Of a DNA stretch of 64,000 nt, positions 1 through 64,000 are shown piece after piece. The stretch lies in the IMG/VR virus record IMGVR_UViG_3300018917_000003; one strand, written 5' to 3'. The notes beneath the pieces were generated by a model. The model was not told the origin of the DNA. It worked only from the letters and a program-made list of their open reading frames with translations, and searched no databases. The position numbers were made by a program, and so were the translations under genes. How positions within the stretch are numbered: position 1 is the stretch's first letter; each line of letters begins with the position of its first letter. The DNA comes from a virus.

Positions 1-105
1 TAATGACTAATGACTAATGACTAATGACTAATGACTAATGACTAATGACTAATGACTAATGACTAATGACTAATGACTAATGACTAATGACTAATGACCA
101 ATGAC
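1..105. repeat. Tandem heptanucleotide array: (TAATGAC)x14 plus one CAATGAC unit, running off the left edge of the window
   Basis: Perfect 7-nt periodicity from nt 1-98, variant unit at 99-105. The same unit in the same orientation recurs at 57952-57993. Confidence 0.95.
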
Positions 106-130
106 TGACGATTGCCTCAAGCCGCTTTCT

Positions 131-433
131 CTAGTCCCCGCCATCCGCCACGGCGTCTTTGAAGTGCTTACCAGCCGAAAACGCCGGATAGGTAGTTGCA
201 GAAATTGTCAGTGATTTTCCCGTCTGCGGGTTACGCCCTTTGCGCTCTTGCCGCTCTCGTGGCTCAAACGTAGCAAAGCCAACCAGTGTCACTTTCTCGC
301 CGCCATCAGTAACAGCATTTGTAATTGCTTTTAAAATAGTATTCAGCGTCACGGAGACGTTTTTTTCTGTTGTGCCGATCTCACTAGCCACTTGTTTGAT
401 TAATTCTCCTTTGTTCACTTGCCTATCCCTCAT
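131..433 (-). CDS. HU/IHF-family DNA-binding protein
   Basis: NKGELIKQVA...VTLVGFATFEPRERQERKGRNPQTGKSLTISATTYPAFSAGKHFKDAV is a full-length HU signature. The true start may be the GTG at 418, preceded by GAGGGA, giving the canonical MNKGEL-type N-terminus. Confidence 0.9.
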   Translation of the reverse strand: MRDRQVNKGELIKQVASEIGTTEKNVSVTLNTILKAITNAVTDGGEKVTLVGFATFEPRERQERKGRNPQTGKSLTISATTYPAFSAGKHFKDAVADGGD

Positions 434-566
434 CTTTTCGCGATGAGTATCTTGCTAATAATTAAATATTTATATCTTTAATTAATGTGTTTTTGGAACT
501 AAAGTTGTCAATATATTGAGATGTTTTATTTTTTATATTTTTCAGTCTTTTTGTCGTACGATCATA

Positions 567-1217
567 CTAATTACCGTAAGTAATATCATTAATACCCGAG
601 TCCCATCCAGCACTAAAGGTGATTGTTATATTTGTGCCTACATTTGTCCAACCAGTCGTAATCATTATTGGATTTTCTACTAAGGTAAAGAATCCGTTTA
701 TTGTTGGATTAATATTGTCAGAAATACTCCAGGTAGAATTCTCTACTCCTGTACTTAATTTAATATTTTTTAAACGAGTACCCGCTGGGATTATAAAATT
801 TTGGCTATTAGAGTTGTTGTGATAAAACCAACCACTTGTTGAACTAAACCCAAAATAATTCCCCGCTCCCCAAGTTTCTATTCCGAAATCAATACCACCG
901 TGAACACCGTTAACCAGATTATCTCCAGTCGTAGGTATATCCTCAAAACTATAAATTATGTCATTTGTCGGCATTGGAGTTGGTATTGGAGTTGGTATTG
1001 GAGTTGGAGTTGGAGTTGGAGTTGGAGATAGATTTGTAACTTGAATTTTGGTTGAACCTATGATGTTAACGCCAACAACAAATTCACCAACAAGTTCTCC
1101 GGGTTCGCTGATTTTTATATTGAATGAAAACTTGCTATTTTCCTGTATTATTGTTTTGCTTAAGCTAAACCTCATTATTCTTCCTCTATTAGTGGAGCTG
1201 ATTGTCCGCAACAGCAA
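567..1217 (-). CDS. Hypothetical protein with a PT-rich linker (PTPTPTPTPIPTPIPTPMPT) between a small N-domain and a beta-rich C-domain
   Basis: 216-aa ORF lying between the two HU genes. Two domains joined by a Pro-Thr linker. The start may be the internal Met at 1175. Confidence 0.55.
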   Translation of the reverse strand: MLLRTISSTNRGRIMRFSLSKTIIQENSKFSFNIKISEPGELVGEFVVGVNIIGSTKIQVTNLSPTPTPTPTPIPTPIPTPMPTNDIIYSFEDIPTTGDNLVNGVHGGIDFGIETWGAGNYFGFSSTSGWFYHNNSNSQNFIIPAGTRLKNIKLSTGVENSTWSISDNINPTINGFFTLVENPIMITTGWTNVGTNITITFSAGWDSGINDITYGN

Positions 1218-1226
1218 TTATCCACA

Positions 1227-1526
1227 TTAAGCTGCCTCTTCAGTCTCCATACCCTGCTTGATCGCGTCTTTAAACGCTTTGCCGGGTGAGAAGACAGGAA
1301 CAACCGTTGCAGGTATAGTTAGCAATTCCCCTGTCTTTGGGTTGCGCCCTTTGCGCTCTTGTCGTTCTCGTGCCTCAAACGTCCCGAATCCAACTAGCGT
1401 CACCTTATCGCCGCTGGCAACGGCTGCTGTGATGGTTTCTAAGATTGCGTCAAGCGTCGCTCCTGTCTTTTTCTCAGTGCCACCGATGCGGGCGACCACT
1501 TTTTTGATCAGTTCTCCCTTGTTCAT
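1227..1526 (-). CDS. HU/IHF-family DNA-binding protein (second paralogue)
   Basis: MNKGELIKKV...VTLVGFGTFEARERQERKGRNPKTGELLTIPATVVPVFSPGKAFKDAI is the canonical HU pattern. Confidence 0.92.
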   Translation of the reverse strand: MNKGELIKKVVARIGGTEKKTGATLDAILETITAAVASGDKVTLVGFGTFEARERQERKGRNPKTGELLTIPATVVPVFSPGKAFKDAIKQGMETEEAA

Positions 1527-1528
1527 TT

Positions 1529-1729
1529 TTATGCTTCCTCCGCTGGTTGCGATTTTTCTAGTTTGGTTGGATTAGATTGCGACGTTGATTCTTTCTGTGC
1601 CGCTTCTGTTGGTTCAGAGGCTTCTGTTTCCGGTTGTTCTCCTGATTGTTCTTTAGACTTGATTTTTTCGGTGGGTTCTTCCAAGGTTTCCGACTGCGTA
1701 ACTTGAGATGTTTTGGTTGTTTTGGTCAT
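1529..1729 (-). CDS. Hypothetical acidic low-complexity protein (E/T/S/Q-rich)
   Basis: 66-aa ORF whose stop lies 2 nt before the HU start at 1526. Composition is biased and no motif was recognised. Confidence 0.4.
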   Translation of the reverse strand: MTKTTKTSQVTQSETLEEPTEKIKSKEQSGEQPETEASEPTEAAQKESTSQSNPTKLEKSQPAEEA

Positions 1730-1762
1730 GATGTTTGGTTATAAATTAGATTAATTCTAGCA

Positions 1763-2845
1763 TTAAAACCATTGTGTAATCACTGCTTCGGCTACTTTTT
1801 GCATCATTTTAGGTGGGACACTCATGCCGATCATGTATTTGCCTATTTTGTCGCTTTTAGCTTGATAGTCGTCAGGGAATGAGCCTAAGCGCTTCCATTC
1901 TCGATAGGTTAAGCAACGGCATTTATTCCAGTGAGTAAAAAGCTTTGGATTGGCAGACAATGTGATACTTGGTTCAATTGGTGATAATTTTCTGTGCTGG
2001 GGAAAACTGTCTTTTCCAGATTCTTTTTCACAAGCAACAGAGTATTTTAAATCTGCCTTAGTCTTATCCCAAAACCTGACATCTGTTGGTATTGGTTTAG
2101 TCTCGCTAATTTCATCATCCGTTAAGACCTACGAATCGCTAGTCGCCTTGCCCACACTAATCCATTTATGCGTGGGCACTAACACTAATTTAGGTTTAAC
2201 AATATCGCCACGCAGGGCAATAAAAAATACTCGCTCTCGTTTTTGTGGGACGCCACAATCAGCAGCGTTGACTAGGAATAATTGAGCGTTGTAGCCTATC
2301 GCCCGAAACCTCTCCATAATTAGCTTGCAGTAGCCTTTGGCGTTACCCTGTAACATTTCTTTGACATTTTCAGCGATCGCTACTTTAGGTTTTAGATCCT
2401 CAACTAAATCTAGCCAATCAAAAAATAAGTCGTCTAATACTTGTTTTGCCTGTCCTTCGCGAGAATGCTTGTCCTTGCCCCAACCTTTTTCTCTACTGCC
2501 TGCCATGCTGAAGACAGAACAGGGTGGGCTACCATCCAAAATATCTAACTCGTACAATTCTTGAGGTAATTGTTTTTTGAGCAAATCCTTAATCGGACAT
2601 AAAAAATAATATTTGGGATTTAGATTGAGTTTGTAATGATATGCCATCTCCGGGTCAATATCATTAGCAGCTATCACGTCGCAGCCTGCCAGCTTGTAGC
2701 CCATTGAACTACCGCCACCGCAGCTAAAAGTTGTCATTACTTTTAACCCGTTTTGTGGGACGCTTTTTAAGTCTTTTAAAAACCAAGCGTGTGGGTTAAT
2801 CGTTAAACTCGAATTGACATTTGGGGCATTTGTGCTCAAATTCAT
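1763..2845 (-). pseudogene. DNA (cytosine-5)-methyltransferase: one reading frame interrupted by a single in-frame TAG at 2129-2131
   Basis: Motif I FSCGGGSS, motif IV GSPPCSVFS, motif VI ENV and motif VIII QKRERVFF lie in 2129-2845. Motif X GMSVPP lies in 1763-1960. My translation of 1961-2128 in the same frame has no further stop. Confidence 0.8.
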
Positions 2846-3419
2846 AGTCGTCGGTGTTTATTTCTTTTGTAGATGATGGTCGATTTGAGTCTTCCTCGTT
2901 GTCATCGGCTGACTCACTTCCTGTTATCAGCGAGTGTAAACTGTTTTCAACTGATTCAAAATCAATACTGAGAGGCGATTCCCCCGATCGGCTCAATGAC
3001 TCTAACTCGTTTTCCAACAACTCTGGATCGTATAGCTTTATTAACTCATCAATTGCCAACATTCCTCCAAACATTGTTAGGTTATCATCCCAGGCATAAG
3101 CCCGTGCGATCCCCTCTGACTCCGCATCAACCCCGAACAGCACCGGGACGCACCACTCCCCCGTCTCCGTGTCTTGAGCAATCCCGATCGGCAAGTCATC
3201 GCCCCGCTCCTCCATCACTCTTAGTGCCTCAACGCGACCGTTACCCGCAACGATGCCGCCGCGTCCGTCGTTGAGTGTGCTTTCCCACTTCGCGGCGTTC
3301 TTGAATCCGTACCTGGTTATTGATTCAATGATCTGATCTAGGTTGTGCAACTTGGCGTTACTGTCGAAAAGTTCAGCCTGGGAGATGGGGATGTATTTGA
3401 GAGTCAACAGATCGGTCAT
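2796..3419 (-). CDS. ParB-like nuclease domain protein with a C-terminal CxxC zinc-ribbon-like tail
   Basis: IPISQAELFDSNAKLHNLDQIIESITRYGF...IVAGNGRVEALRVM matches the ParB N-terminal/Srx-like pattern. The C-terminus has CPKC. It sits next to the methyltransferase, as is common in phages. Confidence 0.65.
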   Translation of the reverse strand: MTDLLTLKYIPISQAELFDSNAKLHNLDQIIESITRYGFKNAAKWESTLNDGRGGIVAGNGRVEALRVMEERGDDLPIGIAQDTETGEWCVPVLFGVDAESEGIARAYAWDDNLTMFGGMLAIDELIKLYDPELLENELESLSRSGESPLSIDFESVENSLHSLITGSESADDNEEDSNRPSSTKEINTDDYEFEHKCPKCQFEFND

Positions 3420-3459
3420 AATTAGAAGGTATTAAAAACTATTAAAAAATATTTGACAA

Positions 3460-4152
3460 GTGGCTACAACTAAAATTTCAACAGAGAAAATAATTAGAGC
3501 TGCCGAGATGTCGTTTGACGGGATGTCTCAAGTGGCGATCGCGGAAAAACTTGGTTTTACCCAAGGAAGGATTTCTCTGATGCAAAAAACAGAGACTTGG
3601 CAGCAGACGATCACCCGATTGGAAAATCTCAAACAAAAAGCACAAGCCGAAGCAGAGCGACAGCAAAAACTCATTTACTCCAGTGATTTCGATCGGCGGT
3701 TTGAACAATCTCGTCAGATGGTTAGTGTTTGTGCTACCACTTATTCTAAGCTAATGCTTGTAATAAATAAAGCGTTAGACGAAATTAACAAAAATCCATC
3801 TGAAGTTGATATTAAGATCCTTCCTAACTTGATAAAAGTTGCGCTACAGCTACAACAAGAAGCGTCTGGCAGACATTATGATGAGATTGAGGCGCTTAAA
3901 GTTTTAGCGGATGCAGGATGGTTGCCACGTTCAGTATTGAAGTTAGCAAATGACGAAAATCTCAAGCTTAAGTCAAACCTTCGAGAGGCGTTTGCGGGAA
4001 TCATCCCTGATCGTCCCGAAGAAGAGGGGTGCGGACTTACTCCAGAAACAGCAGCAGCGATCGGGTGGCGCATCTTGGGTATCGAACCCGCCGATATTGC
4101 TACGCTATCAGCAGAACTGGATTCGGGATCAATCTCCGATCAAGATTTGTGA
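3460..4152 (+). CDS. Putative terminase small subunit (N-terminal HTH)
   Basis: HTH-like MSQVAIAEKLGFTQGRISLMQ followed by a coiled coil, immediately upstream of and overlapping the large terminase. The call rests on position and architecture. The start is uncertain (GTG at 3460 or ATG at 3505). Confidence 0.5.
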   Translation: MATTKISTEKIIRAAEMSFDGMSQVAIAEKLGFTQGRISLMQKTETWQQTITRLENLKQKAQAEAERQQKLIYSSDFDRRFEQSRQMVSVCATTYSKLMLVINKALDEINKNPSEVDIKILPNLIKVALQLQQEASGRHYDEIEALKVLADAGWLPRSVLKLANDENLKLKSNLREAFAGIIPDRPEEEGCGLTPETAAAIGWRILGIEPADIATLSAELDSGSISDQDL

Positions 4153-5359
4153 GAAGAGTAGGCGGATCGGAATTAGTTGGGCAGATGCCGCTGATTCGGC
4201 GTTAATTGCGGCTCAAAATAACGGGTGCGACAGTTGGTATGTTGGGTTTAATTTTGACATGAGCCGACAATATATAGAAGATGTTGCATATTGGGCAAAA
4301 GGTTACAACTTAGCTTGTTCGGGTATCAATGAATCAGTTATTGAGGAGCCAGATAAAAATATTCTCGCTTACACAATTCGATTTGATTCAGGATTCAAGG
4401 TGACAGCTTTGTCGTCGCGTCCGGCAAACCTGCGGGCAAAAAAGGGACGGCTACGGATTGACGAAGCAGCTTTCCACAATGATTTAGATGAATTACTTAA
4501 AGCAGCGCTTGCTATTAATATGTGGGGTGGCAAGGTTGCTATTTGGTCTACACATAACGGCAAAAACAATTATTTTAATGAGTTAATTGAAAAGTGTAAG
4601 ACAGGAGAACTTAAATATAGTTACCATCGCTATGATTTGGCGACAGCACTTGGCGATGGTTTATATCATCGAATTTGTTTGAAATTGAGGCAGAAATGGA
4701 CGTTAGAAGGTCAACTCGTATGGGAACAGGAATTGAGAGAAGCTTACGGCATCAACGCACGGGAAGAATTAGATTGCATCCCGTTTGAGGCGAAAGGCGT
4801 TGGGATGGTCTTTAAGCGCGAATGGTTTGAGGTTGTTGACTTTGCGCCGCGTGGCGGTCAAATTCTCAGGTTCTGGGACTTGGCGGCAACAGTCAAGGAC
4901 ACTGCATACTTCACCGCTGGGGTTAAGTTGCAATTTGTTGATGATGTCTACTATGTCTTAGATGCGATCGCCGAACAAGTCTCTCCAGCCGAGGCGGATC
5001 AGCTAATCTCAAACACGGCATTAATGGACGGCAACACTTGCGCTGTTTATTGGGAGTTAGAGGGTGGTAGTGCCGGGATTCGGGACGCCGTACACTTGCA
5101 AGATTTGTTGTCTGGGTTTTCAGCAGAAGCAGTTAAACCACAAGGCGACAAAGTAAAACGGGCGGTTCCCTTTGCGTCAGAGGCTATGCGGGGCAATGTC
5201 AAGCTGGTACGGGGTGATTGGAATGATCGATATCTCAACGCGCTGTACAAATTTAACGGCAGTCGTCAACCCTTAGTTAATGATTTTACTGATGCCAGCT
5301 CTGGGGCTTTTTCTTGCGTTGAGAAAGAAAGTAATTTGTTAGTGCGGGCATTTGGGTAA
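3950..5359 (+). CDS. terL: Terminase large subunit
   Basis: YQQNWIRD...KSRRIGISWA N-terminal ATPase region and a C-terminal nuclease-like tail ending ..VNDFTDASSGAF... The ATG at 3950 overlaps the upstream ORF by 203 nt, so the true start is probably later and non-ATG. Confidence 0.8.
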   Translation: MTKISSLSQTFERRLRESSLIVPKKRGADLLQKQQQRSGGASWVSNPPILLRYQQNWIRDQSPIKICEKSRRIGISWADAADSALIAAQNNGCDSWYVGFNFDMSRQYIEDVAYWAKGYNLACSGINESVIEEPDKNILAYTIRFDSGFKVTALSSRPANLRAKKGRLRIDEAAFHNDLDELLKAALAINMWGGKVAIWSTHNGKNNYFNELIEKCKTGELKYSYHRYDLATALGDGLYHRICLKLRQKWTLEGQLVWEQELREAYGINAREELDCIPFEAKGVGMVFKREWFEVVDFAPRGGQILRFWDLAATVKDTAYFTAGVKLQFVDDVYYVLDAIAEQVSPAEADQLISNTALMDGNTCAVYWELEGGSAGIRDAVHLQDLLSGFSAEAVKPQGDKVKRAVPFASEAMRGNVKLVRGDWNDRYLNALYKFNGSRQPLVNDFTDASSGAFSCVEKESNLLVRAFG

Positions 5360-5407
5360 AGGGTAGATAGCGCCCGATCATCCCTGCGGTTTGAGAAGGT
5401 CAACACA

Positions 5408-5662
5408 TCTGCGGTATCCAAGCGAGTTAATACCGATCGGCTGGCGATTGCGCTTGAGGGTGGCACGGTTTGCTATCCCCCCAACTGGCAAGGTATTGAA
5501 GAGATGAAAAACTTTTCTACAAAAGACAGAAAAGCTGTCGCGGGTCATGATGACTGCGTAATGGCTTGGGCAGCGGCTTGGGTCTGGATTGGGGAGTTGA
5601 TAACTGTTGAAGAAAATTTGCTGGCGCGCGCGTTTGGGTTATGTCGCAAACTAGCGCCCTAA
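5408..5662 (+). pseudogene. Remnant of a second, divergent terminase large-subunit 3' end
   Basis: In frame after the terL TAA. It translates to ..RLAIALEGGTVCYPPNWQGIEEMKNFSTKDRKAVAGHDDCVMAWAAAW..ENLLARAFGL, parallel to the last ~70 aa of terL (..GNVKLVRGDWNDRYLNALYKF..VNDFTDASSGAF..SNLLVRAFG). There is no plausible start codon. Confidence 0.6.
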
Positions 5663-7042
5663 CAATTTAGCTTGCTTAATGTTTTCTGGAAGTGGATCAA
5701 CGACTACAGTCCACAATCGCTCAACTCCTGCTTTTTTGGCTGCTTCGTAAATAAACGAATTACCTACTACTTCGTATTCATAATCCTTAGTTTGCTGGAT
5801 AGGTACAGGTATCCAGTTTCGTCCAGCGGCTTTAATTAGTTTTGCTGCTTCTGCTACAGATTCTGCTGACTCAGAATGCGGTTCACCTGGATCTATTTTT
5901 CTTATTTCAAGGTGCATCATTCTTCCGGTATTCTCGCTTGATCGTCTTCTTTCAAATTCTTGTGGCGTTTCATTCTCTACTTTTTTAGGTTTTGCTGTGC
6001 TGATATTGGCTGCTGATTGGGAGTTGGTTGCTCTTTTGTTTTTTAGTTTAACTTGGCTCATGACAGCTTCTTCGTTTTCGTCATCAATTATGATTGCGGG
6101 TAAGTTTTCTCCGCTCAATGGCTTCATTGCTTTAGCAACAATTGCTGCCGCAACTTGAAATTCACCCGACACTATTTTAAACCCTTCACCTTTTCGTCGT
6201 AATATTGGACTTTCAATAAAACCCCCTACTTTTAGCATTGCTTCTGCTGCTGCCATCAATTCATTTTGATCAAATTCTTGTGTGGGTGCTGTTATACGTT
6301 TAACAGCAATAAGCGAAGGAATAAGTTTTATACTACTACCTTTATCTTTTGGTGCATCCACCTCCAGCGCTTTTGCCGCAGCAATTTGTTCCGCCATCTT
6401 TTGAGCCGTCATCTTCCCTGATGTTGTACCCGTGGTTAGCGAAGTAGTTGCAGGTGTTGTTGTCGCAGCCGTCGGCGTTTTGATTTTGGCAGCAATTTGT
6501 CCAGCGATTTCCTGCACTTCTGGCGACATCGGCTGCTTGCAAGGCTTCCCCATCGCACGACATACCGCACCGCACGGGAATGTTTTGCCGGGAGTGCAAG
6601 TCAAGGTTTTTCCGGACTTGTTAGCTTTTGCTTTGACACCTATCTTGGCTTTTGTTGGCGCATCAGCGCGAAAAAACCAGCTATCTAGCTTTTGCTCAAT
6701 CGCCCCTGTTTCTGAAATATCAAAAGCCTCCCGCGCCGAATAAATTGTTTTGAACCGATAGGCATTCTCTGCCTCAGCCAGCAATGAGTCGGCTTTGCTC
6801 GCGGTTTTGCTACCTACTGGCTCATAGGATACCGTGTTAGTTTTCATGTTCAGAATGTACTGAAAAGTCGTTCCATCAGCAATAAATTCGCCAACAATAT
6901 TTCCGCTGGGGCTTTTTCCATAAGTTTTAATGCGGTCGATGCCAGACGTATAATAAATGTTTAATATTTTTAGTAATGATTTAGAAATTTCGGCATTGTT
7001 GCCTCCAGTTTCAGTTAAACCGTTCATTGTAGTAGCTTGCAT
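5651..7042 (-). CDS. Paralogue family member P5: divergent Cys4 N-module plus two ParB/Srx-like C-terminal domains
   Basis: N-part GEFIADGTTFQYILNMKTNTVSYEP and CTPGKTFPCGAVCRAMGKPC parallel the other family members. The C-part has two ParB-like units (..GGFIESPILRR..FKIVSGEFQVAAAIVA and ..NWIPVPIQQTKDYEYEVVGNSFIYEAAKKAG). AGGAGA lies 8 nt upstream of the ATG at 7042. The ORF track extends to 7102. Confidence 0.7.
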   Translation of the reverse strand: MQATTMNGLTETGGNNAEISKSLLKILNIYYTSGIDRIKTYGKSPSGNIVGEFIADGTTFQYILNMKTNTVSYEPVGSKTASKADSLLAEAENAYRFKTIYSAREAFDISETGAIEQKLDSWFFRADAPTKAKIGVKAKANKSGKTLTCTPGKTFPCGAVCRAMGKPCKQPMSPEVQEIAGQIAAKIKTPTAATTTPATTSLTTGTTSGKMTAQKMAEQIAAAKALEVDAPKDKGSSIKLIPSLIAVKRITAPTQEFDQNELMAAAEAMLKVGGFIESPILRRKGEGFKIVSGEFQVAAAIVAKAMKPLSGENLPAIIIDDENEEAVMSQVKLKNKRATNSQSAANISTAKPKKVENETPQEFERRRSSENTGRMMHLEIRKIDPGEPHSESAESVAEAAKLIKAAGRNWIPVPIQQTKDYEYEVVGNSFIYEAAKKAGVERLWTVVVDPLPENIKQAKLLGR

Positions 7043-7058
7043 TTTATTCTCTCCTGAG

Positions 7059-7325
7059 TTAGTAAATTCTATCTGGCTCGTGTTCCGGCGGTGTTCCTTC
7101 ATCTATTATTTTTCCGTTCCACGCTTCTACTGCTGCTTCAGCGATCGTTATGTCGGGCCAGGGATTGGACGGGGAATACAACATAAAGAATGGTTCGTCG
7201 ATCATTGCGGTTCGTATTTCGTTTTGAGTCCACTCATTTAATAAGTCGGCTAAATCTTGATTATTGCTTGTCCATGTGCTATTTTCAATTACTGCATCAG
7301 CCTCGGAGAACTTAACTGTTGGCAT
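7059..7325 (-). CDS. Small acidic hypothetical protein
   Basis: 88-aa ORF. The base after the stop of 7325-8833 is its start, which suggests coupling. No motif recognised. Confidence 0.5.
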   Translation of the reverse strand: MPTVKFSEADAVIENSTWTSNNQDLADLLNEWTQNEIRTAMIDEPFFMLYSPSNPWPDITIAEAAVEAWNGKIIDEGTPPEHEPDRIY

Positions 7326-8833
7326 TATTTTCCTCTTAGTGTGTTATGAATAAAAGCAAAATATTCGGGATCGGTTTTTGCAAAAGCTACCGGATCTCGG
7401 TACATCATTTCCATGCCCATAGACAGGATTTCAGAGTTTTTATCGCTATTAGTCTTCTTCCCCATATAAGCTTTTGGCCACTTGTCCGGCTTCGCTACCT
7501 CATTATCCCCGTAGTTTGAGTTTCCCGTCAACTCGCTGAGCTTTTTCCATTTCTCTCCGGCGGTTCGACTCTCAAAAAACTTCTGCACTTTATCGTGGAT
7601 TTTTGGGTCTGATTCTTCTAGCCAGTGCGCGGCTTCGTGGACAACAACCTCTACAGGGGCTTTATCCGCCATGTAGATGCCACCTCTTCCGTAGAACGAG
7701 CGATCGGCTGCTTTTCCAAAACTGGCATCAAGCGCTGCCACTTTTAAGGTTTTCCCGTCAACAGTATCGACTCCTACCATTTTCTTGAAAGCGTTTATTC
7801 CTGCCACCAGTTTGGTTGATTGCTCTTGGTTTAACGTCCCTGTCTTGGCTTGTGTTTTTGGGTTAGCTAAGCCACCGTTAAACCCTTTCATTTTAGATGG
7901 TGGGTTTACATATAGAAATTGCCTGGCAACGTTTGAAATAAAGTCTTCGTATTTTTTGCTTTTTGCTTCAACCTCTTCGTTCCAGTTTGCTGAGTAAAAC
8001 TTTTTAGCCTCTTTTGACCCCTTTTTTTCTTTAATTTGATTAGCTTGCTTAGTAACTTCTTGTTTTTTGTCAATTATTAATTTTTGCTCACCACCTATAG
8101 CTTCGGATATTTTTTGCAAATAGTTTGCAACTTCAGCCCCAGATTTCATCTTACTGGCTGCCTGCCGTGCAAGTATTTTAGCTTCTGTAAAATTACCTGA
8201 ATCAAATGCTTTTTTTAATCCTGCCATTAACGGGTCTATCGGTGTTTGCTTCCTAACTCCAGCCTTAAACATCCCCGTCCGTTCTTTCTCTAGCGTGTTT
8301 GCTTTAGTTTTTAGGTCGTTAGCAGTGCCGTACCGCGACCACTTGTTATTGCCCTTTGAGTCTAGGTATTTAGCTAACGCTCGGATTTTGTCAATCCGCC
8401 CTTGACTGACGCTCTCGATCGAACCACCAGCCCGTTTAGTCTCTTGTCCTGCACTATTAATCCAACAGGTATGTTGCAAGGGAATGCAGATACTTCCACA
8501 CCCGTAACTGATAGCAGTACAGCGTGGCTTTTTTCCACCTTTTACGGCGTCATACCTAGATTCTAGGGATGTATACCCTAGCGAAAACACGTCAAGAAGT
8601 CTTGAGTCTGTTGCGCTGTCAGTGTTAGTTGTGGCGATCGCAGGTTTGTACCCGATGCGAGATTTTTGAACGGAATAACTGAAGATTCGGCGATTCCTTA
8701 AATCTTGAAACTTGCCAGTGATGTTTCCGTTGTCGCCAATGTCAAACGACAGCAAATTTACTCCTGATCCATAAGCGTCGTTGTTCTCAATGAGTGCTTC
8801 TAATTGTTGTATGAATTCATTTAAGTCTTGCAT
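7325..8833 (-). CDS. Paralogue family member P3: Cys4 N-module plus C-terminal HExxH zinc-metallopeptidase-like domain
   Basis: N-module LEALIENNDAYGS..ITGKFQDLRNRRIFSYSV..IGYKP..CTAISYGCGSICIPLQHTCW..SQGRIDKIRALAKYL. HEAAH is at codons 399-403 (nt 7625-7639). Confidence 0.75.
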   Translation of the reverse strand: MQDLNEFIQQLEALIENNDAYGSGVNLLSFDIGDNGNITGKFQDLRNRRIFSYSVQKSRIGYKPAIATTNTDSATDSRLLDVFSLGYTSLESRYDAVKGGKKPRCTAISYGCGSICIPLQHTCWINSAGQETKRAGGSIESVSQGRIDKIRALAKYLDSKGNNKWSRYGTANDLKTKANTLEKERTGMFKAGVRKQTPIDPLMAGLKKAFDSGNFTEAKILARQAASKMKSGAEVANYLQKISEAIGGEQKLIIDKKQEVTKQANQIKEKKGSKEAKKFYSANWNEEVEAKSKKYEDFISNVARQFLYVNPPSKMKGFNGGLANPKTQAKTGTLNQEQSTKLVAGINAFKKMVGVDTVDGKTLKVAALDASFGKAADRSFYGRGGIYMADKAPVEVVVHEAAHWLEESDPKIHDKVQKFFESRTAGEKWKKLSELTGNSNYGDNEVAKPDKWPKAYMGKKTNSDKNSEILSMGMEMMYRDPVAFAKTDPEYFAFIHNTLRGK

Positions 8834-9041
8834 TAGATTGTTGTTTTATTACCTGTGTAGTTTTGTAGTTGGCTCGATCAATCAATCGTTGCTTTAGCTC
8901 TTTTGCGGCTTCAGCATCTCCAGAATTTGCTGCAATAGTAATATATTCTAATGGATAAATAGCATCAATATCGTCTGAGTCAAGTTGTAGTTTGTTCATT
9001 TTGATGTTTTTTGTATAATGTTCTTTCATAGATTGTCTCAT
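8817..9041 (-). CDS. Small acidic hypothetical protein (start uncertain, possibly 8999)
   Basis: ORF bridging two paralogues and overlapping both neighbours. No SD seen at either candidate start. Confidence 0.35.
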   Translation of the reverse strand: MRQSMKEHYTKNIKMNKLQLDSDDIDAIYPLEYITIAANSGDAEAAKELKQRLIDRANYKTTQVIKQQSNARLK

Positions 9042-10548
9042 ATTTTTGAGAAAATCGTGTCATTATTTCGTGTTGGTGATTAGCTTCAGCGTCTTTGTAT
9101 TTTAGTTCTCCTGAATTAACTTTAGCTTGAAAATCTTTTTTGACTCCTATTTCAATATTTATTAATGCGTCTATTATTTCATTCCTTGACTGAAATTTCC
9201 AACCGTCTTTGGGTGGCTTTATACTATACCGATAACCGGGGGAGACTGCCCTCATCTCGACGGCTGCGACAGTATAAAGTAAATCAATATCTTCCATAGA
9301 AAATGAATTGCCTAGATATCTTGGATCTGTTTTAGAATGTTCAAGTCCCCTTGGGTGATTGTGGGTGATGATTGTATCTTTCAATTGTGGAATCAGTTGC
9401 TCTGGTATTTTAACGCTATATTGCTCTCCATCTAAGAATGCAACTTGCTTCCCTTTTGAGTCAAAAGCAGCTAGTGATTCAAACTTTTGAGTTTTTAGTT
9501 TATCTTCTAATACTAAAACTTGCTTAGGAGTAGTAAATTGGGCTGTTTCAGTTGGTGGCTTTTTAACACCAGAAGCTATTAATCGCTCTCTCGCTCTTTC
9601 TAGATTGCCAGCTTTAGCCGCTAAAAGTTCAGCACTGCCATACTTTGACCATTTCTGATTCCCGTTTGCCGCCAAGTATCGCGCCAACGTCCGAAGCTTA
9701 TCAATCCGTCCCTGACTAATGCTGGCTACCGCGCCGTTTGCCTTTTTTACTTTCTGTCCAGAACTGTTAATCCAGCAAGTATTTTGCAGTTGAATACAAG
9801 CTCTACCACAGTTATAACTGACTGCGGTACAACGGGGTTTTTTCCCATTTTTGACGGCATCTTGCCTGACCCCTAGCGAAGTGTAACCAAAAGAGAAAAT
9901 GTCAAACAGTTTGGCTGCAACCACACTATCCGCCCGATCGAGCGTCAATGCAGGTTTATATCCAATCCGAGTTTGCTCAACAGAGTAGCTAAAAACCCGC
10001 CTATTCCAAGCGTCCTCAAACTTCCCCGTGATGTTGCCGCCGCTAGCAACTTCAAACGATAGTAAGTAAATATTTAAGCCATAAGCGTCGTCACTTTCGA
10101 TCAATGTCTCTAGCCGTTGCACAAGCTCCGCCAATTCGTCAGCATCTCTCTTTACTTTAGACTGCTGGGCGATATCGTTTTGTAGTTGGGTGATCGAATA
10201 CTGGCTAGCCGCCCCAAACAGTTGCTTAGGGACGTGCTTCAAAAATGTCTCAACAGCCTCATCCAAATTTTCAGCCCCTAAGACATATTTATATTCGTCG
10301 ATCGCCCCTGTCGGAGTAATCTGCACTATTTTAAACACTGTTGGCGTGTCACTAACCACGTATACATCTAAGGCTTTACCATCTAACCCCGCACCCCACG
10401 ATCCTCGGATGCAGCCATAGTTGCACGTCATTGGTGGACTGAAAGAGAATCGTGGTTCCCCGGTTCTCGTAGTAATGTTTAGTGGGATACCATTCCATTG
10501 TCTAACTTCTTTAGTCGGCTCGCTGTTAGCATCTGTGTAATATCTCAT
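8980..10548 (-). CDS. Paralogue family member P2: pyrophosphatase-like N-domain, Cys4 module and C-terminal JAB/MPN-like motif
   Basis: aa 1-125 contain CNYGCIRGSWGAGLDGKALDVYVV, which resembles the family I PPase core NYGYI..DGDPxDVLV. The central module is about 70 percent identical to P1. The C-terminus has THNHP(x17)SFSMEDI at nt 9352-9363 onward. Confidence 0.7.
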   Translation of the reverse strand: MRYYTDANSEPTKEVRQWNGIPLNITTRTGEPRFSFSPPMTCNYGCIRGSWGAGLDGKALDVYVVSDTPTVFKIVQITPTGAIDEYKYVLGAENLDEAVETFLKHVPKQLFGAASQYSITQLQNDIAQQSKVKRDADELAELVQRLETLIESDDAYGLNIYLLSFEVASGGNITGKFEDAWNRRVFSYSVEQTRIGYKPALTLDRADSVVAAKLFDIFSFGYTSLGVRQDAVKNGKKPRCTAVSYNCGRACIQLQNTCWINSSGQKVKKANGAVASISQGRIDKLRTLARYLAANGNQKWSKYGSAELLAAKAGNLERARERLIASGVKKPPTETAQFTTPKQVLVLEDKLKTQKFESLAAFDSKGKQVAFLDGEQYSVKIPEQLIPQLKDTIITHNHPRGLEHSKTDPRYLGNSFSMEDIDLLYTVAAVEMRAVSPGYRYSIKPPKDGWKFQSRNEIIDALINIEIGVKKDFQAKVNSGELKYKDAEANHQHEIMTRFSQKYETIYERTLYKKHQNEQTTT

Positions 10549-10658
10549 TATTTTTTATTAATGGTTTTTATTTGGCTATAGTTTTTACTAAACCTTCTAT
10601 ATTCTCTAGATTTTGACAGTGCTTCGCTGTATAATCTCAATATACCATTCATTTTTTT

Positions 10659-10847
10659 ATGATATCCCAAAACAAAGACAATCCAAGTAAATTTGCAGCT
10701 AATTCAAACAAAAACGTACCTAGATCAATTGGTGAAAAACCAATGAGTGCAGAACGCGCTGCAAGATTTTTAGATACACAAGAAGAATTCTTAGAAAGTC
10801 TAGCACTTAGACCGGAAAGAAGCAAAAACGAATACGAGAAGAAATAG
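10659..10847 (+). CDS. Possible small opposite-strand gene in the P1-P2 gap
   Basis: 62-aa ORF in an otherwise ORF-free 338-nt gap. TATAAT lies at 10630-10635, but the nearest TTGACA is only 11 nt upstream. No SD. Confidence 0.25.
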   Translation: MISQNKDNPSKFAANSNKNVPRSIGEKPMSAERAARFLDTQEEFLESLALRPERSKNEYEKK

Positions 10848-10886
10848 AATAAGACATATCGCCAAATTAAGAAAGATCGAACTTAT

Positions 10887-12197
10887 TTAAACCTCTTTAA
10901 CGGGAATAGTTATGATTAATCCGCCTGGTGTGTGAAAAGTTTTTGTGTCGCCAGCAAGTTTGTATCTCGCTCCTTTTGGAACAAGAACTTCATCTTCTTC
11001 TGGAAATTTTGAAAGGTTTCTTATTGTAACACCTGACTTGTTTTCTATTACTTCATATATAATAGAAACCTTCTGACCTTTTTTGCTTGCTAAGGCAAAT
11101 GCACGTGCCTGAGACTCAGACGAACTAAAGCTTGACATAGCGTTTAGTTCATGAGAGTCTCCGTTTTGCAATTTTTTAATAGCGTCATCAAGAGCCTGTT
11201 GAGATTCTAGTTGTACCCCTCTATAGATAGATCTATAAAATTTGGGCATTTTTTCAATATATTGATTGATAGCTTTTACTTTGGATTTCATCTTAGTAAT
11301 GACTTCACTTGATTCTCCTGAGCTTAGTTTTCCAGTTTTTTCTAGTTCTCTATATTTTTTGTAACCTGCTCCGCTAAACTCTGCGAGAGCATCCAACGAT
11401 GCTTTCACTTCTTTATCTTTCATTCCAGTTACTTTTGATATTTTCCTGACAACTTCTGGATTTTTGATATCGGAACTAGAACCGAACGCAGCAAGTAAAT
11501 TATCCTCATCCTCATCTGCGCCAGAAGTAGCAGAAGCCGGAATTACATCATGCGTATTATCAATACTAAAGGGCTTTATTTTTGCAGTAGGTTGTGCAAT
11601 ATTAGAAGAAAATAATTTACTCCTGGCAGCTTCTAAAACATTTGCTTTAGCCGCTAAAAGTTCAGCACTGCCATACTTTGACCATTTATGATTCCCGTTC
11701 GCCGTTAAGTATCGCGCTAGCGTCCGAAGCTTGTCAATGCGTCCTTGGCTAATATTGGCAACCGCGCCACCCTCTTTTTTTACTTTCTGTCCAAAGCTGT
11801 TAATCCAGCAAGTGTTTTTTAATTGAATGCAAGCCTTGCCACAACTGTAACTAACAGCAGTACAACTAGGTTTTTTGCCACTTTTGACAGCATCCCATCT
11901 AACTCCCAGTGATATGTAGCCGGAGGAGAAAATATCAAATTGTTTGGCTGCTGTAGCACTGTCCGCCCGATCGAGCGTCAACGAAGGTTTATAACCTATT
12001 CGATTTTTTTCAATAGAGTAGCTAAAAATTCGATTGTTCCAGGTATCTTGAAACTTTCCAGTAATGTCGCCGTTGCTAGCAAGTGCAAATGAAAGCACGT
12101 AAAAATTCGAGTTGTATGCGTCGTCACTTTCTATCAACGCCTCTAACTGCTCTACAAAGTCCGTCAGTTCATTGTTCGTTTCTACACGATTTGTCAT
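10887..12197 (-). CDS. Paralogue family member P1: Cys4 N-module plus C-terminal ADP-ribosyltransferase (R-S-E type)
   Basis: The C-terminal ~120 aa carry IYRG (R about 326), FSSS (about 357-360) and EEDEVLVPKGARY (ExE about 401-403). This is the classical R / S-T-S / E-x-E triad of C3/Alt-like ARTs. Its start overlaps the portal stop. Confidence 0.8.
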   Translation of the reverse strand: MTNRVETNNELTDFVEQLEALIESDDAYNSNFYVLSFALASNGDITGKFQDTWNNRIFSYSIEKNRIGYKPSLTLDRADSATAAKQFDIFSSGYISLGVRWDAVKSGKKPSCTAVSYSCGKACIQLKNTCWINSFGQKVKKEGGAVANISQGRIDKLRTLARYLTANGNHKWSKYGSAELLAAKANVLEAARSKLFSSNIAQPTAKIKPFSIDNTHDVIPASATSGADEDEDNLLAAFGSSSDIKNPEVVRKISKVTGMKDKEVKASLDALAEFSGAGYKKYRELEKTGKLSSGESSEVITKMKSKVKAINQYIEKMPKFYRSIYRGVQLESQQALDDAIKKLQNGDSHELNAMSSFSSSESQARAFALASKKGQKVSIIYEVIENKSGVTIRNLSKFPEEDEVLVPKGARYKLAGDTKTFHTPGGLIITIPVKEV

Positions 12198-13660
12198 TAC
12201 TCTTCCTCCTCAAAAGCTGCTGCATCGTCGCCCCCTAATTCCATCGGCGGCGCGTTTTGTTCTTCTTCTAATTTTTTGCGCTTGTCAAAGTCTAAGTTTA
12301 TTTTATACTGCGGAGTCGTGCCACCAAACACTGAGTTAGCAACTTCTTCTGGCATAAGCACCTGCGAACTAATATAGCTGCTGTTCGCCCCGGCATAAAT
12401 AGAAAATAAATCTGCTTTTTCTTTCTCGGTCATGGGGTGGGTGTCAATAAAGTTCCACCGAAAACCATTAGGTATATTACCTTTTGTTGGTGAGTTTTTA
12501 GCTAGCCAGCACAGCCAATGGAAGCGGTTTAGTTGGCGCTTCATGTGTCTGTTCTGATATTGGCGGACGGTTTTATTCATGTCCGTTTGTTCGCTACCAC
12601 CACTGACCCCTAGTTTGCCCGCTGGGGATACTCCTAATAGGTAGGTGCGAGGCAAATTAGAGGCTGCTACACATTCATCAATTGTCTTTTCTACTGCCCC
12701 AAAAATACCTTCAAAATTTAGCGAACTTTCTTGTATATCTTCCGTATCTTTGTCAATCACGCGGTACTTAAAACTCGACTCCATCATTGCAGCTTCAGCA
12801 ATTCGTTTCCGTAAAAATTCTTCATCTCCCGCGATAATCATTTTAAATAAATCTTTTATTTTCCAAGTTTTTTTGATAATTTCAGGCAATAAAGAAGCAG
12901 CTAAGCTAATAGCCAGATCGTACCGAGCGAGTGGTTGAGCGAATGTTTCTAAAACTGAATTGCCCCAGCCTTGATTACGTTGTCGAGAACGATAACTTAA
13001 GCGGGTTGCGCCAGCAAATCTCAACACGCGCGATCGGTGAATTAGCCCAGTGTTTTTCTGTCCAATATTCCGCGCCAAACTTAACCGATAGTGAGTCGGT
13101 CGGCTCATGTCCCACGTAAAATCGTCTTGCATTAAAAAATTCTCGTTTTTTTCTAATGACGCATGACGCTCTGGCGTAACAGCCCAACGGTCAAATACTC
13201 GCAAAAAATTGATAGTTTTAATATTTTTTTCGTCTACCTCTTCCCAAGCTTCCCGCCCGTCGTCAATGTCAATATAGATAGCTGAGCCACCTGTTAGCCG
13301 TTCCTCTCTCATTGCTTCATTGAAGATATCAGCAGTTGATATTTCGTCTCCAACATCATCAACTAATCTGTCTTGGTATTCAATGAATTGACCTATTAAA
13401 TCTGGTGCATTATTTTCGCCCGTTATCTGATATTCAATCCACTCTCTAGTACATTCGTCGGGTAACACATCAATTAGATTCTGCACCATCCAGTGATATT
13501 CGTACAAATGGTCTATGTCTTGAGGTGCAAGTTTGCGAAGTGCTTGAATCTCGGTGTATACACTTCGATCACGCGCTGTCCCTTGTCCGGTGTAGGCATT
13601 GGCAAACAGTCCAGGTAAAAACGAATCTTGTCTACTAAATAAATCGTTTAAGTCGCTCAT
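12197..13660 (-). CDS. Portal protein (resembles DUF1073 / HI1409-type portals)
   Basis: 487 aa. ..RLTGGSAIYIDIDDG.., ..PTHYRL.., ..IHRSRVLRFAG.., ..WGNSVLE.. match my memory of that portal family. It occurs with the capsid and scaffold types that usually accompany it. Confidence 0.75.
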   Translation of the reverse strand: MSDLNDLFSRQDSFLPGLFANAYTGQGTARDRSVYTEIQALRKLAPQDIDHLYEYHWMVQNLIDVLPDECTREWIEYQITGENNAPDLIGQFIEYQDRLVDDVGDEISTADIFNEAMREERLTGGSAIYIDIDDGREAWEEVDEKNIKTINFLRVFDRWAVTPERHASLEKNENFLMQDDFTWDMSRPTHYRLSLARNIGQKNTGLIHRSRVLRFAGATRLSYRSRQRNQGWGNSVLETFAQPLARYDLAISLAASLLPEIIKKTWKIKDLFKMIIAGDEEFLRKRIAEAAMMESSFKYRVIDKDTEDIQESSLNFEGIFGAVEKTIDECVAASNLPRTYLLGVSPAGKLGVSGGSEQTDMNKTVRQYQNRHMKRQLNRFHWLCWLAKNSPTKGNIPNGFRWNFIDTHPMTEKEKADLFSIYAGANSSYISSQVLMPEEVANSVFGGTTPQYKINLDFDKRKKLEEEQNAPPMELGGDDAAAFEEEE

Positions 13661-14367
13661 ATCTCACCTTCTGGGTTTTGAGGAATATTAGCAAACATTT
13701 TGGTTAGGTCAAAATCTGCCGTGTCAAGCCCCAATGCTTTGTTTATAACATCCGGGTTTTGTTCTTTATATTTCTGGTAACTTTCTGCTAGATATTGCTT
13801 GCGTCGATCCTCTGGGGATTCCTGCGAAGCATTGTAAGCTTGCACCAGTAAATTAATACTGTTGAGGTCAAACCGATCGTACAAAGCTAATGTATCTCTA
13901 ACACTGGTTGCAGCGGTTAATTGCCCGATAGTGTCAAGTTCAACGTCGCCACAACTTTTTATTGGCGGATTCCAGTTGTCAATCTCATCCCCTTCTTGCG
14001 GTTCTTGTGCTACCTCTGTATTCACGGGTTCGTCTGACTGATGTAATGCTAAAAGCTTACTAGGAAAAGCTTGGTTATCTTCTCCAATTTTGCATAAGAA
14101 CATTAATTGAATTTCTTCTGTCTCCATTAATGAAACATCCCAACCGTAGATTGTCGGTTGAGGTGGTAGATCGAGTCGAGGGAATAAATTTGCGATTTGC
14201 TGCAAAAGTGTTTGGTAGTCCGTTGCTAAAAGTGCGGTGTCCCCTTCTAAGTTATCCCAGAGTTTTGTCAACTCTTCTGTAAGAATTTGAAATGTTGACA
14301 ATCTAGAAAAGGGAACTGGGGCAATCACAATTACTTGAGGCCCCAGCCAAAACAATAAACTTTTCAC
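13657..14367 (-). CDS. Hypothetical virion-block protein
   Basis: 236-aa ORF with a 4-nt overlap on the portal start. Confidence 0.6.
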   Translation of the reverse strand: MKSLLFWLGPQVIVIAPVPFSRLSTFQILTEELTKLWDNLEGDTALLATDYQTLLQQIANLFPRLDLPPQPTIYGWDVSLMETEEIQLMFLCKIGEDNQAFPSKLLALHQSDEPVNTEVAQEPQEGDEIDNWNPPIKSCGDVELDTIGQLTAATSVRDTLALYDRFDLNSINLLVQAYNASQESPEDRRKQYLAESYQKYKEQNPDVINKALGLDTADFDLTKMFANIPQNPEGEI

Positions 14368-14375
14368 AGGTCAGC

Positions 14376-15209
14376 TTAACAAATTCGTTGTTGTGGTAGC
14401 CATTCCCATTCATACGGTTTACAGCGACCCGCAGTAATAATGGTATAAGTGACGGCGATATTTTGCTCAGCTCCCAATGGGATATCACCTTCCGCAGGAT
14501 TTAGCACCGCTTCAGGGATTTTTAGATGCCATCGTTTTTGGGTTCGAGTTTGTCCGCAAATGTTGATTTCGCACCGCTCCAGTGGAAGTCCTTCGTTTAG
14601 ACGAATAACTCCTGCTAGGTTGTTTGGAATCATCATAGACACGTACTTACCCACTAAGTCAGCGCTAAACCCTAAACCCATGTTTGCGCCAATTGCTACA
14701 ATGTTTGTTCCAGTCGGCGGCGCAGCAGCAGAATAAGTCCCTGTCATTGTTAGAGGAGTTGGCAAGCCGTCTTCCGTAAGTGTTCCTCCTATTGCACCCG
14801 CAGGAGATGCAATTACCCCAAATCCTTCCTGCCCCTCTGTGGCTGGGGGTAAGATTTGTTCAGTAATTAGCCTAGGAGCCCAGTGAATAAACGTGCTGGA
14901 TTGACCTGTTATGACTTCTGGAGTCATGCCTTCTCGCATCCCCACAGTCAATGGAGTGAACAAAGGAAAAGTGAGTGTAAGAGAGGGTCTGTTTTCGTTA
15001 ATAAATTGATCCGCTAAGACTGTCTCCCCTTGAGAAGAAGTGGTCATGATTTCCGTTAAACTAATGCCTTTGTTTAGCGTCGGATCGTTGGGAGTTGCGA
15101 CACAAACCGGAGATCCTAATTGTCCAAGTGCATTACGGAAGCGAATCGTGATATCTGTAACTGGTCTTCGACCTTGAAATGGTGAGTTTGACATAGTTTT
15201 TACCGACAA
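14376..15209 (-). CDS. Hypothetical structural protein (possible tail tube, from size and position only)
   Basis: 277-aa ORF in the minus-strand virion operon. No motif recognised. Confidence 0.55.
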   Translation of the reverse strand: MSVKTMSNSPFQGRRPVTDITIRFRNALGQLGSPVCVATPNDPTLNKGISLTEIMTTSSQGETVLADQFINENRPSLTLTFPLFTPLTVGMREGMTPEVITGQSSTFIHWAPRLITEQILPPATEGQEGFGVIASPAGAIGGTLTEDGLPTPLTMTGTYSAAAPPTGTNIVAIGANMGLGFSADLVGKYVSMMIPNNLAGVIRLNEGLPLERCEINICGQTRTQKRWHLKIPEAVLNPAEGDIPLGAEQNIAVTYTIITAGRCKPYEWEWLPQQRIC

Positions 15210-15243
15210 TTAAAGGGAAAGTGAATGCGCTAGTCTTGCTGAC

Positions 15244-15597
15244 TTAGCTAGCACTTGTTTTAGTGACAGACGTTGCAGTAACAGCTAATACAACTTCATT
15301 CTCGTCAGTTGGCGGAACAAATTGTTTTAGATCGATTAAGACGTGATTCAGCAAGCTAGATTCGCCTAACTCTCCATTAGTGTATTGAGCCGCATTTACC
15401 GCGATTCGCTGAATCCCGTTCTCTACTTCAAGTAATTTGCATTCAATAGCACTTACTGAAACTTGCTTACCGTCGGGAGTGGGCAAGATAATCGGAACTA
15501 CAAACCCTGTTTCTGTTTCTGTTGGTTGACCAGGTACAAGTTCAAGGCTGATTTTAGTCGTAGGATTTAGTTTTGCCATCTCAAATTCAATCTTCAT
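15244..15597 (-). CDS. Hypothetical structural protein
   Basis: 117-aa ORF with a 4-nt overlap on the upstream gene. Confidence 0.6.
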   Translation of the reverse strand: MKIEFEMAKLNPTTKISLELVPGQPTETETGFVVPIILPTPDGKQVSVSAIECKLLEVENGIQRIAVNAAQYTNGELGESSLLNHVLIDLKQFVPPTDENEVVLAVTATSVTKTSAS

Positions 15598-16076
15598 GCG
15601 CTAAAAACTCCTGATACATTTGCTAACTCTATGAATTCACAATGAAATCTCACTTTGAATTCAATCTCAAAAATCAAAAGCCAATCAGACTTAGGTTCTT
15701 CGTTTATGATTACGCTACCCCTGCTTTCTATCTTTTCAATATCGGGCGATAAACAAGCAAGGTGAGCTTGTAATTGAAGAAAGCTAGCGGTCAGAATGTC
15801 TTCTGCGGAACCTCTGGGAATTTGAGTATAAGTGCAGGCGCTATCAAATCGGTAGATAATCTGAAAAGGGATTGATGTCTCTAGCAAATAAGTGCTAGTG
15901 TTACCCATTCCAAGTATTTCCACTACTGAAAATCCAGACGCTTTGCCGTCAAGCCCTGCTGAGGGAGGAGCGCGAAGGTCTTTGACTGATTCTGGCGAGT
16001 TCAGTCCCCACCGATCAATTCGTAGTTGCTGACTCAACCATTCTTTTAATTTGGCTCTCAATTCACTTGGTAGCAT
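15594..16076 (-). CDS. Hypothetical structural protein
   Basis: 160-aa ORF, start/stop coupled to both neighbours. Confidence 0.6.
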   Translation of the reverse strand: MLPSELRAKLKEWLSQQLRIDRWGLNSPESVKDLRAPPSAGLDGKASGFSVVEILGMGNTSTYLLETSIPFQIIYRFDSACTYTQIPRGSAEDILTASFLQLQAHLACLSPDIEKIESRGSVIINEEPKSDWLLIFEIEFKVRFHCEFIELANVSGVFSA

Positions 16077-16552
16077 TAAATCAGTCCTGGTAAAGATCCA
16101 GCAGAGTTAGTCTTGAATAAATCACCTTTAATCGTTAAGTCGCCTTGCCAAGTCTTATTAACAGCAAGCCCTGTTAATTGAATTTCCAAAAATAGCTTTT
16201 TAGCAGGCTGATACCAAGTTGGATCGCCTTGGCTCATTCCTAGAACTTGTCCTAAATTTTGGTCAAGTATTAAAGTCTCGGTGTCTGCGGGAGCTAATAT
16301 TAGTGATAAGTCGGCGGTTGTCAGAGTCGTGTTAAGTGTGACGGTGAAATTTTTAGGCCCAATTAATTGCACGGACTCAGCCGGATTCAATGAGTCAAGC
16401 GCCAACAATCGCACCACGGGCAAAGTTTGCGTGGAGAAGCTAGTTAATGGGATTCTGGCAGAAAATTTTACGGTATCACCCTGAATAATTACCAGGTTTC
16501 GTAGCTGGCTTGGTTTCTCGTTTACTGAGAACTTAACAGAATCTAAACTCAT
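16076..16552 (-). CDS. Hypothetical structural protein (beta-rich)
   Basis: 158-aa ORF with 1-nt overlaps on both sides. Confidence 0.6.
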   Translation of the reverse strand: MSLDSVKFSVNEKPSQLRNLVIIQGDTVKFSARIPLTSFSTQTLPVVRLLALDSLNPAESVQLIGPKNFTVTLNTTLTTADLSLILAPADTETLILDQNLGQVLGMSQGDPTWYQPAKKLFLEIQLTGLAVNKTWQGDLTIKGDLFKTNSAGSLPGLI

Positions 16553-17292
16553 TACCTGCCTCCTATGCCACGATAAACATCATCAGACACCGAAAACTTT
16601 GACCGATTAACTGTGTAATGTTCGCCATTTATCGTGCCGTCATCCAACTGAATATCGGCATAAACGATCGCGGGTGTCATCAGAGAGGCAGTGTCTTGAG
16701 GTAACAGCCGAATTTGGTATGTTGCCGCCCGTGTTTTGCCGTTGTAGGTGACAATATCTTCCACTCCCAAAAACTTAACGCCACCATTCTGTAGAGTTTT
16801 CCTAAACAGCGCTTTGCTATCTAAGTGCGCCGGGTCAACTTTACCCGTAAAGGTTACGTTGACTGAGCCATTAGTCTCCGATGCCACTCGATCACCCACA
16901 ATTCTTAAGTTGAAAGCGTAAAAATCAGCCCGCGTCAGTTGATTACCGTCTAGCTGTTCCTCTTGTCCATTTTTGAGTAGAAACAGTTCAGCACTGGGAG
17001 GAAAGACGATTTTGCCAAGTAACGACAATAGTAAAAATTCATCGCGCCCCATCTTGCTATCAGCAGCGATCGCCCGACCGAATGATAGAACCAAATCGCA
17101 AGAATCTGCCCCGACTTTAGCTGAGGCTCCAAGCGATCGGCCAAACTTAAGATTTAGCTCGGTGCTGTCTTTCCCTACTCTTGACTGTGCAGTAATTGCT
17201 CGCCCAAAAGTCCACAGCGTTTCGTTAGCATTAACACTGTCAGTTCCAACTTTTGAATAAGCTCCGACTGAGATTCCAACCATAGTTATCAC
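16552..17292 (-). CDS. Hypothetical structural protein with an N-terminal ~20-aa internal repeat (..VG.DS..L.L.FGR...A..K..)
   Basis: 246-aa ORF. KVGTDS..WTFGRAITAQSRVGKDSTELNLKFGRSLGASAKVGADSCDLVLSFGRAIAADSKMGRDE shows 3-4 tandem units. Confidence 0.6.
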   Translation of the reverse strand: MITMVGISVGAYSKVGTDSVNANETLWTFGRAITAQSRVGKDSTELNLKFGRSLGASAKVGADSCDLVLSFGRAIAADSKMGRDEFLLLSLLGKIVFPPSAELFLLKNGQEEQLDGNQLTRADFYAFNLRIVGDRVASETNGSVNVTFTGKVDPAHLDSKALFRKTLQNGGVKFLGVEDIVTYNGKTRAATYQIRLLPQDTASLMTPAIVYADIQLDDGTINGEHYTVNRSKFSVSDDVYRGIGGR

Positions 17293-18080
17293 CCCCTGAT
17301 AATGATGCCGCCGGGTTCGATTGTCAGCAGGTCACGGTTCCAGCCGTACTTACCGGGGGCCAGAGTTCCCCAGTACCACAGTTCACCTTCTGACCAAATC
17401 TGATAACCACCGATCGGGCCAGTGTCAGCAGTAAATTGATCAAAAGCGAGCGGTAGCAAGTTGTCAATTTGGCGAGTCAGTAGCGGATCTCGCCAGCTTA
17501 TTAGCGCACAAGGGTATTCTTTCTCTGCCCTAGGCGCCAGTGGTTCACCTTCGCCCGTTAGCGGGTTCAGTCCAGGCTTGACAAGTCTGACTGTTACGGC
17601 GCTTTGCGGTGTAATCGCTTGACCTTTAAAAACGGCATTCAGTCGCTTGTTTCTCAGGGCAACACTGGTGCATTGCGCTAACCCGCCGCCGTTAGATTCG
17701 TCAATGGTGAAATTCTTGGAAAAGTGTGTGTCAAACAAGAAATAATCGGGAGGCTCGATCGTCACCCCGTTCCTCAAGTGTCCGGCATAGAAAATGTCAG
17801 CACCGACCGTGACTTGCCAAGAAATCGGGTTGTAGGTTGCGGTAGCTGCGGGGTACGCAAGAATAGCGCTGTTGCTGGTTTTGCCCGCGTCAGCGGCGTA
17901 CATTTTGGCGTTGTCAAGGTCAAATGGTAAATAACCACCGCCGACAACTTCGGCAATTACTCCACTGGCGTTGGGTAGCGTTGTTCCCAATCTAAGTCGG
18001 GGAACATCTGTTAACGAGAATGCGATGCCTCGGATGACGTTGAGCTGGTGTTGAACTAAAACGGGCGATTTGGTTTCCAT
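17289..18080 (-). CDS. Hypothetical structural protein
   Basis: 263-aa ORF with a 4-nt overlap on the downstream gene. Confidence 0.6.
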   Translation of the reverse strand: METKSPVLVQHQLNVIRGIAFSLTDVPRLRLGTTLPNASGVIAEVVGGGYLPFDLDNAKMYAADAGKTSNSAILAYPAATATYNPISWQVTVGADIFYAGHLRNGVTIEPPDYFLFDTHFSKNFTIDESNGGGLAQCTSVALRNKRLNAVFKGQAITPQSAVTVRLVKPGLNPLTGEGEPLAPRAEKEYPCALISWRDPLLTRQIDNLLPLAFDQFTADTGPIGGYQIWSEGELWYWGTLAPGKYGWNRDLLTIEPGGIIIRG

Positions 18081-18081
18081 G

Positions 18082-19437
18082 TTATTCTTTTAGTTGAATG
18101 TAGTGCTTTTCTTCTCCTATAAAGTTTTTTACACCTTTGTATTTACCTTCATAGTACCCTCCTGCGGATTGCAATGTAAACTCTCCTTTAGGGCTTCCAT
18201 CTATTAAAAGCTTATCAAAGTCTTTTTCTGATATTCTATTTTTTAATACATCTTTTACCATTTCTATAGGGACAAGATTTCCCAAAATAAAACTTTTATC
18301 TAACGCTTTTTGTACGCCTATCATTATTTCGTCAAAGTCAGCTTTATCTGTAATAGCTTTTCCTTTAGCATAGGGTCTGGCAAGTCCCAAAGGATCTAGA
18401 TCGGGACGGTTTTGCAATTTTTTGTCTAATGATAGTTTTTTATTGGGCGAGTTTTTAGCAAGTACCTTTTCTCCTGCGGGTTCTAACTGAACGTATTGCC
18501 TGTATCCTGCACTGTTTATTTGTATGTCATCTTTGTCAACTTGACCTCCTCCCACAAGTCGAATTTTGTCGTCACTTTGTGATTGCACCATGTAATCATT
18601 AAACTTGTCTCTAGGTACTAATTCTCCAATAGCTTTTCTAATCTCAGCAATAGGTACAAAATTATCGTAATTCTTTTCTGTATTCAACTTGTTAAAAACA
18701 TGAAGCATTACATCTTCAAACTCTTTTTCTGTTTTTATTGAATGAGTTTTGGGATTCATTGTCGGGTCTAATGTTGACTTAGTTAGCTCCGGTTTTGGCT
18801 TTACTGGCTTTTCTTCTTGGGGTTTAGTCGCCGCCTTAATCTGTTGCGCTACTTTTTCTTTCCTTTCCTCTCTAAGTTGATTTGCTTTTTTATTTCTTTT
18901 GTCTGTGATTTTATTTGCGGCTGCCGTTCGAGCTTCAGCCCCTCCTTTGTCACCCTCGGCGTATAATCTGCCCGCTTTTGCCATTAATTTATTGAGTCGT
19001 TCTTTCCCGATCGCAGACTTTCCTCCCGAAGGTGGAATCCTACAAGTTTTTAGCAACCCAATACAACTAAAGCCACAGCCGAACGCTTCAACTCCACACT
19101 TAGGCTTTTTAGTTCGCTTGCCTGTCAACTTGCCATCAATTCGAGCGTCTTCAAATAGTGATACATACCCTTCGCTGTAAGCGTCAAACCTTACGGGTAA
19201 TTCGTCCGTATTGAAAGAATCAAGTTTCACCGCTGGCTTATAGCTAATCCCGTCAACGTCAATGATAAATTCGTAGACCCTGTTATTCCAAGAGTTTTTA
19301 AATTTGCCATTAATAACGTCTTCTTTGAGCGCATAAGTCAAAACTTGAATATTGCTCCCATAAGCTTCGTCACTCTCAAAAATTGACTCTAGCTCAGTCG
19401 TAAACTCCTGCTTGAGATTAGTTAAATCGCCGCTCAT
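18082..19437 (-). CDS. Paralogue family member P4: Cys4 N-module, Lys-rich linker and duplicated ~60-aa helical C-domain
   Basis: LESIFESDEAYGSNIQVLTY..INGKFKNSWNNRVYEF..ISYKP..CGVEAFGCGFSCIGLLKTC parallels P1-P3. The C-part has two related units (FEDVMLHVFNKL..NFVPIAEIRKAIGELV.. and FDEIMIGVQKAL..NLVPIEMVKDVLKNRI..). Confidence 0.7.
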   Translation of the reverse strand: MSGDLTNLKQEFTTELESIFESDEAYGSNIQVLTYALKEDVINGKFKNSWNNRVYEFIIDVDGISYKPAVKLDSFNTDELPVRFDAYSEGYVSLFEDARIDGKLTGKRTKKPKCGVEAFGCGFSCIGLLKTCRIPPSGGKSAIGKERLNKLMAKAGRLYAEGDKGGAEARTAAANKITDKRNKKANQLREERKEKVAQQIKAATKPQEEKPVKPKPELTKSTLDPTMNPKTHSIKTEKEFEDVMLHVFNKLNTEKNYDNFVPIAEIRKAIGELVPRDKFNDYMVQSQSDDKIRLVGGGQVDKDDIQINSAGYRQYVQLEPAGEKVLAKNSPNKKLSLDKKLQNRPDLDPLGLARPYAKGKAITDKADFDEIMIGVQKALDKSFILGNLVPIEMVKDVLKNRISEKDFDKLLIDGSPKGEFTLQSAGGYYEGKYKGVKNFIGEEKHYIQLKE

Positions 19438-19849
19438 CTGGCTTCCTCCTTACTGTGAGAATGTAAACAAGCGGGTTGTTCTCATCAATCGTCACAAACT
19501 CCACCTCCGTACCTCCAAATACGCGCCCATCACGCATTTCTGCATTTACCCAGTAGCTTGTTCCCGTCGCCTGAAGCCAGTCGCCAAAATCGAGATTGCG
19601 AGGGATGCCGGAAATTGTGAATTCGTTTTCCCGCGCTTGCGTCCCATCGTTTGACATCGTGGGAACAAAGATTGAGGGCGATGCTTTCTTCCAAATTAGA
19701 TTACTGACCGATCGCACTTCTTGCCTAGAAACGCCATCGGTCGTAAACCGCCGCACCAATAGCAGGTTGACAACGTTGGTCAAACCAAAACCATCGGCGG
19801 TCTTGGCAAAACTACAATCTCTAGCTTTCTGAGCAATTTTGGCAAACAT
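19418..19849 (-). CDS. Hypothetical head-tail joining region protein
   Basis: 143-aa ORF directly after the adaptor-like gene. Call is from position only. Confidence 0.55.
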   Translation of the reverse strand: MFAKIAQKARDCSFAKTADGFGLTNVVNLLLVRRFTTDGVSRQEVRSVSNLIWKKASPSIFVPTMSNDGTQARENEFTISGIPRNLDFGDWLQATGTSYWVNAEMRDGRVFGGTEVEFVTIDENNPLVYILTVRRKPDERRFN

Positions 19850-20199
19850 TAAGCAACAAATCCACTAAGAGGCAACGTCTGTCTGATTCGGAGAACTTCT
19901 TGACCGTAGCTCGTGCTATTTAGGTTTTCAACATTCCCACCCCCGGCTTTTGGCAGAGATGGAGTGCCGCCCTTTGCCGCCTCTACCGCCGCCCCCGCGA
20001 TCGCCCCTGCTTGAAAATACTGCATTGCTATCCTGTGCGCTGCCAAGTGTGCAATCGCTTCTTGGTGCAGGTTGCCGTAAATAGCCGCAGGACATTCTTT
20101 ACTCGCTTGGAGCAAAGCCCGTTCGACGTGATGGCGATCGCATTCAGCAAGCTCAGGAAATAGCAAACAGAAATTCTCAATAGAGACTATTCCCATCAT
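19849..20199 (-). CDS. Head-tail adaptor-like protein (resembles DUF4054)
   Basis: FCLLFPELAE...AIAHLAAHRIAMQ pattern, typical in my memory of DUF4054 connector proteins placed after the capsid gene. Confidence 0.5.
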   Translation of the reverse strand: MMGIVSIENFCLLFPELAECDRHHVERALLQASKECPAAIYGNLHQEAIAHLAAHRIAMQYFQAGAIAGAAVEAAKGGTPSLPKAGGGNVENLNSTSYGQEVLRIRQTLPLSGFVA

Positions 20200-20549
20200 T
20201 TTTTAGGAGAGATAGGAGTTTTTTCGACTTCTGGCGGGCGAGTAACAAATGCGGACACGTCAACAACTTCGGGAGCAACTTCTTGGGCAACTAGCTTGGT
20301 TTCTACCGGAGTCGATACCCGTGTTGATTTCTTGGTGTCTGGTGGTGTTATTACTGTTGGTTGATCGAAAGTAACTCGAAGGATACCTTGCTCAATCCTT
20401 TGTTTTACTAGCGGATGATCCGCGTATTCTTTCCATTTCTCGGTATCAACTTCGTTCCGACCAGGAATTAAGCGTATAGGGCCGAGGAATAAATCGCCAA
20501 TTTGCTTAACCGAGCTTAGTTGTGGAAGATATTCAACGATTCCTATCAT
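20196..20549 (-). CDS. Hypothetical protein downstream of the major capsid gene
   Basis: 117-aa ORF coupled to both neighbours. Confidence 0.55.
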   Translation of the reverse strand: MIGIVEYLPQLSSVKQIGDLFLGPIRLIPGRNEVDTEKWKEYADHPLVKQRIEQGILRVTFDQPTVITPPDTKKSTRVSTPVETKLVAQEVAPEVVDVSAFVTRPPEVEKTPISPKK

Positions 20550-21469
20550 TAGCTGCTCAACACTCCTTCAATAACTAGACCAGACAACCGAGAAAAGAAT
20601 GTGCCACCGTTGCGTTCGTGAATTAGCACTTCCTTAGAGGTATCGCTGTTGTGATGTAAAAGTTGCTCGATCGGCTGCGGAATGAACCGTTTGACGTGGC
20701 TGGGGTCTTTCTTGTAGAAAATAATGGCAGGAGTGCCATCGAATCCAGCTTCATCAGCTTCCGACACATCATCCACGTAGGTAATCTGTGGATTAGATTT
20801 GCGCCACAAATCCATGATCGTGGTGTCGCTGTTGGCATTCCTAAATGTGGTATTCATTACCGTACGAACCCGCGACGGAAATAACACAGTATCCGCCTTG
20901 AATGTGCGATTGGTAATAACGTCGTAAATCATATTTGACCACGTATTAAGATATCGCAGCATTAAGTTTGGATCTAGCTCCGGGTCGTCAAACTGGACGG
21001 GACTAAGAACTTTAGGCAAGAGCGGAAAAGTAAACAACCCATATAGCCCAGCCATCGGATCGCCAAGATACGCAATCCTGTTGGATTCGCGCATCACCAT
21101 TTCCTTCGCGCCATAAGCCTTCTCCGCCGAAATGTCGATTCCAGCGAAAGCCGCCGCCCGTACCTCTTGGAAAGTTACCCGATAAGCTGCCGTGATTGAC
21201 TTGACGTTGCTAGCGTTCATCGCTTCGCCAACAATGCCCACCAGTGGTGGATCGTCACCAGGGGCAGAGGTAATTTTCGCCCGACCTCTATAGTCGAGCG
21301 TTACTTGCGTCAACATCTCTGCACCGGGGCCGCCTTCGTAAGAAGTTGGGATATGCTCGGACGCTTTTAATTCGGGATAGGCAGCGCGTTCAACTTTTGG
21401 AATAATATGCTCAAGAGCACGTTGCAAAAGGATCGGCCCGTCCATTCGGATATCTGCTGCTGTAGGCAT
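20549..21469 (-). CDS. Major capsid protein (resembles DUF2184-type capsid proteins)
   Basis: 306 aa. It follows the scaffold-like and decoration-like genes. The N-terminal LQRALEHIIPKVERAAYPELKAS..IPTSYEGGPGAE.. resembles that family as I remember it. Confidence 0.65.
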   Translation of the reverse strand: MPTAADIRMDGPILLQRALEHIIPKVERAAYPELKASEHIPTSYEGGPGAEMLTQVTLDYRGRAKITSAPGDDPPLVGIVGEAMNASNVKSITAAYRVTFQEVRAAAFAGIDISAEKAYGAKEMVMRESNRIAYLGDPMAGLYGLFTFPLLPKVLSPVQFDDPELDPNLMLRYLNTWSNMIYDVITNRTFKADTVLFPSRVRTVMNTTFRNANSDTTIMDLWRKSNPQITYVDDVSEADEAGFDGTPAIIFYKKDPSHVKRFIPQPIEQLLHHNSDTSKEVLIHERNGGTFFSRLSGLVIEGVLSS

Positions 21470-21492
21470 TTTAGTTGTTAAAAATAAAGGGA

Positions 21493-22296
21493 TTAAGTCG
21501 CTGCGGGAGCGGTTATGTTGCCGTATCCGATCTTGATTTGCACTAAATCAGATCCCGAAGTTAAGAATTGAGCGTTTGTCAATTGCAAGTCAGCCCCAGC
21601 AGCAGTTTCACCCCGAAAAGCTCCAATTTTTCCAGCGCCAGAATAGCGATAGAAAACAGGAGAGCTTGGTGTTACTGGAGGGCCTTCGATTGCTACCCAC
21701 AGCACACCCATTTCCCGAACTAACATCACATCAGTCCGACGATAAACGTGCTTGCTCGCGCCATAGGGTGCAGCATTTGTTCGCAAACCATCATCGGCAG
21801 TGATACCTACGAATTTATGGTTTGCATCAGGTGCGCCAAGTCGAACTTCTCGATCACTATCGGTTGCGAGGCGAACAACAGCAAGACCAAGCTCAATATC
21901 GGTAGAAGCAGAAACAGGTGTCGTGATTGTTTGCGTCAATGCTGCGGTTCCAGGTGTTACCGTCAAAAGTTTTCCGGGAAGCCCAGTAATTGTCAGAGTG
22001 TTTCCTGCGCCAGTAGCAGCGTCCACGCCAGCAAACGACTGGTTAATTGCTGTAACCAAAGCATCACGCAATAACGTAATATTCCCCCCAGTCGCGGGAG
22101 TCGTAGTGGTAACTGTTACACCATTAATAGTCAGAGCGTATTCAGCGCTAGGTGTGAAACTTGCGACAGTGACCGTTACAACTCCGGGAACGTCAAGCGC
22201 TGTATTGAAGTAGCTTCTATCGTACTTAGGAGAATCTAAGTCCGCTGGCATACCGGAGTAGCCGACAGGAAAATATGGAGTAAAAGAGGTTTGCAT
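21493..22296 (-). CDS. Putative head decoration / capsid cement protein
   Basis: 267-aa Ala/Thr/Gly-rich beta protein between the scaffold-like and capsid genes. The C-terminal half resembles DUF2190-type proteins (from memory). Confidence 0.45.
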   Translation of the reverse strand: MQTSFTPYFPVGYSGMPADLDSPKYDRSYFNTALDVPGVVTVTVASFTPSAEYALTINGVTVTTTTPATGGNITLLRDALVTAINQSFAGVDAATGAGNTLTITGLPGKLLTVTPGTAALTQTITTPVSASTDIELGLAVVRLATDSDREVRLGAPDANHKFVGITADDGLRTNAAPYGASKHVYRRTDVMLVREMGVLWVAIEGPPVTPSSPVFYRYSGAGKIGAFRGETAAGADLQLTNAQFLTSGSDLVQIKIGYGNITAPAAT

Positions 22297-22297
22297 A

Positions 22298-23722
22298 TTA
22301 ATTTTTCACCTTCCAAGCTTCTGAATCTCTAGCGAAAGTCTCTTGTCGAATTTTTTCAACCGAATCAAAGTGATAATTGCTCGAATCTGCCTTTGCTTGG
22401 TCTATGAACTGAGACATAAACCCGCGTTCGGCAGTTGGTTTGACTAAGCCTTCGGCAACCATGACACCAAAAGCCGTGCGAATCACGTCATCTGGGTTAA
22501 CTGCTTCTTGAATAAGCGAATCAAGGTTTAGTCCAGGGCGAGAATTTTGCAGAGCAAGTCGCATAATTTCAACACTGTCTAGCGTGTAGTCTGGTTCATT
22601 TATGGCAATTTTAGGCAAAAATGGCTCTGCCTCTTTCCAAGTCTTAACCCAAGACTCTCGCTGAGTTATGATTGCTTTTTCTTGAGCTTCGCGGGTTAAT
22701 TGCAATTCAGAATCTAGTCGTTGAACTTTAGATTTAGCACTGTCAAGTTCGCGACGGAAAGCAGCGTTGTCTCGCTCCGCACTGTCTAGGCGACCTTCTA
22801 GTTCAGTGATCTGAATTTGCTTTTCCTTGACTCGGCGGTTGGTTGCGCTATCACTATCTGATCGGCTCAAGTCACTTTCTACAGACAAGCTATCTTCGTA
22901 AGCTGTAGCCCGACCTTGCCAATAAACAGCAGAGTCTTTGGTTTCGCTTAACTCTTCCTCTTTTTCTGCCCACATTGTTTGCATCTCAATCACAAGAGAA
23001 ATTAAGTCCTCTTTGCTTTTGCCACGCAAGTCGTCTTCATCGTGCATTTTCATGCTTTCACCTCCTACTTTTATGTGCAAATTGTCGAGCCGAACTTCTG
23101 AGTCATTCCAAGTTGGCTCCGCAAGCTGCCAGCATTTTTCTAAATTTTCTGAATCTTTATGAAGTTCAGGGTTTACATCGGGATAAAGCCGAAGATCAGC
23201 CCCACCCCGCGCTTTAATTGTTAGGGCTATGTGGTTGCCTTTGATATTTCGCTGGATAGCGTCATATCGCTGACCCTCCCAAACTCCCGGTGTCCAGTCA
23301 AGTTTTGTTATGTACCCGACTGACAATTCAATCCGCCCGCCGTCTAACGCATTTTTGACAGCGTGTTGGTCAATCAGTTTGACTTTTGTGCTGACAAATC
23401 CGCCGTCATAACTAACTGAACCATTCCAACCAACAGCGAACTGTCGAGCATTAGACGAATCCAACATTGCGGGAGGATGCTCGATCGAGATTGGCAAATC
23501 GCACAACGTTTTTAATGAGTCGCGGTTTGCCACTTCTTCTGGGGGTCGAAACTCTCGGCGGATAGTACCGTCCGGGTTGGGGTATTCTTGAATCCCGATG
23601 CGGGCAATTTTGGCATTAGCGACCAGATACCCTTCGGGTGTTAACTGCCACTCACCCAATTTGCCAGAATCGGCTCGATATTCCCAGTCGGTCTTTTCGA
23701 GAGTTTTGGACACAACAATCAA
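22298..23722 (-). CDS. Putative prohead protease/scaffold fusion (DUF2213-like N-domain plus coiled-coil C-half)
   Basis: ..SLKTLCDLPISIEHP..VGWNGSV..IELSVGYI..YDAIQRNIKGNHIALTIKARGG matches the DUF2213 pattern as I recall it. aa 230-370 are strongly coiled-coil (E/R/L/S-rich). The start is a non-ATG (TTG) and uncertain. Confidence 0.6.
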   Translation of the reverse strand: MIVVSKTLEKTDWEYRADSGKLGEWQLTPEGYLVANAKIARIGIQEYPNPDGTIRREFRPPEEVANRDSLKTLCDLPISIEHPPAMLDSSNARQFAVGWNGSVSYDGGFVSTKVKLIDQHAVKNALDGGRIELSVGYITKLDWTPGVWEGQRYDAIQRNIKGNHIALTIKARGGADLRLYPDVNPELHKDSENLEKCWQLAEPTWNDSEVRLDNLHIKVGGESMKMHDEDDLRGKSKEDLISLVIEMQTMWAEKEEELSETKDSAVYWQGRATAYEDSLSVESDLSRSDSDSATNRRVKEKQIQITELEGRLDSAERDNAAFRRELDSAKSKVQRLDSELQLTREAQEKAIITQRESWVKTWKEAEPFLPKIAINEPDYTLDSVEIMRLALQNSRPGLNLDSLIQEAVNPDDVIRTAFGVMVAEGLVKPTAERGFMSQFIDQAKADSSNYHFDSVEKIRQETFARDSEAWKVKN

Positions 23723-23842
23723 ATATTAAAAGTCGCTTATCCGTTGATACGCGAACAGGAGAACTCTAAACCCTATATTATCTGTAGGGTTTCTTGATGT
23801 TGATATTTAAACAGCGTTTTTACCTGAATTGGCACAAATCAG

Positions 23843-23873
23843 CATAAATTATGTCAAAATGACATAAGTTATG
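23843..23873. promoter_or_regulatory. 31-bp near-perfect palindrome (candidate operator) overlapping the XRE gene ATG
   Basis: CATAAATTATGTCA-AAA-TGACATAAGTTATG: 14-nt arms with one mismatch, in the divergent control region between the virion operon and the + strand operon. Confidence 0.5.
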
Positions 23874-24194
23874 CAATTTACGCTCATGCCAACTTTTGCA
23901 ATTTCTGTAGAATTTAATTGCGCGTCAAAAAAACGAGCAATGGGTTTATTGATACAATTATTTAGAGAGTCAAAAGGTTTGAGCCGAGGTCAGTTGGAAG
24001 AATTGGCAGACCTTCCAGTTAGAAGCGTAAAGGAGATAGAGAAGGGAGCCAGAGGAATTGACGCTATTGAGTTACAACGCATTGCATCAGTGTTTGGATC
24101 GCCTCTTGACGCACTTGTCCCACAGCAACTTATAAAAAATGGACAAAATAACACTGGAAACGGATTTGCTCGATCGGCTCGACAAAGCCAGTAA
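23871..24194 (+). CDS. XRE/Cro-CI family HTH transcriptional regulator
   Basis: LIQLFRESKGLSRGQLEELADLPVRSVKEIEKGARGIDAIELQRIASVFG is a typical HTH_3 pattern. The start may be the internal ATG at 23940. Confidence 0.75.
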   Translation: MQFTLMPTFAISVEFNCASKKRAMGLLIQLFRESKGLSRGQLEELADLPVRSVKEIEKGARGIDAIELQRIASVFGSPLDALVPQQLIKNGQNNTGNGFARSARQSQ

Positions 24195-24393
24195 GTTCTT
24201 AGGCTCGCTCTCGACAGAACCATTGGCGGCAGATAGCCAGCCAAGTAAGGATATTTCCCAGTCCAGACTGGCAACCAAAGATATCAGTTCCAGACGCAAG
24301 CCCACAGAAATAGCCAAAGTCAAGTCGGTGCAATCTGTTACAGATAAACTAGAGCAACAATTAATAAAGGAATTGGTGAGTTATTTTGAGTAA
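24139..24393 (+). CDS. Hypothetical small protein
   Basis: 84-aa ORF overlapping the XRE gene's 3' end. No motif. It lies two genes before the tape measure. Confidence 0.45.
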   Translation: MDKITLETDLLDRLDKASKFLGSLSTEPLAADSQPSKDISQSRLATKDISSRRKPTEIAKVKSVQSVTDKLEQQLIKELVSYFE

Positions 24394-25000
24394 TACTACA
24401 GTGACAATTGCGGGCAAGGAGTATATTTATCAAGGCGTGACAGACCTAGAAGTTGCGCCTTTGGCAGAAGTATTTGGCACTGAACGTCCAGAAGAAGGAA
24501 CTAAAGAATACAGAGACTGGGAAAAACAGTTTATGCGGAGGTTTGCTGACTACTCTAGTCAGCGGGCGATCGCTTTTTTCCTGCTGTGTGCGTTTCCAGA
24601 ACTTCCAGAGTCGATCGTTAAATACACGGTTCGCAGGATGCCTGATGGTACTGAAGAGTGCAAACCGGGGCGAGATTTGCGAGTTAAGTTAGAAGCAAAA
24701 GACTTTGAGCAAATTGTTCTAATTATTTCAGGCGAGCTAAAAAAAATAGAGCAGAAATTAAGCCAAGGAAACAACTCGCGCAGAATGATTATTGACACTG
24801 GTACACATAATACCAAGTCTATGACCCTTGATAATCGCGCTATTAGCCCTACTGCCATCAAGCGACGTGAGGCTGCACATTTTGTACTAGACGACGCTGA
24901 TGTTGACCAAGAAAACTCAATTCCTGTTCAACAGAATAATTCAGAAGAAATAGCGTCAATCGTAGCTGAAGTTTTGAAGCAGCGTCAATCAGCGAATTAA
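24386..25000 (+). CDS. Hypothetical protein (possible tail assembly chaperone, from position only)
   Basis: 204-aa ORF with a TTG start, immediately upstream of the tape measure gene. Confidence 0.45.
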   Translation: MSNTTVTIAGKEYIYQGVTDLEVAPLAEVFGTERPEEGTKEYRDWEKQFMRRFADYSSQRAIAFFLLCAFPELPESIVKYTVRRMPDGTEECKPGRDLRVKLEAKDFEQIVLIISGELKKIEQKLSQGNNSRRMIIDTGTHNTKSMTLDNRAISPTAIKRREAAHFVLDDADVDQENSIPVQQNNSEEIASIVAEVLKQRQSAN

Positions 25001-25063
25001 AAATATAGTTAACAAAATACTGCGAACAGGAGAACTTGCCAAGTTCGCTTATTTTTTAACTTT

Positions 25064-28000
25064 ATGGCTAGCGGAATTAATGTAATTTTCTCTATTACGG
25101 ACTTAGCGAGTTCTGCGCTGGCTAATGTTCGATCGGAAATGTCAAGAGTTGCCAGCGGTATTACTGAAGCTAGTACCGCGCTTTTCTTTTGGAGCGAAGC
25201 TTTTGGTCAAATACAAGTCGCATCCAGTCAATTCTATGACTTATTTATTGGTCAAAATGAACGGATGCGCCAGGATATACTGGCAACTCAGTCTAGTTTG
25301 GCTGCCGTTCAAGACGTATATATGAACGGCATTAAACTAACAGATCCTACCGCTGCAATACAAGCTTTTGAAGCTCCCATTAAAAAGTCGTTAAATCAAA
25401 TTGCGGTTGATTCCTTACAACTTGTCGGAGTCACGTCGGGACAATTGACAGACCTGTTTCAGGTTGCGCTTACTAATGCAACGAAGATAACAGCACAATC
25501 TAAAGAGTTTGCAGATCCCATCAAAGCTGCTGAGCGTTTAACTATCTCGTTTGCGGGTGCTTTTGGTGCGCTTGGCATCCCTATGGAGCAAGCCGGTCAA
25601 GAGATGGGGAGTATCTTGACTGCTCAAATTGATTCAAATAGTGTTTTAGCTAAAGGTCTTGGTATTACCAATCAGCAAGTTAGCGCTTGGAGTTCACAAG
25701 GAAAATTAGTGGATCAACTTGTAGGTAGACTTGCTCCATTTGTTGCTGGCAATGCTCTTGCTGCAAAAAGTGTAGGCAGTATTTTATCAAACCTTCAAGA
25801 GATTGTAGAGGTAACAACTCGACTATCTGGCGAAAAACTAACAGATTTGTTTGTTGAAAGTCTTGATATTATTTATCAATATCTCACCAGCATTCAACCT
25901 CAGATTCAACAAACACTAGATAATGTCACTGGATTTATCGTTGGCACTGTCGATACTATAACAAAAATATTATTACCTTTTCTTCCAACCTTTGAATCTA
26001 TTCGTGATTCCATTTTAAGCATAGGAGGTTCTTTAGGTGAGATAGCTGGAGGTTCTTTCCAGTTATTTTTGGCAGGATTAACTGGGATAATGCCTGTTCT
26101 GATGCCTGTTTTTAATTTACTTGGGGAGATTCTGAAAGTTGTGTCAGCACTTTTGGCAGATCCAGTAATTCAACAGATAGTGCAATTCGCTATAGTTGTT
26201 ACTGCCATTGCAGGGCCTTTGGCAACTATTGCCACTTTAATGGCAACTATTTCTGGACTTTTTGCAGCAGGAGGTAGTATTGGGCTATTTGTGACAACAC
26301 TGACTATCATTGCGCCGCAACTGGCAGCCACAGTTCTAACGCTAGTTTCAGCGATGGCATCAATTGCAGGATTCGCTGGATCTGCGGGGGCTGTTGTAGC
26401 ATCTGGGTCGGCAATGGCTGTACTAGGTAGCGCAATAACCACTGTAGCTGTCGCACTTGGGCCACTAGCGTTGGCAATTGCAGCGGTAGCAGCAGCAGCT
26501 TATGCTTTCCAAAATGCAAAAGCAGGTGATGCAGCAGAAGCCCTTGACACGATCGGAACCCGGAGCGATCAATCTACTACTGGAGCTAATAACACAGCCT
26601 TGAAGTTGCGCCAATTACGAGATGCAGAAATTATTCAAGGTGAGTTGACTGATGAACAAAAAGCTAACCAAAAAGCGTTGAAAACGCAAGCTACTAACTA
26701 TTCGGCGCAGATAGAAGCCGACATCGCCGCAGCCAAAGCCGTAGACACAGTTGGCAATGAGTCATTGGAAAACGCCAAGCAAGCTCTTGTAGCCGGAAAT
26801 CAACGATCTTTAGATGTTTTGGGCAAGTATGTCGGCGGGCTATCTACCTCCGCAAAAGCTTTGGCAGAGTTAGGAGGAATTTTTACACAAACAGGGAACC
26901 AAGTTATAGGCTTTGAGAAGCAAATAAAAGAAGCAACCTCAGATGCTGAGTTCCAGGCTGCCAACAAAGGATTAGCGGAATTAATAAATACTCAAGTTGA
27001 GTCTGGACAAATCGGCGCAGAACAGGGAACCAAGCGTCTACAGCAGATATTGAGTGACACCAGGGTAGAGATTGATGGCAAAGAGGCGGCTCTAAAGGCT
27101 CTCGAAGCCATCCAAAATTTGCAGCTAGAAAATGAACTAAATGCCAACGAAATAGCTCAAAACGAAATCAACAAAATGCGGGAAGAGGGGCGCATTGGCG
27201 AAGTAAAAGCTGAGCAAGAACTTACCGATCTTAAATTGAAAGAAATTGCAGCCCAATCGGATTCGCAAAAAGCATCGCATAGAGAAAGGATGCGCCAGAT
27301 TCAAGAAGAAATGAATACGGCATTAGAGGTATTAGATAAGGAGATTGCCCAAAAACAATCGAATCTTGACAAACTGAAAAGCACTAACGTTCCTAAAGTT
27401 GAGATTGTACAAGCAGAGCGAGATTTGGCAAAATCTAAAACTGCGCGAAACACAAAACAATCAGAATTCGTGAATATTCAATCTGAACAAAACGATGACA
27501 ACGCTTTAAAGTCAGCAAAATTAGCAGCAGAAGCCGCCAAAGTAGAAAAACAACAGCGAGACCTTCGCAAGCGCGAAGCGTTAAAAGACTTTGACGAACG
27601 CCAAAAAATCAACGACTCAGCCCGCGAACGGGGACTGAAAGACAACCAGGAAGCGGCGCGGGAATCTATTCAGATTGCCAAAGGTAGAGCAAAATTAGAG
27701 CTATCTCAAATTAAAGACAAAACGGCAAAACTGGAAGCCGAAGCCAAGAAGCAAGGCAAAACAGTCAAAGAGTACGACAAGGAAGCATGGGAAGCTTTGC
27801 AAGTTCAACAAGCCGAAGCATTGCAGAACTTAGCAAAAGCCCGCAAGGATGGATTTGAAAAACGTTTGTCAGATATAAAACAGGATGCCCAAGAAGCTAC
27901 TGCCATTGTTGAAGCAGCCCAAGCAAAAAATGAGATTGACAACCAGAAAGCTGCTACCAAAACGGCAGAGATTGCAACTAAAAGCATCAACACTCAGATT

Positions 28001-31000
28001 GCCTTAATTGCCAAGGAAATTGCTGCAAACAAGGGTAACAAAGAGCGACTGGAAGAATTAAACGCAAAACGAGCGGGACTAGAGAAAGACTTAACCGAGA
28101 TTCAAAAAAAGCAACTACAGCAGCGATTGTCAGACTTACAACAGGATGCCGATGAACGAATTTCTGTCATAAAAGCAAGGAATGCCACGGGTGCGATTGA
28201 CAATCAGCAAGCCGCCAAGCAAACTGCGGCGATCGAATCGGCTAGCTCTAAAAATCAACTCCAGATTGTCCAATCTCGAATTGCCGAGGTAGTAGCGGCT
28301 GACAAGAAACGAGGCAAGGTCAGCACTGAGTTATTGGAAGAATTGAGAAAACAGGAAAGTAACACCCAAGTCAAAATCACTGAGATAACCAAGAAGGAGA
28401 TGGAAACACGATTGGCTGACCTAAAAGAGGATGTAGCCGAACGCACCGCTGTAGTCAAGGCTTCTCAGGCAACAGGCGCGATCAATAATCAAGCAGCAGC
28501 GACGCAGACAGCAACGATTGAGCGCACTGGAGCCAACCAGAGACTAGAAATTGTTCGCCAGCAGATTCAGCAAGTAGCAGCCGAGGGCAAAAAGTCGGGT
28601 AATATCAACGTTGAGTTGATGGAAACTTTGAGAAAGCAAGAAGCTGAAATCCAAGTCGAAATCACAGACATTGACAAAAAAGCGATGGAGTCACGACTAT
28701 CTGACTTGCAGCAAGATGCAGATGAGCGCGTAGCTGTCATCCAAGCAGCCAATGCACTGGGGACAAAAGAAAATCAGCAGACAGCTATTTCTACTTCTCA
28801 AATTCAGCAAAAAAGTGCAAACGATCAGCTAAAGATTGTACGAGAAAGAATTAATACGGTCATTGAAGAAGGCAAAAAATCAGGCAAAGTTAATACAGAA
28901 TTACTAGAAGAACTGCGTAAAAAAGAAGCAGACATCCAAGTTAAGATCACTGAGATTCAAAAACAAGAACTACAGAAGCGATTGTCAGATTTGCAACAAG
29001 ACGCCGAAGAACGAACAGCAATTATAACGGCTGCAAACGCAACGGGAGTGCTTGACAATCAAGAAGCTGCCACAAAAACAGCAAAAATTCAACAAAGTAG
29101 TTTAGAGTCTCAATTAAAACTAATTCAACAACGGATAAAGACGACTAATCCTGCTAGCAAGGAATTACTAGAAGAGTTGAGAAAACAAGAAGCGGATACT
29201 CAGGTTAAAATTACTGAAATTCAAAAACAAGAATTGCAAAAACGGTTGACAGATTTGCGCGAAGATGCTGACGAACGTACAGCGTTAATCGCTGCCGCTA
29301 ATGCGACGGGCATAATTGACAACCAGCAGGCGGCGGCGAAGACAGCTAAAGTTCAGCAGGATGGGTTAAACGCTGAACTTGAATTAGTTCGCAAACGTAT
29401 CTCAACAGTGGGTACAAAGAATAAAGAACTGCTAGAGGAACTGCGGAAGCAAGAAGCAGACATTCAAGTCAAGATTACCGAAGTGCAAAAGCAGGAGATG
29501 CAAAAGCGATTGAGCGATCTAGAGCAAGATGCAGCAGAAAGAATCGCCATCGCTGAATCGGCAAACGCCCAAGGGTTGCTAGATAACCAGCAAGCTGCTG
29601 TTGCCACTGCCAAAATCCAAGAGGCAAGCGCCAGTAAACAAATTGAGATTATTCGCAAACGAATAGACGAGATTCGTGCGCAAGGGCAGAAAACCGGAAA
29701 AGTTAACATCGAATTACTGGAAGAGTTGCAGGCACAGGAAGCTAACGCTCAGAAAAAAATTGCCGACATTCGGAAGCAGTTTTTACAGAAGCAACTTGCC
29801 GACCTACAGCAAGACGCCGACGAACGACTATCTGTCGTTACTGCCCAAAATGCTAAAGGCGATATTGACAATCAAGCTGCTGCTACTCGATCAAGCGCAA
29901 TTCAAAAGCAAAATCTAGACTCTCAGCTTACGCTCATCCAGAATCAGTTAAAAGTTGTCGGCAGAACAAACAAAGAATTACGCGAAGAGTTGCTAAAACA
30001 GGAAGCTGATATCCAGGTCAAGATTACCGAAATCCAGAAGCAAGAATTACAAAAGCGCTTAAGTGACTTACAACAAGACTCGCAAGAGCGCGTCTCAGTC
30101 GTTGAAGCTGCCGCAGCAATCGGGGAAAAAGACAACCAGCAGACGGCGACAGAAATAGAAAATATCCAGAGCCAAAGTGTCAAAAACCAACTTGAGTTGA
30201 TTCGAGAACGAATTGCTGCAACCAGTCCGCTAAATAAAGAACTAAATGAGGAGTTGAAAGCACAAGAATCCAAGCTACAAAAAGAACTCACAGAAATCCA
30301 AGAGCAAGGCTTTCAGAAGCGGTTATCAGATTTGCAACAGGATGGGGAGGAACGATTGGCAATAGTTACATCCGAGGGTGTTAGAGGTCTAGCGAATAAT
30401 CAAGAAACTGCTATAAAATCAGCAGCTATTCAAGAAGAATCAGCAGAGCAACAGTTAGCACTGATTCGAGAAGGATTGGGTCAGGCTAGCAGTGAACTTC
30501 GAGAAAAACTGCTAAAACAAGAAGCCGACACCCAAGCCAAAATTGCTGAGATTCGCAAGCAAGCTTTTGATAAACGGTTGGCAGATGTAGAGCAGGACGG
30601 TCAAGAACAGCAAGCGATTTTAGAGGGACAATTAGCGCAAGGACTGACAACTGAATCCGAGTATGCACAGGGGCGTTATAATCAAACCCTGCAATTCTTA
30701 GACGCTCAACTGGTACTAATCCGAGAACGCAGATCGCAAATGTCTGTATCTGACATTGAGGGACAGGAAGCGCTTGCGGCACAGGAAACGTCGTTACAGA
30801 AGCGACGACAGGATGCGCTGTCCCAATTCTTGGAAGCTCAGTTAAGCTTGCTCGATCGGGAAAACAAGAAAGCAACCGACCTGCTAGAACAGTCAGAACT
30901 TGACCGCAAACTGATAACCAAGCAAGCTGCATTATCTGGTGCTGCCGACAAAGATGCTGCCGCCACCGCCGAAATTCAGGCAACTCAGCGCCGAATCCAG

Positions 31001-32401
31001 CAGGAAATAGCGCTGGAGGAACAGAAAAATGCCACGCTGCGATCACTCCCGGCATTCTCTGACCCCGCAAAAGAAGCTGAGCGTCAGTCCAGAATCCGGG
31101 CATCAGTCAAGAAAACGACTGAACTAAGACTTCAATTGATAGATGAAGAGAAGCGAGCCTTTGATTTGTTGATTGACCGCCAGATAAAAGGCATTCAAAA
31201 CCAATCTAGAGCGCAAGAACTAGCGTCTGACGTGCAGGTACGAGCAATCGAGCAACAGGGCAAGCAGTACGACTTACTCAGTCAATCGCTAGAGAACCAA
31301 AACAAGCTTCTGCAATCACGCGCAAGTTTGGCTAACGCGCTCAATGGATACATCCAAGGCGAATATAAAATTTTGCAGAACAGCGCGGGTTCTGAAGGTG
31401 AACGCAAGCGACTCATAAAAGAAGCCGCAGACGCCCAACTGGTAGCGATGCAACAGCAGCAAATCGTAGCACAGAAAAATCTTGACATTGAAATCAAGCA
31501 GGCAGAGATTGCTCAAAAACGCGCAGAGTTTGAGGCAGAGATTGCAGAGATAAAAGCCCGCGCCGGGTCAGCTAAGGCTGACGCTGAAGTTCTCAAGGCT
31601 GAAGCCACACTGCAAAAAGTACAGCGCGACCCCAACGCCAGCAATGCCGATGTAGAAGCCGCCAAACTGGATGTTGTAGCCGCCCGTGCCGCTGCGGAGG
31701 CTGCTGTTGCTGATATTGCTTTTGCGATCGCAAATAAAGAAATGGTCGGGCAGAACGGAAAAGTTCTGAAAGTACAGAACGACCTAAAACGGGAAACACA
31801 GTTGATCGAGCAAGTAACCCAAAGACGGGCGGCACAGGCGCAGGCGATCGAGGCAATAGTAGACGAGAATGAGAAAAAGCTGAGACAGCGCCAACTAGCG
31901 GGACGTTTAACACCGGAAGAGTCAGAACGACTGGCACGGATTCAACGCGAGAACCAGCAACGCGAAGCCACCAGGCGACGAGATGAAATAGAGCGAAACA
32001 CATTGATGGGGATTGTTACGCCTAATGGGGTACGGCGGGGGATTCAAGCGGCTGGAGTGCGATCGGCTTCGTTGCTAGGCGAAATCGAGCAAACTGCGGC
32101 GACAGCGCCCAAAGTGCCGGAGCTGAAAAATTTGGTTGCCCAGATGAATATACAGCGACAACAGATTGCCACGGTTAAACCGGATGTCAATCCACTTATC
32201 AGGTTACAGGAAGAAAGCACGGGATACCAGAAAGAGATGCTTGGGGTGCTCAAGCAGCTTAATGGGAAGCCGACCCCCGCGCCCGTGACTCCAGTTTCTA
32301 ATAGTTTCAATATCAAAGCAGAAGCGGGAATATCCGAGGCACAAGTGCTAGGCGTGTTTAGTCAGGTGAGTCAGCAGGTGACACAAATGTTGAAGCGCTA
32401 G
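25064..32401 (+). CDS. Tail tape measure protein (2445 aa)
   Basis: Very large, alpha-helical, Ala/Gln/Glu/Lys-rich. It has a hydrophobic Gly/Ala-rich segment (aa ~330-500) typical of TMPs and long tandem coiled-coil repeats. Confidence 0.85.
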   Translation: MASGINVIFSITDLASSALANVRSEMSRVASGITEASTALFFWSEAFGQIQVASSQFYDLFIGQNERMRQDILATQSSLAAVQDVYMNGIKLTDPTAAIQAFEAPIKKSLNQIAVDSLQLVGVTSGQLTDLFQVALTNATKITAQSKEFADPIKAAERLTISFAGAFGALGIPMEQAGQEMGSILTAQIDSNSVLAKGLGITNQQVSAWSSQGKLVDQLVGRLAPFVAGNALAAKSVGSILSNLQEIVEVTTRLSGEKLTDLFVESLDIIYQYLTSIQPQIQQTLDNVTGFIVGTVDTITKILLPFLPTFESIRDSILSIGGSLGEIAGGSFQLFLAGLTGIMPVLMPVFNLLGEILKVVSALLADPVIQQIVQFAIVVTAIAGPLATIATLMATISGLFAAGGSIGLFVTTLTIIAPQLAATVLTLVSAMASIAGFAGSAGAVVASGSAMAVLGSAITTVAVALGPLALAIAAVAAAAYAFQNAKAGDAAEALDTIGTRSDQSTTGANNTALKLRQLRDAEIIQGELTDEQKANQKALKTQATNYSAQIEADIAAAKAVDTVGNESLENAKQALVAGNQRSLDVLGKYVGGLSTSAKALAELGGIFTQTGNQVIGFEKQIKEATSDAEFQAANKGLAELINTQVESGQIGAEQGTKRLQQILSDTRVEIDGKEAALKALEAIQNLQLENELNANEIAQNEINKMREEGRIGEVKAEQELTDLKLKEIAAQSDSQKASHRERMRQIQEEMNTALEVLDKEIAQKQSNLDKLKSTNVPKVEIVQAERDLAKSKTARNTKQSEFVNIQSEQNDDNALKSAKLAAEAAKVEKQQRDLRKREALKDFDERQKINDSARERGLKDNQEAARESIQIAKGRAKLELSQIKDKTAKLEAEAKKQGKTVKEYDKEAWEALQVQQAEALQNLAKARKDGFEKRLSDIKQDAQEATAIVEAAQAKNEIDNQKAATKTAEIATKSINTQIALIAKEIAANKGNKERLEELNAKRAGLEKDLTEIQKKQLQQRLSDLQQDADERISVIKARNATGAIDNQQAAKQTAAIESASSKNQLQIVQSRIAEVVAADKKRGKVSTELLEELRKQESNTQVKITEITKKEMETRLADLKEDVAERTAVVKASQATGAINNQAAATQTATIERTGANQRLEIVRQQIQQVAAEGKKSGNINVELMETLRKQEAEIQVEITDIDKKAMESRLSDLQQDADERVAVIQAANALGTKENQQTAISTSQIQQKSANDQLKIVRERINTVIEEGKKSGKVNTELLEELRKKEADIQVKITEIQKQELQKRLSDLQQDAEERTAIITAANATGVLDNQEAATKTAKIQQSSLESQLKLIQQRIKTTNPASKELLEELRKQEADTQVKITEIQKQELQKRLTDLREDADERTALIAAANATGIIDNQQAAAKTAKVQQDGLNAELELVRKRISTVGTKNKELLEELRKQEADIQVKITEVQKQEMQKRLSDLEQDAAERIAIAESANAQGLLDNQQAAVATAKIQEASASKQIEIIRKRIDEIRAQGQKTGKVNIELLEELQAQEANAQKKIADIRKQFLQKQLADLQQDADERLSVVTAQNAKGDIDNQAAATRSSAIQKQNLDSQLTLIQNQLKVVGRTNKELREELLKQEADIQVKITEIQKQELQKRLSDLQQDSQERVSVVEAAAAIGEKDNQQTATEIENIQSQSVKNQLELIRERIAATSPLNKELNEELKAQESKLQKELTEIQEQGFQKRLSDLQQDGEERLAIVTSEGVRGLANNQETAIKSAAIQEESAEQQLALIREGLGQASSELREKLLKQEADTQAKIAEIRKQAFDKRLADVEQDGQEQQAILEGQLAQGLTTESEYAQGRYNQTLQFLDAQLVLIRERRSQMSVSDIEGQEALAAQETSLQKRRQDALSQFLEAQLSLLDRENKKATDLLEQSELDRKLITKQAALSGAADKDAAATAEIQATQRRIQQEIALEEQKNATLRSLPAFSDPAKEAERQSRIRASVKKTTELRLQLIDEEKRAFDLLIDRQIKGIQNQSRAQELASDVQVRAIEQQGKQYDLLSQSLENQNKLLQSRASLANALNGYIQGEYKILQNSAGSEGERKRLIKEAADAQLVAMQQQQIVAQKNLDIEIKQAEIAQKRAEFEAEIAEIKARAGSAKADAEVLKAEATLQKVQRDPNASNADVEAAKLDVVAARAAAEAAVADIAFAIANKEMVGQNGKVLKVQNDLKRETQLIEQVTQRRAAQAQAIEAIVDENEKKLRQRQLAGRLTPEESERLARIQRENQQREATRRRDEIERNTLMGIVTPNGVRRGIQAAGVRSASLLGEIEQTAATAPKVPELKNLVAQMNIQRQQIATVKPDVNPLIRLQEESTGYQKEMLGVLKQLNGKPTPAPVTPVSNSFNIKAEAGISEAQVLGVFSQVSQQVTQMLKR
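27783..30735 (+). repeat. Eleven tandem in-frame units (254-287 nt, about 85-95 aa each) inside the tape measure gene
   Basis: The motif (Q)KRLSDLQQDA(D/E)ER..V..A.NA.G..DNQ.AA..TA.IQ.. recurs with its KRLSDL core near nt 27860, 28122, 28405, 28692, 28977, 29240, 29503, 29788, 30052, 30318 and 30572. Confidence 0.9.
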
Positions 32402-32597
32402 AAGCGAGAGCTAATTGGCTTACTCAAATAGATGAGTCTGTCACGCAGATTATTTGTATTTTATATACTTCCTACGTGACAGACTCAACTATTACATTGT
32501 CGACTCTATTTGTATTTTACTTGATGAGGTTGATTGAGTTTTGAAAACAAAAACAAAACAGTCTCAGCGGGTAGAATGAAGAAATACTTCTCGCTTC
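32401..32597 (+). repeat. Structured intergenic element, copy A
   Basis: GAAGCGAGAG...CTTCTCGCTTC termini. Hairpin arms at 32431-32445 and 32475-32487. It begins on the last base of the tape measure TAG. Confidence 0.9.
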
Positions 32598-32743
32598 AAA
32601 AACCTATCACCATCGCCAATTTCGGAAGAAACTCGTTAAGTTCTGACAGAAACTTTGATATTAGACTAGAGCCGAGAGCAAGCATATCGCCAAATTTCAA
32701 ATTGCTAGCCGACCGACAAAGACGGTTCCGGTATTCAGATTAA

Positions 32744-32953
32744 GAAGCGAGAGCAATTCCATCAAGGGGATGATCGCTTTTCTATGGATGAGTTTGTCAC
32801 GCAGATTATTTATATTTTATAACTTTCTACGTGACAAACTCATCTATTATGTCTTTGACTGTATCTACATTTTGACTGTAGAGGTTGTTTTAGTTTTGCA
32901 AGAGGAGATAAAACCAGTCTCAACAAGTGGAATAACTAATTTGCTCTCGCTTC
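32744..32953 (+). repeat. Structured intergenic element, copy B
   Basis: GAAGCGAGAG...CTCTCGCTTC termini. Hairpin 1 carries a compensated C-G to T-A change relative to copy A. Hairpin 2 arms at 32877-32887 and 32915-32925. Confidence 0.9.
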
Positions 32954-32984
32954 AAAACCTGATTGTCACGCAAATGTTGCAGCA

Positions 32985-33416
32985 TTAGAACTGAGAGCAA
33001 GCAAATCTCCAAATCTCCGTCGCAACAGTATTCTTTGCGGGAACAGCAGGGGTTCTGTCTGTGCGACTCAAAGGAATCTGTCGAATCGGAGAACCTTGGG
33101 CATCCACCACCTCAACTCCCTGCAATGCTAGCGTCCCCTTGAAACAGTCGGATTGATACCGAACGCCCCTCAGTGGCTCTCCATCAGGAGAGACGGTGAC
33201 GGTGCGAAAAGTGTTTTTCTTGACGCCAGTGTCGAACAATCGTACCTGAGACGCGAGATCGATAAAGATTTGATCGTCAGTCTCGATCGTGGTCACTAGC
33301 ACCCATTGCTGAGGTGTGTCTTGAGCTTGAACTGTTGTTGCAACAGCGAGGCTTAATACTGAGAGTGCGATCTTTTTGATTGACTTGTTCATTTTATTTA
33401 GAAGGTAATGGTACAC
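32985..33416 (-). CDS. Secreted/exported hypothetical protein (signal peptide)
   Basis: The N-terminus KKIALSVLSLAVATTVQAQD looks like a Sec signal peptide with an AxA cleavage site. It lies in an accessory island between the tape measure and tail fibre modules. Confidence 0.6.
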   Translation of the reverse strand: MYHYLLNKMNKSIKKIALSVLSLAVATTVQAQDTPQQWVLVTTIETDDQIFIDLASQVRLFDTGVKKNTFRTVTVSPDGEPLRGVRYQSDCFKGTLALQGVEVVDAQGSPIRQIPLSRTDRTPAVPAKNTVATEIWRFACSQF

Positions 33417-33428
33417 AAATAAAGCTGA

Positions 33429-33692
33429 TCAGAGACGATCAGGCGACTGAGTGACCAAATCCTGAACTAACGTCCTCATCTTATCGATCACATTCAAGTC
33501 TTCCTGAGAAAACTCTACAGTCGAGAAATCGTTAACCAGCTTTTCTTTATGATCCGCTGCCAAGGCCTTTATGAGTCGCTGCACGGTTTTACCCAGAGAT
33601 TCAGTCGGTATCGCTTGACGCTTGATCCATTCGTGCAGCGCTGTGTTTACCCGGAAGGAGACGAGATGCGAGTCGGTGTCTGATTGGGTCAT
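33429..33692 (-). CDS. Ribbon-helix-helix (CopG/Arc-like) putative regulator
   Basis: HLVSFRVNTALHEWIKRQA.. is a beta-strand/helix-helix start typical of RHH proteins. Confidence 0.5.
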   Translation of the reverse strand: MTQSDTDSHLVSFRVNTALHEWIKRQAIPTESLGKTVQRLIKALAADHKEKLVNDFSTVEFSQEDLNVIDKMRTLVQDLVTQSPDRL

Positions 33693-33843
33693 GGTAGTGG
33701 GTTTTGCTATTGGCTATTCTCACTCACGTTAACACGATCTGTTAACATATATATACAGAAAGTCTCAAAACTTGACATTACGCCCGCAAAACCTTGTCTC
33801 ATAAGGGTTTATAATTTATTTTTAAAATTGTTTACAAAAACTG

Positions 33844-33872
33844 TTGACAAATCAGAAATAAGCTGCTAACGT
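33844..33872 (+). promoter_or_regulatory. Sigma70-like promoter candidate for 33940-34266
   Basis: TTGACA (33844-33849), 17-nt spacer, TAACGT (33867-33872). Confidence 0.4.
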
Positions 33873-33939
33873 AGTAAACATAAGGCAAGCGGAACCGACA
33901 CAACCTCATCGCCCCTCACTTCACGTAAAGGGAAAAACA

Positions 33940-34266
33940 ATGATCGACGCAACAATGATTCAATCAGCTCTCTTAGGAATGCAACAGGCAAGCGAAGCAA
34001 ACTTCAGTACAAAAACAGGCGAGAAATACAACAGAATCGGTTGGTGGTGGAAATCCTACATTGCCGAGACCTACTGCATGGAGATAATTGTATATCTCGA
34101 TAAAGCTTCACCGACAGGGTTCATGCTTGAAATTGACTACCTTGACGAAGATGCGGTAACAATCCTCAATAAGCCCCTCGTTACTTTTGAGGAATTCCAA
34201 GAAATCTTCACCAACAAAAAATTTCTCGCAACCGCGTTCAGAGCTTGGAAAAAAGCGAAGAAATAG
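33940..34266 (+). CDS. Hypothetical protein
   Basis: 108-aa ORF with GGGAAAAACAATG upstream. No motif. Confidence 0.5.
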   Translation: MIDATMIQSALLGMQQASEANFSTKTGEKYNRIGWWWKSYIAETYCMEIIVYLDKASPTGFMLEIDYLDEDAVTILNKPLVTFEEFQEIFTNKKFLATAFRAWKKAKK

Positions 34267-34364
34267 TTCACGCAACGCTCTCTACATAGGGCACACCCGC
34301 GCCCATCTATTCCAATCTATCTCACTTAACACACGTCTACTTCACTACACCTCATAGAAAAACC

Positions 34365-34946
34365 ATGCAATTATTAGCCGCCAAATTCAACCAAATCGCT
34401 TCAGCAATCGAAACCACCAACGCCCAAATCGCAGCCCTTCAAGCGAAATTGAGCGAACTTCAAGAACACCAACAACAACTCCTCTCAGTCGAGCAAGCTT
34501 GCCAGTCCGCACTTGCCCAAGTCGGGACAGCGCTGAGTATGCTCAATCATGTAGATCCCGCCGAAATTGGCACGTTTAAGGCGGCGGTTGAGGCACAGTT
34601 CGGGACTGACGCAATCGCCTTTCTAGAATCTACTACCCCCACACCAGCGGAACAGATCGAACCGGAACCGACTGCACCAACAGCACCACAACCCGCTGCA
34701 CCAGAGATTGAGCCTGTTATTGACGTGGAAGTGACCGCTACAAATACACCCGTCACCGACGCGCTGATCGAGCCAACCCCCACACCATCGGAAAAAATAG
34801 AAAGACTACTCGGCAAAATGTCACTCACTAACATCCGTAAGCTCGCCAAAAACAAAAAGGTAGACGCACGGGGAAATCTTCTCACTATCGCAGCGAGGTT
34901 AAAAGCAATCGTCACAGAGTCAGATATCTGGGACGCTACCACATAG
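34365..34946 (+). CDS. Hypothetical protein: N-terminal coiled coil, Pro/Thr/Ala-rich linker, C-terminal SAP/HeH-like motif
   Basis: 193-aa ORF. The C-terminal LTNIRKLAKNKKVDARGNLLTIAARLKAI resembles HeH/SAP DNA-binding motifs. Confidence 0.5.
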   Translation: MQLLAAKFNQIASAIETTNAQIAALQAKLSELQEHQQQLLSVEQACQSALAQVGTALSMLNHVDPAEIGTFKAAVEAQFGTDAIAFLESTTPTPAEQIEPEPTAPTAPQPAAPEIEPVIDVEVTATNTPVTDALIEPTPTPSEKIERLLGKMSLTNIRKLAKNKKVDARGNLLTIAARLKAIVTESDIWDATT

Positions 34947-34966
34947 ACTTAGCGACCAGAAAGAAT

Positions 34967-35017
34967 AAAAAATGCGGTAGAAACACAGCAGCCTGTTTCT
35001 ACCGCATTTGCAGTTTT
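34967..35017. terminator. Bidirectional intrinsic terminator
   Basis: 13-bp stem TGCGGTAGAAACA (34973-34985) / TGTTTCTACCGCA (34994-35006), with an A-run upstream and a T-rich tract downstream. Confidence 0.75.
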
Positions 35018-35080
35018 GACAATACTGCCAAACCTCTACTCGCTTAGTGACAGGCAGGGCGGTTTTGGTATTCGGATTAA

Positions 35081-35282
35081 GAAGCGAGACAACACTTAAC
35101 TTGGTTATCATTACAGATGAGTCTGTCACTCAGTTATTTGTATTTTATAACTTTCCTACGTGACAGACTCATCTATTGTATTCTGGACTCTAGTTATCTT
35201 CCACCTGTACAGGTTGCTTTAGTTTTGAAAATAGAAATCGAAGAAACTTCAACAGGTAAGATAGACAAATTGCTCTCGCTTC
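35081..35282 (+). repeat. Structured intergenic element, copy C
   Basis: GAAGCGAGAC...CTCTCGCTTC termini. Perfect 14-bp hairpin GATGAGTCTGTCAC (35116-35129) / GTGACAGACTCATC (35160-35173) with a 30-nt loop. Confidence 0.9.
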
Positions 35283-35303
35283 AACACCAGATCATTGGGT
35301 AGC

Positions 35304-35876
35304 TCAGACGATCGCATCCAAATCTTTAGTAACAAACCGAACCGAGTAGGGCTGTATGTAGTAGCGAACAATCGGCGCTGGCGCTTCTACTGCTTGCCCC
35401 GTGCCGCCAACTACCGGACAAAGAAGTTGACCATTTGACACCACGCCCGACATGGGCTGCAAATAAAGAACGCCGCGCTTGCGAGTGAGACCCGTGGTAT
35501 AGTCCTTTATCGGATCGAATCCTACGGCATCGTCAACCCAAATTGTCTGTACTTGTCCGACGATCGCCCGCTGCCGGAGCGCAATTTCCCACAGAATGAA
35601 ACGAATTTCGGCTCGCTGATCTTGAATTTCTAAATCAAATCCTTGGGTGCGGACGACAGACGTTTCATACCAAACAGAACTAAAAGCGTCAGTAATTTTG
35701 CCCCATTCCTCATTAATTGGCTTGTATTGCTGTGACTGCACTCGTAGAGTTAGATTGCCCGCAGCGTCAAATCTTGATGATAAAAGCTGACCCTGTGGGT
35801 TGCGCTCTTCAAGTTGCTCTAGGTATTTTGCCCGAAGATCGGCGGGTGTTTCAAAAGTTATTGATCGTGAATACAT
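35304..35876 (-). CDS. Hypothetical tail-module protein
   Basis: 190-aa ORF, last in the minus-strand tail fibre block. Confidence 0.55.
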   Translation of the reverse strand: MYSRSITFETPADLRAKYLEQLEERNPQGQLLSSRFDAAGNLTLRVQSQQYKPINEEWGKITDAFSSVWYETSVVRTQGFDLEIQDQRAEIRFILWEIALRQRAIVGQVQTIWVDDAVGFDPIKDYTTGLTRKRGVLYLQPMSGVVSNGQLLCPVVGGTGQAVEAPAPIVRYYIQPYSVRFVTKDLDAIV

Positions 35877-35924
35877 AATCCTATTTTTTTCTCTTTATGA
35901 GAATAAAAGCTTATGAAAATTTGT

Positions 35925-36266
35925 TTAAGCTTGTTCAACCTGTGGCGGCAACATCCCAGAATTTTCAACGGGTTCTGGGACTTCTGGCGGCGCTGTAATT
36001 TGTTCGTAGCGTTTCTGCCCGATTCGGGTCTGGATTATAGTCATCGCCGCCTCCAGCTCTGGATCATTTTCGCAATCAAAAATTAAAGCTTGAACATTCC
36101 ATGTTTCAGAAAGCTTTTCCTCGCCTAAGTGTATGGATGTCACGAAATATGCTTCCATCCGCATTTTAGTAACATCTTCTTTAGCTTCTAAAAGATTAAG
36201 AATTTGAAATCTTTCAGCAACATCTCTACGCATTGTTCCATTAGAGTTTGAAATGTCGATTGCCAT
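35925..36266 (-). CDS. Hypothetical protein downstream of the tail fibre (possible fibre chaperone, from position only)
   Basis: 113-aa ORF, 7 nt after the tail fibre stop. Confidence 0.5.
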   Translation of the reverse strand: MAIDISNSNGTMRRDVAERFQILNLLEAKEDVTKMRMEAYFVTSIHLGEEKLSETWNVQALIFDCENDPELEAAMTIIQTRIGQKRYEQITAPPEVPEPVENSGMLPPQVEQA

Positions 36267-36272
36267 TTTAGA

Positions 36273-39200
36273 TTAAGCTATGTAAGTTACAATAAGTTTA
36301 CCAGGTCTGTTGCCCATACTGGCAACAGCGTCAGGGTGCAGACTTATATAAGCCGTACCCATATACGTGTACAGACTCCAAAGTTTAGTGTTCCCGTAAA
36401 AAGAGCCGCCATAATGATTAGGTTGAAACCAATCTGTTGTTGTGGCATTTATCAATCCAGTCAATCTTACTATTTTGTCCATTGCAGGAAGTCCGCTAGC
36501 CAAGGGAGTATTAGCCGTATCGGTGGGGCTAGTAAACTGAATTATTTTTTCTTTTATTCCTGTATTATTATCTCCTAACGAAGTAAATCCTCCAATATAT
36601 TGATTGCCCCCAACTGCTTGACCACCAGCAATTATCTGAGCGCCAGTAGTAGTAGAAGTAGATTGAGTTGTATCAGAGAAAGTTTTAGCGCCTGTAAAAG
36701 TTTGGGCAATTGCTGTAACACCTCCATTTGCAGCAGGCAAGCTGCCAGTAATATCAGTAGTTAAATCTACCGAAGCTAAGGCAATGTTTACTCCATTGCT
36801 CTTTAATAATCTATTAGCAGTTTGTGTCCCTACTAAGTTATTTAGTGCGATCTGTTTGTTCGACAAATTACTTAAATTTCCTGCGCTATTTAAAAGGATT
36901 TGCGTAGCGTTAGCGCTATCTTTGAATTCTAAATTATTGATATTTCTCCAGATCATTCCGACTGCCGTACCTACAATACTCGGCAATACTAAAGCACTTC
37001 CAGTAGTAACCGTTCCCGTAAAAGTTGGTGATGCCAAAGGAGCTTTTAAACCTAAAGAATTTGCAATTGTAGTCGAAAAATTCGGGTCATTTCCCAGCGC
37101 GGTTGCTAACTCTCCCAAAGTATCGAGAACTGCGGGTGAAGAATTTATCAAACTAGCAATTGCCGTATTAACAAAAGCTGTACTTGCCGCTTGAGTCGTA
37201 TTTGTTCCTGTGGCTGCCGTAGGAACAAATGGAGTTCCGGTGAAAGTTGGCGACACCAAATCAGCTTTAGTAATAAGAGCTGAAGTAAGAGCAAACGTGC
37301 CGCTAGCTATCGCTTCCGGCGGCCCTGCCGTTGCTCCCCTCCCCCATAAAGTATTGGCAGGTAAAGTACCAGGAAATCCCGCTATAACGCCCCAACTTGT
37401 ACCTCCTAGCGAAAATAGAATAAAACTTTGATGTTGCACGGCTAAAGGTAAAGTCGTCGCCCCGTTGATTAAGTCTGTGCCGGATCTAGAAATAGTGACT
37501 AAATTGGCGGAGGCGTCTGATTTACGGATTTGCACGGCCCAACCGCTTCCGACGGTTGCAGCAGCAGGCAAGGTTATTGTAATTGCCGCCGATGTAGCAT
37601 TGACATCAATTAATTGGCGCTGATTAGCAGTTGTGAGCGTTGTGTTTGCCGAAACCGCTAAATACCCAAAAACGGCAATAGGGTCTGTGCCGCCAACGTT
37701 GTGAGTGCTGGCGTGAGAAGTCGGAGTTCGCGCATTGGAGTAAGCTGAATCCGCTGCATCCCGAATTTGTCCGGTACTGTTTCCGATAGTCCGTAACGCT
37801 GCTGCACCAAGTCCAAGAGTTGTTCTAGCTTCACCTTGAGTTGCATCATCAAGAAGCGTCCGGATAAAAGCACCTAATTGTACAATTGCAGCGCTACCGC
37901 CCGCTGTTCTCTCAATTAATCCAGCCGTTGACAGCAGCTCGATCGCCTGAATAATAGGTGAAGTGTTTGACTCGAATAAAGATTTACGATAAGCAGGTAT
38001 GCAGCCATCAGCGGTAGATTGCCGAATTCGAGTGCATTGCGTTCCCGACAGAAATGAGTAAGCGATCGCGACCTGATAAGTCCCGATTGGCAAACTTCCA
38101 CCAATAGCAGCCCCCAAAACCGTGGGCGGATCGAACAAGCAGAAATCAGTAAACGGCGGCGCTGTAGTAGCTACAACTACTGTAGTATTTGTCAAATCCG
38201 TAAGAGTAAATACTTGCGTAGTACCAATCACTACTGGCTGAGGTGAATTAAGTCGATAAATTGTCGATCCTTGTTTGATGTAAATCCGAACTTGCGGTGG
38301 ATTAAAATAAGCTTGAGTGTTGCCAGCAATTTCAGGAATCCCCGATCGTACCATCCCAAAAGCGCCGCTAACCGGGTATGTTGCCGTGATAGAGATTCCC
38401 CCAACAGCCCCCAACACAATATTGTTACTCCAGCCTGACGCGACTGATTCGCCAATACCAAAGTCAAACAAAGCGAGTAAAGCCTCACCCCCTGAAAGTG
38501 CCGTTACCCCAGCAACACCGCGCACTACAGCACGACCATCTTGAGTCATTGCTAATTGTTGATTTAGGGTATTTGGGGTAATTTGCGCGATTGTTTGTTT
38601 TGGTTGTAGCGCCGATTCGTGACCGCGCACCACAAATAATCCTGGCAGTACATTCAATGTTCCGTCGCCGGGAACTACGCGACCAAAATCAGCAATAGGC
38701 GCAACAAATCCCCCGACACTTGTTTCAAAAATCGAAGCTAGCGGAACTCTAGTGCCACCTTGAGGTAACAGGATGGGGACAATCGAAATTACACTACCTT
38801 GTACCAGTGGCGGGTAAATTTCAGACGCTCGAAATCTGGGGAATATTTTAAATACTGCTTTTTGGCTTCCCGGTAAAGTTTTGGATATTGCCAAGAATCC
38901 TGTTTCGGCGTTTGTCTGGGTCATGTCAACGCCGATACCAGTCATGCTTGCGCCGTCGCTCAATCCAGAAGCGATATCTAGAACTCCGGTTGCGGGATTG
39001 TAGAAGCCCAAAAATCTCACAACAATCCGCCGATCGAACAGCGTTGTTGCCGGAAATCCATCAACTTGAATATTCAATCCAAACCGAGAACCCGCTAAAA
39101 TATTTTCTCCAGTATCAGAACCGAAAAACACGGTTAGCCCTTTTGCGTTCGCAACTACTGAATCCGTATTGTCGGCGGCTGCATAGTTTGTGCCAAATAA

Positions 39201-39902
39201 TAAGTTTTGCGCCAGAAACTCTTCATCAACAGCGACAAGCGGACGGCAAGCGCCAGTATCTCCAGAGATGTCCCCGCCGATAGGGAATAAGCCAAAATTC
39301 GGATTGCCAAATCGAACCCAATACTCACCGGGCGATCTCTCAACAGCTTTGTCGCCGTCAACAGCGTGGCGGAAATAGGGAGAATTTGGATCGGTAATTA
39401 ACCACGGATAGTAGATATAGTAAGAAGCGCCGCTGGCGACTCCCCCGCTTACTAAGCGCACCATGCCGGGAACCAAGCTAAGGCCCGTAGGTAATCCGGC
39501 TGGTAGGCTGACGGCGGCGGGTGGCACGACTAATTGCTCATCGCGGCTGAAAACGATCGGAGCTGCTGTAGCAAAAGCATCCGAGTCTGCCTGAAACAAA
39601 CGCCAGAAACCTACAACCCAAGCATCATCCAGTATCGTGGTAAGGGATGCAACAATAAAACAGTATTTATAGCCAGTAGCAGCGTCCCGGTTGACTTCAG
39701 AAAAGCTGATAGAAATACGTCCCCCGGCTGGAGCGGTAACAGTGACGGCAGGCGACGGTAGCGATACCCCTGCCTCATTCATGAGGTAAAGCCAAAACGT
39801 TCGAGTTTGGGGAACAGAAAACGTGCCGCCTGTTGTCGCTGTCGTTACATTGCTACTTGTAAAAGCCGGACTGTATCGCCCACTGCCATATTCTGCGGTC
39901 AT
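36273..39902 (-). CDS. Tail fibre protein (1209 aa)
   Basis: The C-terminal third contains repeated phage-fibre motifs: LVSPTFTGTPFVPTAATGTNTTQAASTAFVNTAI, APLASPTFTGTVTT, LDTLGELATALGNDPNF. Confidence 0.8.
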   Translation of the reverse strand: MTAEYGSGRYSPAFTSSNVTTATTGGTFSVPQTRTFWLYLMNEAGVSLPSPAVTVTAPAGGRISISFSEVNRDAATGYKYCFIVASLTTILDDAWVVGFWRLFQADSDAFATAAPIVFSRDEQLVVPPAAVSLPAGLPTGLSLVPGMVRLVSGGVASGASYYIYYPWLITDPNSPYFRHAVDGDKAVERSPGEYWVRFGNPNFGLFPIGGDISGDTGACRPLVAVDEEFLAQNLLFGTNYAAADNTDSVVANAKGLTVFFGSDTGENILAGSRFGLNIQVDGFPATTLFDRRIVVRFLGFYNPATGVLDIASGLSDGASMTGIGVDMTQTNAETGFLAISKTLPGSQKAVFKIFPRFRASEIYPPLVQGSVISIVPILLPQGGTRVPLASIFETSVGGFVAPIADFGRVVPGDGTLNVLPGLFVVRGHESALQPKQTIAQITPNTLNQQLAMTQDGRAVVRGVAGVTALSGGEALLALFDFGIGESVASGWSNNIVLGAVGGISITATYPVSGAFGMVRSGIPEIAGNTQAYFNPPQVRIYIKQGSTIYRLNSPQPVVIGTTQVFTLTDLTNTTVVVATTAPPFTDFCLFDPPTVLGAAIGGSLPIGTYQVAIAYSFLSGTQCTRIRQSTADGCIPAYRKSLFESNTSPIIQAIELLSTAGLIERTAGGSAAIVQLGAFIRTLLDDATQGEARTTLGLGAAALRTIGNSTGQIRDAADSAYSNARTPTSHASTHNVGGTDPIAVFGYLAVSANTTLTTANQRQLIDVNATSAAITITLPAAATVGSGWAVQIRKSDASANLVTISRSGTDLINGATTLPLAVQHQSFILFSLGGTSWGVIAGFPGTLPANTLWGRGATAGPPEAIASGTFALTSALITKADLVSPTFTGTPFVPTAATGTNTTQAASTAFVNTAIASLINSSPAVLDTLGELATALGNDPNFSTTIANSLGLKAPLASPTFTGTVTTGSALVLPSIVGTAVGMIWRNINNLEFKDSANATQILLNSAGNLSNLSNKQIALNNLVGTQTANRLLKSNGVNIALASVDLTTDITGSLPAANGGVTAIAQTFTGAKTFSDTTQSTSTTTGAQIIAGGQAVGGNQYIGGFTSLGDNNTGIKEKIIQFTSPTDTANTPLASGLPAMDKIVRLTGLINATTTDWFQPNHYGGSFYGNTKLWSLYTYMGTAYISLHPDAVASMGNRPGKLIVTYIA

Positions 39903-39925
39903 AAATGTTTAAAATAATTTGAGAT

Positions 39926-40096
39926 TCAAAACCCGCGTCCGGTGCTGGAGTCGGCAGTAGATGAAGAAAGTCGAATAAAAAATTCGCCTCCATTTTTTGA
40001 CTGCACTCGGACACCTTCTTGATTTTTGGTTATTTTTTTTAATGCAGCGGTGAGAGCATTTGCTAAATCCTTAGATACTCGGCTTGTATTTTGCAT
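39926..40096 (-). CDS. Possible small protein (56 aa) between the two large tail genes
   Basis: My own translation gives MQNTSRVSKDLANALTAALKKITKNQEGVRVQSKNGGEFFIRLSSSTADSSTGRGF. It is below the ORF-track length cut-off. Confidence 0.3.
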   Translation of the reverse strand: MQNTSRVSKDLANALTAALKKITKNQEGVRVQSKNGGEFFIRLSSSTADSSTGRGF

Positions 40097-40136
40097 TGAC
40101 GTTTAGCTTTTTCTTTAAGTATACCTGCTAGCAGAA

Positions 40137-42866
40137 TTATTTCGAGTTTATCCTTGACTGCTGGCTGCTCTGGGTAATGGTTCCAATATCGTTCAAATCG
40201 CGCAATTGAAAGCGACTGACATCTTGTTTAGGATCGAGTTTGTTGGCTGATGGGTCAAGCTCAGACGATCGGACAAACCCCACTGGCAACTCCGCACCTA
40301 CTTGTAGGGATGTTCCCGGTGACTGTAAATAATTTTTACCATTAACAAAACCCTTGATAGTAACAGTATTGCTCACTCCAAAAATTCGACGCTTGCGAAC
40401 TTCACCGTTGCAAACATAGGTAATTCGATCGCCCGATCTCATCTGCGGATTGTACCAAACGAGCAAATCTTCATGCACCGAATTTTGCGCGTCGGCAATT
40501 TTAAATTCTGTCTCAGCCGCTAAATAGGTTTCAGATTTTGTAGCAGCGTGGGGGAACGATAACCCGCTACTTTCTAGCTGTTGTCTAAATTTCTTATTCC
40601 CTTTGGGCGGTAAGTGTACTGTCTCTACAAAATAACGTCGCTTCCCCCGTTCTGGGTTTTGCTCGTTCGGATCGACAGAATTACTGCGAGGTTCGATTCG
40701 CTCCCACACAGATGGCAACTGCGTAGCAGCGCCGGGGCGACCGTTGTTGGTTGAGGTTGTTTGCTCAGAAAGTTGGCTATTGAAGTTAACGCCGCCTGCT
40801 ACGGCTTTTTTTTCGATCGACAGAAACCGATCCTCGTCTTTGGTAGCCCGCGCCTGATTAAAATCTGCCATCGTTTCCCCGGGCGGCAGATTGACAGAAC
40901 CCAGCCACTTGGGAGTCTTTACCGAAGTTATTTTTATTTCGGAAAAATTCAACTCTTCAGAACCAGCAAATAATGGTGGGTATTCTGGTTTGATATCTGC
41001 GGGGGCGGCTGTTAAATTGTCGTTCCTGATTTTGATATTTCGCGGATCTTCAGTTTCTGAAAAAGACGCTGAATAACGCTGCTGTTTCCGAACAAAGCGC
41101 GGGTCTATCCATTTGCCATCCCCAATGTTGTCGATTCGTCTGTACGTCTTTTCGCCCGTTGGCGAACACACTTCTTGTAACTCAAAATCTGGCAATTCTA
41201 CATCACCGTAGTGTGCGTTGTACGGCGACAAAATATTTTCCTCAACTTCATAAATTTGAATCCGCTTAGGGAGATAACAAGTAAGCGAAGCTTGCTTAAA
41301 AGCAGTATCTGTTGCCGTGTCGCCCGTTTTAGGCTGAAATTTGATGGTAGCAAAATCTTCGCTGGGATTTGAATCTTCGTTAGAGATATCGCTAATCCCT
41401 TCGGTTTGGTGTACCGCAGTTCGCCAGCCAGTTGTTACTGATCGAAGTCGCCAACCTTCATCGTCATATTCTACCGTCTCAGTCGTGTCCTCAATAATTC
41501 CCCAGAAACCCAGCGGGTTAACTCCAGTCACTTTTTTGCTGGTTGCATTGTACAAATCAATCCCACGGATACCGCGAAAACCATATTTGAGCGTCTGCTT
41601 TTTCAAGGGCATTCCGTCAACCGTTGTAATCTTTTCGTTCGTCTTGACATAGTTACTACCACTTTCATAAAAATTAATCGAAGTGGTTTTAACCAATCCT
41701 AATCCCGACGGCGGCGACGAAGCATTTGGATCTGACTCTGTTGTCTCCTCTTTTCTAGTACGCCTCCGCCAACTAGCACCATCAGCCCCGCTATTCGCTA
41801 GTTGGTTTTTCTCGTCTGGGTTGACATAAAATCTGCTAATTTTTGTAGTTTCACCAGCTCGTTTTGTCTCCAATTTGCTGTCATCTAAAAACAGTCCCGT
41901 GAGTTCTGCTTTGGGGAAGTAGTGTTCCGAGTGCAGGTACTTTGTTAAATCTTCCTGCACCAGTGGCATTGTACCGAACGGCGGTATTGAATCGGGGATT
42001 TGCTCCCCCAGCGGTAAGAAGTGAAAAGGTCGAGATGATAAATCGGTCGATCGGCGCAATTCCCCAGAAAAAGTTCGGGTCACTTCCTTGAGCAAATCAC
42101 CCTCGGGAACGTTCCAAATCGGGGTGCTATTCCACTTTCTAGTCCGAATCTGTCGCGGTTCCGACAGCACTTTAAAGCTGCCGTTTTGCCTCAGCCGCGC
42201 GTCTAACTCGGTCATAAAATTGGTGGTAGTGTCGGGCCCCGCGTCGTTAGGAACCGTAACTTTACCGGGAAACCCTGAGTAACTGCCGCCCGATCGAACG
42301 GCTATCTGTGCCAAACTCAGTGTTTGCGATCGCATCCGCACATCTCTAGATTTATTTGCCGTCGGATCGCACCGTTCCCCCGTTTCTGTATTATCGAAAT
42401 CTTTGAGAACCAATGGCACGTCATCTGATGCCCAACCATGAGCGCCAGACAGCGATACAGACACAACAATGATCGGGCCCAATGATTTACTTCGAGGCAC
42501 TTCTATCATCCGCAGATCGCTTACCCGAAAGCCTATGCCAAACAGTTCGATCGGAACTCCAACGTGCAGCAGTTGACATACTAGATATCGGTTTTCCCAA
42601 CCAGTCTTAAAGTCGATTGAGCCGCTGGGTTCTGACTCAAAAGTTTCTGACCAAGATATTGTACCCGCCAGAATTGGGACTAAATTAAGAAATTGCGGGT
42701 ATGGTTCCGGCACATAATTAGTGCGGAGAATCTTTTTAGAACCCAAAATTCGGATACTTGAACCGATGGGCGGCGGTGGTGCGGTGAGTAGATTTCCCGG
42801 TGCTGCTATTGGCAAGCCTCCGGGTGTTGTAGGAGAATAGGTATAATTTGAGCGAGCTGTAACCAT
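40137..42866 (-). CDS. Large tail/baseplate-associated protein (909 aa)
   Basis: Large ORF heading the minus-strand tail fibre block. Call from size and position only. Confidence 0.55.
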   Translation of the reverse strand: MVTARSNYTYSPTTPGGLPIAAPGNLLTAPPPPIGSSIRILGSKKILRTNYVPEPYPQFLNLVPILAGTISWSETFESEPSGSIDFKTGWENRYLVCQLLHVGVPIELFGIGFRVSDLRMIEVPRSKSLGPIIVVSVSLSGAHGWASDDVPLVLKDFDNTETGERCDPTANKSRDVRMRSQTLSLAQIAVRSGGSYSGFPGKVTVPNDAGPDTTTNFMTELDARLRQNGSFKVLSEPRQIRTRKWNSTPIWNVPEGDLLKEVTRTFSGELRRSTDLSSRPFHFLPLGEQIPDSIPPFGTMPLVQEDLTKYLHSEHYFPKAELTGLFLDDSKLETKRAGETTKISRFYVNPDEKNQLANSGADGASWRRRTRKEETTESDPNASSPPSGLGLVKTTSINFYESGSNYVKTNEKITTVDGMPLKKQTLKYGFRGIRGIDLYNATSKKVTGVNPLGFWGIIEDTTETVEYDDEGWRLRSVTTGWRTAVHQTEGISDISNEDSNPSEDFATIKFQPKTGDTATDTAFKQASLTCYLPKRIQIYEVEENILSPYNAHYGDVELPDFELQEVCSPTGEKTYRRIDNIGDGKWIDPRFVRKQQRYSASFSETEDPRNIKIRNDNLTAAPADIKPEYPPLFAGSEELNFSEIKITSVKTPKWLGSVNLPPGETMADFNQARATKDEDRFLSIEKKAVAGGVNFNSQLSEQTTSTNNGRPGAATQLPSVWERIEPRSNSVDPNEQNPERGKRRYFVETVHLPPKGNKKFRQQLESSGLSFPHAATKSETYLAAETEFKIADAQNSVHEDLLVWYNPQMRSGDRITYVCNGEVRKRRIFGVSNTVTIKGFVNGKNYLQSPGTSLQVGAELPVGFVRSSELDPSANKLDPKQDVSRFQLRDLNDIGTITQSSQQSRINSK

Positions 42867-42867
42867 A

Positions 42868-43200
42868 TTGTTTACTATTTATAATCGAAAGCTAAAAACG
42901 GAACCGACGCCGTTTCAATCCTTGGGGGCTATCGTCTGTCGGGTGTTCAATCCAATTTTGCCACAGCACCGAGCGCGGTTGTGTATTTTGGATTATGGAA
43001 GCGGGCAGGCTATCGAGCAAAATACTCCGTTGGTTGTTAATAATGGTTTTGCTACCATCAGCGCGCCGGAGTTTTCGCGGGTGGATTATGTGGAGATTGG
43101 CGGCGATGTGTATCAAGAAGCTGAAGACTACACCGAACTGTTACCGGGTGAGTACGTTTACAATGCTCAAACTGAAATATTAACAATTAGGATTTATTAG
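42868..43200 (+). CDS. Hypothetical protein
   Basis: 110-aa ORF divergent from 40137-42866. No motif. Confidence 0.45.
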   Translation: MFTIYNRKLKTEPTPFQSLGAIVCRVFNPILPQHRARLCILDYGSGQAIEQNTPLVVNNGFATISAPEFSRVDYVEIGGDVYQEAEDYTELLPGEYVYNAQTEILTIRIY

Positions 43201-43255
43201 ACACAAAAATAGCTAGGAAAAACAAGTCTCTAGCTATTGACAATTAATATTCCAC

Positions 43256-43669
43256 TTAAATGGACACTCTTGTTATAGATTGCGATTCTAAAGTTACTTT
43301 CTTCGCGCGAATTTCAAACGTCTCTGACAATCCCTCGCCAGCAACAATTAGATAGAATTGTGCAGCAACTGAAGCTAACCTAGAATTTTTCACTAGCAAT
43401 GCGGCTTTCTCTACCGAGAATGGGTATGTCGTATACGATTGTTTTTGTCCTACTAATCCAGAAAGAAAAGAGAAAAAATTAGCATCTAAAACAAGAGAAA
43501 AAACCTGCCTACTATCAGCATCAGAGGAGAATATTTCCTCAGATGCGCTAACCAGCAATAAAGCCTTTGTATTCTTGGGGGCGGACAATTCTATGTTTAC
43601 GCAACGATTAGGAATGTCAGTTAAAAAAGATCCAATAAGAGATGAATCGCTGTGTGATAAAACGTCCAT
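43256..43669 (-). CDS. Hypothetical protein
   Basis: 137-aa ORF. No motif. Confidence 0.45.
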   Translation of the reverse strand: MDVLSHSDSSLIGSFLTDIPNRCVNIELSAPKNTKALLLVSASEEIFSSDADSRQVFSLVLDANFFSFLSGLVGQKQSYTTYPFSVEKAALLVKNSRLASVAAQFYLIVAGEGLSETFEIRAKKVTLESQSITRVSI

Positions 43670-43721
43670 AGGTGAATTACTTAAATTGTTAGGTCACAAA
43701 ACTCAAAAATCAAAGGATTAC

Positions 43722-43742
43722 AAAACCCGGATTGCTCCGGGC
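43722..43742 (-). terminator. Intrinsic terminator downstream of the KilA-N gene
   Basis: CCCGGA-GCAA-TCCGGG hairpin followed by TTTTG on the minus strand. Confidence 0.6.
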
Positions 43743-43793
43743 TAAGTAGCTCTCATGCGAGAGTTAGAATTTAGCGCAAGAGCTGATTTTAGA

Positions 43794-44600
43794 TTACATC
43801 AAACCCCGTAGCACCTCGACAATCGACTCCTGCCATTTGGTGTGTTGGTAACTGGTATTATCTCGCCCTTTCCCGGTCGCGAGCGTGTTACTAGAAAACC
43901 GCTCGCCTAACTCTGTTGGTAAGTAAGCGGGTTCAGTCTTGGACTTGCCAATGTTTTTCACCTGATAGCCGTTCTCGGTCAGCAGGGCATTAATTACCCG
44001 CGCCGATACTCCCAATCGTTCGCCAATTGCGGTCGGTGTTAGCAACACTTCGGGTATAGGGTTGGCGGCGGCAAGTAAACTATGTGCGGCGTTGATAGTA
44101 TCCTTTAGTTCTGGGTGGTGTATTTGGAGTTGATTTAACAGGAAGCCATCAACTAGCGCTTCTGGGACACTTGAAAGCAGCATTTTGAGGGGGCTTAGCA
44201 TTGCAGTCGTTTCTGCTACCGATGCGCCTAGCTTTTTCGGTTCCTGTTGCGGGGCGGGGGCGATCTCTACAACTCCCTCTGTAATCAACGTCCGAATCTG
44301 TTGAGTTACCCAAATCTCAAATTCAACGTTGCACCACATAGCAAATTTTATTGCTACTTCCTCAACAGCCCAAGTCCCTTGCGCTTCAGGTATTCCACCT
44401 TGCACAGTTTCCGTTATCCTGATCTGGAGAACGGATTCAAGCTTGTCCAAGTATTCAACCGTCCCGTCTAACCGAGTCCAATGTCCAACTTGCTTTCCCG
44501 TCGCTTTAGCCATGTCTGTCAACGAGACCCAGACGCGATCACCCCGGCGCTCAAACCGAATATTCTTGCCAGTGAAATCTAAAACTGTTAAACTTTCCAT
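43794..44600 (-). CDS. KilA-N domain DNA-binding protein
   Basis: FTGKNIRFERRGDRVWVSLTDMAKATGKQVGHWTRL...GTWAVEEVAIKFAMWCNVEFEIWV is the classical KilA-N pattern. Confidence 0.75.
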   Translation of the reverse strand: MESLTVLDFTGKNIRFERRGDRVWVSLTDMAKATGKQVGHWTRLDGTVEYLDKLESVLQIRITETVQGGIPEAQGTWAVEEVAIKFAMWCNVEFEIWVTQQIRTLITEGVVEIAPAPQQEPKKLGASVAETTAMLSPLKMLLSSVPEALVDGFLLNQLQIHHPELKDTINAAHSLLAAANPIPEVLLTPTAIGERLGVSARVINALLTENGYQVKNIGKSKTEPAYLPTELGERFSSNTLATGKGRDNTSYQHTKWQESIVEVLRGLM

Positions 44601-44703
44601 TGTTCGCCTAATTTAGGTAGGTGGACTGCCGATGACAAACGGGATATTTGCGTATCCCGATCGGCTCAATTAATTATACCACGATCGCCCCTCCCGACAA
44701 ACC

Positions 44704-47415
44704 ATGATCAACCAGAAGGATATCGCCAAGAAGCAAGCGGAAATAGTTGGTCAGTTGCAGCAGTTCCCGATCGGGCGTACCAATTCTGGCGGCAGGGCGG
44801 GGGGAACCGTTGAAGTAGTTGTCACCAATCCGCTACCGGGTCAGCCAAGTGTAGTACAGGCAAAATGCGCCAATGATTGCCCGCCGGGTGATGTGCAGTT
44901 GTTGAAGGTTGACGATGGGAGCTATGTGGCGCTTTCTCCAAATGCGGCGGTTAAGACTTCGGAGACAACGACGCGACAGGTATCAAAAAAAGAGTCAATC
45001 AAGCCGAAAACAGACGAAGATATTTGGCCATGCACTGTTTGCTTTTTATATTCAAGAATCAAACCAAATACTGAAAACTTAACTGACAATGGGGCAGCAT
45101 CGGGTAATGAAACCAGTTGGGACTTTGTTCGAGGCTATTCAACTTCAAACACCCAAAGTTTTGCTTATGTAGCAAGACAAAGATTTGACGAACTTGGAGA
45201 TTATTACACAGCTCAAGATGCAATTGATAATAAATTAAAACCGGATAGATTAATTGTTCCTATAGGTGGTAATGGAGCAGGCAAAGATAACCTAGTTGCT
45301 GCTTCTGGCTCTCCCGATGCTGTTACAGTTTGGTGGTATATCGGTCAGCTAGGGATAGAAAATGCGACAGGATTAGTAGAAGCAGGTGACGGACAAATAT
45401 TTAAGGCTTTAGGGACAAGTACTTTTCCCGGTAATCAAAACACCGAACAAGGGCCTGGTTTTTGTATGGAAATGTACAGACAAGGCTCTATTTCAGTAAG
45501 TCTTTATCCTATTCAGCAATTCGGATTAGATCCGTTAACTCAACACTTAAAAAGCTCGTTTTTCGCGTTAGGTGGCAGAATTGGTTATTGGGGCAATATC
45601 TATTCTTGGCATGGAATGCAGGATTATACGACAGGAGGAAGTCGTAGAACTTTCTTGTATCGAGAATATTGGAGTGGAATACAGGGAGTCCCTGCCTACC
45701 CTACAGAAACAATTCAAACTCCGACCAGCTTGCCTCCAGACCACGTATTAACTATAAACCCTTGGACTCTTGAGAATGCTGCATGGTATAAATACGGCTG
45801 GGAATATCCTAATAACAAAATTGCGTGTATGTCTGCTGGCGCTATAGTTGCAACCACTTCTGCGATAACAAGTTCTTTTGCTTGTGGTGACACAGTTGCT
45901 GGAGATAAATGGTATTGGTCAGGTGGAATTGGTAGCAGTGCCGGAGCTTTGGACAAGCGAGCTAATTATAGTTCTGCTAGGGGAATGTTTGTTTGCTGGC
46001 AGGGACACAAAGACAATATTGGACTAGCTCATAACTTTTGGGAAGCGTTTAGAATTTACTGGGAAATACCGGGAACCGTTACAAAGCTTCGTTCATGTAA
46101 TCTTTATGGATGCGAATTACCGGGCGGGGGAGGCAGTTATCCGCCCTCACCTCCAGCCGATGCTCAACGATTTGTTAGCGAATCTCACGGCAGAAAAGCT
46201 GAAATATGGTTAAAGATTCACAAAGAAGATTTAGAACCTGTTGAAATAAAATTACCCTTTGAATTTGCAGCAGTAATTGAAAGAATTACAGTATTAGGCG
46301 GTGGCAGCTTGAATACTGGAACTGCTTTTGAAGCAGGAAAAAATCAATCTAGATTTTTAACTTATGGAAAATTTTCGCAATTCGGTGGCGGACAATTTGA
46401 CCCGTATAGTTTAGAAAACCCCCACGCTACTTTGTCCGTGGATAGTGAATTTGCTTATATTGATATTCTTTATGGCGCACAAAGATTGTGGGAAGAACCT
46501 TTAACACTTCCGGTAAAACCTCGGTTAGCAAATATGGGCTTTGGTTCTGCTAGAACAGGAATTGGTTCACAATATGGAAGTGATTTCAATATTGAACGCA
46601 GACCAGCCCTAAATCCTGTCGATACTTCTTTTTCTAATATTAATGTTAGAATATCTGGCGCTACTTTTCATACAACTCCAGATACCCATCCCCGTATAGT
46701 TAAAGATTGCTTTACCTGCTGCCAATCATACAAAGTAAGATTGCCGACCAAAGATAATCCACTAGCAACTATTGTTGCATCTCAAAAATATAAAAATGGT
46801 GAAAACATTACACTGACAGTTGCTAACCCTGACAATGAATTTAATAATAAATTTTTGATAGCTGACTATAGGACGGAAAACTTATTAAACGATTATTTAA
46901 CACCTAATTATGTGCAAAAAGTACACCCACAACCGCATTATGCTACGTTTGGCGGACTCCCTGTATTAATGCAAATAATTGACTACACTCCCCAAAACGT
47001 AGGGCAACTTGCGCCTACGTTTTATAAAAATCAATCAGATTGGAGTGTAATGGATTGGATTCATTATCAGTTGCAAGAATCTCCTAGACGATACAATCCT
47101 CTGTTAACCGTTCTGCCTCCCGGAGTAGTTACGAGGCAGAACGAGCGAGTTGCTACAATATTTGATTTAGATAATAAATTTGACAGACAGGGGCGAGCGG
47201 AAAGAATTATGCCATCTGCGGCTTTTGGTAATTCCACATCTACGGCTCCTACCTATCGAGTATACAATTCAACAGCATATTTCCCATTGTTTGTTAGTTT
47301 CAAAGAACAATTAATTGGGAACGGACTAATTGAAAATAATAAACTAACAAAATGGTTTAGAATTAATACATCTAGCTTTCCTGTTTTTGGACAATTAAAA
47401 CGAAATCCTTTGTAA
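44704..47415 (+). CDS. Large hypothetical protein (903 aa), possible virion or host-interaction protein
   Basis: Long ORF rich in Gly/Trp/Tyr. No motif recognised. Confidence 0.5.
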   Translation: MINQKDIAKKQAEIVGQLQQFPIGRTNSGGRAGGTVEVVVTNPLPGQPSVVQAKCANDCPPGDVQLLKVDDGSYVALSPNAAVKTSETTTRQVSKKESIKPKTDEDIWPCTVCFLYSRIKPNTENLTDNGAASGNETSWDFVRGYSTSNTQSFAYVARQRFDELGDYYTAQDAIDNKLKPDRLIVPIGGNGAGKDNLVAASGSPDAVTVWWYIGQLGIENATGLVEAGDGQIFKALGTSTFPGNQNTEQGPGFCMEMYRQGSISVSLYPIQQFGLDPLTQHLKSSFFALGGRIGYWGNIYSWHGMQDYTTGGSRRTFLYREYWSGIQGVPAYPTETIQTPTSLPPDHVLTINPWTLENAAWYKYGWEYPNNKIACMSAGAIVATTSAITSSFACGDTVAGDKWYWSGGIGSSAGALDKRANYSSARGMFVCWQGHKDNIGLAHNFWEAFRIYWEIPGTVTKLRSCNLYGCELPGGGGSYPPSPPADAQRFVSESHGRKAEIWLKIHKEDLEPVEIKLPFEFAAVIERITVLGGGSLNTGTAFEAGKNQSRFLTYGKFSQFGGGQFDPYSLENPHATLSVDSEFAYIDILYGAQRLWEEPLTLPVKPRLANMGFGSARTGIGSQYGSDFNIERRPALNPVDTSFSNINVRISGATFHTTPDTHPRIVKDCFTCCQSYKVRLPTKDNPLATIVASQKYKNGENITLTVANPDNEFNNKFLIADYRTENLLNDYLTPNYVQKVHPQPHYATFGGLPVLMQIIDYTPQNVGQLAPTFYKNQSDWSVMDWIHYQLQESPRRYNPLLTVLPPGVVTRQNERVATIFDLDNKFDRQGRAERIMPSAAFGNSTSTAPTYRVYNSTAYFPLFVSFKEQLIGNGLIENNKLTKWFRINTSSFPVFGQLKRNPL

Positions 47416-47418
47416 CTC

Positions 47419-48150
47419 ATGGCATATTTCAATGCTGAAAATAAATTATCTAACTGCATAGGATGTTTCTCGACGCTAGGACAAATAATTGCTAATAATC
47501 AAGACTTTAATATTCCTGGCGATTTAATTGACTATAATACTGGTTCTAACCTTGACAGTCTTTTGTCGGGTCAATGCCAGATTTTCCTTACAACTGCTAT
47601 GGAATTTACTTGGTTTGTAGAACAGAGAGATATTATCTACGCACCGCCAGATAGTGCTAGTGGAATTCCGTTAGTTTCGTTTGGCGAAAAAAAAGTTTAT
47701 CCCGCCAAAGTGACTGGATTGAATTTACCTCTTATTGCTAATACCTTTCATACGTCAATTCCTGTAACTGTACGATGGCGAGATGAATTAATTAGACACG
47801 GAAGCTTAGCCGCTTCCTTTGACGTACAAAGTGGTAATTTTAGACCAGGGTTTGGACAGTTAATTTTATCTGATCTAAATAGACCTTTAAAGTCTGCAAC
47901 GGTTCAGACAAACAACTTGGGATTGCCTAGTCTTACGTCAGACACTAAATTCGCAATACAAAACGGCTTAACAGGCCCACTCGGTCGCCTGATGTCAATT
48001 GCCAGCTACGTCAACCCAATACTAGCCAAACAATATGATGATAGTAAAAACAAGAAAAAGAAAAAGTCTTTAAACGAACAAACTTACCAAGACCCGCCAC
48101 AATATCCAACTTATACGCAATATCAAACTAGCGGCGGTTACGGTGGCTAA
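47419..48150 (+). CDS. Hypothetical protein (243 aa) with a Lys-rich C-terminal tract
   Basis: It starts 3 nt after the preceding stop. No motif. Confidence 0.5.
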   Translation: MAYFNAENKLSNCIGCFSTLGQIIANNQDFNIPGDLIDYNTGSNLDSLLSGQCQIFLTTAMEFTWFVEQRDIIYAPPDSASGIPLVSFGEKKVYPAKVTGLNLPLIANTFHTSIPVTVRWRDELIRHGSLAASFDVQSGNFRPGFGQLILSDLNRPLKSATVQTNNLGLPSLTSDTKFAIQNGLTGPLGRLMSIASYVNPILAKQYDDSKNKKKKKSLNEQTYQDPPQYPTYTQYQTSGGYGG

Positions 48151-48971
48151 TTATTGTCTAACCTTGGCTTGATTTCTCTAATAAAATACTCTGGATTGTA
48201 TTTAACATAAACTTCGTGAGTTTCATTCAGGTTGCGCCGTTGTAAAGCTGCATTAATTGCATTTTCAGTAAGTAATGCAATTCTTAAGCGATTTAAATTA
48301 GATACACTCTCAGAATGTATTCGATAACAATACAAAAAGTCTGGAATTTTAAATATTTCGGTTATTTCTGAAATCCGTAGACATAACTCGTAATCTTCGA
48401 GCATATTAAAGTCTAAATCAATGCCACCAACCTGTTCGTAAGCCAACCGACGCATTAGTCTAAAATGAAACACCATAAAGCTAGTCAACAAAGCTTCTTT
48501 AGAATATTCGCGAGAGCAGCGCCACCCAACTCTTAATTTTTGGCCATATTCATCTATATCGAGATAATTTGTGTAAACCAAGCCACATTGCGGGTTCTGA
48601 TCTAGTCCCGCTGCCGTCAACTCGATCGCCAGGGCCTCAAGAACATCATCCGAATCAACCTGCCCCACATACTCACCCCGCGCTGCTTCAAACCCCGTTT
48701 TAAGCGCATAAGCCGCGCCCCTGTTGGTTTTGTCGGTCAACACCCGCACCCGATCGTCCTCCAGTGCAAATTGTTCTGCAATTGCCAATGTCCCATCCGT
48801 AGACCCATCATCAACAATGATGCACTCAAGATCGCGGTAGGTTTGGTCAAGAACTGATTTAATGGCGATGCCGACGTATTGCTCGCGGTTGTAGGCTGGG
48901 ATGATGATCGAGACTTTGGGCGCTTTTGATTCTGCTGGTTTATCTTTTCCGGGCGATGCTGGTTTGTTCAT
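48147..48971 (-). CDS. Family 2 glycosyltransferase
   Basis: VSIIIPAYNREQYVGIAIKSVLDQTYRDLECIIVDDGSTDGT ... QVDSDDVL: the GT-A fold N-terminus with a DxD motif. Confidence 0.85.
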   Translation of the reverse strand: MNKPASPGKDKPAESKAPKVSIIIPAYNREQYVGIAIKSVLDQTYRDLECIIVDDGSTDGTLAIAEQFALEDDRVRVLTDKTNRGAAYALKTGFEAARGEYVGQVDSDDVLEALAIELTAAGLDQNPQCGLVYTNYLDIDEYGQKLRVGWRCSREYSKEALLTSFMVFHFRLMRRLAYEQVGGIDLDFNMLEDYELCLRISEITEIFKIPDFLYCYRIHSESVSNLNRLRIALLTENAINAALQRRNLNETHEVYVKYNPEYFIREIKPRLDNN

Positions 48972-49019
48972 GAAATTGTTAAAGTGAATTCAATATGAAT
49001 AATTTTAATCAAAAAATTT

Positions 49020-49826
49020 ATGAAACGCATATTTTTAGTTGGAGCGCCCCGCAGCGGCACAACCATTCTGCAAAGCTTGCTAGCCGCGCACCCCAATATC
49101 ACGTCGTTTCCTGAAACAAAGTTTTTCCATTATCTTTGGAGCGATCGACTTCACGACAAACTCCGAGAACGACTGCACCGATGGTTCCATGCGGAAATCC
49201 GACGCCCTGATTTGTATAACGAGACAGAAATCCGGCGGCAGGCTACAAGCGATCGAATTCGTTGGTTTGTCGGAGTTCTAGATCGACTGGCAGAAGAAGA
49301 GGGCAATCAAATCTGGTTGGAAAAAACACCAGAGCATATTTATTTCATCAAAGACATTTTGGACTACTTGCCGGATGCGCGATTTATTGACATTATCCGC
49401 AATCCGCTGGAAGTAGTAGCATCTATGCGGAAAGCGACACAAGACCCCCTCAACAACATCCTATGGGGCGGAGAATGGACGCTAGAATTCTGCATTGAGC
49501 GGTGGAAGAGTGCGGCGCTAGTCACTTACTGTTCCCAAAATTCCCCCCAGCATTTAGTCGTTCGCTACGAAGACTTACTAACAGATAAAACCAAGCTGTT
49601 GTCGCAGTGTTGTCACTTTATTAATGTTGCTTACGACGTTGAGATGCTGAGGAATTACCAGGTCAAAGCGGTTAAGCTGGGACTGGGGCTGCCGTGGCAT
49701 GAAGAAATTGATCGTGAGATCGAACCTGCGGCAGTCGCCAAATATGAAAGCTTTTTTAATGAAGACGAGGTGCGACATATTCTGCGACAGACTGCGGAAC
49801 TGCGATCGTACTTTGGGTACGACTGA
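49020..49826 (+). CDS. Sulfotransferase family protein
   Basis: The N-terminal IFLVGAPRSGTTILQSLL matches the PAPS 5'-phosphosulfate-binding loop of sulfotransferases. Size is about 270 aa. Confidence 0.7.
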   Translation: MKRIFLVGAPRSGTTILQSLLAAHPNITSFPETKFFHYLWSDRLHDKLRERLHRWFHAEIRRPDLYNETEIRRQATSDRIRWFVGVLDRLAEEEGNQIWLEKTPEHIYFIKDILDYLPDARFIDIIRNPLEVVASMRKATQDPLNNILWGGEWTLEFCIERWKSAALVTYCSQNSPQHLVVRYEDLLTDKTKLLSQCCHFINVAYDVEMLRNYQVKAVKLGLGLPWHEEIDREIEPAAVAKYESFFNEDEVRHILRQTAELRSYFGYD

Positions 49827-49886
49827 GTGAGACAGGTACAAGTACGCCTCTTGTCGTCTTTTTTCGACAGGGCTTTTTTATGTCCT

Positions 49887-50084
49887 GAAGCGAGAGACAA
49901 TTTGTATAGGCTTATTGTTGAGCTTGTTGCTCAGATTTTTTATATTTATAATAATTCTACGTGACAAACTCATCTATTACATTGTCGCTTCTACTTACAT
50001 TCTGACTGTAGAGGTTGCTTTAGTTTTGAAAACAGAAATTAAACTAGCCTTAACAGGTGGAGCGAACAAAATGGCTCTTGCTTC
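49887..50084 (+). repeat. Structured intergenic element, copy D (left hairpin arm degenerate)
   Basis: GAAGCGAGAG...CTCTTGCTTC termini. The loop carries TATAAT. Hairpin 2 is conserved. Confidence 0.85.
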
Positions 50085-50143
50085 AAAACCCAGACTGTTG
50101 TTTGCGTTATCATTTAGGTAGACTTATTGCAAAAAATAAAATT

Positions 50144-50638
50144 ATGCGCCACATCAACGAAAAAGGGCTGGCACTGGTCAAAGAGTTTGAAGGGTGCGAA
50201 CTAGAAGCGTACTTGTGTCCCGCCGGAGTCTGGACGATCGGGTATGGACACACATTATCGGCGACTCCCGGAATGTCGATTGACGAGGCTATGGCAGATG
50301 CGCTGCTGCGGGAAGATTTGCAGAAGGCTGAAGAAGCGGTTGATCGGCTGGTAACGGTTCCGATCAACGACAACCAGTTTTCGGCATTGGTATCGTTTGT
50401 TTTCAACATTGGTGCATCGGTTTTTACGTTAGGTGGCGAGCCAGAGCCAGGGGCTTTTGATAGATCGACTTTATTGAAAATGCTTAACGCTGGTGCAGCG
50501 CCTGAGACGGTCGCTGCTCAATTTTTGCGATGGAACAAAGCAGGTTATCAACAATTGGCTGGACTGACACGTCGCCGTCATGCCGAGAGGGCATTATTTT
50601 TAGACCCTGTAGCTCCTCAAAACCCCACGAAAAGATAA
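50144..50638 (+). CDS. Phage lysozyme (GH24, T4-lysozyme-like endolysin)
   Basis: GLALVKEFEGCELEAYLCPAGVWTIGYGHT...FSALVSFVFNIG is the GH24 signature. The ATG at 50144 was chosen because the longer ORF (50057) runs into repeat copy D. Confidence 0.88.
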   Translation: MRHINEKGLALVKEFEGCELEAYLCPAGVWTIGYGHTLSATPGMSIDEAMADALLREDLQKAEEAVDRLVTVPINDNQFSALVSFVFNIGASVFTLGGEPEPGAFDRSTLLKMLNAGAAPETVAAQFLRWNKAGYQQLAGLTRRRHAERALFLDPVAPQNPTKR

Positions 50639-50713
50639 AGCAACGACATTACCAGCTAAGGACACAATAGCTTCAAATATCTGGCGCTGTACCTGTTATG
50701 ACTTTTAATCGAC

Positions 50714-50744
50714 AAAAAACCCGGAATGTTCCGGGTTTGTTTTA
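50714..50744 (+). terminator. Intrinsic terminator after the lysozyme gene
   Basis: AAAAACCCGGAATGTTCCGGGTTTGTTTT: GC-rich hairpin plus a T-run. Confidence 0.75.
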
Positions 50745-50749
50745 GCAAT

Positions 50750-50997
50750 CACGCAAGAGTTAGAACTTAGATCTATTGTTAAGTTTAGATTATGAGTTCA
50801 TCGGTTCAAACTTTCCAATCGATTCAGGTTTATTGCTGAGGCTGTCACTCAGATTTTTATATTCTATATCTCTTCTACGTGACAGACTCATCTATTATAT
50901 CTTCGACTCTATGGATATTCCACCTGTAGAGCTTGATCGAGTTTTAAAAAAATCAGAGCGACCTCAACCAGTGGAATAGGTAAATGACTCTCGCTTT
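50750..50997 (+). repeat. Structured intergenic element, copy E (longer, divergent left end)
   Basis: Hairpin 1, its loop and hairpin 2 are conserved. The right end is CTCTCGCTTT. The left end GCAAGAGTTAGAACTTAG is shared with a solo fragment near 43750. Confidence 0.8.
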
Positions 50998-51042
50998 AAC
51001 ACCCGCTCACCGCCACCAATTTTGCCAGAAACTCGTTAAACT

Positions 51043-51073
51043 CTGACAAAAACCTTTGATATTTTGGTATAAT
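51043..51073 (+). promoter_or_regulatory. Extended -10 promoter candidate for 51143-52183
   Basis: CTGACA (51043-51048) and TGGTATAAT (51065-51073). Followed by a nested 5'-UTR hairpin GCCACT..AGGACG..CGTCCT..AGTGGC. Confidence 0.55.
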
Positions 51074-51142
51074 TGAATATTAAGCCACTAGGACGTTAGA
51101 GCGTCCTTTTATCAGTGGCAGTCACCTAAACAACTAGGCAAC

Positions 51143-52183
51143 ATGAGTAATATAACAGTTTTGCGGACAGAGCGCAATGGCGTTGAGTTTTTCACTATCG
51201 CAGCTACGGGCGAGTCGGGGATGAGCCAAAGTGGTCTAGCGCGGGCGTGTGGGAAGGATCAATCTACTATTAGTCGGTTGATTGAGGCACTGTCAGGGGA
51301 AAAGTCTTCAAAAACGTTAAAACCCTCAACTTACAAAGGTTTTGCACCGTCAGGCAAATTTTCTTTAAAAAAGCTAAATCCTTCTGTAGACAAGGATTTG
51401 ACACTTATGCAAAAAGTGTATTCAAAATGGCTACAACCTTTTACCGGAAAGGATTTGACACTTATGCGTGACCACTCTAGCTCTGATAGTAAGACTCGCA
51501 ACGTCACGGTTTACACTGCTGAGTTTTGCGCTGCGGTAATCAAACACTACGCTTACAGCGGTTCTGAGACAGCTCAGGACTTTGATTTCTCACTGGGAAT
51601 TATTGGGTTAACGTCCTACATTCAGAGTCAGACAGGATGGTTGCCTAAAGAGTTTAAGGCAGCGCCCAAAGAGCATGACAAGCTGGATGAATTTCTAGGC
51701 TTAGCGATGGAATGGGATCGAGGGCCGATGATGGTAGTTGATTGGGAAGGTGAAGTCGATATGTCTGACAGTTGGACATTTTTCGATGCGATTGTGTTTT
51801 CTGGTTTTACCCCTGAAGAGTTTATCTTATTTGAAGATGAGACAAGAGAGCTAGGACTGCAAAAACATAGCAAGAGTGAACAAGTTAAGCTATTTTTTAA
51901 AAGGAATCCTGAAATAGAAGAAAGGCAAAAACCTTACACCGAGAATGTTAGAAGGATGTTAAGACTGCCCAAAAATTCGCAATTATTTCGGATGACTTTT
52001 TTAGACGAGTACGGATGTAATTTGGATAATCTTTATTCCAAATTAGAAACTTCCGCCTCTGCCTTACGAATATACAGGCTAGGATACGCAGATCGAACAC
52101 AATACGCAGACCCCCAATACCCATACTCCCGTAACTCAGACTATCTGGAAGGCTGGAACGCAAACATCAGCGTAAGCCAATAA
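51143..52183 (+). CDS. Hypothetical DNA-binding protein (N-terminal HTH)
   Basis: GMSQSGLARACGKDQSTISRLIEAL is an HTH-like segment. There is an internal short duplication (..DKDLTLMQ.. / ..GKDLTLMR..). Confidence 0.55.
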   Translation: MSNITVLRTERNGVEFFTIAATGESGMSQSGLARACGKDQSTISRLIEALSGEKSSKTLKPSTYKGFAPSGKFSLKKLNPSVDKDLTLMQKVYSKWLQPFTGKDLTLMRDHSSSDSKTRNVTVYTAEFCAAVIKHYAYSGSETAQDFDFSLGIIGLTSYIQSQTGWLPKEFKAAPKEHDKLDEFLGLAMEWDRGPMMVVDWEGEVDMSDSWTFFDAIVFSGFTPEEFILFEDETRELGLQKHSKSEQVKLFFKRNPEIEERQKPYTENVRRMLRLPKNSQLFRMTFLDEYGCNLDNLYSKLETSASALRIYRLGYADRTQYADPQYPYSRNSDYLEGWNANISVSQ

Positions 52184-52285
52184 AGCCGACGCGCACATTT
52201 AATCACTTGCGCCTAACAACAGAAGCCCCGACTGTTTGGGGCTTTTCCTTTGACATAATTAAATCAAGTAGAGAGAAACTAACAC

Positions 52286-52585
52286 ATGAGACGACTTGTA
52301 GATATTGCCTTAAATCTTGTAGGAATTGCGCCCGATCACCCCGCCACCCAAGTAGAAACAGAACAGAAGGAGAAAGCCCCGCCTCGTGCTATGTGCTGCA
52401 AGTGCTTTTACTGGTCAGGCAGAGTTGGCTGCTTGCCAGCGGACTTAGTGTGTGCGGTCAACTATCCGCAGCCAACTAAGGAAGATTTGGAAGTCGCTGG
52501 CAACCGCCCCGCTTACGCTGTCCACGACTGCCCAGATTTTAAACTAAAGCCACAGCCAGAGTCTAGGACAATACAGTTGCACTGA
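52286..52585 (+). CDS. Cys-rich hypothetical protein
   Basis: 99-aa ORF with CCKC..C..C..C. No family assigned. Confidence 0.45.
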   Translation: MRRLVDIALNLVGIAPDHPATQVETEQKEKAPPRAMCCKCFYWSGRVGCLPADLVCAVNYPQPTKEDLEVAGNRPAYAVHDCPDFKLKPQPESRTIQLH

Positions 52586-52636
52586 TGGCGGGGGCTGGTT
52601 TTCTGTTACAGGGTATAGGTTTGGGCGATTGGAAAA

Positions 52637-52688
52637 AAGAATTTTGGTTTAGGGGTTGACATGTCGAAGTAGATATACGATGATAGTC
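52637..52688 (+). promoter_or_regulatory. Conserved promoter-like block, copy 1 (AAGAATTTTGGyTTAGGGGTTGACA..AGTAGATATACGATGA)
   Basis: Near-identical to 53701-53753. TTGACA is at 52656-52661, about 60 nt upstream of the ATG at 52719. The -10 is not canonical. Confidence 0.45.
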
Positions 52689-52718
52689 ACATATTAAGGA
52701 AATCAAGGAAGCAAATAA

Positions 52719-53372
52719 ATGACAACCTCACTCGCTGTTACCATCCAACCGACAATCTGGCAAGATGCCACACCAGAAGTCCAAGTTAACGACGTTATCC
52801 GCCGCCCCTTCACTCCGATCGCCCGCGTCGTCCATAAGGAAGTTCTCGAAGACGGTCGCATCTGCTTAGTCGTTACTTTTCCGGGCTGTCGCGATCAGAA
52901 AAATGAGGAATGGGTGCTACCAGCGATTGAAGTCGTACCCGAACCAGCTCCAACACCCGCAGCCATCGGGACTGACAACGAACCGCCGAACAGAGGCGAC
53001 AACGGACGGGGACGAACGCAGTCAATCGCCAAGACCAACAAAGCTTTTGCTGCCGTGTTTGCGGATAGACCTAAGCAATATCAGCAATTCTTGATCATCC
53101 GGGAAGAGTTGACTGCGATCAGCGTTAAGGTCGGCAGATTAATCAACAGCCGGGAAGATGCTAAAGGCTGGCGGCTGGATTGGGATGGCGATAAGGCAGG
53201 GCTTTATTGGACGGTTGGCAATGGCTGGAAGATTGGCTCGCGCAAGTATGAAACGGAACTCACCGGGAACTGGGAAGGTTTTGATTTGATCGAACACCTA
53301 GCCTGCAACGGAATTGACTTAGAACCAGTAGATGATTTAGAGCCAAAAGATGATGAGTTGATCGCTAGTTAG
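52719..53372 (+). CDS. Hypothetical protein
   Basis: 217-aa ORF with AAGGAAGCAAATAAATG upstream. Confidence 0.55.
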   Translation: MTTSLAVTIQPTIWQDATPEVQVNDVIRRPFTPIARVVHKEVLEDGRICLVVTFPGCRDQKNEEWVLPAIEVVPEPAPTPAAIGTDNEPPNRGDNGRGRTQSIAKTNKAFAAVFADRPKQYQQFLIIREELTAISVKVGRLINSREDAKGWRLDWDGDKAGLYWTVGNGWKIGSRKYETELTGNWEGFDLIEHLACNGIDLEPVDDLEPKDDELIAS

Positions 53373-53436
53373 TCTAGATAGTTCATAATCACCCCAGTTA
53401 TTGCAATAACTGGGTCTATTCAATAAAAAAAAACCA

Positions 53437-53730
53437 ATGGACGAAACACAAAGACAAGCACAGCGCAAATACTCGGCAACAAGAAAGGGACGATCAAACC
53501 GTAACAAAGCACAGCGCAAATACTCGACGACAGAGGGAGCAAAGGAAGTCCAGCGCAAGTACGAGGCATCAGAGAAAGCCAAAGAGCGCAAGCGGCGGTA
53601 CTTTGAAAGTTTGACACCGGAACAGCGGGAGAGACTACAGGAAAACCAGCGCAAGGCTAAGCGGTTAAGCGCTCAACGGCGGCGGGAAAAAGAAAAGCAA
53701 AAGAATTTTGGCTTAGGGGTTGACACATGA
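53437..53730 (+). CDS. Small basic protein with three (A)QRKY(S/E) repeats
   Basis: AQRKYSATRKG / AQRKYSTTEGAKEV / QRKYEASEKAKERKRRY. Highly basic, probably nucleic-acid binding. Confidence 0.5.
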   Translation: MDETQRQAQRKYSATRKGRSNRNKAQRKYSTTEGAKEVQRKYEASEKAKERKRRYFESLTPEQRERLQENQRKAKRLSAQRRREKEKQKNFGLGVDT

Positions 53731-53753
53731 AAGTAGTAGATATACGATGACAG
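53701..53753 (+). promoter_or_regulatory. Conserved promoter-like block, copy 2
   Basis: Near-identical to 52637-52688. TTGACA is at 53720-53725. It overlaps the 3' end of 53437-53730 and lies about 60 nt upstream of the ATG at 53784. Confidence 0.45.
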
Positions 53754-53783
53754 TATGCCAAAGAAACAAAAGGACGCAATCAA

Positions 53784-55071
53784 ATGACTACACTCTCAGC
53801 CGTAATTAAAAAAGAACTCAAGCAAACATTCCCCAATATTAAGTTCTCTCTCTGTCACTACCAGAAATGACAATGTTAACGTCAAGTGGGAATTATCTCT
53901 AGGGACTGATGCAACAGTCGCAGCCGTGAAAACTATCTGTAACAAGCCTGAAACGGTTGTGCATCAGGGAGATTTGATGAATGATACTGCTTGGTCTTCA
54001 GGTTCATCAGTCTACGAAAACCCTAGCTACACGCAAGAAAGAAAAGACTGGGCGCTAGAACAAACTAAAGCTCGCAACTTTGCCGGAGCAACCTGGAACG
54101 AAAGACACCAAAGATTTGAAGAGGCTGATGGACGCGATGCTTACCATGCCACAAAGCAGTACCACGAATACCTACAGAATGGCGTATCTTGCGCTCTGAT
54201 TAACGAGTACGGTGGTGAGCCATCTGACAAATTTTGGTATTACGAAAGACTCAAAAAAGAGCAAACCAAACTGAACCCGCCCGCGCCACAGGCGGAACCG
54301 GAGCAAGTTGAGCCGGAAATTGAAGCGCCGATCGTCCCATTAAGAGTTTACAAAGTTGAGAACGAGGTCTATATTCAAGCCAATTTCCCCAGCGGAAATA
54401 AACGGCACTGGATTGACGAATACCGCAGCCAACCAACCAACGTCTGTCAAGCCAAGATTGTCAAAGTAGTTCACCTTACTCCTGAAGATTATCAACGGTT
54501 TATCTACTCGTTCTTGAATAACCAAGAATGGCTGGTCGGAGAAGGTGGAGGCGGTAGCCACTATGCAAGTGAGAAGTACGGCAACGATTGGGACAAGCTA
54601 TTTAGTGACGAACTAGAGACTGAAAAATGGCAGCGTGAGTGCTACGAAGTGAGCGTTTTAGTTACGGACGGCGAAGAATACGTTCTAACCAATCCAGAGG
54701 GACATAACTATGCTCGATATGTTGGACTCCCTCATGAGAAAACCTTGGAATCTATTATCGGCAAAACCGACTTAAAGCTAGCGACAGCATCCTCCGAACC
54801 TGTTGCAATCAGCCAACTAGAAACACAAGCTGAAGAACCCCAGCCGAAGGCAGAAATTCTAACACCCGCCAAACCCGAAACCAATTTAATCCCCTTTCCC
54901 TCGCCCAAACAGCCAGAACCGCAACCCGTAGCGCAGTCGCAGAGCAACGACGGCGACAGCTTTTATGTGCAGAGCTACCAGGCATGGGTTAACAAGCTTG
55001 TAGCTCGGGGCGAGTACGGGAAGATCAAGAGCTTTGATGAATGGTATGCGATCGCGGTTGAGGTGATGTAA
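53784..55071 (+). CDS. Hypothetical protein whose N-terminal ~23 codons are in a different frame (+1 shift needed near 53850-53854), or a frameshifted pseudogene
   Basis: ATG at 53784 gives MTTLSAVIKKELKQTFPNIKFSL, then a stop at 53868. The +1 frame continues SVTTRNDNVNVKWELSLGTDATVAAVKTICNK into the 381-aa ORF 53926-55071. The junction lies in TTCTCTCTCTGTC. Confidence 0.55.
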
Positions 55072-55179
55072 CCAGGAACCGCCGATCGCCTGCTCAAAGT
55101 CTGGTAGTCTTAAGCCAGAATCCGAACAATACTGCCGGGGTTATCGCTGAACCTCGGCTTTTCTATTAGAGAGAGATAA

Positions 55180-55644
55180 ATGTTAAGACAAATCCAAACA
55201 AGCATTCTGGCAAGACTTGCCCCGGTGAGGGAGTTATTACATCCTGATGAGGTATTAGGTCAAAAGTTGCCTGATAATGCGTCAAGAATGACTCAAGAGG
55301 ACGCTCGAGATGTCGTAGTGTTCATTAGGGCCGGCAATATCCGAGAGATTCAGATAGAAGTCAATGTGTTGCTCTCTAGCCACGTTAAATCGTCTACCGA
55401 TTGCTTCCCAGTAGTCGAGAAAGTTTGGGGCCTGTTGCATACGTTTTTGCCCGATAGCGCCGCCGGAGTGCTAGCAAATATGAGTTGGGAATTAACGACT
55501 AACGGAACCCGCTGGCTAGCAAAATTCAACTACACGACGGCAATATCGCCTTATGTGTTCGAGTTCCCCGATCCGAAGGCTACTCTACCGGGTATTAACA
55601 ACATAACGTCACCGATCGCACCCTCTGCCACACTCCAATTCTGA
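55180..55644 (+). CDS. Hypothetical protein
   Basis: 154-aa ORF. Its TGA overlaps the first bases of repeat copy F. Confidence 0.5.
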   Translation: MLRQIQTSILARLAPVRELLHPDEVLGQKLPDNASRMTQEDARDVVVFIRAGNIREIQIEVNVLLSSHVKSSTDCFPVVEKVWGLLHTFLPDSAAGVLANMSWELTTNGTRWLAKFNYTTAISPYVFEFPDPKATLPGINNITSPIAPSATLQF

Positions 55645-55847
55645 AGCGAGAAATCACTCAGGTTTGATCTACCTGTATAGATGAGCCTGTTACTCAGATT
55701 TTTTATATTTATAATATTTCTACGTGACAAACTCATGTATTAGGTTTCCAATTCTACCTACATCCTGACTGTAGAGGTCGATCAAGTTTTGAAAGTAAAA
55801 GTTAAACCAATCTCAACAGGTAGGATTGATAAATGACTCTCCCCTCT
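55643..55847 (+). repeat. Structured intergenic element, copy F (right terminus degenerate)
   Basis: GAAGCGAGAA left end. The loop carries TATAAT. Hairpin 2 CTGTAGAGGT / ATCTCAACAG is conserved. Confidence 0.85.
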
Positions 55848-55876
55848 GAACTAGACAGCCGCCGCTGAAACAACCC

Positions 55877-55914
55877 AAAAAACCCGGCAGTATTTTAAAT
55901 CTGCCGGGTTTGGT
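55877..55914. terminator. Bidirectional intrinsic terminator
   Basis: AAAAAACCCGGCAG-TATTTTAAAT-CTGCCGGGTTTGG between convergent units. Confidence 0.75.
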
Positions 55915-55920
55915 TATTGT

Positions 55921-56427
55921 CTAATCATCTGATTTATAGTGAAAGATGGATTCTAGTCGTTGTCTCTGTTCCTCATAATTTGTCTTCTTTTCAGTTACTT
56001 CTGCCTCTAGATTTTCGGTTGGCGGCTCCTCATCCTCTACATTTTCAAACCCCGTCAACTTAACTTTTTTCTTCTTTCTGGAGTCTTGAATTCTAGCTCT
56101 TTCTTCCCTTTCTGATCGTCGCTTCTCTGCCTCGTCTTTCCTCTGTTTAGCTAGTCTGGCTAGCTCCTCTGCCGTAGTCTTTTCGTGTCTGAGCCAATCG
56201 GGAAGATCGATAAAACATTCATCACACCAACTATCAAACTTGGATGGCGTTAAACTCGGTGGGCTTCTCCGATTCTGATGGCACATATCACAGAGACAGA
56301 ACACAACTGAGAGATGTCTCGCTTTTGCTGGTTGATAACGCCACCAATTGAACCGAAGGCGAGAGAGATTTTCTGCTAGTCTCTGTTTGACTTTTTTGGA
56401 ATATAGTTCGCCTTTCTTCATTGTCAA
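55921..56427 (-). CDS. Hypothetical Cys-rich / Lys-Glu-rich protein
   Basis: 168-aa ORF with a 4-nt overlap on rusA. CLCDMCHQ and WCDECF motifs suggest zinc binding. Confidence 0.5.
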   Translation of the reverse strand: MTMKKGELYSKKVKQRLAENLSRLRFNWWRYQPAKARHLSVVFCLCDMCHQNRRSPPSLTPSKFDSWCDECFIDLPDWLRHEKTTAEELARLAKQRKDEAEKRRSEREERARIQDSRKKKKVKLTGFENVEDEEPPTENLEAEVTEKKTNYEEQRQRLESIFHYKSDD

Positions 56428-57116
56428 GAGGTAACTAAAACTTTTCTTGAGGTTGTCTTGGAGGTTTTACTCTGTTTGGGTACTGGCGGTATCACTACTA
56501 ATTCCGAAGGCAGAGAATAAATTTTGAGTTCAGTGCGGATCACTTGCGGGTTCTTTTTAGTTGATTTGGGTAGAGCATGGTACCGCGCATATATGAGAGG
56601 GACGCGCTGCACGTTGTCGTCTTGCAGACACCAACCTTTGAAAGCTAGAACGTCTAAGATAGAGCCGATCGCGTTATCTAGATCGCTATTCCCCCGAAGG
56701 CTGTGATAGAAATCCACAAGGATGGCTACCTGGTTATCCTTATCAAACGGCAACAAATCGGCTGGAACTTTCCCGGCTGCACGTAGTTTTAAGCGAATCG
56801 CTTCCATAATTTCTTTTCCGGCGGCATCTCTCCATCGGGTATAAGTTGCCGGGAAAAAAGTAGCATTCTTTGTCACTCTTGGTCTAGATTTTGGGACCAC
56901 TTTATCCGATAGAGTACAAGCGAATATAGTCTTTGTTTCTTCTGATTGAGTCAAGTTGCATTCACAGCAAAGAAAGCTCTCATAAGGCATTAACTGAGTA
57001 ACTAGATAGCCTTTTAGGATTGAACTGTCATCTCGGTGGCGTCCGCAATTTACGCAATAATTCATCTTATTCGTTCCATGTTTAAAAGTCTCTACATCAA
57101 AATTGCATTTGAGCAT
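56424..57116 (-). CDS. RusA-family Holliday junction resolvase with an N-terminal Cys-rich extension
   Basis: VPKSRPRVT...AILVDFYHSLRGNSDLDNAIGSILDVLAFKGWCLQDDNVQRV matches the RusA catalytic core (D..DN..K...D....DD). Confidence 0.75.
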   Translation of the reverse strand: MLKCNFDVETFKHGTNKMNYCVNCGRHRDDSSILKGYLVTQLMPYESFLCCECNLTQSEETKTIFACTLSDKVVPKSRPRVTKNATFFPATYTRWRDAAGKEIMEAIRLKLRAAGKVPADLLPFDKDNQVAILVDFYHSLRGNSDLDNAIGSILDVLAFKGWCLQDDNVQRVPLIYARYHALPKSTKKNPQVIRTELKIYSLPSELVVIPPVPKQSKTSKTTSRKVLVTS

Positions 57117-57262
57117 CCAAACCCATCTTTACAAATGGCGCTCCCGTCAGTGCAACCGGAGCGCCAAAGGTTTTACTGTCCTATCGATAATTTACATCGA
57201 ATACAAACTTGGCACGAACTGAGGGGTATTTCCGTCATTCTTGCTCTCCTCAAAAACAGTTG

Positions 57263-57549
57263 TCAAATAATGTCTCTTTCCCAGTAATCCAAGCTCTCCC
57301 TTCGTTGCCGAGCGTCTCGCTCAACCTGGTTAAGACCTGCCTGAATTGTTCCGGCAATTTTTAGCAAAGTTTCTAAATTGCAGTTCCTTATCTGGGTTTC
57401 CAGATACCGCTTAATCTATTTGTAATCGTCGGATAAAGACAAGTCTAAAAGAGAATTTTTAATACCTTCAAACTGACTTTTTACCCGTTCAAATGCCTGC
57501 GATTCCTATTCAGATATTTATATTCGTCGATGAAATTCTCAGTTGTCAT
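57263..57549 (-). pseudogene. Decayed gene remnant (one frameshift plus in-frame stop codons)
   Basis: AGGAG, then an ATG at 57549 giving 22 codons and a TAA. A shifted frame then reads ESQAFERVKSQFEGIKNSLLDLSLSDDYK-TAG-IKRYLETQIRNCNLETLLKIAGTIQAGLNQVERDARQRRESLDYWERDII-TGA. Confidence 0.4.
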
Positions 57550-57612
57550 TTTTGGTTCTCCTATGCTCGAATTTTGCCCCGTAAAGGCGTAGTATAGGCA
57601 GTTAGACAGCAG

Positions 57613-57879
57613 CTAAATAAACTGAGCAATTTGATATGCTTGTTGATAGACCGAATCACTACTCTTTGGCTGCTGACCTTCTTTTTGATCGCTGACTGCT
57701 AAAACCACCTTGATTATCTGACTTTCAATTTCTAAAGGTAGTGTTTGATTGTAGCAGTAATAGTTAGCAGAAGTTTGGAGGAACGTAGGAATATCGGCTT
57801 CGTATTTCAAAAACCGAACTAATTGTTTTAAATTCATATTGCTTTTTGTTTTCAGTTTATTGTTCTTATACAATAGCAC
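57613..57879 (-). CDS. Hypothetical protein
   Basis: 88-aa ORF. No motif. Confidence 0.4.
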   Translation of the reverse strand: MLLYKNNKLKTKSNMNLKQLVRFLKYEADIPTFLQTSANYYCYNQTLPLEIESQIIKVVLAVSDQKEGQQPKSSDSVYQQAYQIAQFI

Positions 57880-57951
57880 ACGCTAACCATTTATGTCAAC
57901 AGACTTGAAAAGATTTTTAACGCAGAGCGGTAGAAACGAAAGAAAAATAAC

Positions 57952-57993
57952 TAATGACTAATGACTAATGACTAATGACTAATGACTAATGAC
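57952..57993. repeat. Tandem heptanucleotide array (TAATGAC)x6
   Basis: Same unit and orientation as nt 1-105. It directly abuts repeat copy G. Confidence 0.95.
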
Positions 57994-58000
57994 TGATGTA

Positions 58001-58169
58001 GAAGCGAGAGATAGTTTTGCTACCCATATGGTTGAGTCTGCTAATTGGTTAAATCTATTATATAGATTACTTGAGTAACAAACTCATCCATTACGACCTC
58101 GCGTCTATGAGTTTCTTGCCTGTAGAGGTTGCTTGAGTCTTGATTTAAAACTCTGTCTAAGAGAAAACC
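58001..58169 (+). repeat. Structured intergenic element, copy G (most degenerate)
   Basis: GAAGCGAGAG left end. Recognisable AACAAACTCATCCATTAC and CCTGTAGAGGTTGCTTGAG cores. Both hairpins are eroded. Confidence 0.7.
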
Positions 58170-58193
58170 GAAAAACTATCTTCAGTTTTTCCC

Positions 58194-58222
58194 TTGACAC
58201 CTTGGCAATAACCATTTAAATT
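58194..58222 (+). promoter_or_regulatory. Sigma70-like promoter candidate for the clamp gene
   Basis: TTGACA (58194-58199), 17-nt spacer, TAAATT (58217-58222). Confidence 0.55.
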
Positions 58223-58262
58223 TAAAGAAGCACGTAAAGGGTTTCTGCCAAAGATTAAAAAT

Positions 58263-59426
58263 ATGGTAAAAGTATCAGAAATAAAAGCGGATCTAGAAAC
58301 ATTGCGAGCTAGTCAGGTGACAAAGGCAGGCAACACCGATCCGCTATTGATGGGCGTGATGGTTACAAGACAGGGCGAACTCTGCAACTTAACGACGTTT
58401 GACGGCATCTCGTCAACGACTCTCACGGGTCGAGATTGGGGACAGTCAATACCGGAGGGCGGTTTTGTTCTACCTTCGGGGATTGCCAGCATTCTCAGAA
58501 TGTTGAATAAGGGGGCGGAGGTTCAGATTTCCAAGGTCAAAACAGGGCAGTTTGAAATCAAACAAGAGGCGTCAAAATGGCGATTCCCGATGTCGCTCAA
58601 CACTAGCGCGTTCTATCCCATCGGTGAGGATATTATTAACAATCAAGTTGACTCTACCTCGATAAACATTGACGGCGAACTGTTGAAAGAGGCAATAACT
58701 AATGTTTATTATTCGATCGGCAAGGAACACACGGCGCTTTGTTGCGCTGAGTTTATATTTAACTTGGAAGATTCAGAGTTTATTGCAGTGGCTACCGATT
58801 CCCGGAGAACAACAATTTGGAAAACAATAAATGTCAAATTCCCCTCCCTTCCTTTGGCAAAATATCGAATACTCATACCAGGGCAAAAACTTCTTGCTCT
58901 CGGAAAATTCGTCAAAGACTGTGCCGAGGTGCAAATATCTTTTACTGATTCCGTGATTGTTTTTGAGAACCCTGCCTTAAAAACTTCCTTATCGATACGG
59001 TTACTAGATGGGAGAGGATATCCCCCGGCTCTTAACTTGTTTAAACTGCCTTTAACCGCCGGGTATACTATTGAACCTAAAGAGCTAATCAATGCCCTGA
59101 AACGGGCAAAAGTGCTGCTACCAGAGAACAAACTAGCACAAAGTAGCACTTTACTTTTAAGATTCGAGAGTGAAAATATTCGGATATCTCACGAGTGCGA
59201 TCTATTCGTTGAGAATGTCTCATACAAGCCCTTACCCCTTGAAGGAATAGAACAACCGGAATCATTCGACATTGCTTTAAACCTTGACTATCTTAATGCA
59301 GCTTTAACACCTTTGACGGGCAAAAATTGCGATATCAAGTTGCATAGCAATGTTGCCTTGATAACTTCTGATACTCTAGGCGGATCGGTAACTCACTTTA
59401 TCGCAACAGTTACCAAAAATAATTAA
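58263..59426 (+). CDS. DNA polymerase III beta sliding-clamp homologue
   Basis: 387 aa. VATDSRR, RLLDGRGYP and IALNLDYLNAAL are collinear with E. coli DnaN VATDGHRLA, KLVDGRFPDY and IGFNVSYVLDVLNAL. Confidence 0.75.
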   Translation: MVKVSEIKADLETLRASQVTKAGNTDPLLMGVMVTRQGELCNLTTFDGISSTTLTGRDWGQSIPEGGFVLPSGIASILRMLNKGAEVQISKVKTGQFEIKQEASKWRFPMSLNTSAFYPIGEDIINNQVDSTSINIDGELLKEAITNVYYSIGKEHTALCCAEFIFNLEDSEFIAVATDSRRTTIWKTINVKFPSLPLAKYRILIPGQKLLALGKFVKDCAEVQISFTDSVIVFENPALKTSLSIRLLDGRGYPPALNLFKLPLTAGYTIEPKELINALKRAKVLLPENKLAQSSTLLLRFESENIRISHECDLFVENVSYKPLPLEGIEQPESFDIALNLDYLNAALTPLTGKNCDIKLHSNVALITSDTLGGSVTHFIATVTKNN

Positions 59427-59439
59427 TAGGAGAATCAAA

Positions 59440-59967
59440 ATGGATAAGAACCCTGATGAATTTAGACGGCTCAATCAACAGCTTGAGCATCTAAAAAAGA
59501 TGGTTGTCAGATATAAACAGGCTGAGAATTGGGAAAAATTGACCTTTAGTGATCGAGTCATGATTGACAACAGCGACTCGATCCACGACGGGGCGATCGG
59601 AAAATTCATAACTCATCAATGGAGTTCCAGCGGTTTCGTTTGCCTGTTGGTTGAATTTGAAGATGGTTCCCGGCATTACTATCTACCGATTCACCTTGTG
59701 AAACATTTTGACGTTGAGAAGATGACCGCGCAAGATTTGGAACCGCTACGCTCTAGACCAACACCCGCCCTCGTAGCAGAATCGGAACCGACGGCGACAA
59801 TCACACTGGATGAAGCGAGCGAGAGAATCATTGAGGCAAAACTGGCACAGGTTGTCAAAATGCCTGAGTCTGTCAGAAAGAAAGTTTTGTCCAGCACCCT
59901 CGCAGCCGAATTAGTACCCCAAGCGCTTGAGCTTGCCGTCAAGCGAGGCATCATTCCAGCTTTCTAG
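59440..59967 (+). CDS. Hypothetical protein
   Basis: 175-aa ORF. GGAGAATCAAAATG provides an SD. Confidence 0.55.
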   Translation: MDKNPDEFRRLNQQLEHLKKMVVRYKQAENWEKLTFSDRVMIDNSDSIHDGAIGKFITHQWSSSGFVCLLVEFEDGSRHYYLPIHLVKHFDVEKMTAQDLEPLRSRPTPALVAESEPTATITLDEASERIIEAKLAQVVKMPESVRKKVLSSTLAAELVPQALELAVKRGIIPAF

Positions 59968-59990
59968 TCAATCATCCCAAAAAACTATCA

Positions 59991-60016
59991 GACGGGCCGT
60001 TAGACCCGTCTTTTTT
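59991..60016 (+). terminator. Intrinsic terminator
   Basis: GACGGG-CCGTTAGA-CCCGTC followed by TTTTTT. Confidence 0.8.
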
Positions 60017-60021
60017 AGTTT

Positions 60022-60214
60022 GAGGCGAGAGAAGTTTTGCTGAATCCTATAGATGAGTCTGTCACTCAGATTTTTTATATTTATAATCTTCCTACGTGAC
60101 AAGCTCATCTATTGTATTGTCGCTTCTATCTGCATTCTGATTGTAGAGGTCGATCGAGTTTTGAAAATAGAAATCAAAACTGCCTCAGCAAATAAGAAAA
60201 ACAGATTGCTCCCG
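60022..60214 (+). repeat. Structured intergenic element, copy H
   Basis: GAGGCGAGAG left end. Hairpin arms at 60052-60065 and 60096-60109. TATAAT at 60082-60087. The right terminus is degenerate (TTGCTCCCG). Confidence 0.85.
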
Positions 60215-60266
60215 TTTTTCTATCCGCTCTCCCAAAAATCAATATAAACATATTTCATCTACAGGG

Positions 60267-60295
60267 TTGACATCAAGCGTTAGTCATGTTATCTT
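60267..60295 (+). promoter_or_regulatory. Sigma70-like promoter candidate upstream of tnpB
   Basis: TTGACA (60267-60272), 17-nt spacer, TATCTT (60290-60295). The preceding GGG matches the GGGGTTGACA blocks at 52652 and 53716. Confidence 0.45.
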
Positions 60296-60531
60296 ATAAA
60301 AAGAAAGTTGAAAATATAGAAGCTACAAAAGCTTTTTAAGCTTTTGACAGTTCAGGCATAAACTCTGAGAGGTAGGATACCGAAAGGATACAAACCAGAG
60401 GAAAGTGCTTAAAACTCTGACAGCGACTAGACAGGTAACTAACTGAAAAGCTGAAAGCAATTCTTGCTAGACACTAAAAGTATCACAACGGTGCAAAATG
60501 TAATCAAGTAATACAATACTGAGGTCAAACG

Positions 60532-61608
60532 ATGCTTTTGTCCATCAAAACAAAGTTAAAACTAAACAAGGATCAGGAAACAATTATGAGCAAACACGCT
60601 GGGATAGCGCGGTTTACTTATAATTGGGGCTTGGCTACTTGGAATAGTCTTTATCAAAATGGACTAAAGCCTAATAAAAATCTACTCAAAAAATTCTTCA
60701 ACAATCATGTAAAGACTGAGCTTGCATGGATGAAGGAAACGGGAATTTGTCAGAAAATAACTCAATACGCTTTTGACCATCTAGGGGATGCGTTTGCTAG
60801 ATTTTTTGCCAAAAGAAGTGATTATCCCAAGTTTAAAAAGAAAGGGCATTATGACTCTTTTACTATTGATACGGGCGGTAGACCTATCCCTGTGGGCGGT
60901 ACATCTATAAAGTTGCCGACAATCGGTTGGGTAAAAACTCACGAAGGGTTGCCTCATACAACTTGCAAGTCAATTACCATCTCGCGCACTGCCAATAGTT
61001 GGTTTATTGCGTTTGCTTACGAACAAGAACACGAGCCAACTGCTAAGAAGCATGATGTTGTAGGAGTTGACTTGGGAATTAAAGAATTGGCTACGCTTTC
61101 AACTGGTGTAGTATTCCAAAACCCAAAACACTATAAAACGCATCTTGCAAAACTCAAGAGATTGTCAAAAGTTTTCGCTAGGAAGGTAAAAGGTTCTGAA
61201 AATAGGCATAAAGCCAAAATTCAATTAGCAAGGCATCACGCTAAGATAGCAAATCTCAGAAAAAATACCTTGCACCAAATCACTACTTACTTATGCAAAA
61301 ACCACGCAAAAATAGTAGTAGAAGATTTGAACGTTTCTGGGATGCTAAAAAATCACAATCTAGCTCAAGTAATAGCTGATTGCGGGTTTTATGAGTTTAA
61401 GCGCCAATTGGAATATAAAGCTAAAAAATTTGGTTGTGAGATAATCGTTGCTGATCGCTGGTTTCCGTCAAGCAAGACCTGTTCAAATTGCGGACATATT
61501 CAAGATATGCCGTTAAAAGAAAGAACTTACGACTGCGGAAGTTGTGGTCATTCGATGGATAGAGATTTAAACGCAGCAATAAATTTATCGCGGTTGGTCA
61601 AATCGTGA
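60532..61608 (+). CDS. tnpB: TnpB (OrfB) RNA-guided nuclease, RuvC motifs intact
   Basis: 358 aa. RuvC-I VGVDLG, RuvC-II IVVEDL, zinc finger CSNCGH..CGSCGH, RuvC-III DRDLNAAINL. Confidence 0.9.
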   Translation: MLLSIKTKLKLNKDQETIMSKHAGIARFTYNWGLATWNSLYQNGLKPNKNLLKKFFNNHVKTELAWMKETGICQKITQYAFDHLGDAFARFFAKRSDYPKFKKKGHYDSFTIDTGGRPIPVGGTSIKLPTIGWVKTHEGLPHTTCKSITISRTANSWFIAFAYEQEHEPTAKKHDVVGVDLGIKELATLSTGVVFQNPKHYKTHLAKLKRLSKVFARKVKGSENRHKAKIQLARHHAKIANLRKNTLHQITTYLCKNHAKIVVEDLNVSGMLKNHNLAQVIADCGFYEFKRQLEYKAKKFGCEIIVADRWFPSSKTCSNCGHIQDMPLKERTYDCGSCGHSMDRDLNAAINLSRLVKS

Positions 61609-61690
61609 AACCTTACCGAGGGATAACCGCTCCCATGCTCCCAATGAAGTAAGAAGCAAAAACTAGATTTGTCTAGTATTTGTCTGACAG
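61450..61690 (+). ncRNA. Putative omega-RNA (reRNA) scaffold overlapping the tnpB 3' end and right end
   Basis: By analogy with characterised TnpB systems. The segment 61588-61690 is conserved in a second copy and ends in a CTAGA-TTTG-TCTAG hairpin. Extent not determined. Confidence 0.4.
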
Positions 61691-61750
61691 ATGAAGGTGT
61701 AGCGGATTTTACTTTTGATATCAGTTTATCTGGTGGTGCAAAAAATGTTA

Positions 61751-61853
61751 TTGCGGTTGGCTAAACCGTGAAAGCTTACTGAGGGATAACCGCTCCCATG
61801 CTCCCGTTGAAGTAAGAAGCAAATGCTAGCTTTGTCTAGTCTTTGTATAGCAG
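61751..61853 (+). repeat. Solo second copy of the tnpB 3' terminus / right end (about 85 percent identical to 61588-61690)
   Basis: It retains the last ~8 codons and TGA of a tnpB (LLRLAKP* versus LSRLVKS*) plus the downstream ~80 nt, 163 nt after the first copy. Confidence 0.85.
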
Positions 61854-61933
61854 AGGGTCTAAAAAACCAAACCGAGACAGACGAATTACAAGCGGAACCA
61901 ACCAAAACAATTATTAGAGGCGTATGGATCTAA

Positions 61934-62479
61934 ATGACTACCAGTGCAGCAAAAGAGAAGAATGCAACAACTAAGCGAGGGAGGAAAGCTGGAAAAAAGA
62001 CAGCAAAAAAACGTCAATTAGTTGACGAGATTATCAAAGCGGAACCCAAAAAACGTGGCAGAAAGCCCAAAGATGCAGACTTTCAACCAATCAACAGAGG
62101 GGTTAAAAAAGTCAATTTAGGGCATAGGGCTGTTCTGGCGAAGCACCTAGGTGTCTCAACTCAGACTATATACAACCGCGAAAGGGCTTTCGACAAATGT
62201 TTGCCGGAATATTTTAGGGGGATGTATTACCTGCCTAAAAGAGGGGGGGCATTAAAAGTTCTTCCCGATTTAACCCCTTACCAACAATACTGCCAGATGC
62301 AGTTTGAGAAGATAAAGCAGGGTTTGGGTGTCAAGGACTGCACCCCAAGTGAGATGCTTATCTCTAATAATTTAGAGATATTTGATATCAACCTGTTTGA
62401 AAGACAACAGCAACTAACTGTTAGTGTAGAAGTTGATTCAATTTCCATTGAGGAAATTGAAAAAACGGATATTCTTTAA
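61934..62479 (+). CDS. Hypothetical basic protein with an HTH-like segment
   Basis: 181 aa. Lys/Arg-rich N-terminus. LAKHLGVSTQTIYNRERAF is HTH-like. Confidence 0.5.
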   Translation: MTTSAAKEKNATTKRGRKAGKKTAKKRQLVDEIIKAEPKKRGRKPKDADFQPINRGVKKVNLGHRAVLAKHLGVSTQTIYNRERAFDKCLPEYFRGMYYLPKRGGALKVLPDLTPYQQYCQMQFEKIKQGLGVKDCTPSEMLISNNLEIFDINLFERQQQLTVSVEVDSISIEEIEKTDIL

Positions 62480-62522
62480 CAGCAAAGAACAGAAAGATTA
62501 ATAAAAAGAGAGAGAGTTTGTC

Positions 62523-63002
62523 ATGACTTACGAAAGTTTGAAATCATTAGCACCAGCAAATGAGAACGGTGGTGCGACCGAACCAACACCGACAAAAGCA
62601 AAGAGAGGGCGGAAAAAGAGCGCGACTAATCCTGAAAGTGCGATTGCAAAAAGCGAAGGGCATCAGTTAGCCAATCAGCAACAGGCAGAGACGGCTGAAT
62701 TGCTTGGAGGTTTAGACCAGCAAGAAAGACAACTGACGGCTTATCTCAATTATCAGCAGGGGCAGGACTATGCAAAGCTGGCAATAGCTGCACGAACTGC
62801 CGGGATGACTGATGTTTTAGTTGGTGCGAGTCTAGACCGGATTGACGCCCTCAAACAGAACTTGGACAACAATTTGAGGAATCATAACCCTCTCGCTATT
62901 TTGGACGATCTAGGTTTGAATCGGTCTAAGGAAGAAACCGACGAATTGAGATCGAAGTTTAAAGACTTCAACCCTGACGAATTTAACCGTTTTTTGTTCT
63001 AG
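62523..63002 (+). CDS. Hypothetical protein
   Basis: 159-aa ORF with GAGAGAGTTTGTCATG upstream. Confidence 0.5.
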   Translation: MTYESLKSLAPANENGGATEPTPTKAKRGRKKSATNPESAIAKSEGHQLANQQQAETAELLGGLDQQERQLTAYLNYQQGQDYAKLAIAARTAGMTDVLVGASLDRIDALKQNLDNNLRNHNPLAILDDLGLNRSKEETDELRSKFKDFNPDEFNRFLF

Positions 63003-63076
63003 AAAGTATCGCCCTAACTCAAAGGGCAATCGCTCTAGTCGAATTAAATCAGATAACAACTAAGGAAAGGGCAAAG

Positions 63077-63193
63077 ATGAATTTTTGGAAGAAAGCCAAA
63101 GCGATTTTAAAAGCTAAATTGAGAGCTTTTCAGCAGGATTTGAACAGTCATAAAGGAACGCAAGCTTTTATGATTGTTGCTGCCCCTTGGTAG
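63077..63193 (+). CDS. Possible 38-aa small protein
   Basis: My own translation gives MNFWKKAKAILKAKLRAFQQDLNSHKGTQAFMIVAAPW, with AAGGAAAGG upstream. Confidence 0.3.
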   Translation: MNFWKKAKAILKAKLRAFQQDLNSHKGTQAFMIVAAPW

Positions 63194-63252
63194 TAGTTTA
63201 ATCGGGTGTAATCGCTCATTTAATCAAAATCAAAGAGAGAGAGGTTCATGTC

Positions 63253-64000
63253 ATGGGCAACAAAAACACAAGCAACAGCGTAATAAACAATCTAAACATT
63301 CAGCCACGGGTTTTTAATGGTTCGATGAATGCTGGCAGAATCCAGACGAATCTCGGCAGAAACTTGTCAAGAGTTACAAGCGTAACGACGGCAGATGTTA
63401 AACGTTCTAATGCGGATCTGCAAGCTGCAAAAGAGCAAAAGATGAGGTCTGCTAAGTTCTCGCAGAACGAACAAGCAATCATGAATTTACTGGTTGAAAT
63501 TACGAGAATCGAGCTTGACTTGTTGAGAGCCGGATACGATACAGACAAGAAAATTGAGGCGTTAATTCAAGACGGAAAAATTGACTCTGCTAAGTATCAA
63601 AAAGCGATTCTACTTCAAGAGAAGAGGGGGCAACTAGGAATCGCTGCACAAGCTGTCGGGTATCAATTAGACGCGACCAAGATGATGCACAAGGCTGCAC
63701 AGGGTTTGCAGTTTATGCAGCATAAGCACGGCTTAGATATCAAGCTAATTGATGCAACCTACGCTCAAAAAAAACAATTAGCGACACAAGCGCAAGGGGC
63801 AAGACTAGCACAATCGAGTCAAAGGCAGCTTGAACAGGCAGCATTCAGAGCGGAATTGAACGGACTACCCGGATCGGGTTCTCAACCCGGACTGATGGGC
63901 GGCGGTGGCAATTGGTCAAATAACAACTATTCACGCGGGAACACTGGCAACGGTGACGGTGGCTGGTTAGGCGGATTAAAGAAATTATTCAGCTTTTCCT
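63253..64000 (+). CDS. Hypothetical protein, 5' partial (open to the end of the window, 249 codons)
   Basis: My own translation from the ATG at 63253 finds no stop through nt 64000. Coiled-coil middle and a Gly/Asn-rich tail. It is absent from the ORF track because it has no stop. The antisense ORF 63300-63548 is therefore spurious. Confidence 0.65.
   Translation, partial: MGNKNTSNSVINNLNIQPRVFNGSMNAGRIQTNLGRNLSRVTSVTTADVKRSNADLQAAKEQKMRSAKFSQNEQAIMNLLVEITRIELDLLRAGYDTDKKIEALIQDGKIDSAKYQKAILLQEKRGQLGIAAQAVGYQLDATKMMHKAAQGLQFMQHKHGLDIKLIDATYAQKKQLATQAQGARLAQSSQRQLEQAAFRAELNGLPGSGSQPGLMGGGGNWSNNNYSRGNTGNGDGGWLGGLKKLFSFS

Follow-up and report, generated by a model that had tools for sequence, protein, structure and literature searches.

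The 64,000-nt stretch analysed here (the window) is a portion of a metagenomic phage of ~110 kb. It holds eight copies, A to H, of an intergenic cassette of ~204 nt, which occurs at least 11 times in the phage as a whole. The best-conserved part of the cassette is a long hairpin (hairpin 1), and a second hairpin (hairpin 2) lies in the 3' half of the long copies. A long hairpin had been predicted in copy C, and this was borne out: hairpin 1 is present in all eight copies of the window, and the genes around the copies are oriented as that prediction stated. Copy C is flanked on one side by the end of a minus-strand gene and on the other by a hairpin with a minus-strand T run, so minus-strand transcripts would cross it. 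Samples containing the phage are JGI 3300018933, 3300018757 and 3300018946, SRR5855416, SRR5855431 and SRR5855434, and ENA ERZ27286101. The features of the window are given below by coordinates, strand and description.

32401-32604, plus strand: copy A, with hairpin 1 at 32428-32492; left end overlaps the TAG stop codon of a 2445-aa ORF
32744-32960, plus strand: copy B, with hairpin 1 at 32784-32847, preceded on its 5' side by a 13-nt insertion; the copy is directed towards the end of a minus-strand gene
35081-35289, plus strand: copy C, the subject of the finding (covariance model R1, 193.8 bits; alignment)
35081-35090 and 35273-35282, plus strand: ends of copy C, GAAGCGAGAC and CTCTCGCTTC, respectively (alignment)
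35113-35176, no strand assigned: hairpin 1 of copy C, with left arm 35113-35129 and right arm 35160-35176
35123-35151, plus strand: promoter-like geometry in copy C, CTGTCA (35123-35128), 17 nt, TATAAC (35146-35151); match 9/12, last base C, not T
49849-49872: terminator-like hairpin ending 15 nt before copy D
49887-50091, plus strand: copy D, with hairpin 1 at 49914-49977; upstream of a phage lysozyme gene
50803-51004, plus strand: copy E, with hairpin 1 at 50832-50895; without the left terminal repeat
55643-55853, plus strand: copy F, with hairpin 1 at 55677-55740; left end overlaps the TGA stop codon of a 154-aa gene; faces a convergent gene
58001-58196, plus strand: copy G, with hairpin 1 at 58028-58091; in the divergent intergenic region upstream of the sliding-clamp gene
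58194-58222, plus strand: canonical promoter-like site TTGACA-N17-TAAATT, directly adjoining copy G on its 3' side; relatives conserve its spacing to the hairpin
59990-60011, plus strand: intrinsic-terminator-like hairpin with T run, 10 nt upstream of copy H; conserved in relatives
60022-60225, plus strand: copy H, with hairpin 1 at 60049-60112 and CTGTCA-N17-TATAAT at 60059-60087
60267-60295, plus strand: canonical promoter-like site TTGACA-N17-TATCTT, preceded by TG and lying 42 nt past copy H; conserved in relatives

The boundaries of the cassette are sharp, with pairwise homology among copies beginning at GAAGCGAGAG and stopping at CTCTCGCTTCAAAACC, and all but three of 16 long copies measure 202-205 nt. 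Copies are 79-88% identical and almost free of indels, whether compared inside either of two phages or across the pair, whose clamp proteins share 59% identity. A 151-kb relative carries at least 18 copies in the 49 kb sampled, or ~7% of that sequence. Most copies point the same way (10 of 11 in the phage of the window and 14 of 18 in the 151-kb relative), and two adjacent pairs were seen (A with B, and V89592 with V89820). Copies E and J, the latter outside the window, share a promoter and leader module after the cassette; at least this pair stems from a segmental duplication that included a gene. Assemblies break at cassette copies. Positions are conserved as well: among phages with contig coverage, the site upstream of the clamp gene (copy G) holds a cassette in 7/7, and the site after the gene following the clamp (copy H) in 6/7, with none in L066, although clamp proteins among these relatives are only 58-88% identical. 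In L065, an inserted gene displaces the H-position cassette. Purifying selection acts on the entire unit.

Phage genomes are normally compact, and conserved non-coding repeats at this density are unusual in them. In this case a unit of ~200 bp recurs at most operon boundaries and has kept ~80% identity while proteins drifted to ~60%, a pattern that indicates a shared cis-acting signal and probably a dedicated trans-acting factor. To our knowledge, very little is known about transcription control in phages that, like this clade, probably infect filamentous cyanobacteria; if the signal is regulatory, its copies would provide a transcription-unit map for the whole clade and a handle on finding the regulator.

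The cassette is confined to a small clade of uncultured phages that includes roughly eight relatives. Within IMG/VR, a single contig was found to carry it, the 151-kb relative, and searches of 185,579 species genomes, of plasmids and of cultured phages gave no copy. Scanning the genome collection with the right-arm 17-mer returned 43 single matches in unrelated taxa, approximately the number expected by chance, and no multi-copy cyanobacterial genome. Among cultured phages, the clamp had no protein match; the cassette itself had no DNA match there or in plasmids. Rfam gave 0 matches at gathering thresholds and sub-threshold miRNA-like hairpins only when thresholds were relaxed. One of two metagenome scans was empty and the other, in which the search pattern biased selection, gave one marginal hairpin (L058, 25 bits). 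A lone hairpin in L073 has arms similar to hairpin 1, possibly by chance. The TnpB protein of the phage is 81% identical to a TnpB on a Nostoc plasmid, which hints that the hosts are probably Nostoc-like cyanobacteria; the clade, with genomes of about 110-150 kb, probably infects Nostocales. No tRNA or tmRNA was found, nor was a phage RNA polymerase found near the copies, where large unannotated ORFs match tail-fibre families.

Could the cassette simply be a selfish, non-autonomous element of the MITE or REPIN kind, its hairpin and terminal repeats recognised by a transposase encoded elsewhere and of no benefit to the phage? It has 10-bp terminal inverted repeats (ends GAAGCGAGAG and CTCTCGCTTC), is about 200 bp long, AT-rich, non-coding, intergenic and multi-copy, and has the sharp boundaries, adjacent pairs and assembly breaks described above. 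Its presence is also lineage-specific, with copy E lacking a counterpart upstream of the homologous gene in three relatives, where the regions are too diverged for an exact empty site. However, there is no target-site duplication, the flanks of 11 copies share no direct repeat and the E/J pair stems from segmental duplication. The sole transposase-type gene is a lone tnpB that relatives lack, and neither the window nor the other loci analysed contain an autonomous element with cassette ends. Absence from the species genomes, plasmids and cultured phages searched, the filled clamp-upstream and post-operon sites across 58-88% clamp identity, and near-freedom from indels at 59% protein identity further argue against mobility, and we regard this origin as very unlikely. 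Elements derived from IS200/IS605 (PATEs) have subterminal hairpins but no terminal inverted repeats, insert 3' of a fixed tetranucleotide and have a TnpA (Y1) partner; this identity was rejected given the terminal inverted repeats, the varying left flanks (TA, CT, TT) and the presence of tnpB only. An IS605 or omega-RNA link to the nearby tnpB was also rejected, as no covariance-model match was found at the tnpB ends and the gene is missing from relatives. The tnpB gene itself is inserted after copy H.

In copy C, the stem of hairpin 1 pairs 35115-35129 with 35160-35174 (15 bp) and is extendable to 35113/35176, giving 15-17 bp around a loop of about 30 nt, or 26 nt when counted between fixed 19-nt arm windows. 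Folded as plus-strand RNA, it reaches a minimum free energy of -26.2 kcal/mol (z = -7.28; 0/200 shuffles equal it), and the z-scores for minus-strand RNA and for DNA are -9.3 and -7.69, respectively. Stem arms span 15-19 nt, and the loop is 26 nt long in almost all copies of the main hairpin type. One relative (L066) carries mini-hairpins that have the same arm and lower-stem sequence around unrelated loops of 16-17 nt without the promoter motif. Hairpin 1 is a real, selected feature, and both of its arms are conserved as sequence.

The original prediction described a C-G pair replaced by T-A in copy B as a compensatory substitution. The pairings themselves are right (GAGTCTGTCAC with GTGACAGACTC in A and C, GAGTTTGTCAC with GTGACAAACTC in B), but across 39 copies the two sides of this position vary independently (Fisher p = 1.0), with C·A in 20, C-G in 7, T-A in 9 and T·G in 2, leaving the claim of selection for pairing unsupported family-wide. 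The methodological lesson is that a compensatory change seen among three copies vanished on comparing 39. In the 34 copies of the main type, Watson-Crick cells number 510 versus 503 ± 4.4 in column shuffles (p = 0.08). Clear double changes are limited to GTCAC/GTGAC versus GTCGTTT/AAACGAC, which separate whole genomes into two hairpin types; the covariation of hairpin 1 comes solely from this split. Two types divided by genome are what co-evolution with a trans-acting factor would predict.

There is no strand asymmetry in hairpin 1. A·C mismatches number 40 and G·U pairs 19, showing no plus-strand bias, and the minus-strand RNA folds better in 18 of 25 copies; at the variable middle position discussed above, the minus strand forms a standard pair (G·U, G-C or A-U) in 36/39 copies. 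Unlike hairpin 1, hairpin 2 shows a plus-strand preference: it has 72 G·U versus 15 A·C, 90% of its cells are paired, and its consensus fold of -7.5 kcal/mol on the plus strand has no equivalent on the minus strand. Judged from these substitution patterns, hairpin 2 appears to behave like plus-sense RNA, in which case part of the cassette is probably transcribed, through read-through or from an intact loop motif. Because the G and H sites are divergent or downstream of a terminator, plus-sense cassette RNA there would need an internal start.

Hairpin 1 could also act as RNA, as a long intercistronic or 3'-untranslated duplex that marks transcript ends and is cut by RNase III or RNase E, blocks 3' exonucleases or causes termination, in the manner of T7 RNase III sites, lambda sib, REP sequences and Correia elements. 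Its stable 15-19 bp stem (z of -7 to -9), the RNA-type G·U pattern of hairpin 2 on the same strand and the normal minus-strand pairing at the middle mismatch position would suit such a role. So would the location of several copies: four long ones (A, F, L069_x2 and V89592) begin at or over the stop codon of a co-oriented upstream gene and would thus be co-transcribed with it, and D, E and H share their orientation with both neighbouring genes. Yet covariation within the main type is not significant, arms and loop are conserved as sequence, the plus-strand preference of hairpin 2 is missing and no U tract follows the stem. The positionally conserved copies G and H are moreover those least likely to be read through, H following a terminator and G having no plus-strand promoter-like site upstream of it in the divergent region. 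We consider a role of hairpin 1 as RNA unlikely. The terminal repeats had been seen as a source of tension, since a transcript starting in the loop would exclude the left repeat from an RNA closing helix. This tension is resolved: the repeats show no covariation and carry uncompensated GCATC changes at the right end in the 151-kb relative, so they need not form a closing helix, and a covarying helix was rejected. A left-arm mini-hairpin with T run, flagged as a terminator in D, E and two relatives, was discarded because its stem has 5-8 pairs and is absent from the second hairpin type.

Next to the structure, the original prediction reported a promoter-like motif, with CTGTCA in the left arm lying exactly 17 nt upstream of a -10-like hexamer in the loop of every copy. 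A sigma-70-like geometry is present in the loop and recurs in relatives, but it is less uniform than described. The hexamers of seven copies agree (TATAAT in D, F and H, TATAAC in B and C, TATATA or TATATC in A and E), whereas G has TATAGA at 17 nt and reaches TATATA only at 15 nt. The spacer is 18 nt in A and B, and CTGTCA occurs only in A, C, E and H, with TTGTCA in B, TTGTTG in D, CTGTTA in F and CTGCTA in G. In shuffled loops of the same composition, a perfect TATAAT at a spacer of 16-18 nt arose in 0.4-2.5% of trials and a hexamer match of at least 5/6 in 9-22%; because the copies are homologous, the loop motif counts as one event, not eight.

Across 41 copies, the motif could be read, as the original prediction proposed, as a working sigma-70-type promoter, the main rival to recognition of hairpin 1 as a DNA site. 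The (C/T)TGTCA of the left arm would serve as a weak -35 element and the loop TATAAT as the -10 element, with a start at the purine 7 nt further on; the resulting plus-sense RNA would begin with the right arm and continue into hairpin 2, and the arms would act as an operator or cruciform switch. TATAAT is found in 21/41 copies, the 17-nt spacer in 32/41 and the purine at +7 in 39/41, and four copies match the consensus at 11/12 positions (for example, TTGTCA-N17-TATAAT; one lies at L067 9785-9813). The fixed 26-nt loop of the main type is as promoter spacing requires, the plus-sense RNA signature of hairpin 2 at terminator-shielded H and divergent G calls for an internal start, and in copy K, V57488 and L069_x1 a terminator-like hairpin ~120 nt further on would delimit an sRNA-sized unit.

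Other features count against a loop promoter. The last T is among the most conserved bases of real -10 elements. Here, position 2 of the hexamer is A in 41/41 copies, but the last T (position 6) is the least conserved position, kept in 22/41 copies and in 1/7 orthologues at the clamp-upstream position, the oldest, and replaced by G in most second-type copies. The -35-like hexamer, which is part of the stem, is also variable: CTGTCA (4/6) occurs in 15 of 41 copies, TTGTCA (5/6) in 5 and worse matches in the others, with variants including CTGTTG, CTGCTA and CTGTCG. Hexamer quality is unrelated to the presence of a downstream co-oriented gene (TATAAT in 3/5 convergent copies versus 3/5 others), the G and H positions have perfect TTGACA promoters 0-90 nt past the cassette, the L066 mini-hairpins lack the motif, and a promoter alone does not account for covariation of the -30 and +5 regions. 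The promoter geometry is apparently not what selection preserves, and a working loop promoter seems rather unlikely. A more elaborate version, which we think quite improbable, would be a regulon of tens of identical 'promoter-in-a-palindrome' cassettes, in which the -35 region and first transcribed bases form the arms of a 17-bp inverted repeat, all switched together by one phage factor or by cruciform extrusion and each launching a hairpin-2 leader upstream of the unit's ordinary promoter. If true, this would be a second, temporally distinct transcription layer in a phage otherwise using host polymerase.

The evident phage promoters are separate from the hairpin: perfect TTGACA elements in a canonical TTGACA-N17-TAnnnT arrangement, located just past the cassette. 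Such a promoter on one side and a strong terminator (7-9 bp, GC-rich, with a T run) on the other enclose copy H and its orthologues, and the order terminator, cassette, TTGACA promoter is found at H, G, E, J and in relatives, but not at B, C, F or I. The distance between the right arm and the TTGACA of the clamp promoter falls into two classes about three helical turns apart: four phages have 111, 111, 110 and 111 nt, and another two have 78-79 nt. Five of the 11 copies lie between convergent genes.

Our preferred reading, which we hold tentatively (probability roughly 0.37), is that hairpin 1 is an inverted repeat recognised sequence-specifically at transcription-unit boundaries. The recognised site would consist of an AT-rich spacer, constant at about 26 nt and with a TATA core, and the 15-19-nt arm on either side of it. 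It would be bound by a factor of phage or host origin, past stop codons or terminators and just upstream of TTGACA-N17-TAnnnT promoters, and the bound factor would set, insulate or time the neighbouring transcription units. Candidate binders among the phage proteins are two HU-like proteins and a 181-aa CI-like protein whose gene adjoins copy H. We infer both that recognition is by a protein acting on DNA and that transcription is affected. The evidence for this is that the cassette is a discrete unit under selection, that the arms are conserved as sequence without strand bias, that the double changes divide whole genomes, and that location, spacing and the mini-hairpins fit a bound site. Several observations weigh against it. 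The shared orientation of copies is needless for a symmetric site, though the whole cassette is asymmetric; the plus-strand RNA signature of hairpin 2 is left unexplained; the five convergent-gene copies have no promoter to regulate; and TATAAT, the 17-nt spacer and the +7 purine are better conserved than a mere spacer needs. The constant hairpin-to-promoter spacing could also reflect mere selection against indels across the cassette.

We also considered coding potential. One frame is stop-free across the cassette in 6/16 long copies, the other five frames having 1-9 stops each, and could specify a small hydrophobic protein that begins with the left-arm ATG. This idea is close to refuted: the remaining 10/16 copies contain stops, variability is 0.614, 0.643 and 0.621 bits at codon positions 1, 2 and 3 and thus without codon periodicity, the start codon varies (ATG, TTG or CTG), and neither copy G nor the second hairpin type keeps the frame intact. 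The 3' end of the cassette was rejected as a source of the lysozyme start codon, as the lysozyme domain begins downstream at MRHINEKG, outside the cassette. By eye, neither a T4-late-type TATAAATA (minus strand), nor NtcA or CRP sites, nor an IHF consensus was conserved across copies.

Among known systems, Correia elements (CREE) of Neisseria, like bacterial MITEs in general, share with the cassette a length of 100-200 bp, terminal inverted repeats, intergenic multi-copy occurrence, folding into long hairpins and some positions conserved between related genomes; Correia elements can also contribute promoter hexamers and affect neighbouring genes. They duplicate a TA target, reside in cellular genomes and have promoters at their ends, whereas the cassette lacks a target duplication, lives in phage genomes and is found in no cellular genome searched. 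The REP, BIME and REPIN sequences of Enterobacteria and Pseudomonas are likewise imperfect palindromes with conserved stems and variable loops, in intergenic mosaics that often start right after stop codons; they are bound by host proteins and can stabilise or terminate the mRNA that lies upstream. Single REP units are similar to the L066 mini-hairpins. REPs, however, measure 20-40 nt and are tied to a RAYT transposase and a conserved GTAG, while the cassette unit is much larger and Pfam annotations revealed no RAYT in ~80 kb of the phage. T7 RNase III sites and lambda sib, which lies just beyond a terminator, are also intergenic hairpin families at phage gene boundaries, mostly in one orientation, but they function solely as transcribed-strand RNA, and loop sequence is not conserved among them. 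Hairpin 1, by contrast, has no strand preference, a conserved loop and sites where read-through is unlikely.

Another parallel is offered by the PeSL (promoter-early stem-loop) cassettes of T4-type phages, in which a short terminator-like stem-loop lies just upstream of a near-consensus promoter (PMC2839356, PMC4122927). Both are repeated, conserved intergenic motifs between the transcription units of large phage genomes that combine a stem-loop with sigma-70-type promoter sequences. The present cassette differs in its size (~204 bp), 15-19-bp stem, promoter-like hexamer in the loop, second hairpin and terminal inverted repeats, and in that the canonical promoter is a separate downstream feature; there is no sequence similarity, and the phage lineages are unrelated. 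A further likeness is enrichment near genes that differ between related phages, seen here in the tnpB after copy H, the extra gene before the H-position copy of L065 and the lineage-specific copy E. If copies of the cassette also recombine, the idea of cassette shuffling would extend beyond T4-type phages.

Folding placed the predicted hairpin at 35116–35173 within hairpin 1, the palindromic core of an intergenic repeat (the cassette), in the third of eight cassette copies in the window, all of them on the + strand.

Cassette copies in the window
32401–32604, + strand, copy A, dispersed repeat
32744–32960, + strand, copy B, dispersed repeat
35081–35289, + strand, copy C, dispersed repeat that includes the hairpin under study
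49887–50091, + strand, copy D, dispersed repeat
50803–51004, + strand, copy E, dispersed repeat
55643–55853, + strand, copy F, dispersed repeat
58001–58196, + strand, copy G, dispersed repeat
60022–60225, + strand, copy H, dispersed repeat

A 22-mer from within the right arm had nine matches at three or fewer mismatches, against none expected. Homology between copies starts at GAAGCGAGAG and ends at CTCTCGCTTCAAAACC, and these fixed ends delimit the cassette as a discrete ~204-nt unit bounded by 10-nt terminal inverted repeats. Of 16 long copies, 13 measure 202–205 nt. No covariation was found in the terminal repeats, which carry uncompensated changes in a 151.7-kb relative (IMGVR_UViG_3300035686_000002). 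A frame without stops is present in six of the 16 long copies; a protein-coding reading was rejected, with stops in 10 copies, a variable start codon and no codon periodicity. Copies E and J (the latter on the same phage, outside the window) arose by duplication of one segment comprising the cassette and a downstream gene with its promoter and leader. This promoter/leader module, which includes the hairpin AGGACGTTAGAGCGTCCT, is 87% identical between copy E with its 346-aa gene (window 50803–52183) and copy J with its 343-aa gene (contig L059, 18522–19888), and three relatives have no counterpart of copy E in front of the homologous gene.

Using a covariance model built from the eight window copies, we identified three more copies in this phage just beyond the window, one of which is inverted. 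Homologues of the clamp protein (58–88% identical) led to seven related contigs. The cassette lies upstream of the clamp gene, where copy G is found, in all seven phages with contigs reaching that position, and after the gene following clamp, where copy H is found, in six of the seven with coverage (it is missing there from L066, and in L065 an extra gene separates it from the operon). In the 151.7-kb relative, the 49 kb sampled contained at least 18 copies, split 14 to 4 between the strands. Copies are 79–88% identical both within and between these two phages, whose clamps are 59% identical; copy identity in excess of clamp identity, together with near-constant length, shows purifying selection on the whole unit. 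We did not find the cassette in 185,579 species genomes, plasmids, cultured phages, other IMG/VR contigs or Rfam. Its anatomy would fit a purely selfish MITE, but we consider this very unlikely, given that the flanks of the copies showed no target-site duplication, that the cassette is absent from cellular genomes and that selfishness would leave its long-term conservation unexplained. Two sequences in unrelated contigs are possible distant relatives of hairpin 1, although chance could account for either: L058 2854–2977 (an ERZ791574 contig) has GGATTAAGGCGTGAG and then a hairpin in which two more stem positions are compensated (model score 25 bits), and L073 635–694 (IMGVR_UViG_3300006753_000259) has the arms of hairpin 1 and a different loop.

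In copy C, 35115–35129 pairs with 35160–35174, extendable to 35113/35176. The predicted fold reaches −26.2 kcal/mol as RNA (z = −7.28, equalled by 0 of 200 shuffles), z = −7.69 as DNA and −31.3 kcal/mol for the reverse strand as RNA (z = −9.28). The original prediction held that a C-G pair had been replaced by T-A with pairing preserved, which is true of copies A, B and C but does not extend to the family: among 39 copies with readable arms, this position reads C·A 20 times, C-G 7 times, T-A 9 times and T·G twice, and its two sides are independent (odds ratio 0.63, p = 1.0; p = 0.16 in the main stem type alone). No stem position pairs less often, and C-G and T-A are each one transition from the commonest state, the mismatched C·A. 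Counted across 25 copies, the 19-pair stem has 82% of its cells paired, compared with ~30% in slid controls, and the covariation score exceeds all 500 shuffles. That covariation is almost wholly due to the existence of two hairpin types: five phages have GTCAC/GTGAC as the upper stem and three have GTCGTTT/AAACGAC, with one type per phage across all copies; the main type has 510 Watson–Crick cells compared with 503 ± 4.4 in shuffles (p = 0.08). The covariation being mostly between types, pairing is retained chiefly through sequence conservation of both arms. Hairpin 1 showed no + strand signature (40 A·C mismatches versus 19 G·U pairs), and in 18 of 25 copies the more stable fold is that of the reverse strand.

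The best fit to these data, which we hold tentatively (probability roughly 0.37), is that hairpin 1 is an inverted repeat recognized sequence-specifically and acting on DNA at transcription-unit boundaries. Both arms and the loop are conserved as sequence, the stem type switches across whole genomes, strand bias is lacking, the two ancient positions lie in presumably untranscribed spacers and the spacing to the next promoter is fixed. Matches to TTGACA-N16–18-TAnnnT number six in the window versus 1.9 expected, five of them intergenic, and are putative promoters of a clearer kind than the motif in the hairpin loop.

TTGACA-N16–18-TAnnnT sites in the window
33844–33872, motif match
53720–53748, resembles the promoter before a different gene in relatives (TTGACA...GATATACGAT)
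56400–56427, motif match
57870–57899, motif match
58194–58222, abuts the 3' end of copy G; arrangement recurs in relatives
60267–60295, 42 nt past copy H; arrangement recurs in relatives

Four phages have 111, 111, 110 and 111 nt between the right arm and the TTGACA of the clamp promoter, and two others have 78–79 nt; the spacing is kept although the intervening sequence has diverged, and the groups differ by about three helical turns.

Right arm to TTGACA intervals
110–111 nt: window 58083–58194; L067 9830–9941; L070 9822–9932; L072 9825–9936
78–79 nt: L069 9853–9931; L065 52–131

A GC-rich terminator hairpin with a T run precedes copy H and its orthologues, and another precedes copy D. No + strand promoter-like site was found upstream of copy G or its L067 and L070 orthologues. 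Copies B, C, F, I and K lie between convergent genes; copy C has the end of a minus-strand gene on one side and, on the other, a hairpin with a minus-strand T run, so that only minus-strand transcripts are expected across it. A 16-bp GC-containing hairpin (34970–35009) separates a 193-aa gene from copy C; with an A run at one edge and a T run at the opposite edge, it resembles a bidirectional terminator. In copies A, F, L069_x2 and V89592 (the last two in relatives) the cassette begins at, or overlaps, the stop codon of the preceding gene, an arrangement that would suit an RNA hairpin involved in processing or in forming 3' ends; the two conserved positions do not suit such a role, and we regard it as unlikely.

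Hairpin 2 of the cassette (CTGTAGAGGTTG ... CAACCTCAACAG) was analyzed in 16 long copies from two phages. Pairing occurs in 90% of cells compared with 40–53% in slid controls (199 Watson–Crick, 72 G·U and 15 A·C), variation is almost only through G·U, and G·U is the commoner of the two in 17 pairs and A·C in one. The consensus folds at −7.5 kcal/mol on the + strand and not at all on the reverse strand. This predicted signature is RNA-like and + sense, with the caveat that the structure was predicted on that very strand, and part of the cassette is probably expressed as + sense RNA.

A promoter in the hairpin 1 loop, functional in about half of copies (those with an intact hexamer), would account for the origin of such an RNA and is credible, if rather doubtful. 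Measured between fixed 19-nt arm windows, the loop is 26 nt in the main type, one copy excepted, and 26–28 nt in the second. Its hexamer in 41 copies is most often TATAAT (21), followed by TATATA (6), TATAAC (4) and TATAAG (4), with a purine 7 nt further on in 39; four copies match the promoter consensus at 11 of 12 positions, and shuffled loops gave a perfect TATAAT at the right spacing in 0.4–2.5% of trials. In 32 of the 41, a 17-nt spacer separates this hexamer from the one in the stem, and the claim that the motif lies exactly 17 nt from CTGTCA in every copy breaks down for A, B, D, F and G. Against a promoter, TATA is near-invariant yet the sixth base is the most variable, being T in only one of seven clamp-upstream copies and G in most second-type copies, and the upstream hexamer is merely stem, and variable. 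Two tandem mini-hairpins upstream of the clamp gene in L066, an 85%-identical relative (94–125 and 163–195; also 6833–6944), have the lower stem of hairpin 1 (GATGAGTYTG ... CAGRCTCATC) and short, unrelated loops.

Correia and REP/BIME elements are structural analogues of the cassette. The closest described concept is PeSL, a terminator/promoter cassette of T4-type phages (PMC4122927). None of the PeSL, Correia and REP/BIME definitions describes the cassette in full, and we rated it a dispersed intergenic regulatory palindrome.

The gene content of the window is that of a phage (phage lysozyme, RusA, DNA polymerase III beta clamp, tail-fibre proteins, portal and terminase), with a lone tnpB. 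Identical proteins place the window on ~110-kb metagenomic contigs (ENA ERZ27286101 k141_393253, 111,163 bp; JGI 3300018933, 109,795 bp); cultured phages gave no DNA-level match to the window and no match to the clamp protein. The tnpB product shares 81% identity with one encoded by a Nostoc sp. UHCC 0870 plasmid, and the phage genome has ACTAATG heptamer arrays resembling those of heterocyst-forming cyanobacteria, making a Nostocales-type host likely. These arrays lie at 1–110 and 57950–58000; relatives have CTGATAA or CTGATGA (L069 ~9760–9790, L070 ~9725–9740), and in several phages tandem arrays lie directly upstream of the clamp-upstream cassette. Contigs of different assemblies diverge just past the arrays, which therefore break or mis-join assemblies. 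The tnpB gene (60532–61608) is inserted between copy H and a CI-like gene, a site where all relatives lack it, and a 114-nt direct repeat (61578–61691 and 61741–61854) straddling its 3' end might represent a duplication of the right end or of a guide-RNA region. A 2445-aa ORF (25064–32401), whose stop codon overlaps the first base of copy A, has no Pfam match and holds at least eight tandem repeats, each 264 or 285 nt long (28043–30586). Three 300-nt direct repeats (8301–8600, 9611–9910 and 11644–11943; 65–81% identical) within neighbouring minus-strand genes suggest paralogous structural or injected-protein genes.

Follow-up and report, generated by a model that had tools for sequence, protein, structure and literature searches.

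A transposase-less IS607-family TnpB block with a duplicated right end in the leader of a cyanophage operon

The locus described here lies in a 64,000-nt stretch of viral DNA (IMG/VR record IMGVR_UViG_3300018917_000003), hereafter referred to as the window, and the DNA that hosts the element is that of a cyanophage. Alignment to 11 related phage loci without the insertion delimits a single inserted block of 1,359 bp of IS607-family DNA (60495-61853), in which tnpB and two right ends are kept and the transposase is lost, and which is placed in the 5' leader of a phage operon, in the same orientation as the operon. All of the features listed below are on the + strand. Upstream of the block, a promoter scan identified a promoter-like site, TTGACA-17-TATCTT with a TG (60267-60295), which belongs to the phage backbone and not to the IS; GGGTTGACATCAA is kept in L095, L097, L099 and L100 at the same place relative to the downstream gene. 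The first part of the phage 5' leader (60296-60494) ends in ...CACAACGGTGC and is homologous to the intergenic leader of the insertion-free relatives. The block opens with the last ~11 codons (~33 nt) of an IS607-type tnpA and the tnpA-tnpB spacer (60495-60531), which align to the tnpA 3' end of the relatives L004, L005 and L077, followed by an intact tnpB of 358 aa (60532-61608), recognised as an open reading frame, by Pfam and NCBIfam profiles and by its motifs. The right end joined to tnpB, RE1 (61590-61690), is decayed, with stems 1 and 2 of the RNA discussed below kept and with the terminus TCTGACAG instead of TATAGCAG. It is followed by a spacer of ~44 nt (61691-61734), the would-be guide of RE1, which has no resemblance to the IS family or to the phage backbone, and by a 'solo' right end, RE2 (61735-61853), in which ~17 nt derived from the 3' end of a tnpB precede a canonical right end, complete and with the terminus TATAGCAG. 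The predicted guide of an RE2-derived omega-RNA, AGGGTCTAAAAAACCAAACC (61854-61873), follows directly on this terminus and is made up of the 20 nt with which the interrupted phage leader resumes; beyond it lie the remainder of the leader and a 181-aa gene at 61934-62479 (together 61874-62479).

The left junction of the block is at 60494|60495, with an ambiguity of 2 nt (GC), and homology to the phage backbone picks up again at 61852-61854. The window junctions read ...GGTGC|AAAATG on the left and TATAGCAG|AGGGTC on the right, and the 11 related loci, lacking the insertion, read ...TGCGAG|AGG.... A preliminary description of this DNA had drawn the element from 60250 to 61853, directly downstream of copy H of an intergenic repeat; the end at 61853 agrees with the present analysis, whereas the start has to be moved, as 60218-60494 is phage promoter and leader and IS DNA begins only at ~60495. 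Copy H occupies 60010-60217, and the 277 nt of phage promoter and leader therefore intervene between it and the element. An assignment of 60250-60531 as the left end of the element was likewise rejected, since 60218-60494 is conserved in the insertion-free phages and no left-end similarity was detected by BLAST anywhere in the window. The earlier statement that tnpA is missing holds, as a tblastx search of the window with the tnpA region of a relative gave no match and only the last ~11 codons remain. Lacking both a left end and a gene for the serine recombinase, the block is unable to transpose by itself. The insertion has shifted the operon promoter 1.36 kb upstream. On the + strand between 60295 and 61934 no strong terminator-like site was found, the only candidate being a weak one inside tnpB (60597-60609).

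The TnpB protein carries the motifs GVDLG (D180), VVEDL (E264) and DRDLN (D345) together with CSNC317 and CGSC335 (C317xxC and C335xxC), so that the intact RuvC D-E-D triad and CxxC finger read earlier from the sequence are confirmed, and these motifs align with the catalytic motifs of ISDra2 TnpB. Among Pfam families it matches HTH_OrfB_IS605, OrfB_IS605 (95.7, cut-off 30.5) and Cas12f1-like_TNB (86.6, cut-off 26.3), and the NCBIfam model NF040570 (guided_TnpB) is matched with 303.5 bits against a cut-off of 100; the best-scoring NCBIfam model is IS200_TnpB, yet this match is under the model's own cut-off. Full-length alignments, unambiguous as matches to TnpBs of solved structure, were obtained both with ISDra2 TnpB (8EXA/8BF8, 1e-49) and with the IS607 TnpB of ISFba1 (8IAZ, 4e-48). 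In the pro-Fanzor clade of cyanobacterial IS607 TnpBs, the RuvC-I motif is DPG and the catalytic Glu is relocated beside the zinc finger (PMC10711439, PMC13565253); placement in this clade was ruled out, the motif here being GVDLG and E264 lying at the canonical position 53 residues upstream of the first CxxC. The closest protein among 5.8 billion is 87% identical, which indicates that the TnpB was not copied recently from any sampled host element, and the dN/dS ratio against relatives is 0.06 at a dS of ~1. Judged from its sequence, the protein is intact, conserved and under constraint, and nuclease activity is predicted for it.

A total of 313 cyanobacterial relatives of the element were found. 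In the full-length relatives an IS607 transposase with Resolvase and MerR domains is encoded 733 nt upstream of tnpB (that of L056 scores 206 bits against the IS607 transposase model NF033518) and a left end is present, and tnpB-only relatives retain a left end of 70-90 nt. The window copy, which lacks the IS607 serine-recombinase TnpA with its MerR-like HTH, is thus a derivative of IS607 and not a complete IS607 element. An origin from IS605-type (IS200/IS605, Y1) elements was ruled out because the relatives carry the IS607 serine recombinase and not an HUH/Y1 TnpA. When the ends are defined by the other copies, the right terminus is sharp in 76 relatives, reading ...TATAGCAG and then unrelated sequence, whereas a left end could not be found in the window. 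The family bears subterminal TAGACAA repeats on the left and TTGTCTAG repeats on the right; in the window the right end and TTGTCTAG each occur twice, with the inner motif short of a T in both copies, and the left end is absent. The preliminary description had let both copies finish in a CTAG..TCTAG hairpin. The real ends are ~14 nt further, at TCTGACAG (61690) and TATAGCAG (61853), and the supposed hairpin is a pair of the TTGTCTAG subterminal repeats, mirroring TAGACAA of the family's left end.

Matching dinucleotides serve IS607 elements as the sites of recombination, and the TAMs of IS607 TnpBs are G-rich, AGGAG or GAGGG (PMC10711439, PMC11061315). In the relatives a D-G-A-G motif precedes the left end, which has the form NG-AG|CTAGT. 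The crossover in the phage is placed at the matching dinucleotide AG, with no target duplication, the empty site reading GCG-AG|AGGGTC and the filled site TATAGC-AG|AGGGTC, and the left-end loss has its edge no more than 3 nt from the point of the original insertion. From these insertion sites alone, the TAM is inferred to be ...GAG, although at position -4 the phage site has C as against A, T or G in 21 relatives. Polymorphism within the phage population would appear as ...GGTGCGAG joined directly to AGGGTC. The empty-site pattern is absent from IMG/VR, and relatives of the neighbouring phage genes are likewise not found there.

The two right ends form a direct repeat of 114 nt (61578-61691 and 61741-61854), with an offset of 163 nt and an identity of about 84-85%; the recurrence of the 3' end 163 nt downstream at ~85% had been noticed before, and the present value is 84% over the 114 nt. 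A pattern containing both cores has a single match in the window and none in 100 shuffles. Ten contigs show the structure without any difference (100% identity), and an eleventh (L090) differs by one base; as these contigs come from independent assemblies, an assembly artefact is ruled out. A recent local tandem duplication was also rejected, the copies being only ~85% identical and their flanks unrepeated.

The right end of the family shows the signature of a conserved RNA, in which two helices carry compensatory changes across 71 sequences. In these helices 98.2% of the cells are paired, as compared with 34-51% when the partners are slid, and both-sided changes are seen in 78 cells, as compared with at most 12 when slid; helix 2 is 100% paired, with four of its five pairs covarying. 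The right end thus encodes a structured RNA, most likely the omega-RNA scaffold, and the earlier assignment of the repeated segment to the scaffold region gains covariation support. No Rfam family reached its gathering score in the whole window or E<=10 in 60400-62000, and a guide RNA of the RAGATH-18 type was ruled out by the lack of an Rfam covariance-model match; no tRNA was found in the RNA search. RNAalifold on longer alignments also pairs the tnpB coding region with the GTCTAG motifs, without compensatory changes, and this pairing was not relied on. Some relatives have hairpin insertions just upstream of the right-end scaffold, and in RE2 stem 1 is preceded by no more than ~17 nt derived from tnpB. 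The long-range pairing and the hairpin insertions suggest that the full scaffold may need sequence missing from RE2.

The two copies in the window have diverged unequally from this conserved pattern. At 65 near-invariant columns RE1 deviates seven times and RE2 once, the relatives showing 0-3 deviations, and two of the five pairs of the terminal stem of RE1, next to the guide, are broken. The right ends of the nearest relatives (L004 and L005) share 95% identity with RE2 but only 87% with RE1, and RE2 lacks the T of the inner GTCTAG motif. RE2, whose terminus meets phage DNA, is the true right boundary of the block, and RE1 is a degenerate copy, which is not certainly dead, since both of the covarying stems and the core are kept.

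The preliminary description had proposed that the locus could yield two scaffolds with two different guides, RE1 and RE2 each giving an omega-RNA, with guides corresponding to the 44-nt spacer and the phage leader, respectively. Both copies do retain stems 1 and 2 and an identical GGGATAACCGCTCCCATGCTCCC core, they probably share one transcript, and TnpB is able to process omega-RNA from longer RNA (PMC10278001). However, RE1 is degenerate where RE2 is canonical, two of the seven near-invariant deviations of RE1 affecting the invariant stem next to the guide, and its guide is without a meaningful target. The 18-mer of this would-be guide has three matches in IMG/VR, about the number expected by chance, all in one conserved coding motif of GC-rich contigs with no GAG upstream, and no target in the plasmid database. 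Nor are tandem right ends seen elsewhere, as not one of the 78 related right ends that the fetched cyanobacterial loci yielded is accompanied by another within ~3 kb, and none were found at core-to-core gaps of 95-155 nt in metagenome_contigs, a collection that does not hold this phage. Two working guide RNAs are therefore considered unlikely. Stronger still would be the claim that RE1, spacer and RE2 form a working two-unit guide array, in which both scaffolds would be processed by TnpB from the read-through transcript, with an inner guide (61691 onward) not dictated by the present insertion site, and this we regard as the least probable of the readings weighed here.

A different division of roles would make RE1 the working scaffold and RE2 a ~120-nt relic of an older insertion, beside which a tnpB-RE1 element landed, or with which it recombined, later. 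RE1 is in the canonical place, overlapping the tnpB stop codon, and RE2 begins within the tnpB 3' end as a truncated copy would and is nearer to the L004/L005 lineage than RE1. The 5' edge of RE2, GGTGC-AAAAAATGTTAT, moreover echoes the left junction, GGTGC-AAAATGTAAT. This echo (GGTGC-AAAA-ATGT) is weak, its score being reached in 165 of 5000 shuffles, and the relic should be the more decayed copy, whereas the opposite is seen. The spacer was tried as phage backbone and showed no significant similarity, which argues against a simple insertion of tnpB-RE1 into phage DNA next to RE2. The loss of a T at alignment column 95, common to both copies, further hints at common descent and not at independent arrivals. 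This arrangement is accordingly held to be very unlikely, and RE2 is retained as the candidate source of the guide RNA.

The predicted guide of RE2 finds its counterpart in the related phages. The sequence GCGAG followed by the 20-nt target occurs with no mismatch in L098, with one in L104 and L105 and with two in L097, so that a search for guide targets, as had been proposed, returns the empty sites of related phages for RE2 and chance-level matches for RE1. Upstream of the target the window's own allele has GCAG, not GCGAG, and we infer that it is protected by the C at -3. Of the two features of a homing cassette, an uninterrupted cognate target is thus seen in related genomes, and protection of the own allele is predicted. 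Any such insertion, however, automatically gives a guide matching the empty allele, and the match is not evidence of function. Biased spread is not seen among the contigs recovered, as the carriers are all effectively identical and represent one phage lineage, and the cassette is in no diverged phage.

These observations also bear on a reading in which the block is an inert scar, a dead and immobilised fragment without function, whose TnpB and RE2 look intact owing to slow evolution or a fairly recent capture. Its confinement to one phage lineage, with 11 related loci free of the block, the loss of the left end and tnpA, the ongoing decay of RE1 and the automatic match of guide and target would all be expected of such a scar, and tnpB is common in phages, being present in 384 GenBank phage records including those of Microcystis and Nodularia cyanophages. 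On the other hand, the conserved residues of the TnpB have not changed in excess (2 of 139 near-invariant residues deviate, as against 0-6 in relatives), and its protein sequence differs by 13% or more from all known copies at a dS of ~1, an age at which a neutral relic should be broken. RE2 has kept 64 of 65 near-invariant positions while RE1, 163 nt away, has lost seven, which argues for selection on RE2. The inert scar is a serious alternative, though one to which we give appreciably less credence than to a functional cassette.

With moderate confidence, the block is interpreted as a stranded IS607 TnpB cassette in which RE2 gives the guide RNA and which is possibly a homing or gene-drive unit. 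Conservation of the phage promoter and the absence of a strong terminator before the next gene suggest that a read-through transcript would start from the promoter at 60267, from which TnpB would be translated. TnpB makes its omega-RNA from its own mRNA, processing it out of longer RNA (PMC10278001), and here it would cut the omega-RNA out of the RE2 region, with the next ~20 nt of phage leader as the guide. The resulting RNP would spare its own genome, where the target is preceded by ...GCAG and not by the ...GAG insertion/TAM motif of the family, and would cut co-infecting relatives with an uninterrupted site (GCGAG and the target, 0-2 mismatches). Cutting may then lead to copying of the cassette by recombinational repair, i.e. 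homing or gene drive, or merely to damage to a competitor; TnpB without TnpA has been reported to drive IS-positive plasmids to fixation (bioRxiv 10.1101/2025.02.20.638934). RE1 and the spacer would be a relic, most likely the former right end with its former flank, which travelled with the composite in its latest move by way of RE2. The scar of a nested or adjacent insertion suggested in the preliminary description appears close to the truth. The boundaries, the family, the conservation pattern, the RNA covariation and the matching empty sites are direct results of the analysis; transcription, RNA processing, the TAM, cleavage, any drive effect and the order of the historical events are proposed on their basis.

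The locus belongs to a known kind and is ordinary within it apart from a slightly unusual scar, and leaving aside the proposed mechanism it would be an ordinary transposon remnant. If the mechanism is true, it represents a natural transposase-less cassette of TnpB and guide RNA maintained by a phage, and the matching empty alleles provide raw material to test TnpB homing or drive between co-infecting phages, as shown for plasmids. The covariation-supported guide-RNA scaffold is that of a large family of cyanobacterial IS607 TnpBs, which Rfam does not contain, and the presence of a conserved and a decaying scaffold copy at one locus marks the positions that matter. Should the two-unit array prove true, the locus would be a phage-maintained natural intermediate between a transposon nuclease with a fixed guide and a CRISPR-Cas12 array.

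Among the closest known systems are the IS607 TnpBs (ISFba1, PDB 8IAZ; ISXfa1), with a homologous TnpB, a serine-recombinase tnpA in the full-length relatives of the window copy, a scaffold overlapping the tnpB 3' end and right end, and a matching dinucleotide beside a G-rich ...GAG (PMC10711439, PMC11061315). The window copy differs from them in that its RNA is neither RAGATH-18 nor another Rfam family, tnpA and the left end are missing, the right end is duplicated, and the end dinucleotide is AG as against the GG of most IS607 members (PMC13565253). ISDra2 TnpB/omega-RNA (IS200/IS605; PDB 8EXA, 8H1J) shares the protein architecture with the canonical D-E-D and zinc finger; in the relatives of the window copy, in contrast, the partner is a serine recombinase and not a Y1 HUH transposase, and the ends bear TAGACAA/TTGTCTAG repeats and not IS605-type hairpins. 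CRISPR-Cas12 nucleases are descendants of TnpB. Their arrays differ from the present locus, which has only two ~115-nt units of 85% identity with the inner one degenerate, no adaptation genes and no recurrence; the likeness is that the gene of a Cas12-like nuclease is followed by two scaffold copies, on either side of a short 'spacer' unrelated to them.

Genes for TnpB that originate from cyanobacteria are already known in the phage A-1(L), the Microcystis phages Ma-LMM01 and MaMV-DC and Nodularia phages (bioRxiv 10.64898/2026.02.14.705889). The known cyanophage copies are only 48% identical to the window TnpB, and GenBank phages have no DNA match to the locus or to the right end of its family. 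In A-1(L) the copy matches those of the host exactly, unlike the diverged copy of the window, and Ma-LMM01 has an integrase-resolvase annotated at the matching locus, whereas the window copy is without a transposase. As regards gene-drive systems, what is seen in the window phage is only the filled allele, together with the matching empty alleles of related phages. The arrangement nevertheless resembles the TnpB plasmid gene drive and the free-standing homing endonucleases of phages, in which a nuclease encoded beside its own protected site cuts the uninterrupted allele of genomes present in the same cell (bioRxiv 10.1101/2025.02.20.638934), and 'non-restorative homing' into co-infecting phages or plasmids is already listed as a class (PMC13565253).

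The tnpB gene (60532-61608, + strand) is an open reading frame encoding a protein of 358 amino acids, in which all three TnpB Pfam domains are present and which scores 303 bits against the NCBIfam model for RNA-guided TnpB (cut-off 100) and aligns over its full length with the solved TnpBs (ISDra2, 1e-49; ISFba1, 4e-48). The catalytic residues D180 (GVDLG), E264 (VVEDL) and D345 (DRDLN) and the zinc-finger cysteines (317/320 and 335/338) are retained, and the intact RuvC triad and zinc finger of the preliminary description are thus confirmed by motifs, domains and model score. A pro-Fanzor type was ruled out, the motifs being canonical by the criteria of PMC10711439. A dN/dS of 0.06 against the nearest relatives (dS about 1) and deviation at 2 of 139 near-invariant family residues (0-6 in the relatives) point to a protein under constraint. 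A search of 5.8 billion proteins gave 87% identity for the nearest one, which together with this conservation argues that TnpB is neither a fresh copy of a sampled host element nor decayed.

Relatives of this TnpB, 313 in number, were identified in filamentous cyanobacteria such as Microcoleus, Plectonema, Nostoc and Scytonema. Homology among the full-length relatives covers the 733 nt preceding the tnpB start codon, and their upstream gene encodes a transposase of 220 amino acids with Resolvase and MerR domains (206 bits against the IS607 transposase model, cut-off 110), which assigns the element by homology to the IS607 family and rules out IS605. Derivatives carrying tnpB only are common among the relatives and retain a left end of 70-90 nt with two TAGACAA motifs, joined variously upstream of tnpB; they are internal deletion derivatives. 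Two TTGTCTAG motifs in the right end are inverted relative to the motif of the left end and are probably transposase-binding repeats by analogy with IS607 ends (PMC6188088); what had been read as a terminal hairpin is this pair of mirrored motifs. Alignment of other copies, the check proposed for the ends, places a sharp right terminus at ...TATAGCAG in 76 relatives, with unrelated sequence beyond. A 79% identical copy of the unit of tnpB and right end lies on a Nostoc sp. UHCC 0870 plasmid (NZ_CP091914.1, 63583-64701), its homology to the window beginning only at the tnpB start codon; its neighbours are a WYL-domain gene at one end and, at the opposite end, a RAMP-superfamily CRISPR-associated gene together with a hypothetical gene. 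A Dolichospermum plasmid (NZ_CP043059.1, 35733-36002) carries a 5' fragment of a gene of this tnpB family, its first ~90 codons, which the annotation presents as a 'helix-turn-helix domain-containing protein' standing alone.

The limits of the insertion were obtained from 11 related-phage loci with the same flanking genes and no tnpB. Their intergenic region aligns to 60218-60494 and again from 61852, all 11 reading ...(hairpin)TGCGAG|AGG... at the insertion site, while the window reads ...CACAACGGTGC|AAAATGTAATC... at the left junction and ...TATAGCAG|AGGGTCTAAAAAACC... at the right; 60495-61853 is therefore a single inserted block of 1,359 nt. The start formerly placed at 60250 is not upheld, as 60250-60494 is phage promoter and leader, with a promoter-like site (TTGACA-17-TATCTT, 60267-60295) conserved in related phages. 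The absence of tnpA holds for the whole window, where neither a left end nor tnpA was found; the initial 33-37 nt of the block align to the final ~11 tnpA codons of relatives. Insertion by crossover at an AG dinucleotide following a ...GAG motif is indicated when three sequences are compared: GCG-AG|AGGGTC at the empty site, TATAGC-AG|AGGGTC at the filled site and D-G-A-G|CTAGT at the left junctions of relatives. Crossover at a dinucleotide is the integration mode of IS607 (PMC10711439), and the motif resembles the G-rich TAMs, the motifs beside the target, of characterised IS607 TnpBs (AGGAG, GAGGG; PMC11061315). Since insertion the window has lost the GAG, almost the whole of tnpA and the left end. 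The left breakpoint lies at most 3 nt from the original insertion point, with GC common to the junction, and incomplete integration with microhomology repair is one possibility for this loss. An ORF of 59 amino acids overlapping both RE2 (the solo copy of the right end) and the right junction (61726-61905, - strand) is unsupported and probably spurious.

The phage leader contains two alike motifs (60365-60399 and 61852-61878), seen in 11 related-phage loci (L095, L097-L100, L104-L109) in the forms CTGAGAGGT-hairpin-ACAAACCAGA and GCGAGAGG(G)T-hairpin-AAACCGRG. Across these phages the second hairpin shows covariation (GGGTC/GACC, GGTAT/ATAC, GGTAC/GTAC), which suggests a conserved regulatory RNA ahead of the downstream gene of 181 amino acids (61934-62479); the insertion point lies exactly between GAG and this hairpin. 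The same intergenic region holds unrelated genes in L095 (2228-3241, - strand, 336 amino acids, weak HTH_3 match) and L105 (2009-2812, - strand, 267 amino acids) and is therefore a cargo hotspot.

The window derives from a tailed cyanophage: it encodes a portal, head-maturation protease and major head protein (PHROGs), Nodularia and Aphanizomenon phages supply distant matches to a large protein, and contigs of up to 111 kb carry the same phage genome. Distinct from the tnpB block is a family of ~170-nt intergenic repeats in a single orientation, 76-83% identical (32401-32568, 32782-32952, 35112-35281, 49873-50043, 50831-50950, 55676-55806 and 60010-60217), every copy with an internal inverted repeat (e.g. 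60043-60065/60096-60118); copies also occur in the related phage L097 (263-372, 2362-2421).

The second copy of the right end, described earlier at ~85% identity and an offset of 163 nt, was recovered as a 114-nt repeat (61578-61691 and 61741-61854; 84% identity, offset 163), and a pattern with both 23-nt cores matched once in the window and in none of 100 shuffles. An assembly artefact is ruled out as its source, since independent assemblies (JGI, ENA, Logan) agree: 10 contigs are 100% identical to the window over 59960-62000 where they overlap, and an eleventh differs by 1 base.

RNAalifold on 71 aligned right ends yielded two helices with many compensatory changes. Helix cells are paired in 98.2% of cases (slid partners 34-51%), 78 cells are changed on both sides (slid partners at most 12), and the covariation score was reached by 0 of 500 shuffles. 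Helix 2 (GCTTAC/GTAAG) is 100% paired, with lineage variants GCTTGC/GCAAG, GTCTAC/GTAGA and GCTTTC/GAAAG. The right end thus encodes a structured RNA, which matches expectation for the scaffold of an omega-RNA, the TnpB guide RNA; no Rfam family matches it. In relatives, lineage-specific hairpin insertions in this region measure ~45 nt (L046, L049, L060, L068, L078-L080), ~100 nt (L016) or 24 nt (L019, L024, L042). In one type the insertion falls between AATTT and TATCGCG at the 3' end of tnpB and has a long stem that seems by eye to covary; another type sits directly past stem 1. They mark sites where the scaffold tolerates expansion.

The tnpB-attached right end (RE1, 61590-61690) and the solo copy (RE2, 61735-61853) are 85% identical and fold into an identical three-hairpin shape, and the T of the inner GTCTAG motif is missing from both, which could reflect shared ancestry or parallel loss. 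Conservation nonetheless sets the two apart: of the 65 alignment columns showing at least 97% conservation across 69 relatives, RE1 deviates at 7 and RE2 at 1 (individual relatives, 0-3). The RE1 deviations include its terminus, TCTGACAG for the canonical TATAGCAG, which disrupts 2 of 5 pairs of a terminal stem; 70 of the 71 sequences have this stem intact. The right ends of two Microcoleus elements (L004 and L005) are 95% identical to RE2 and 87% identical to RE1. RE2 begins ~17 nt upstream of stem 1, within a former tnpB 3' end, and its 5' edge echoes the left junction (GGTGC-AAAA-ATGT) weakly above chance (165 of 5000 shuffles reach the score). Comparison of the 44-nt spacer (61691-61734) with this IS family, the phage backbone and the collections searched gave no match.

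On its right side the block as a whole ends at the canonical terminus of RE2; RE1 has a mutated terminus, and the spacer is foreign DNA. On the simplest account, RE1 and part of its former flank would thus have lain inside the composite before it last integrated via RE2, and RE1 would have decayed later. Separate arrival of the two copies at one phage site is a poorer fit, as phage DNA is not the source of the spacer and the copy taken for the older relic is the better preserved. Between the two proposals made earlier, two scaffolds with two guides or a scar, the arrangement looks like a scar and not an array; it is rare, tandem right ends being absent from 78 related right ends recovered and from two metagenome scans. 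Targets for a guide past RE1 were not supported either: ATGAAGGTGTAGCGGATT, the first 18-20 nt (61691-61708), matches three GC-rich IMG/VR contigs (L101 6612-6629, L102 4817-4834, L103 4190-4207), which were judged chance matches; all three fall in a single homologous coding motif (EIRYTFI on the reverse strand), with GAG upstream in 0 of 3.

Since no strong terminator was found between the phage promoter and the 181-amino-acid gene, tnpB, RE1, RE2 and the remaining leader probably lie on a single transcript; TnpB is able to excise guide RNA from its own mRNA (PMC10278001). The working guide RNA would be expected to consist of RE2 and the next ~20 nt, AGGGTCTAAAAAACCAAACC, because RE2 is conserved and adjoins phage DNA. 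The suggested search past the right end did succeed here, AGGGTCTAAAAAACCAAACC matching related phages with 0 (L098), 1 (L104, L105) or 2 (L097) mismatches, although such a match is an automatic product of any such insertion. It is preceded by GCAG in its own genome and by GCGAG in the related phages, so the RNP could leave its own genome uncut while cleaving, in co-infection, relatives whose site is uninterrupted, and recombinational repair would then copy the cassette into the relative. The cassette occurs in one phage lineage only among the phages recovered. For a cyanobacterial IS607 TnpB family that is uncharacterised, the locus provides a scaffold backed by covariation; it also offers filled and empty alleles that occur as a natural pair in phages.

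Genes for TnpB are common among phages: this protein is matched by 384 GenBank phage records, all at no more than 48% identity. They include Nodularia phages and the Microcystis phage Ma-LMM01, in which an integrase-resolvase is annotated at the matching locus. The tnpB of cyanophage A-1(L) is identical to host copies (bioRxiv 10.64898/2026.02.14.705889), whereas the present TnpB is at most 87% identical to any known protein. The proposed mechanism would belong with 'non-restorative homing', a class named in a review (PMC13565253), and follows the same logic as TnpB on multicopy plasmids, where it has been shown experimentally with TnpA dispensable (bioRxiv 10.1101/2025.02.20.638934), while for the phage cassette we infer it from sequence.
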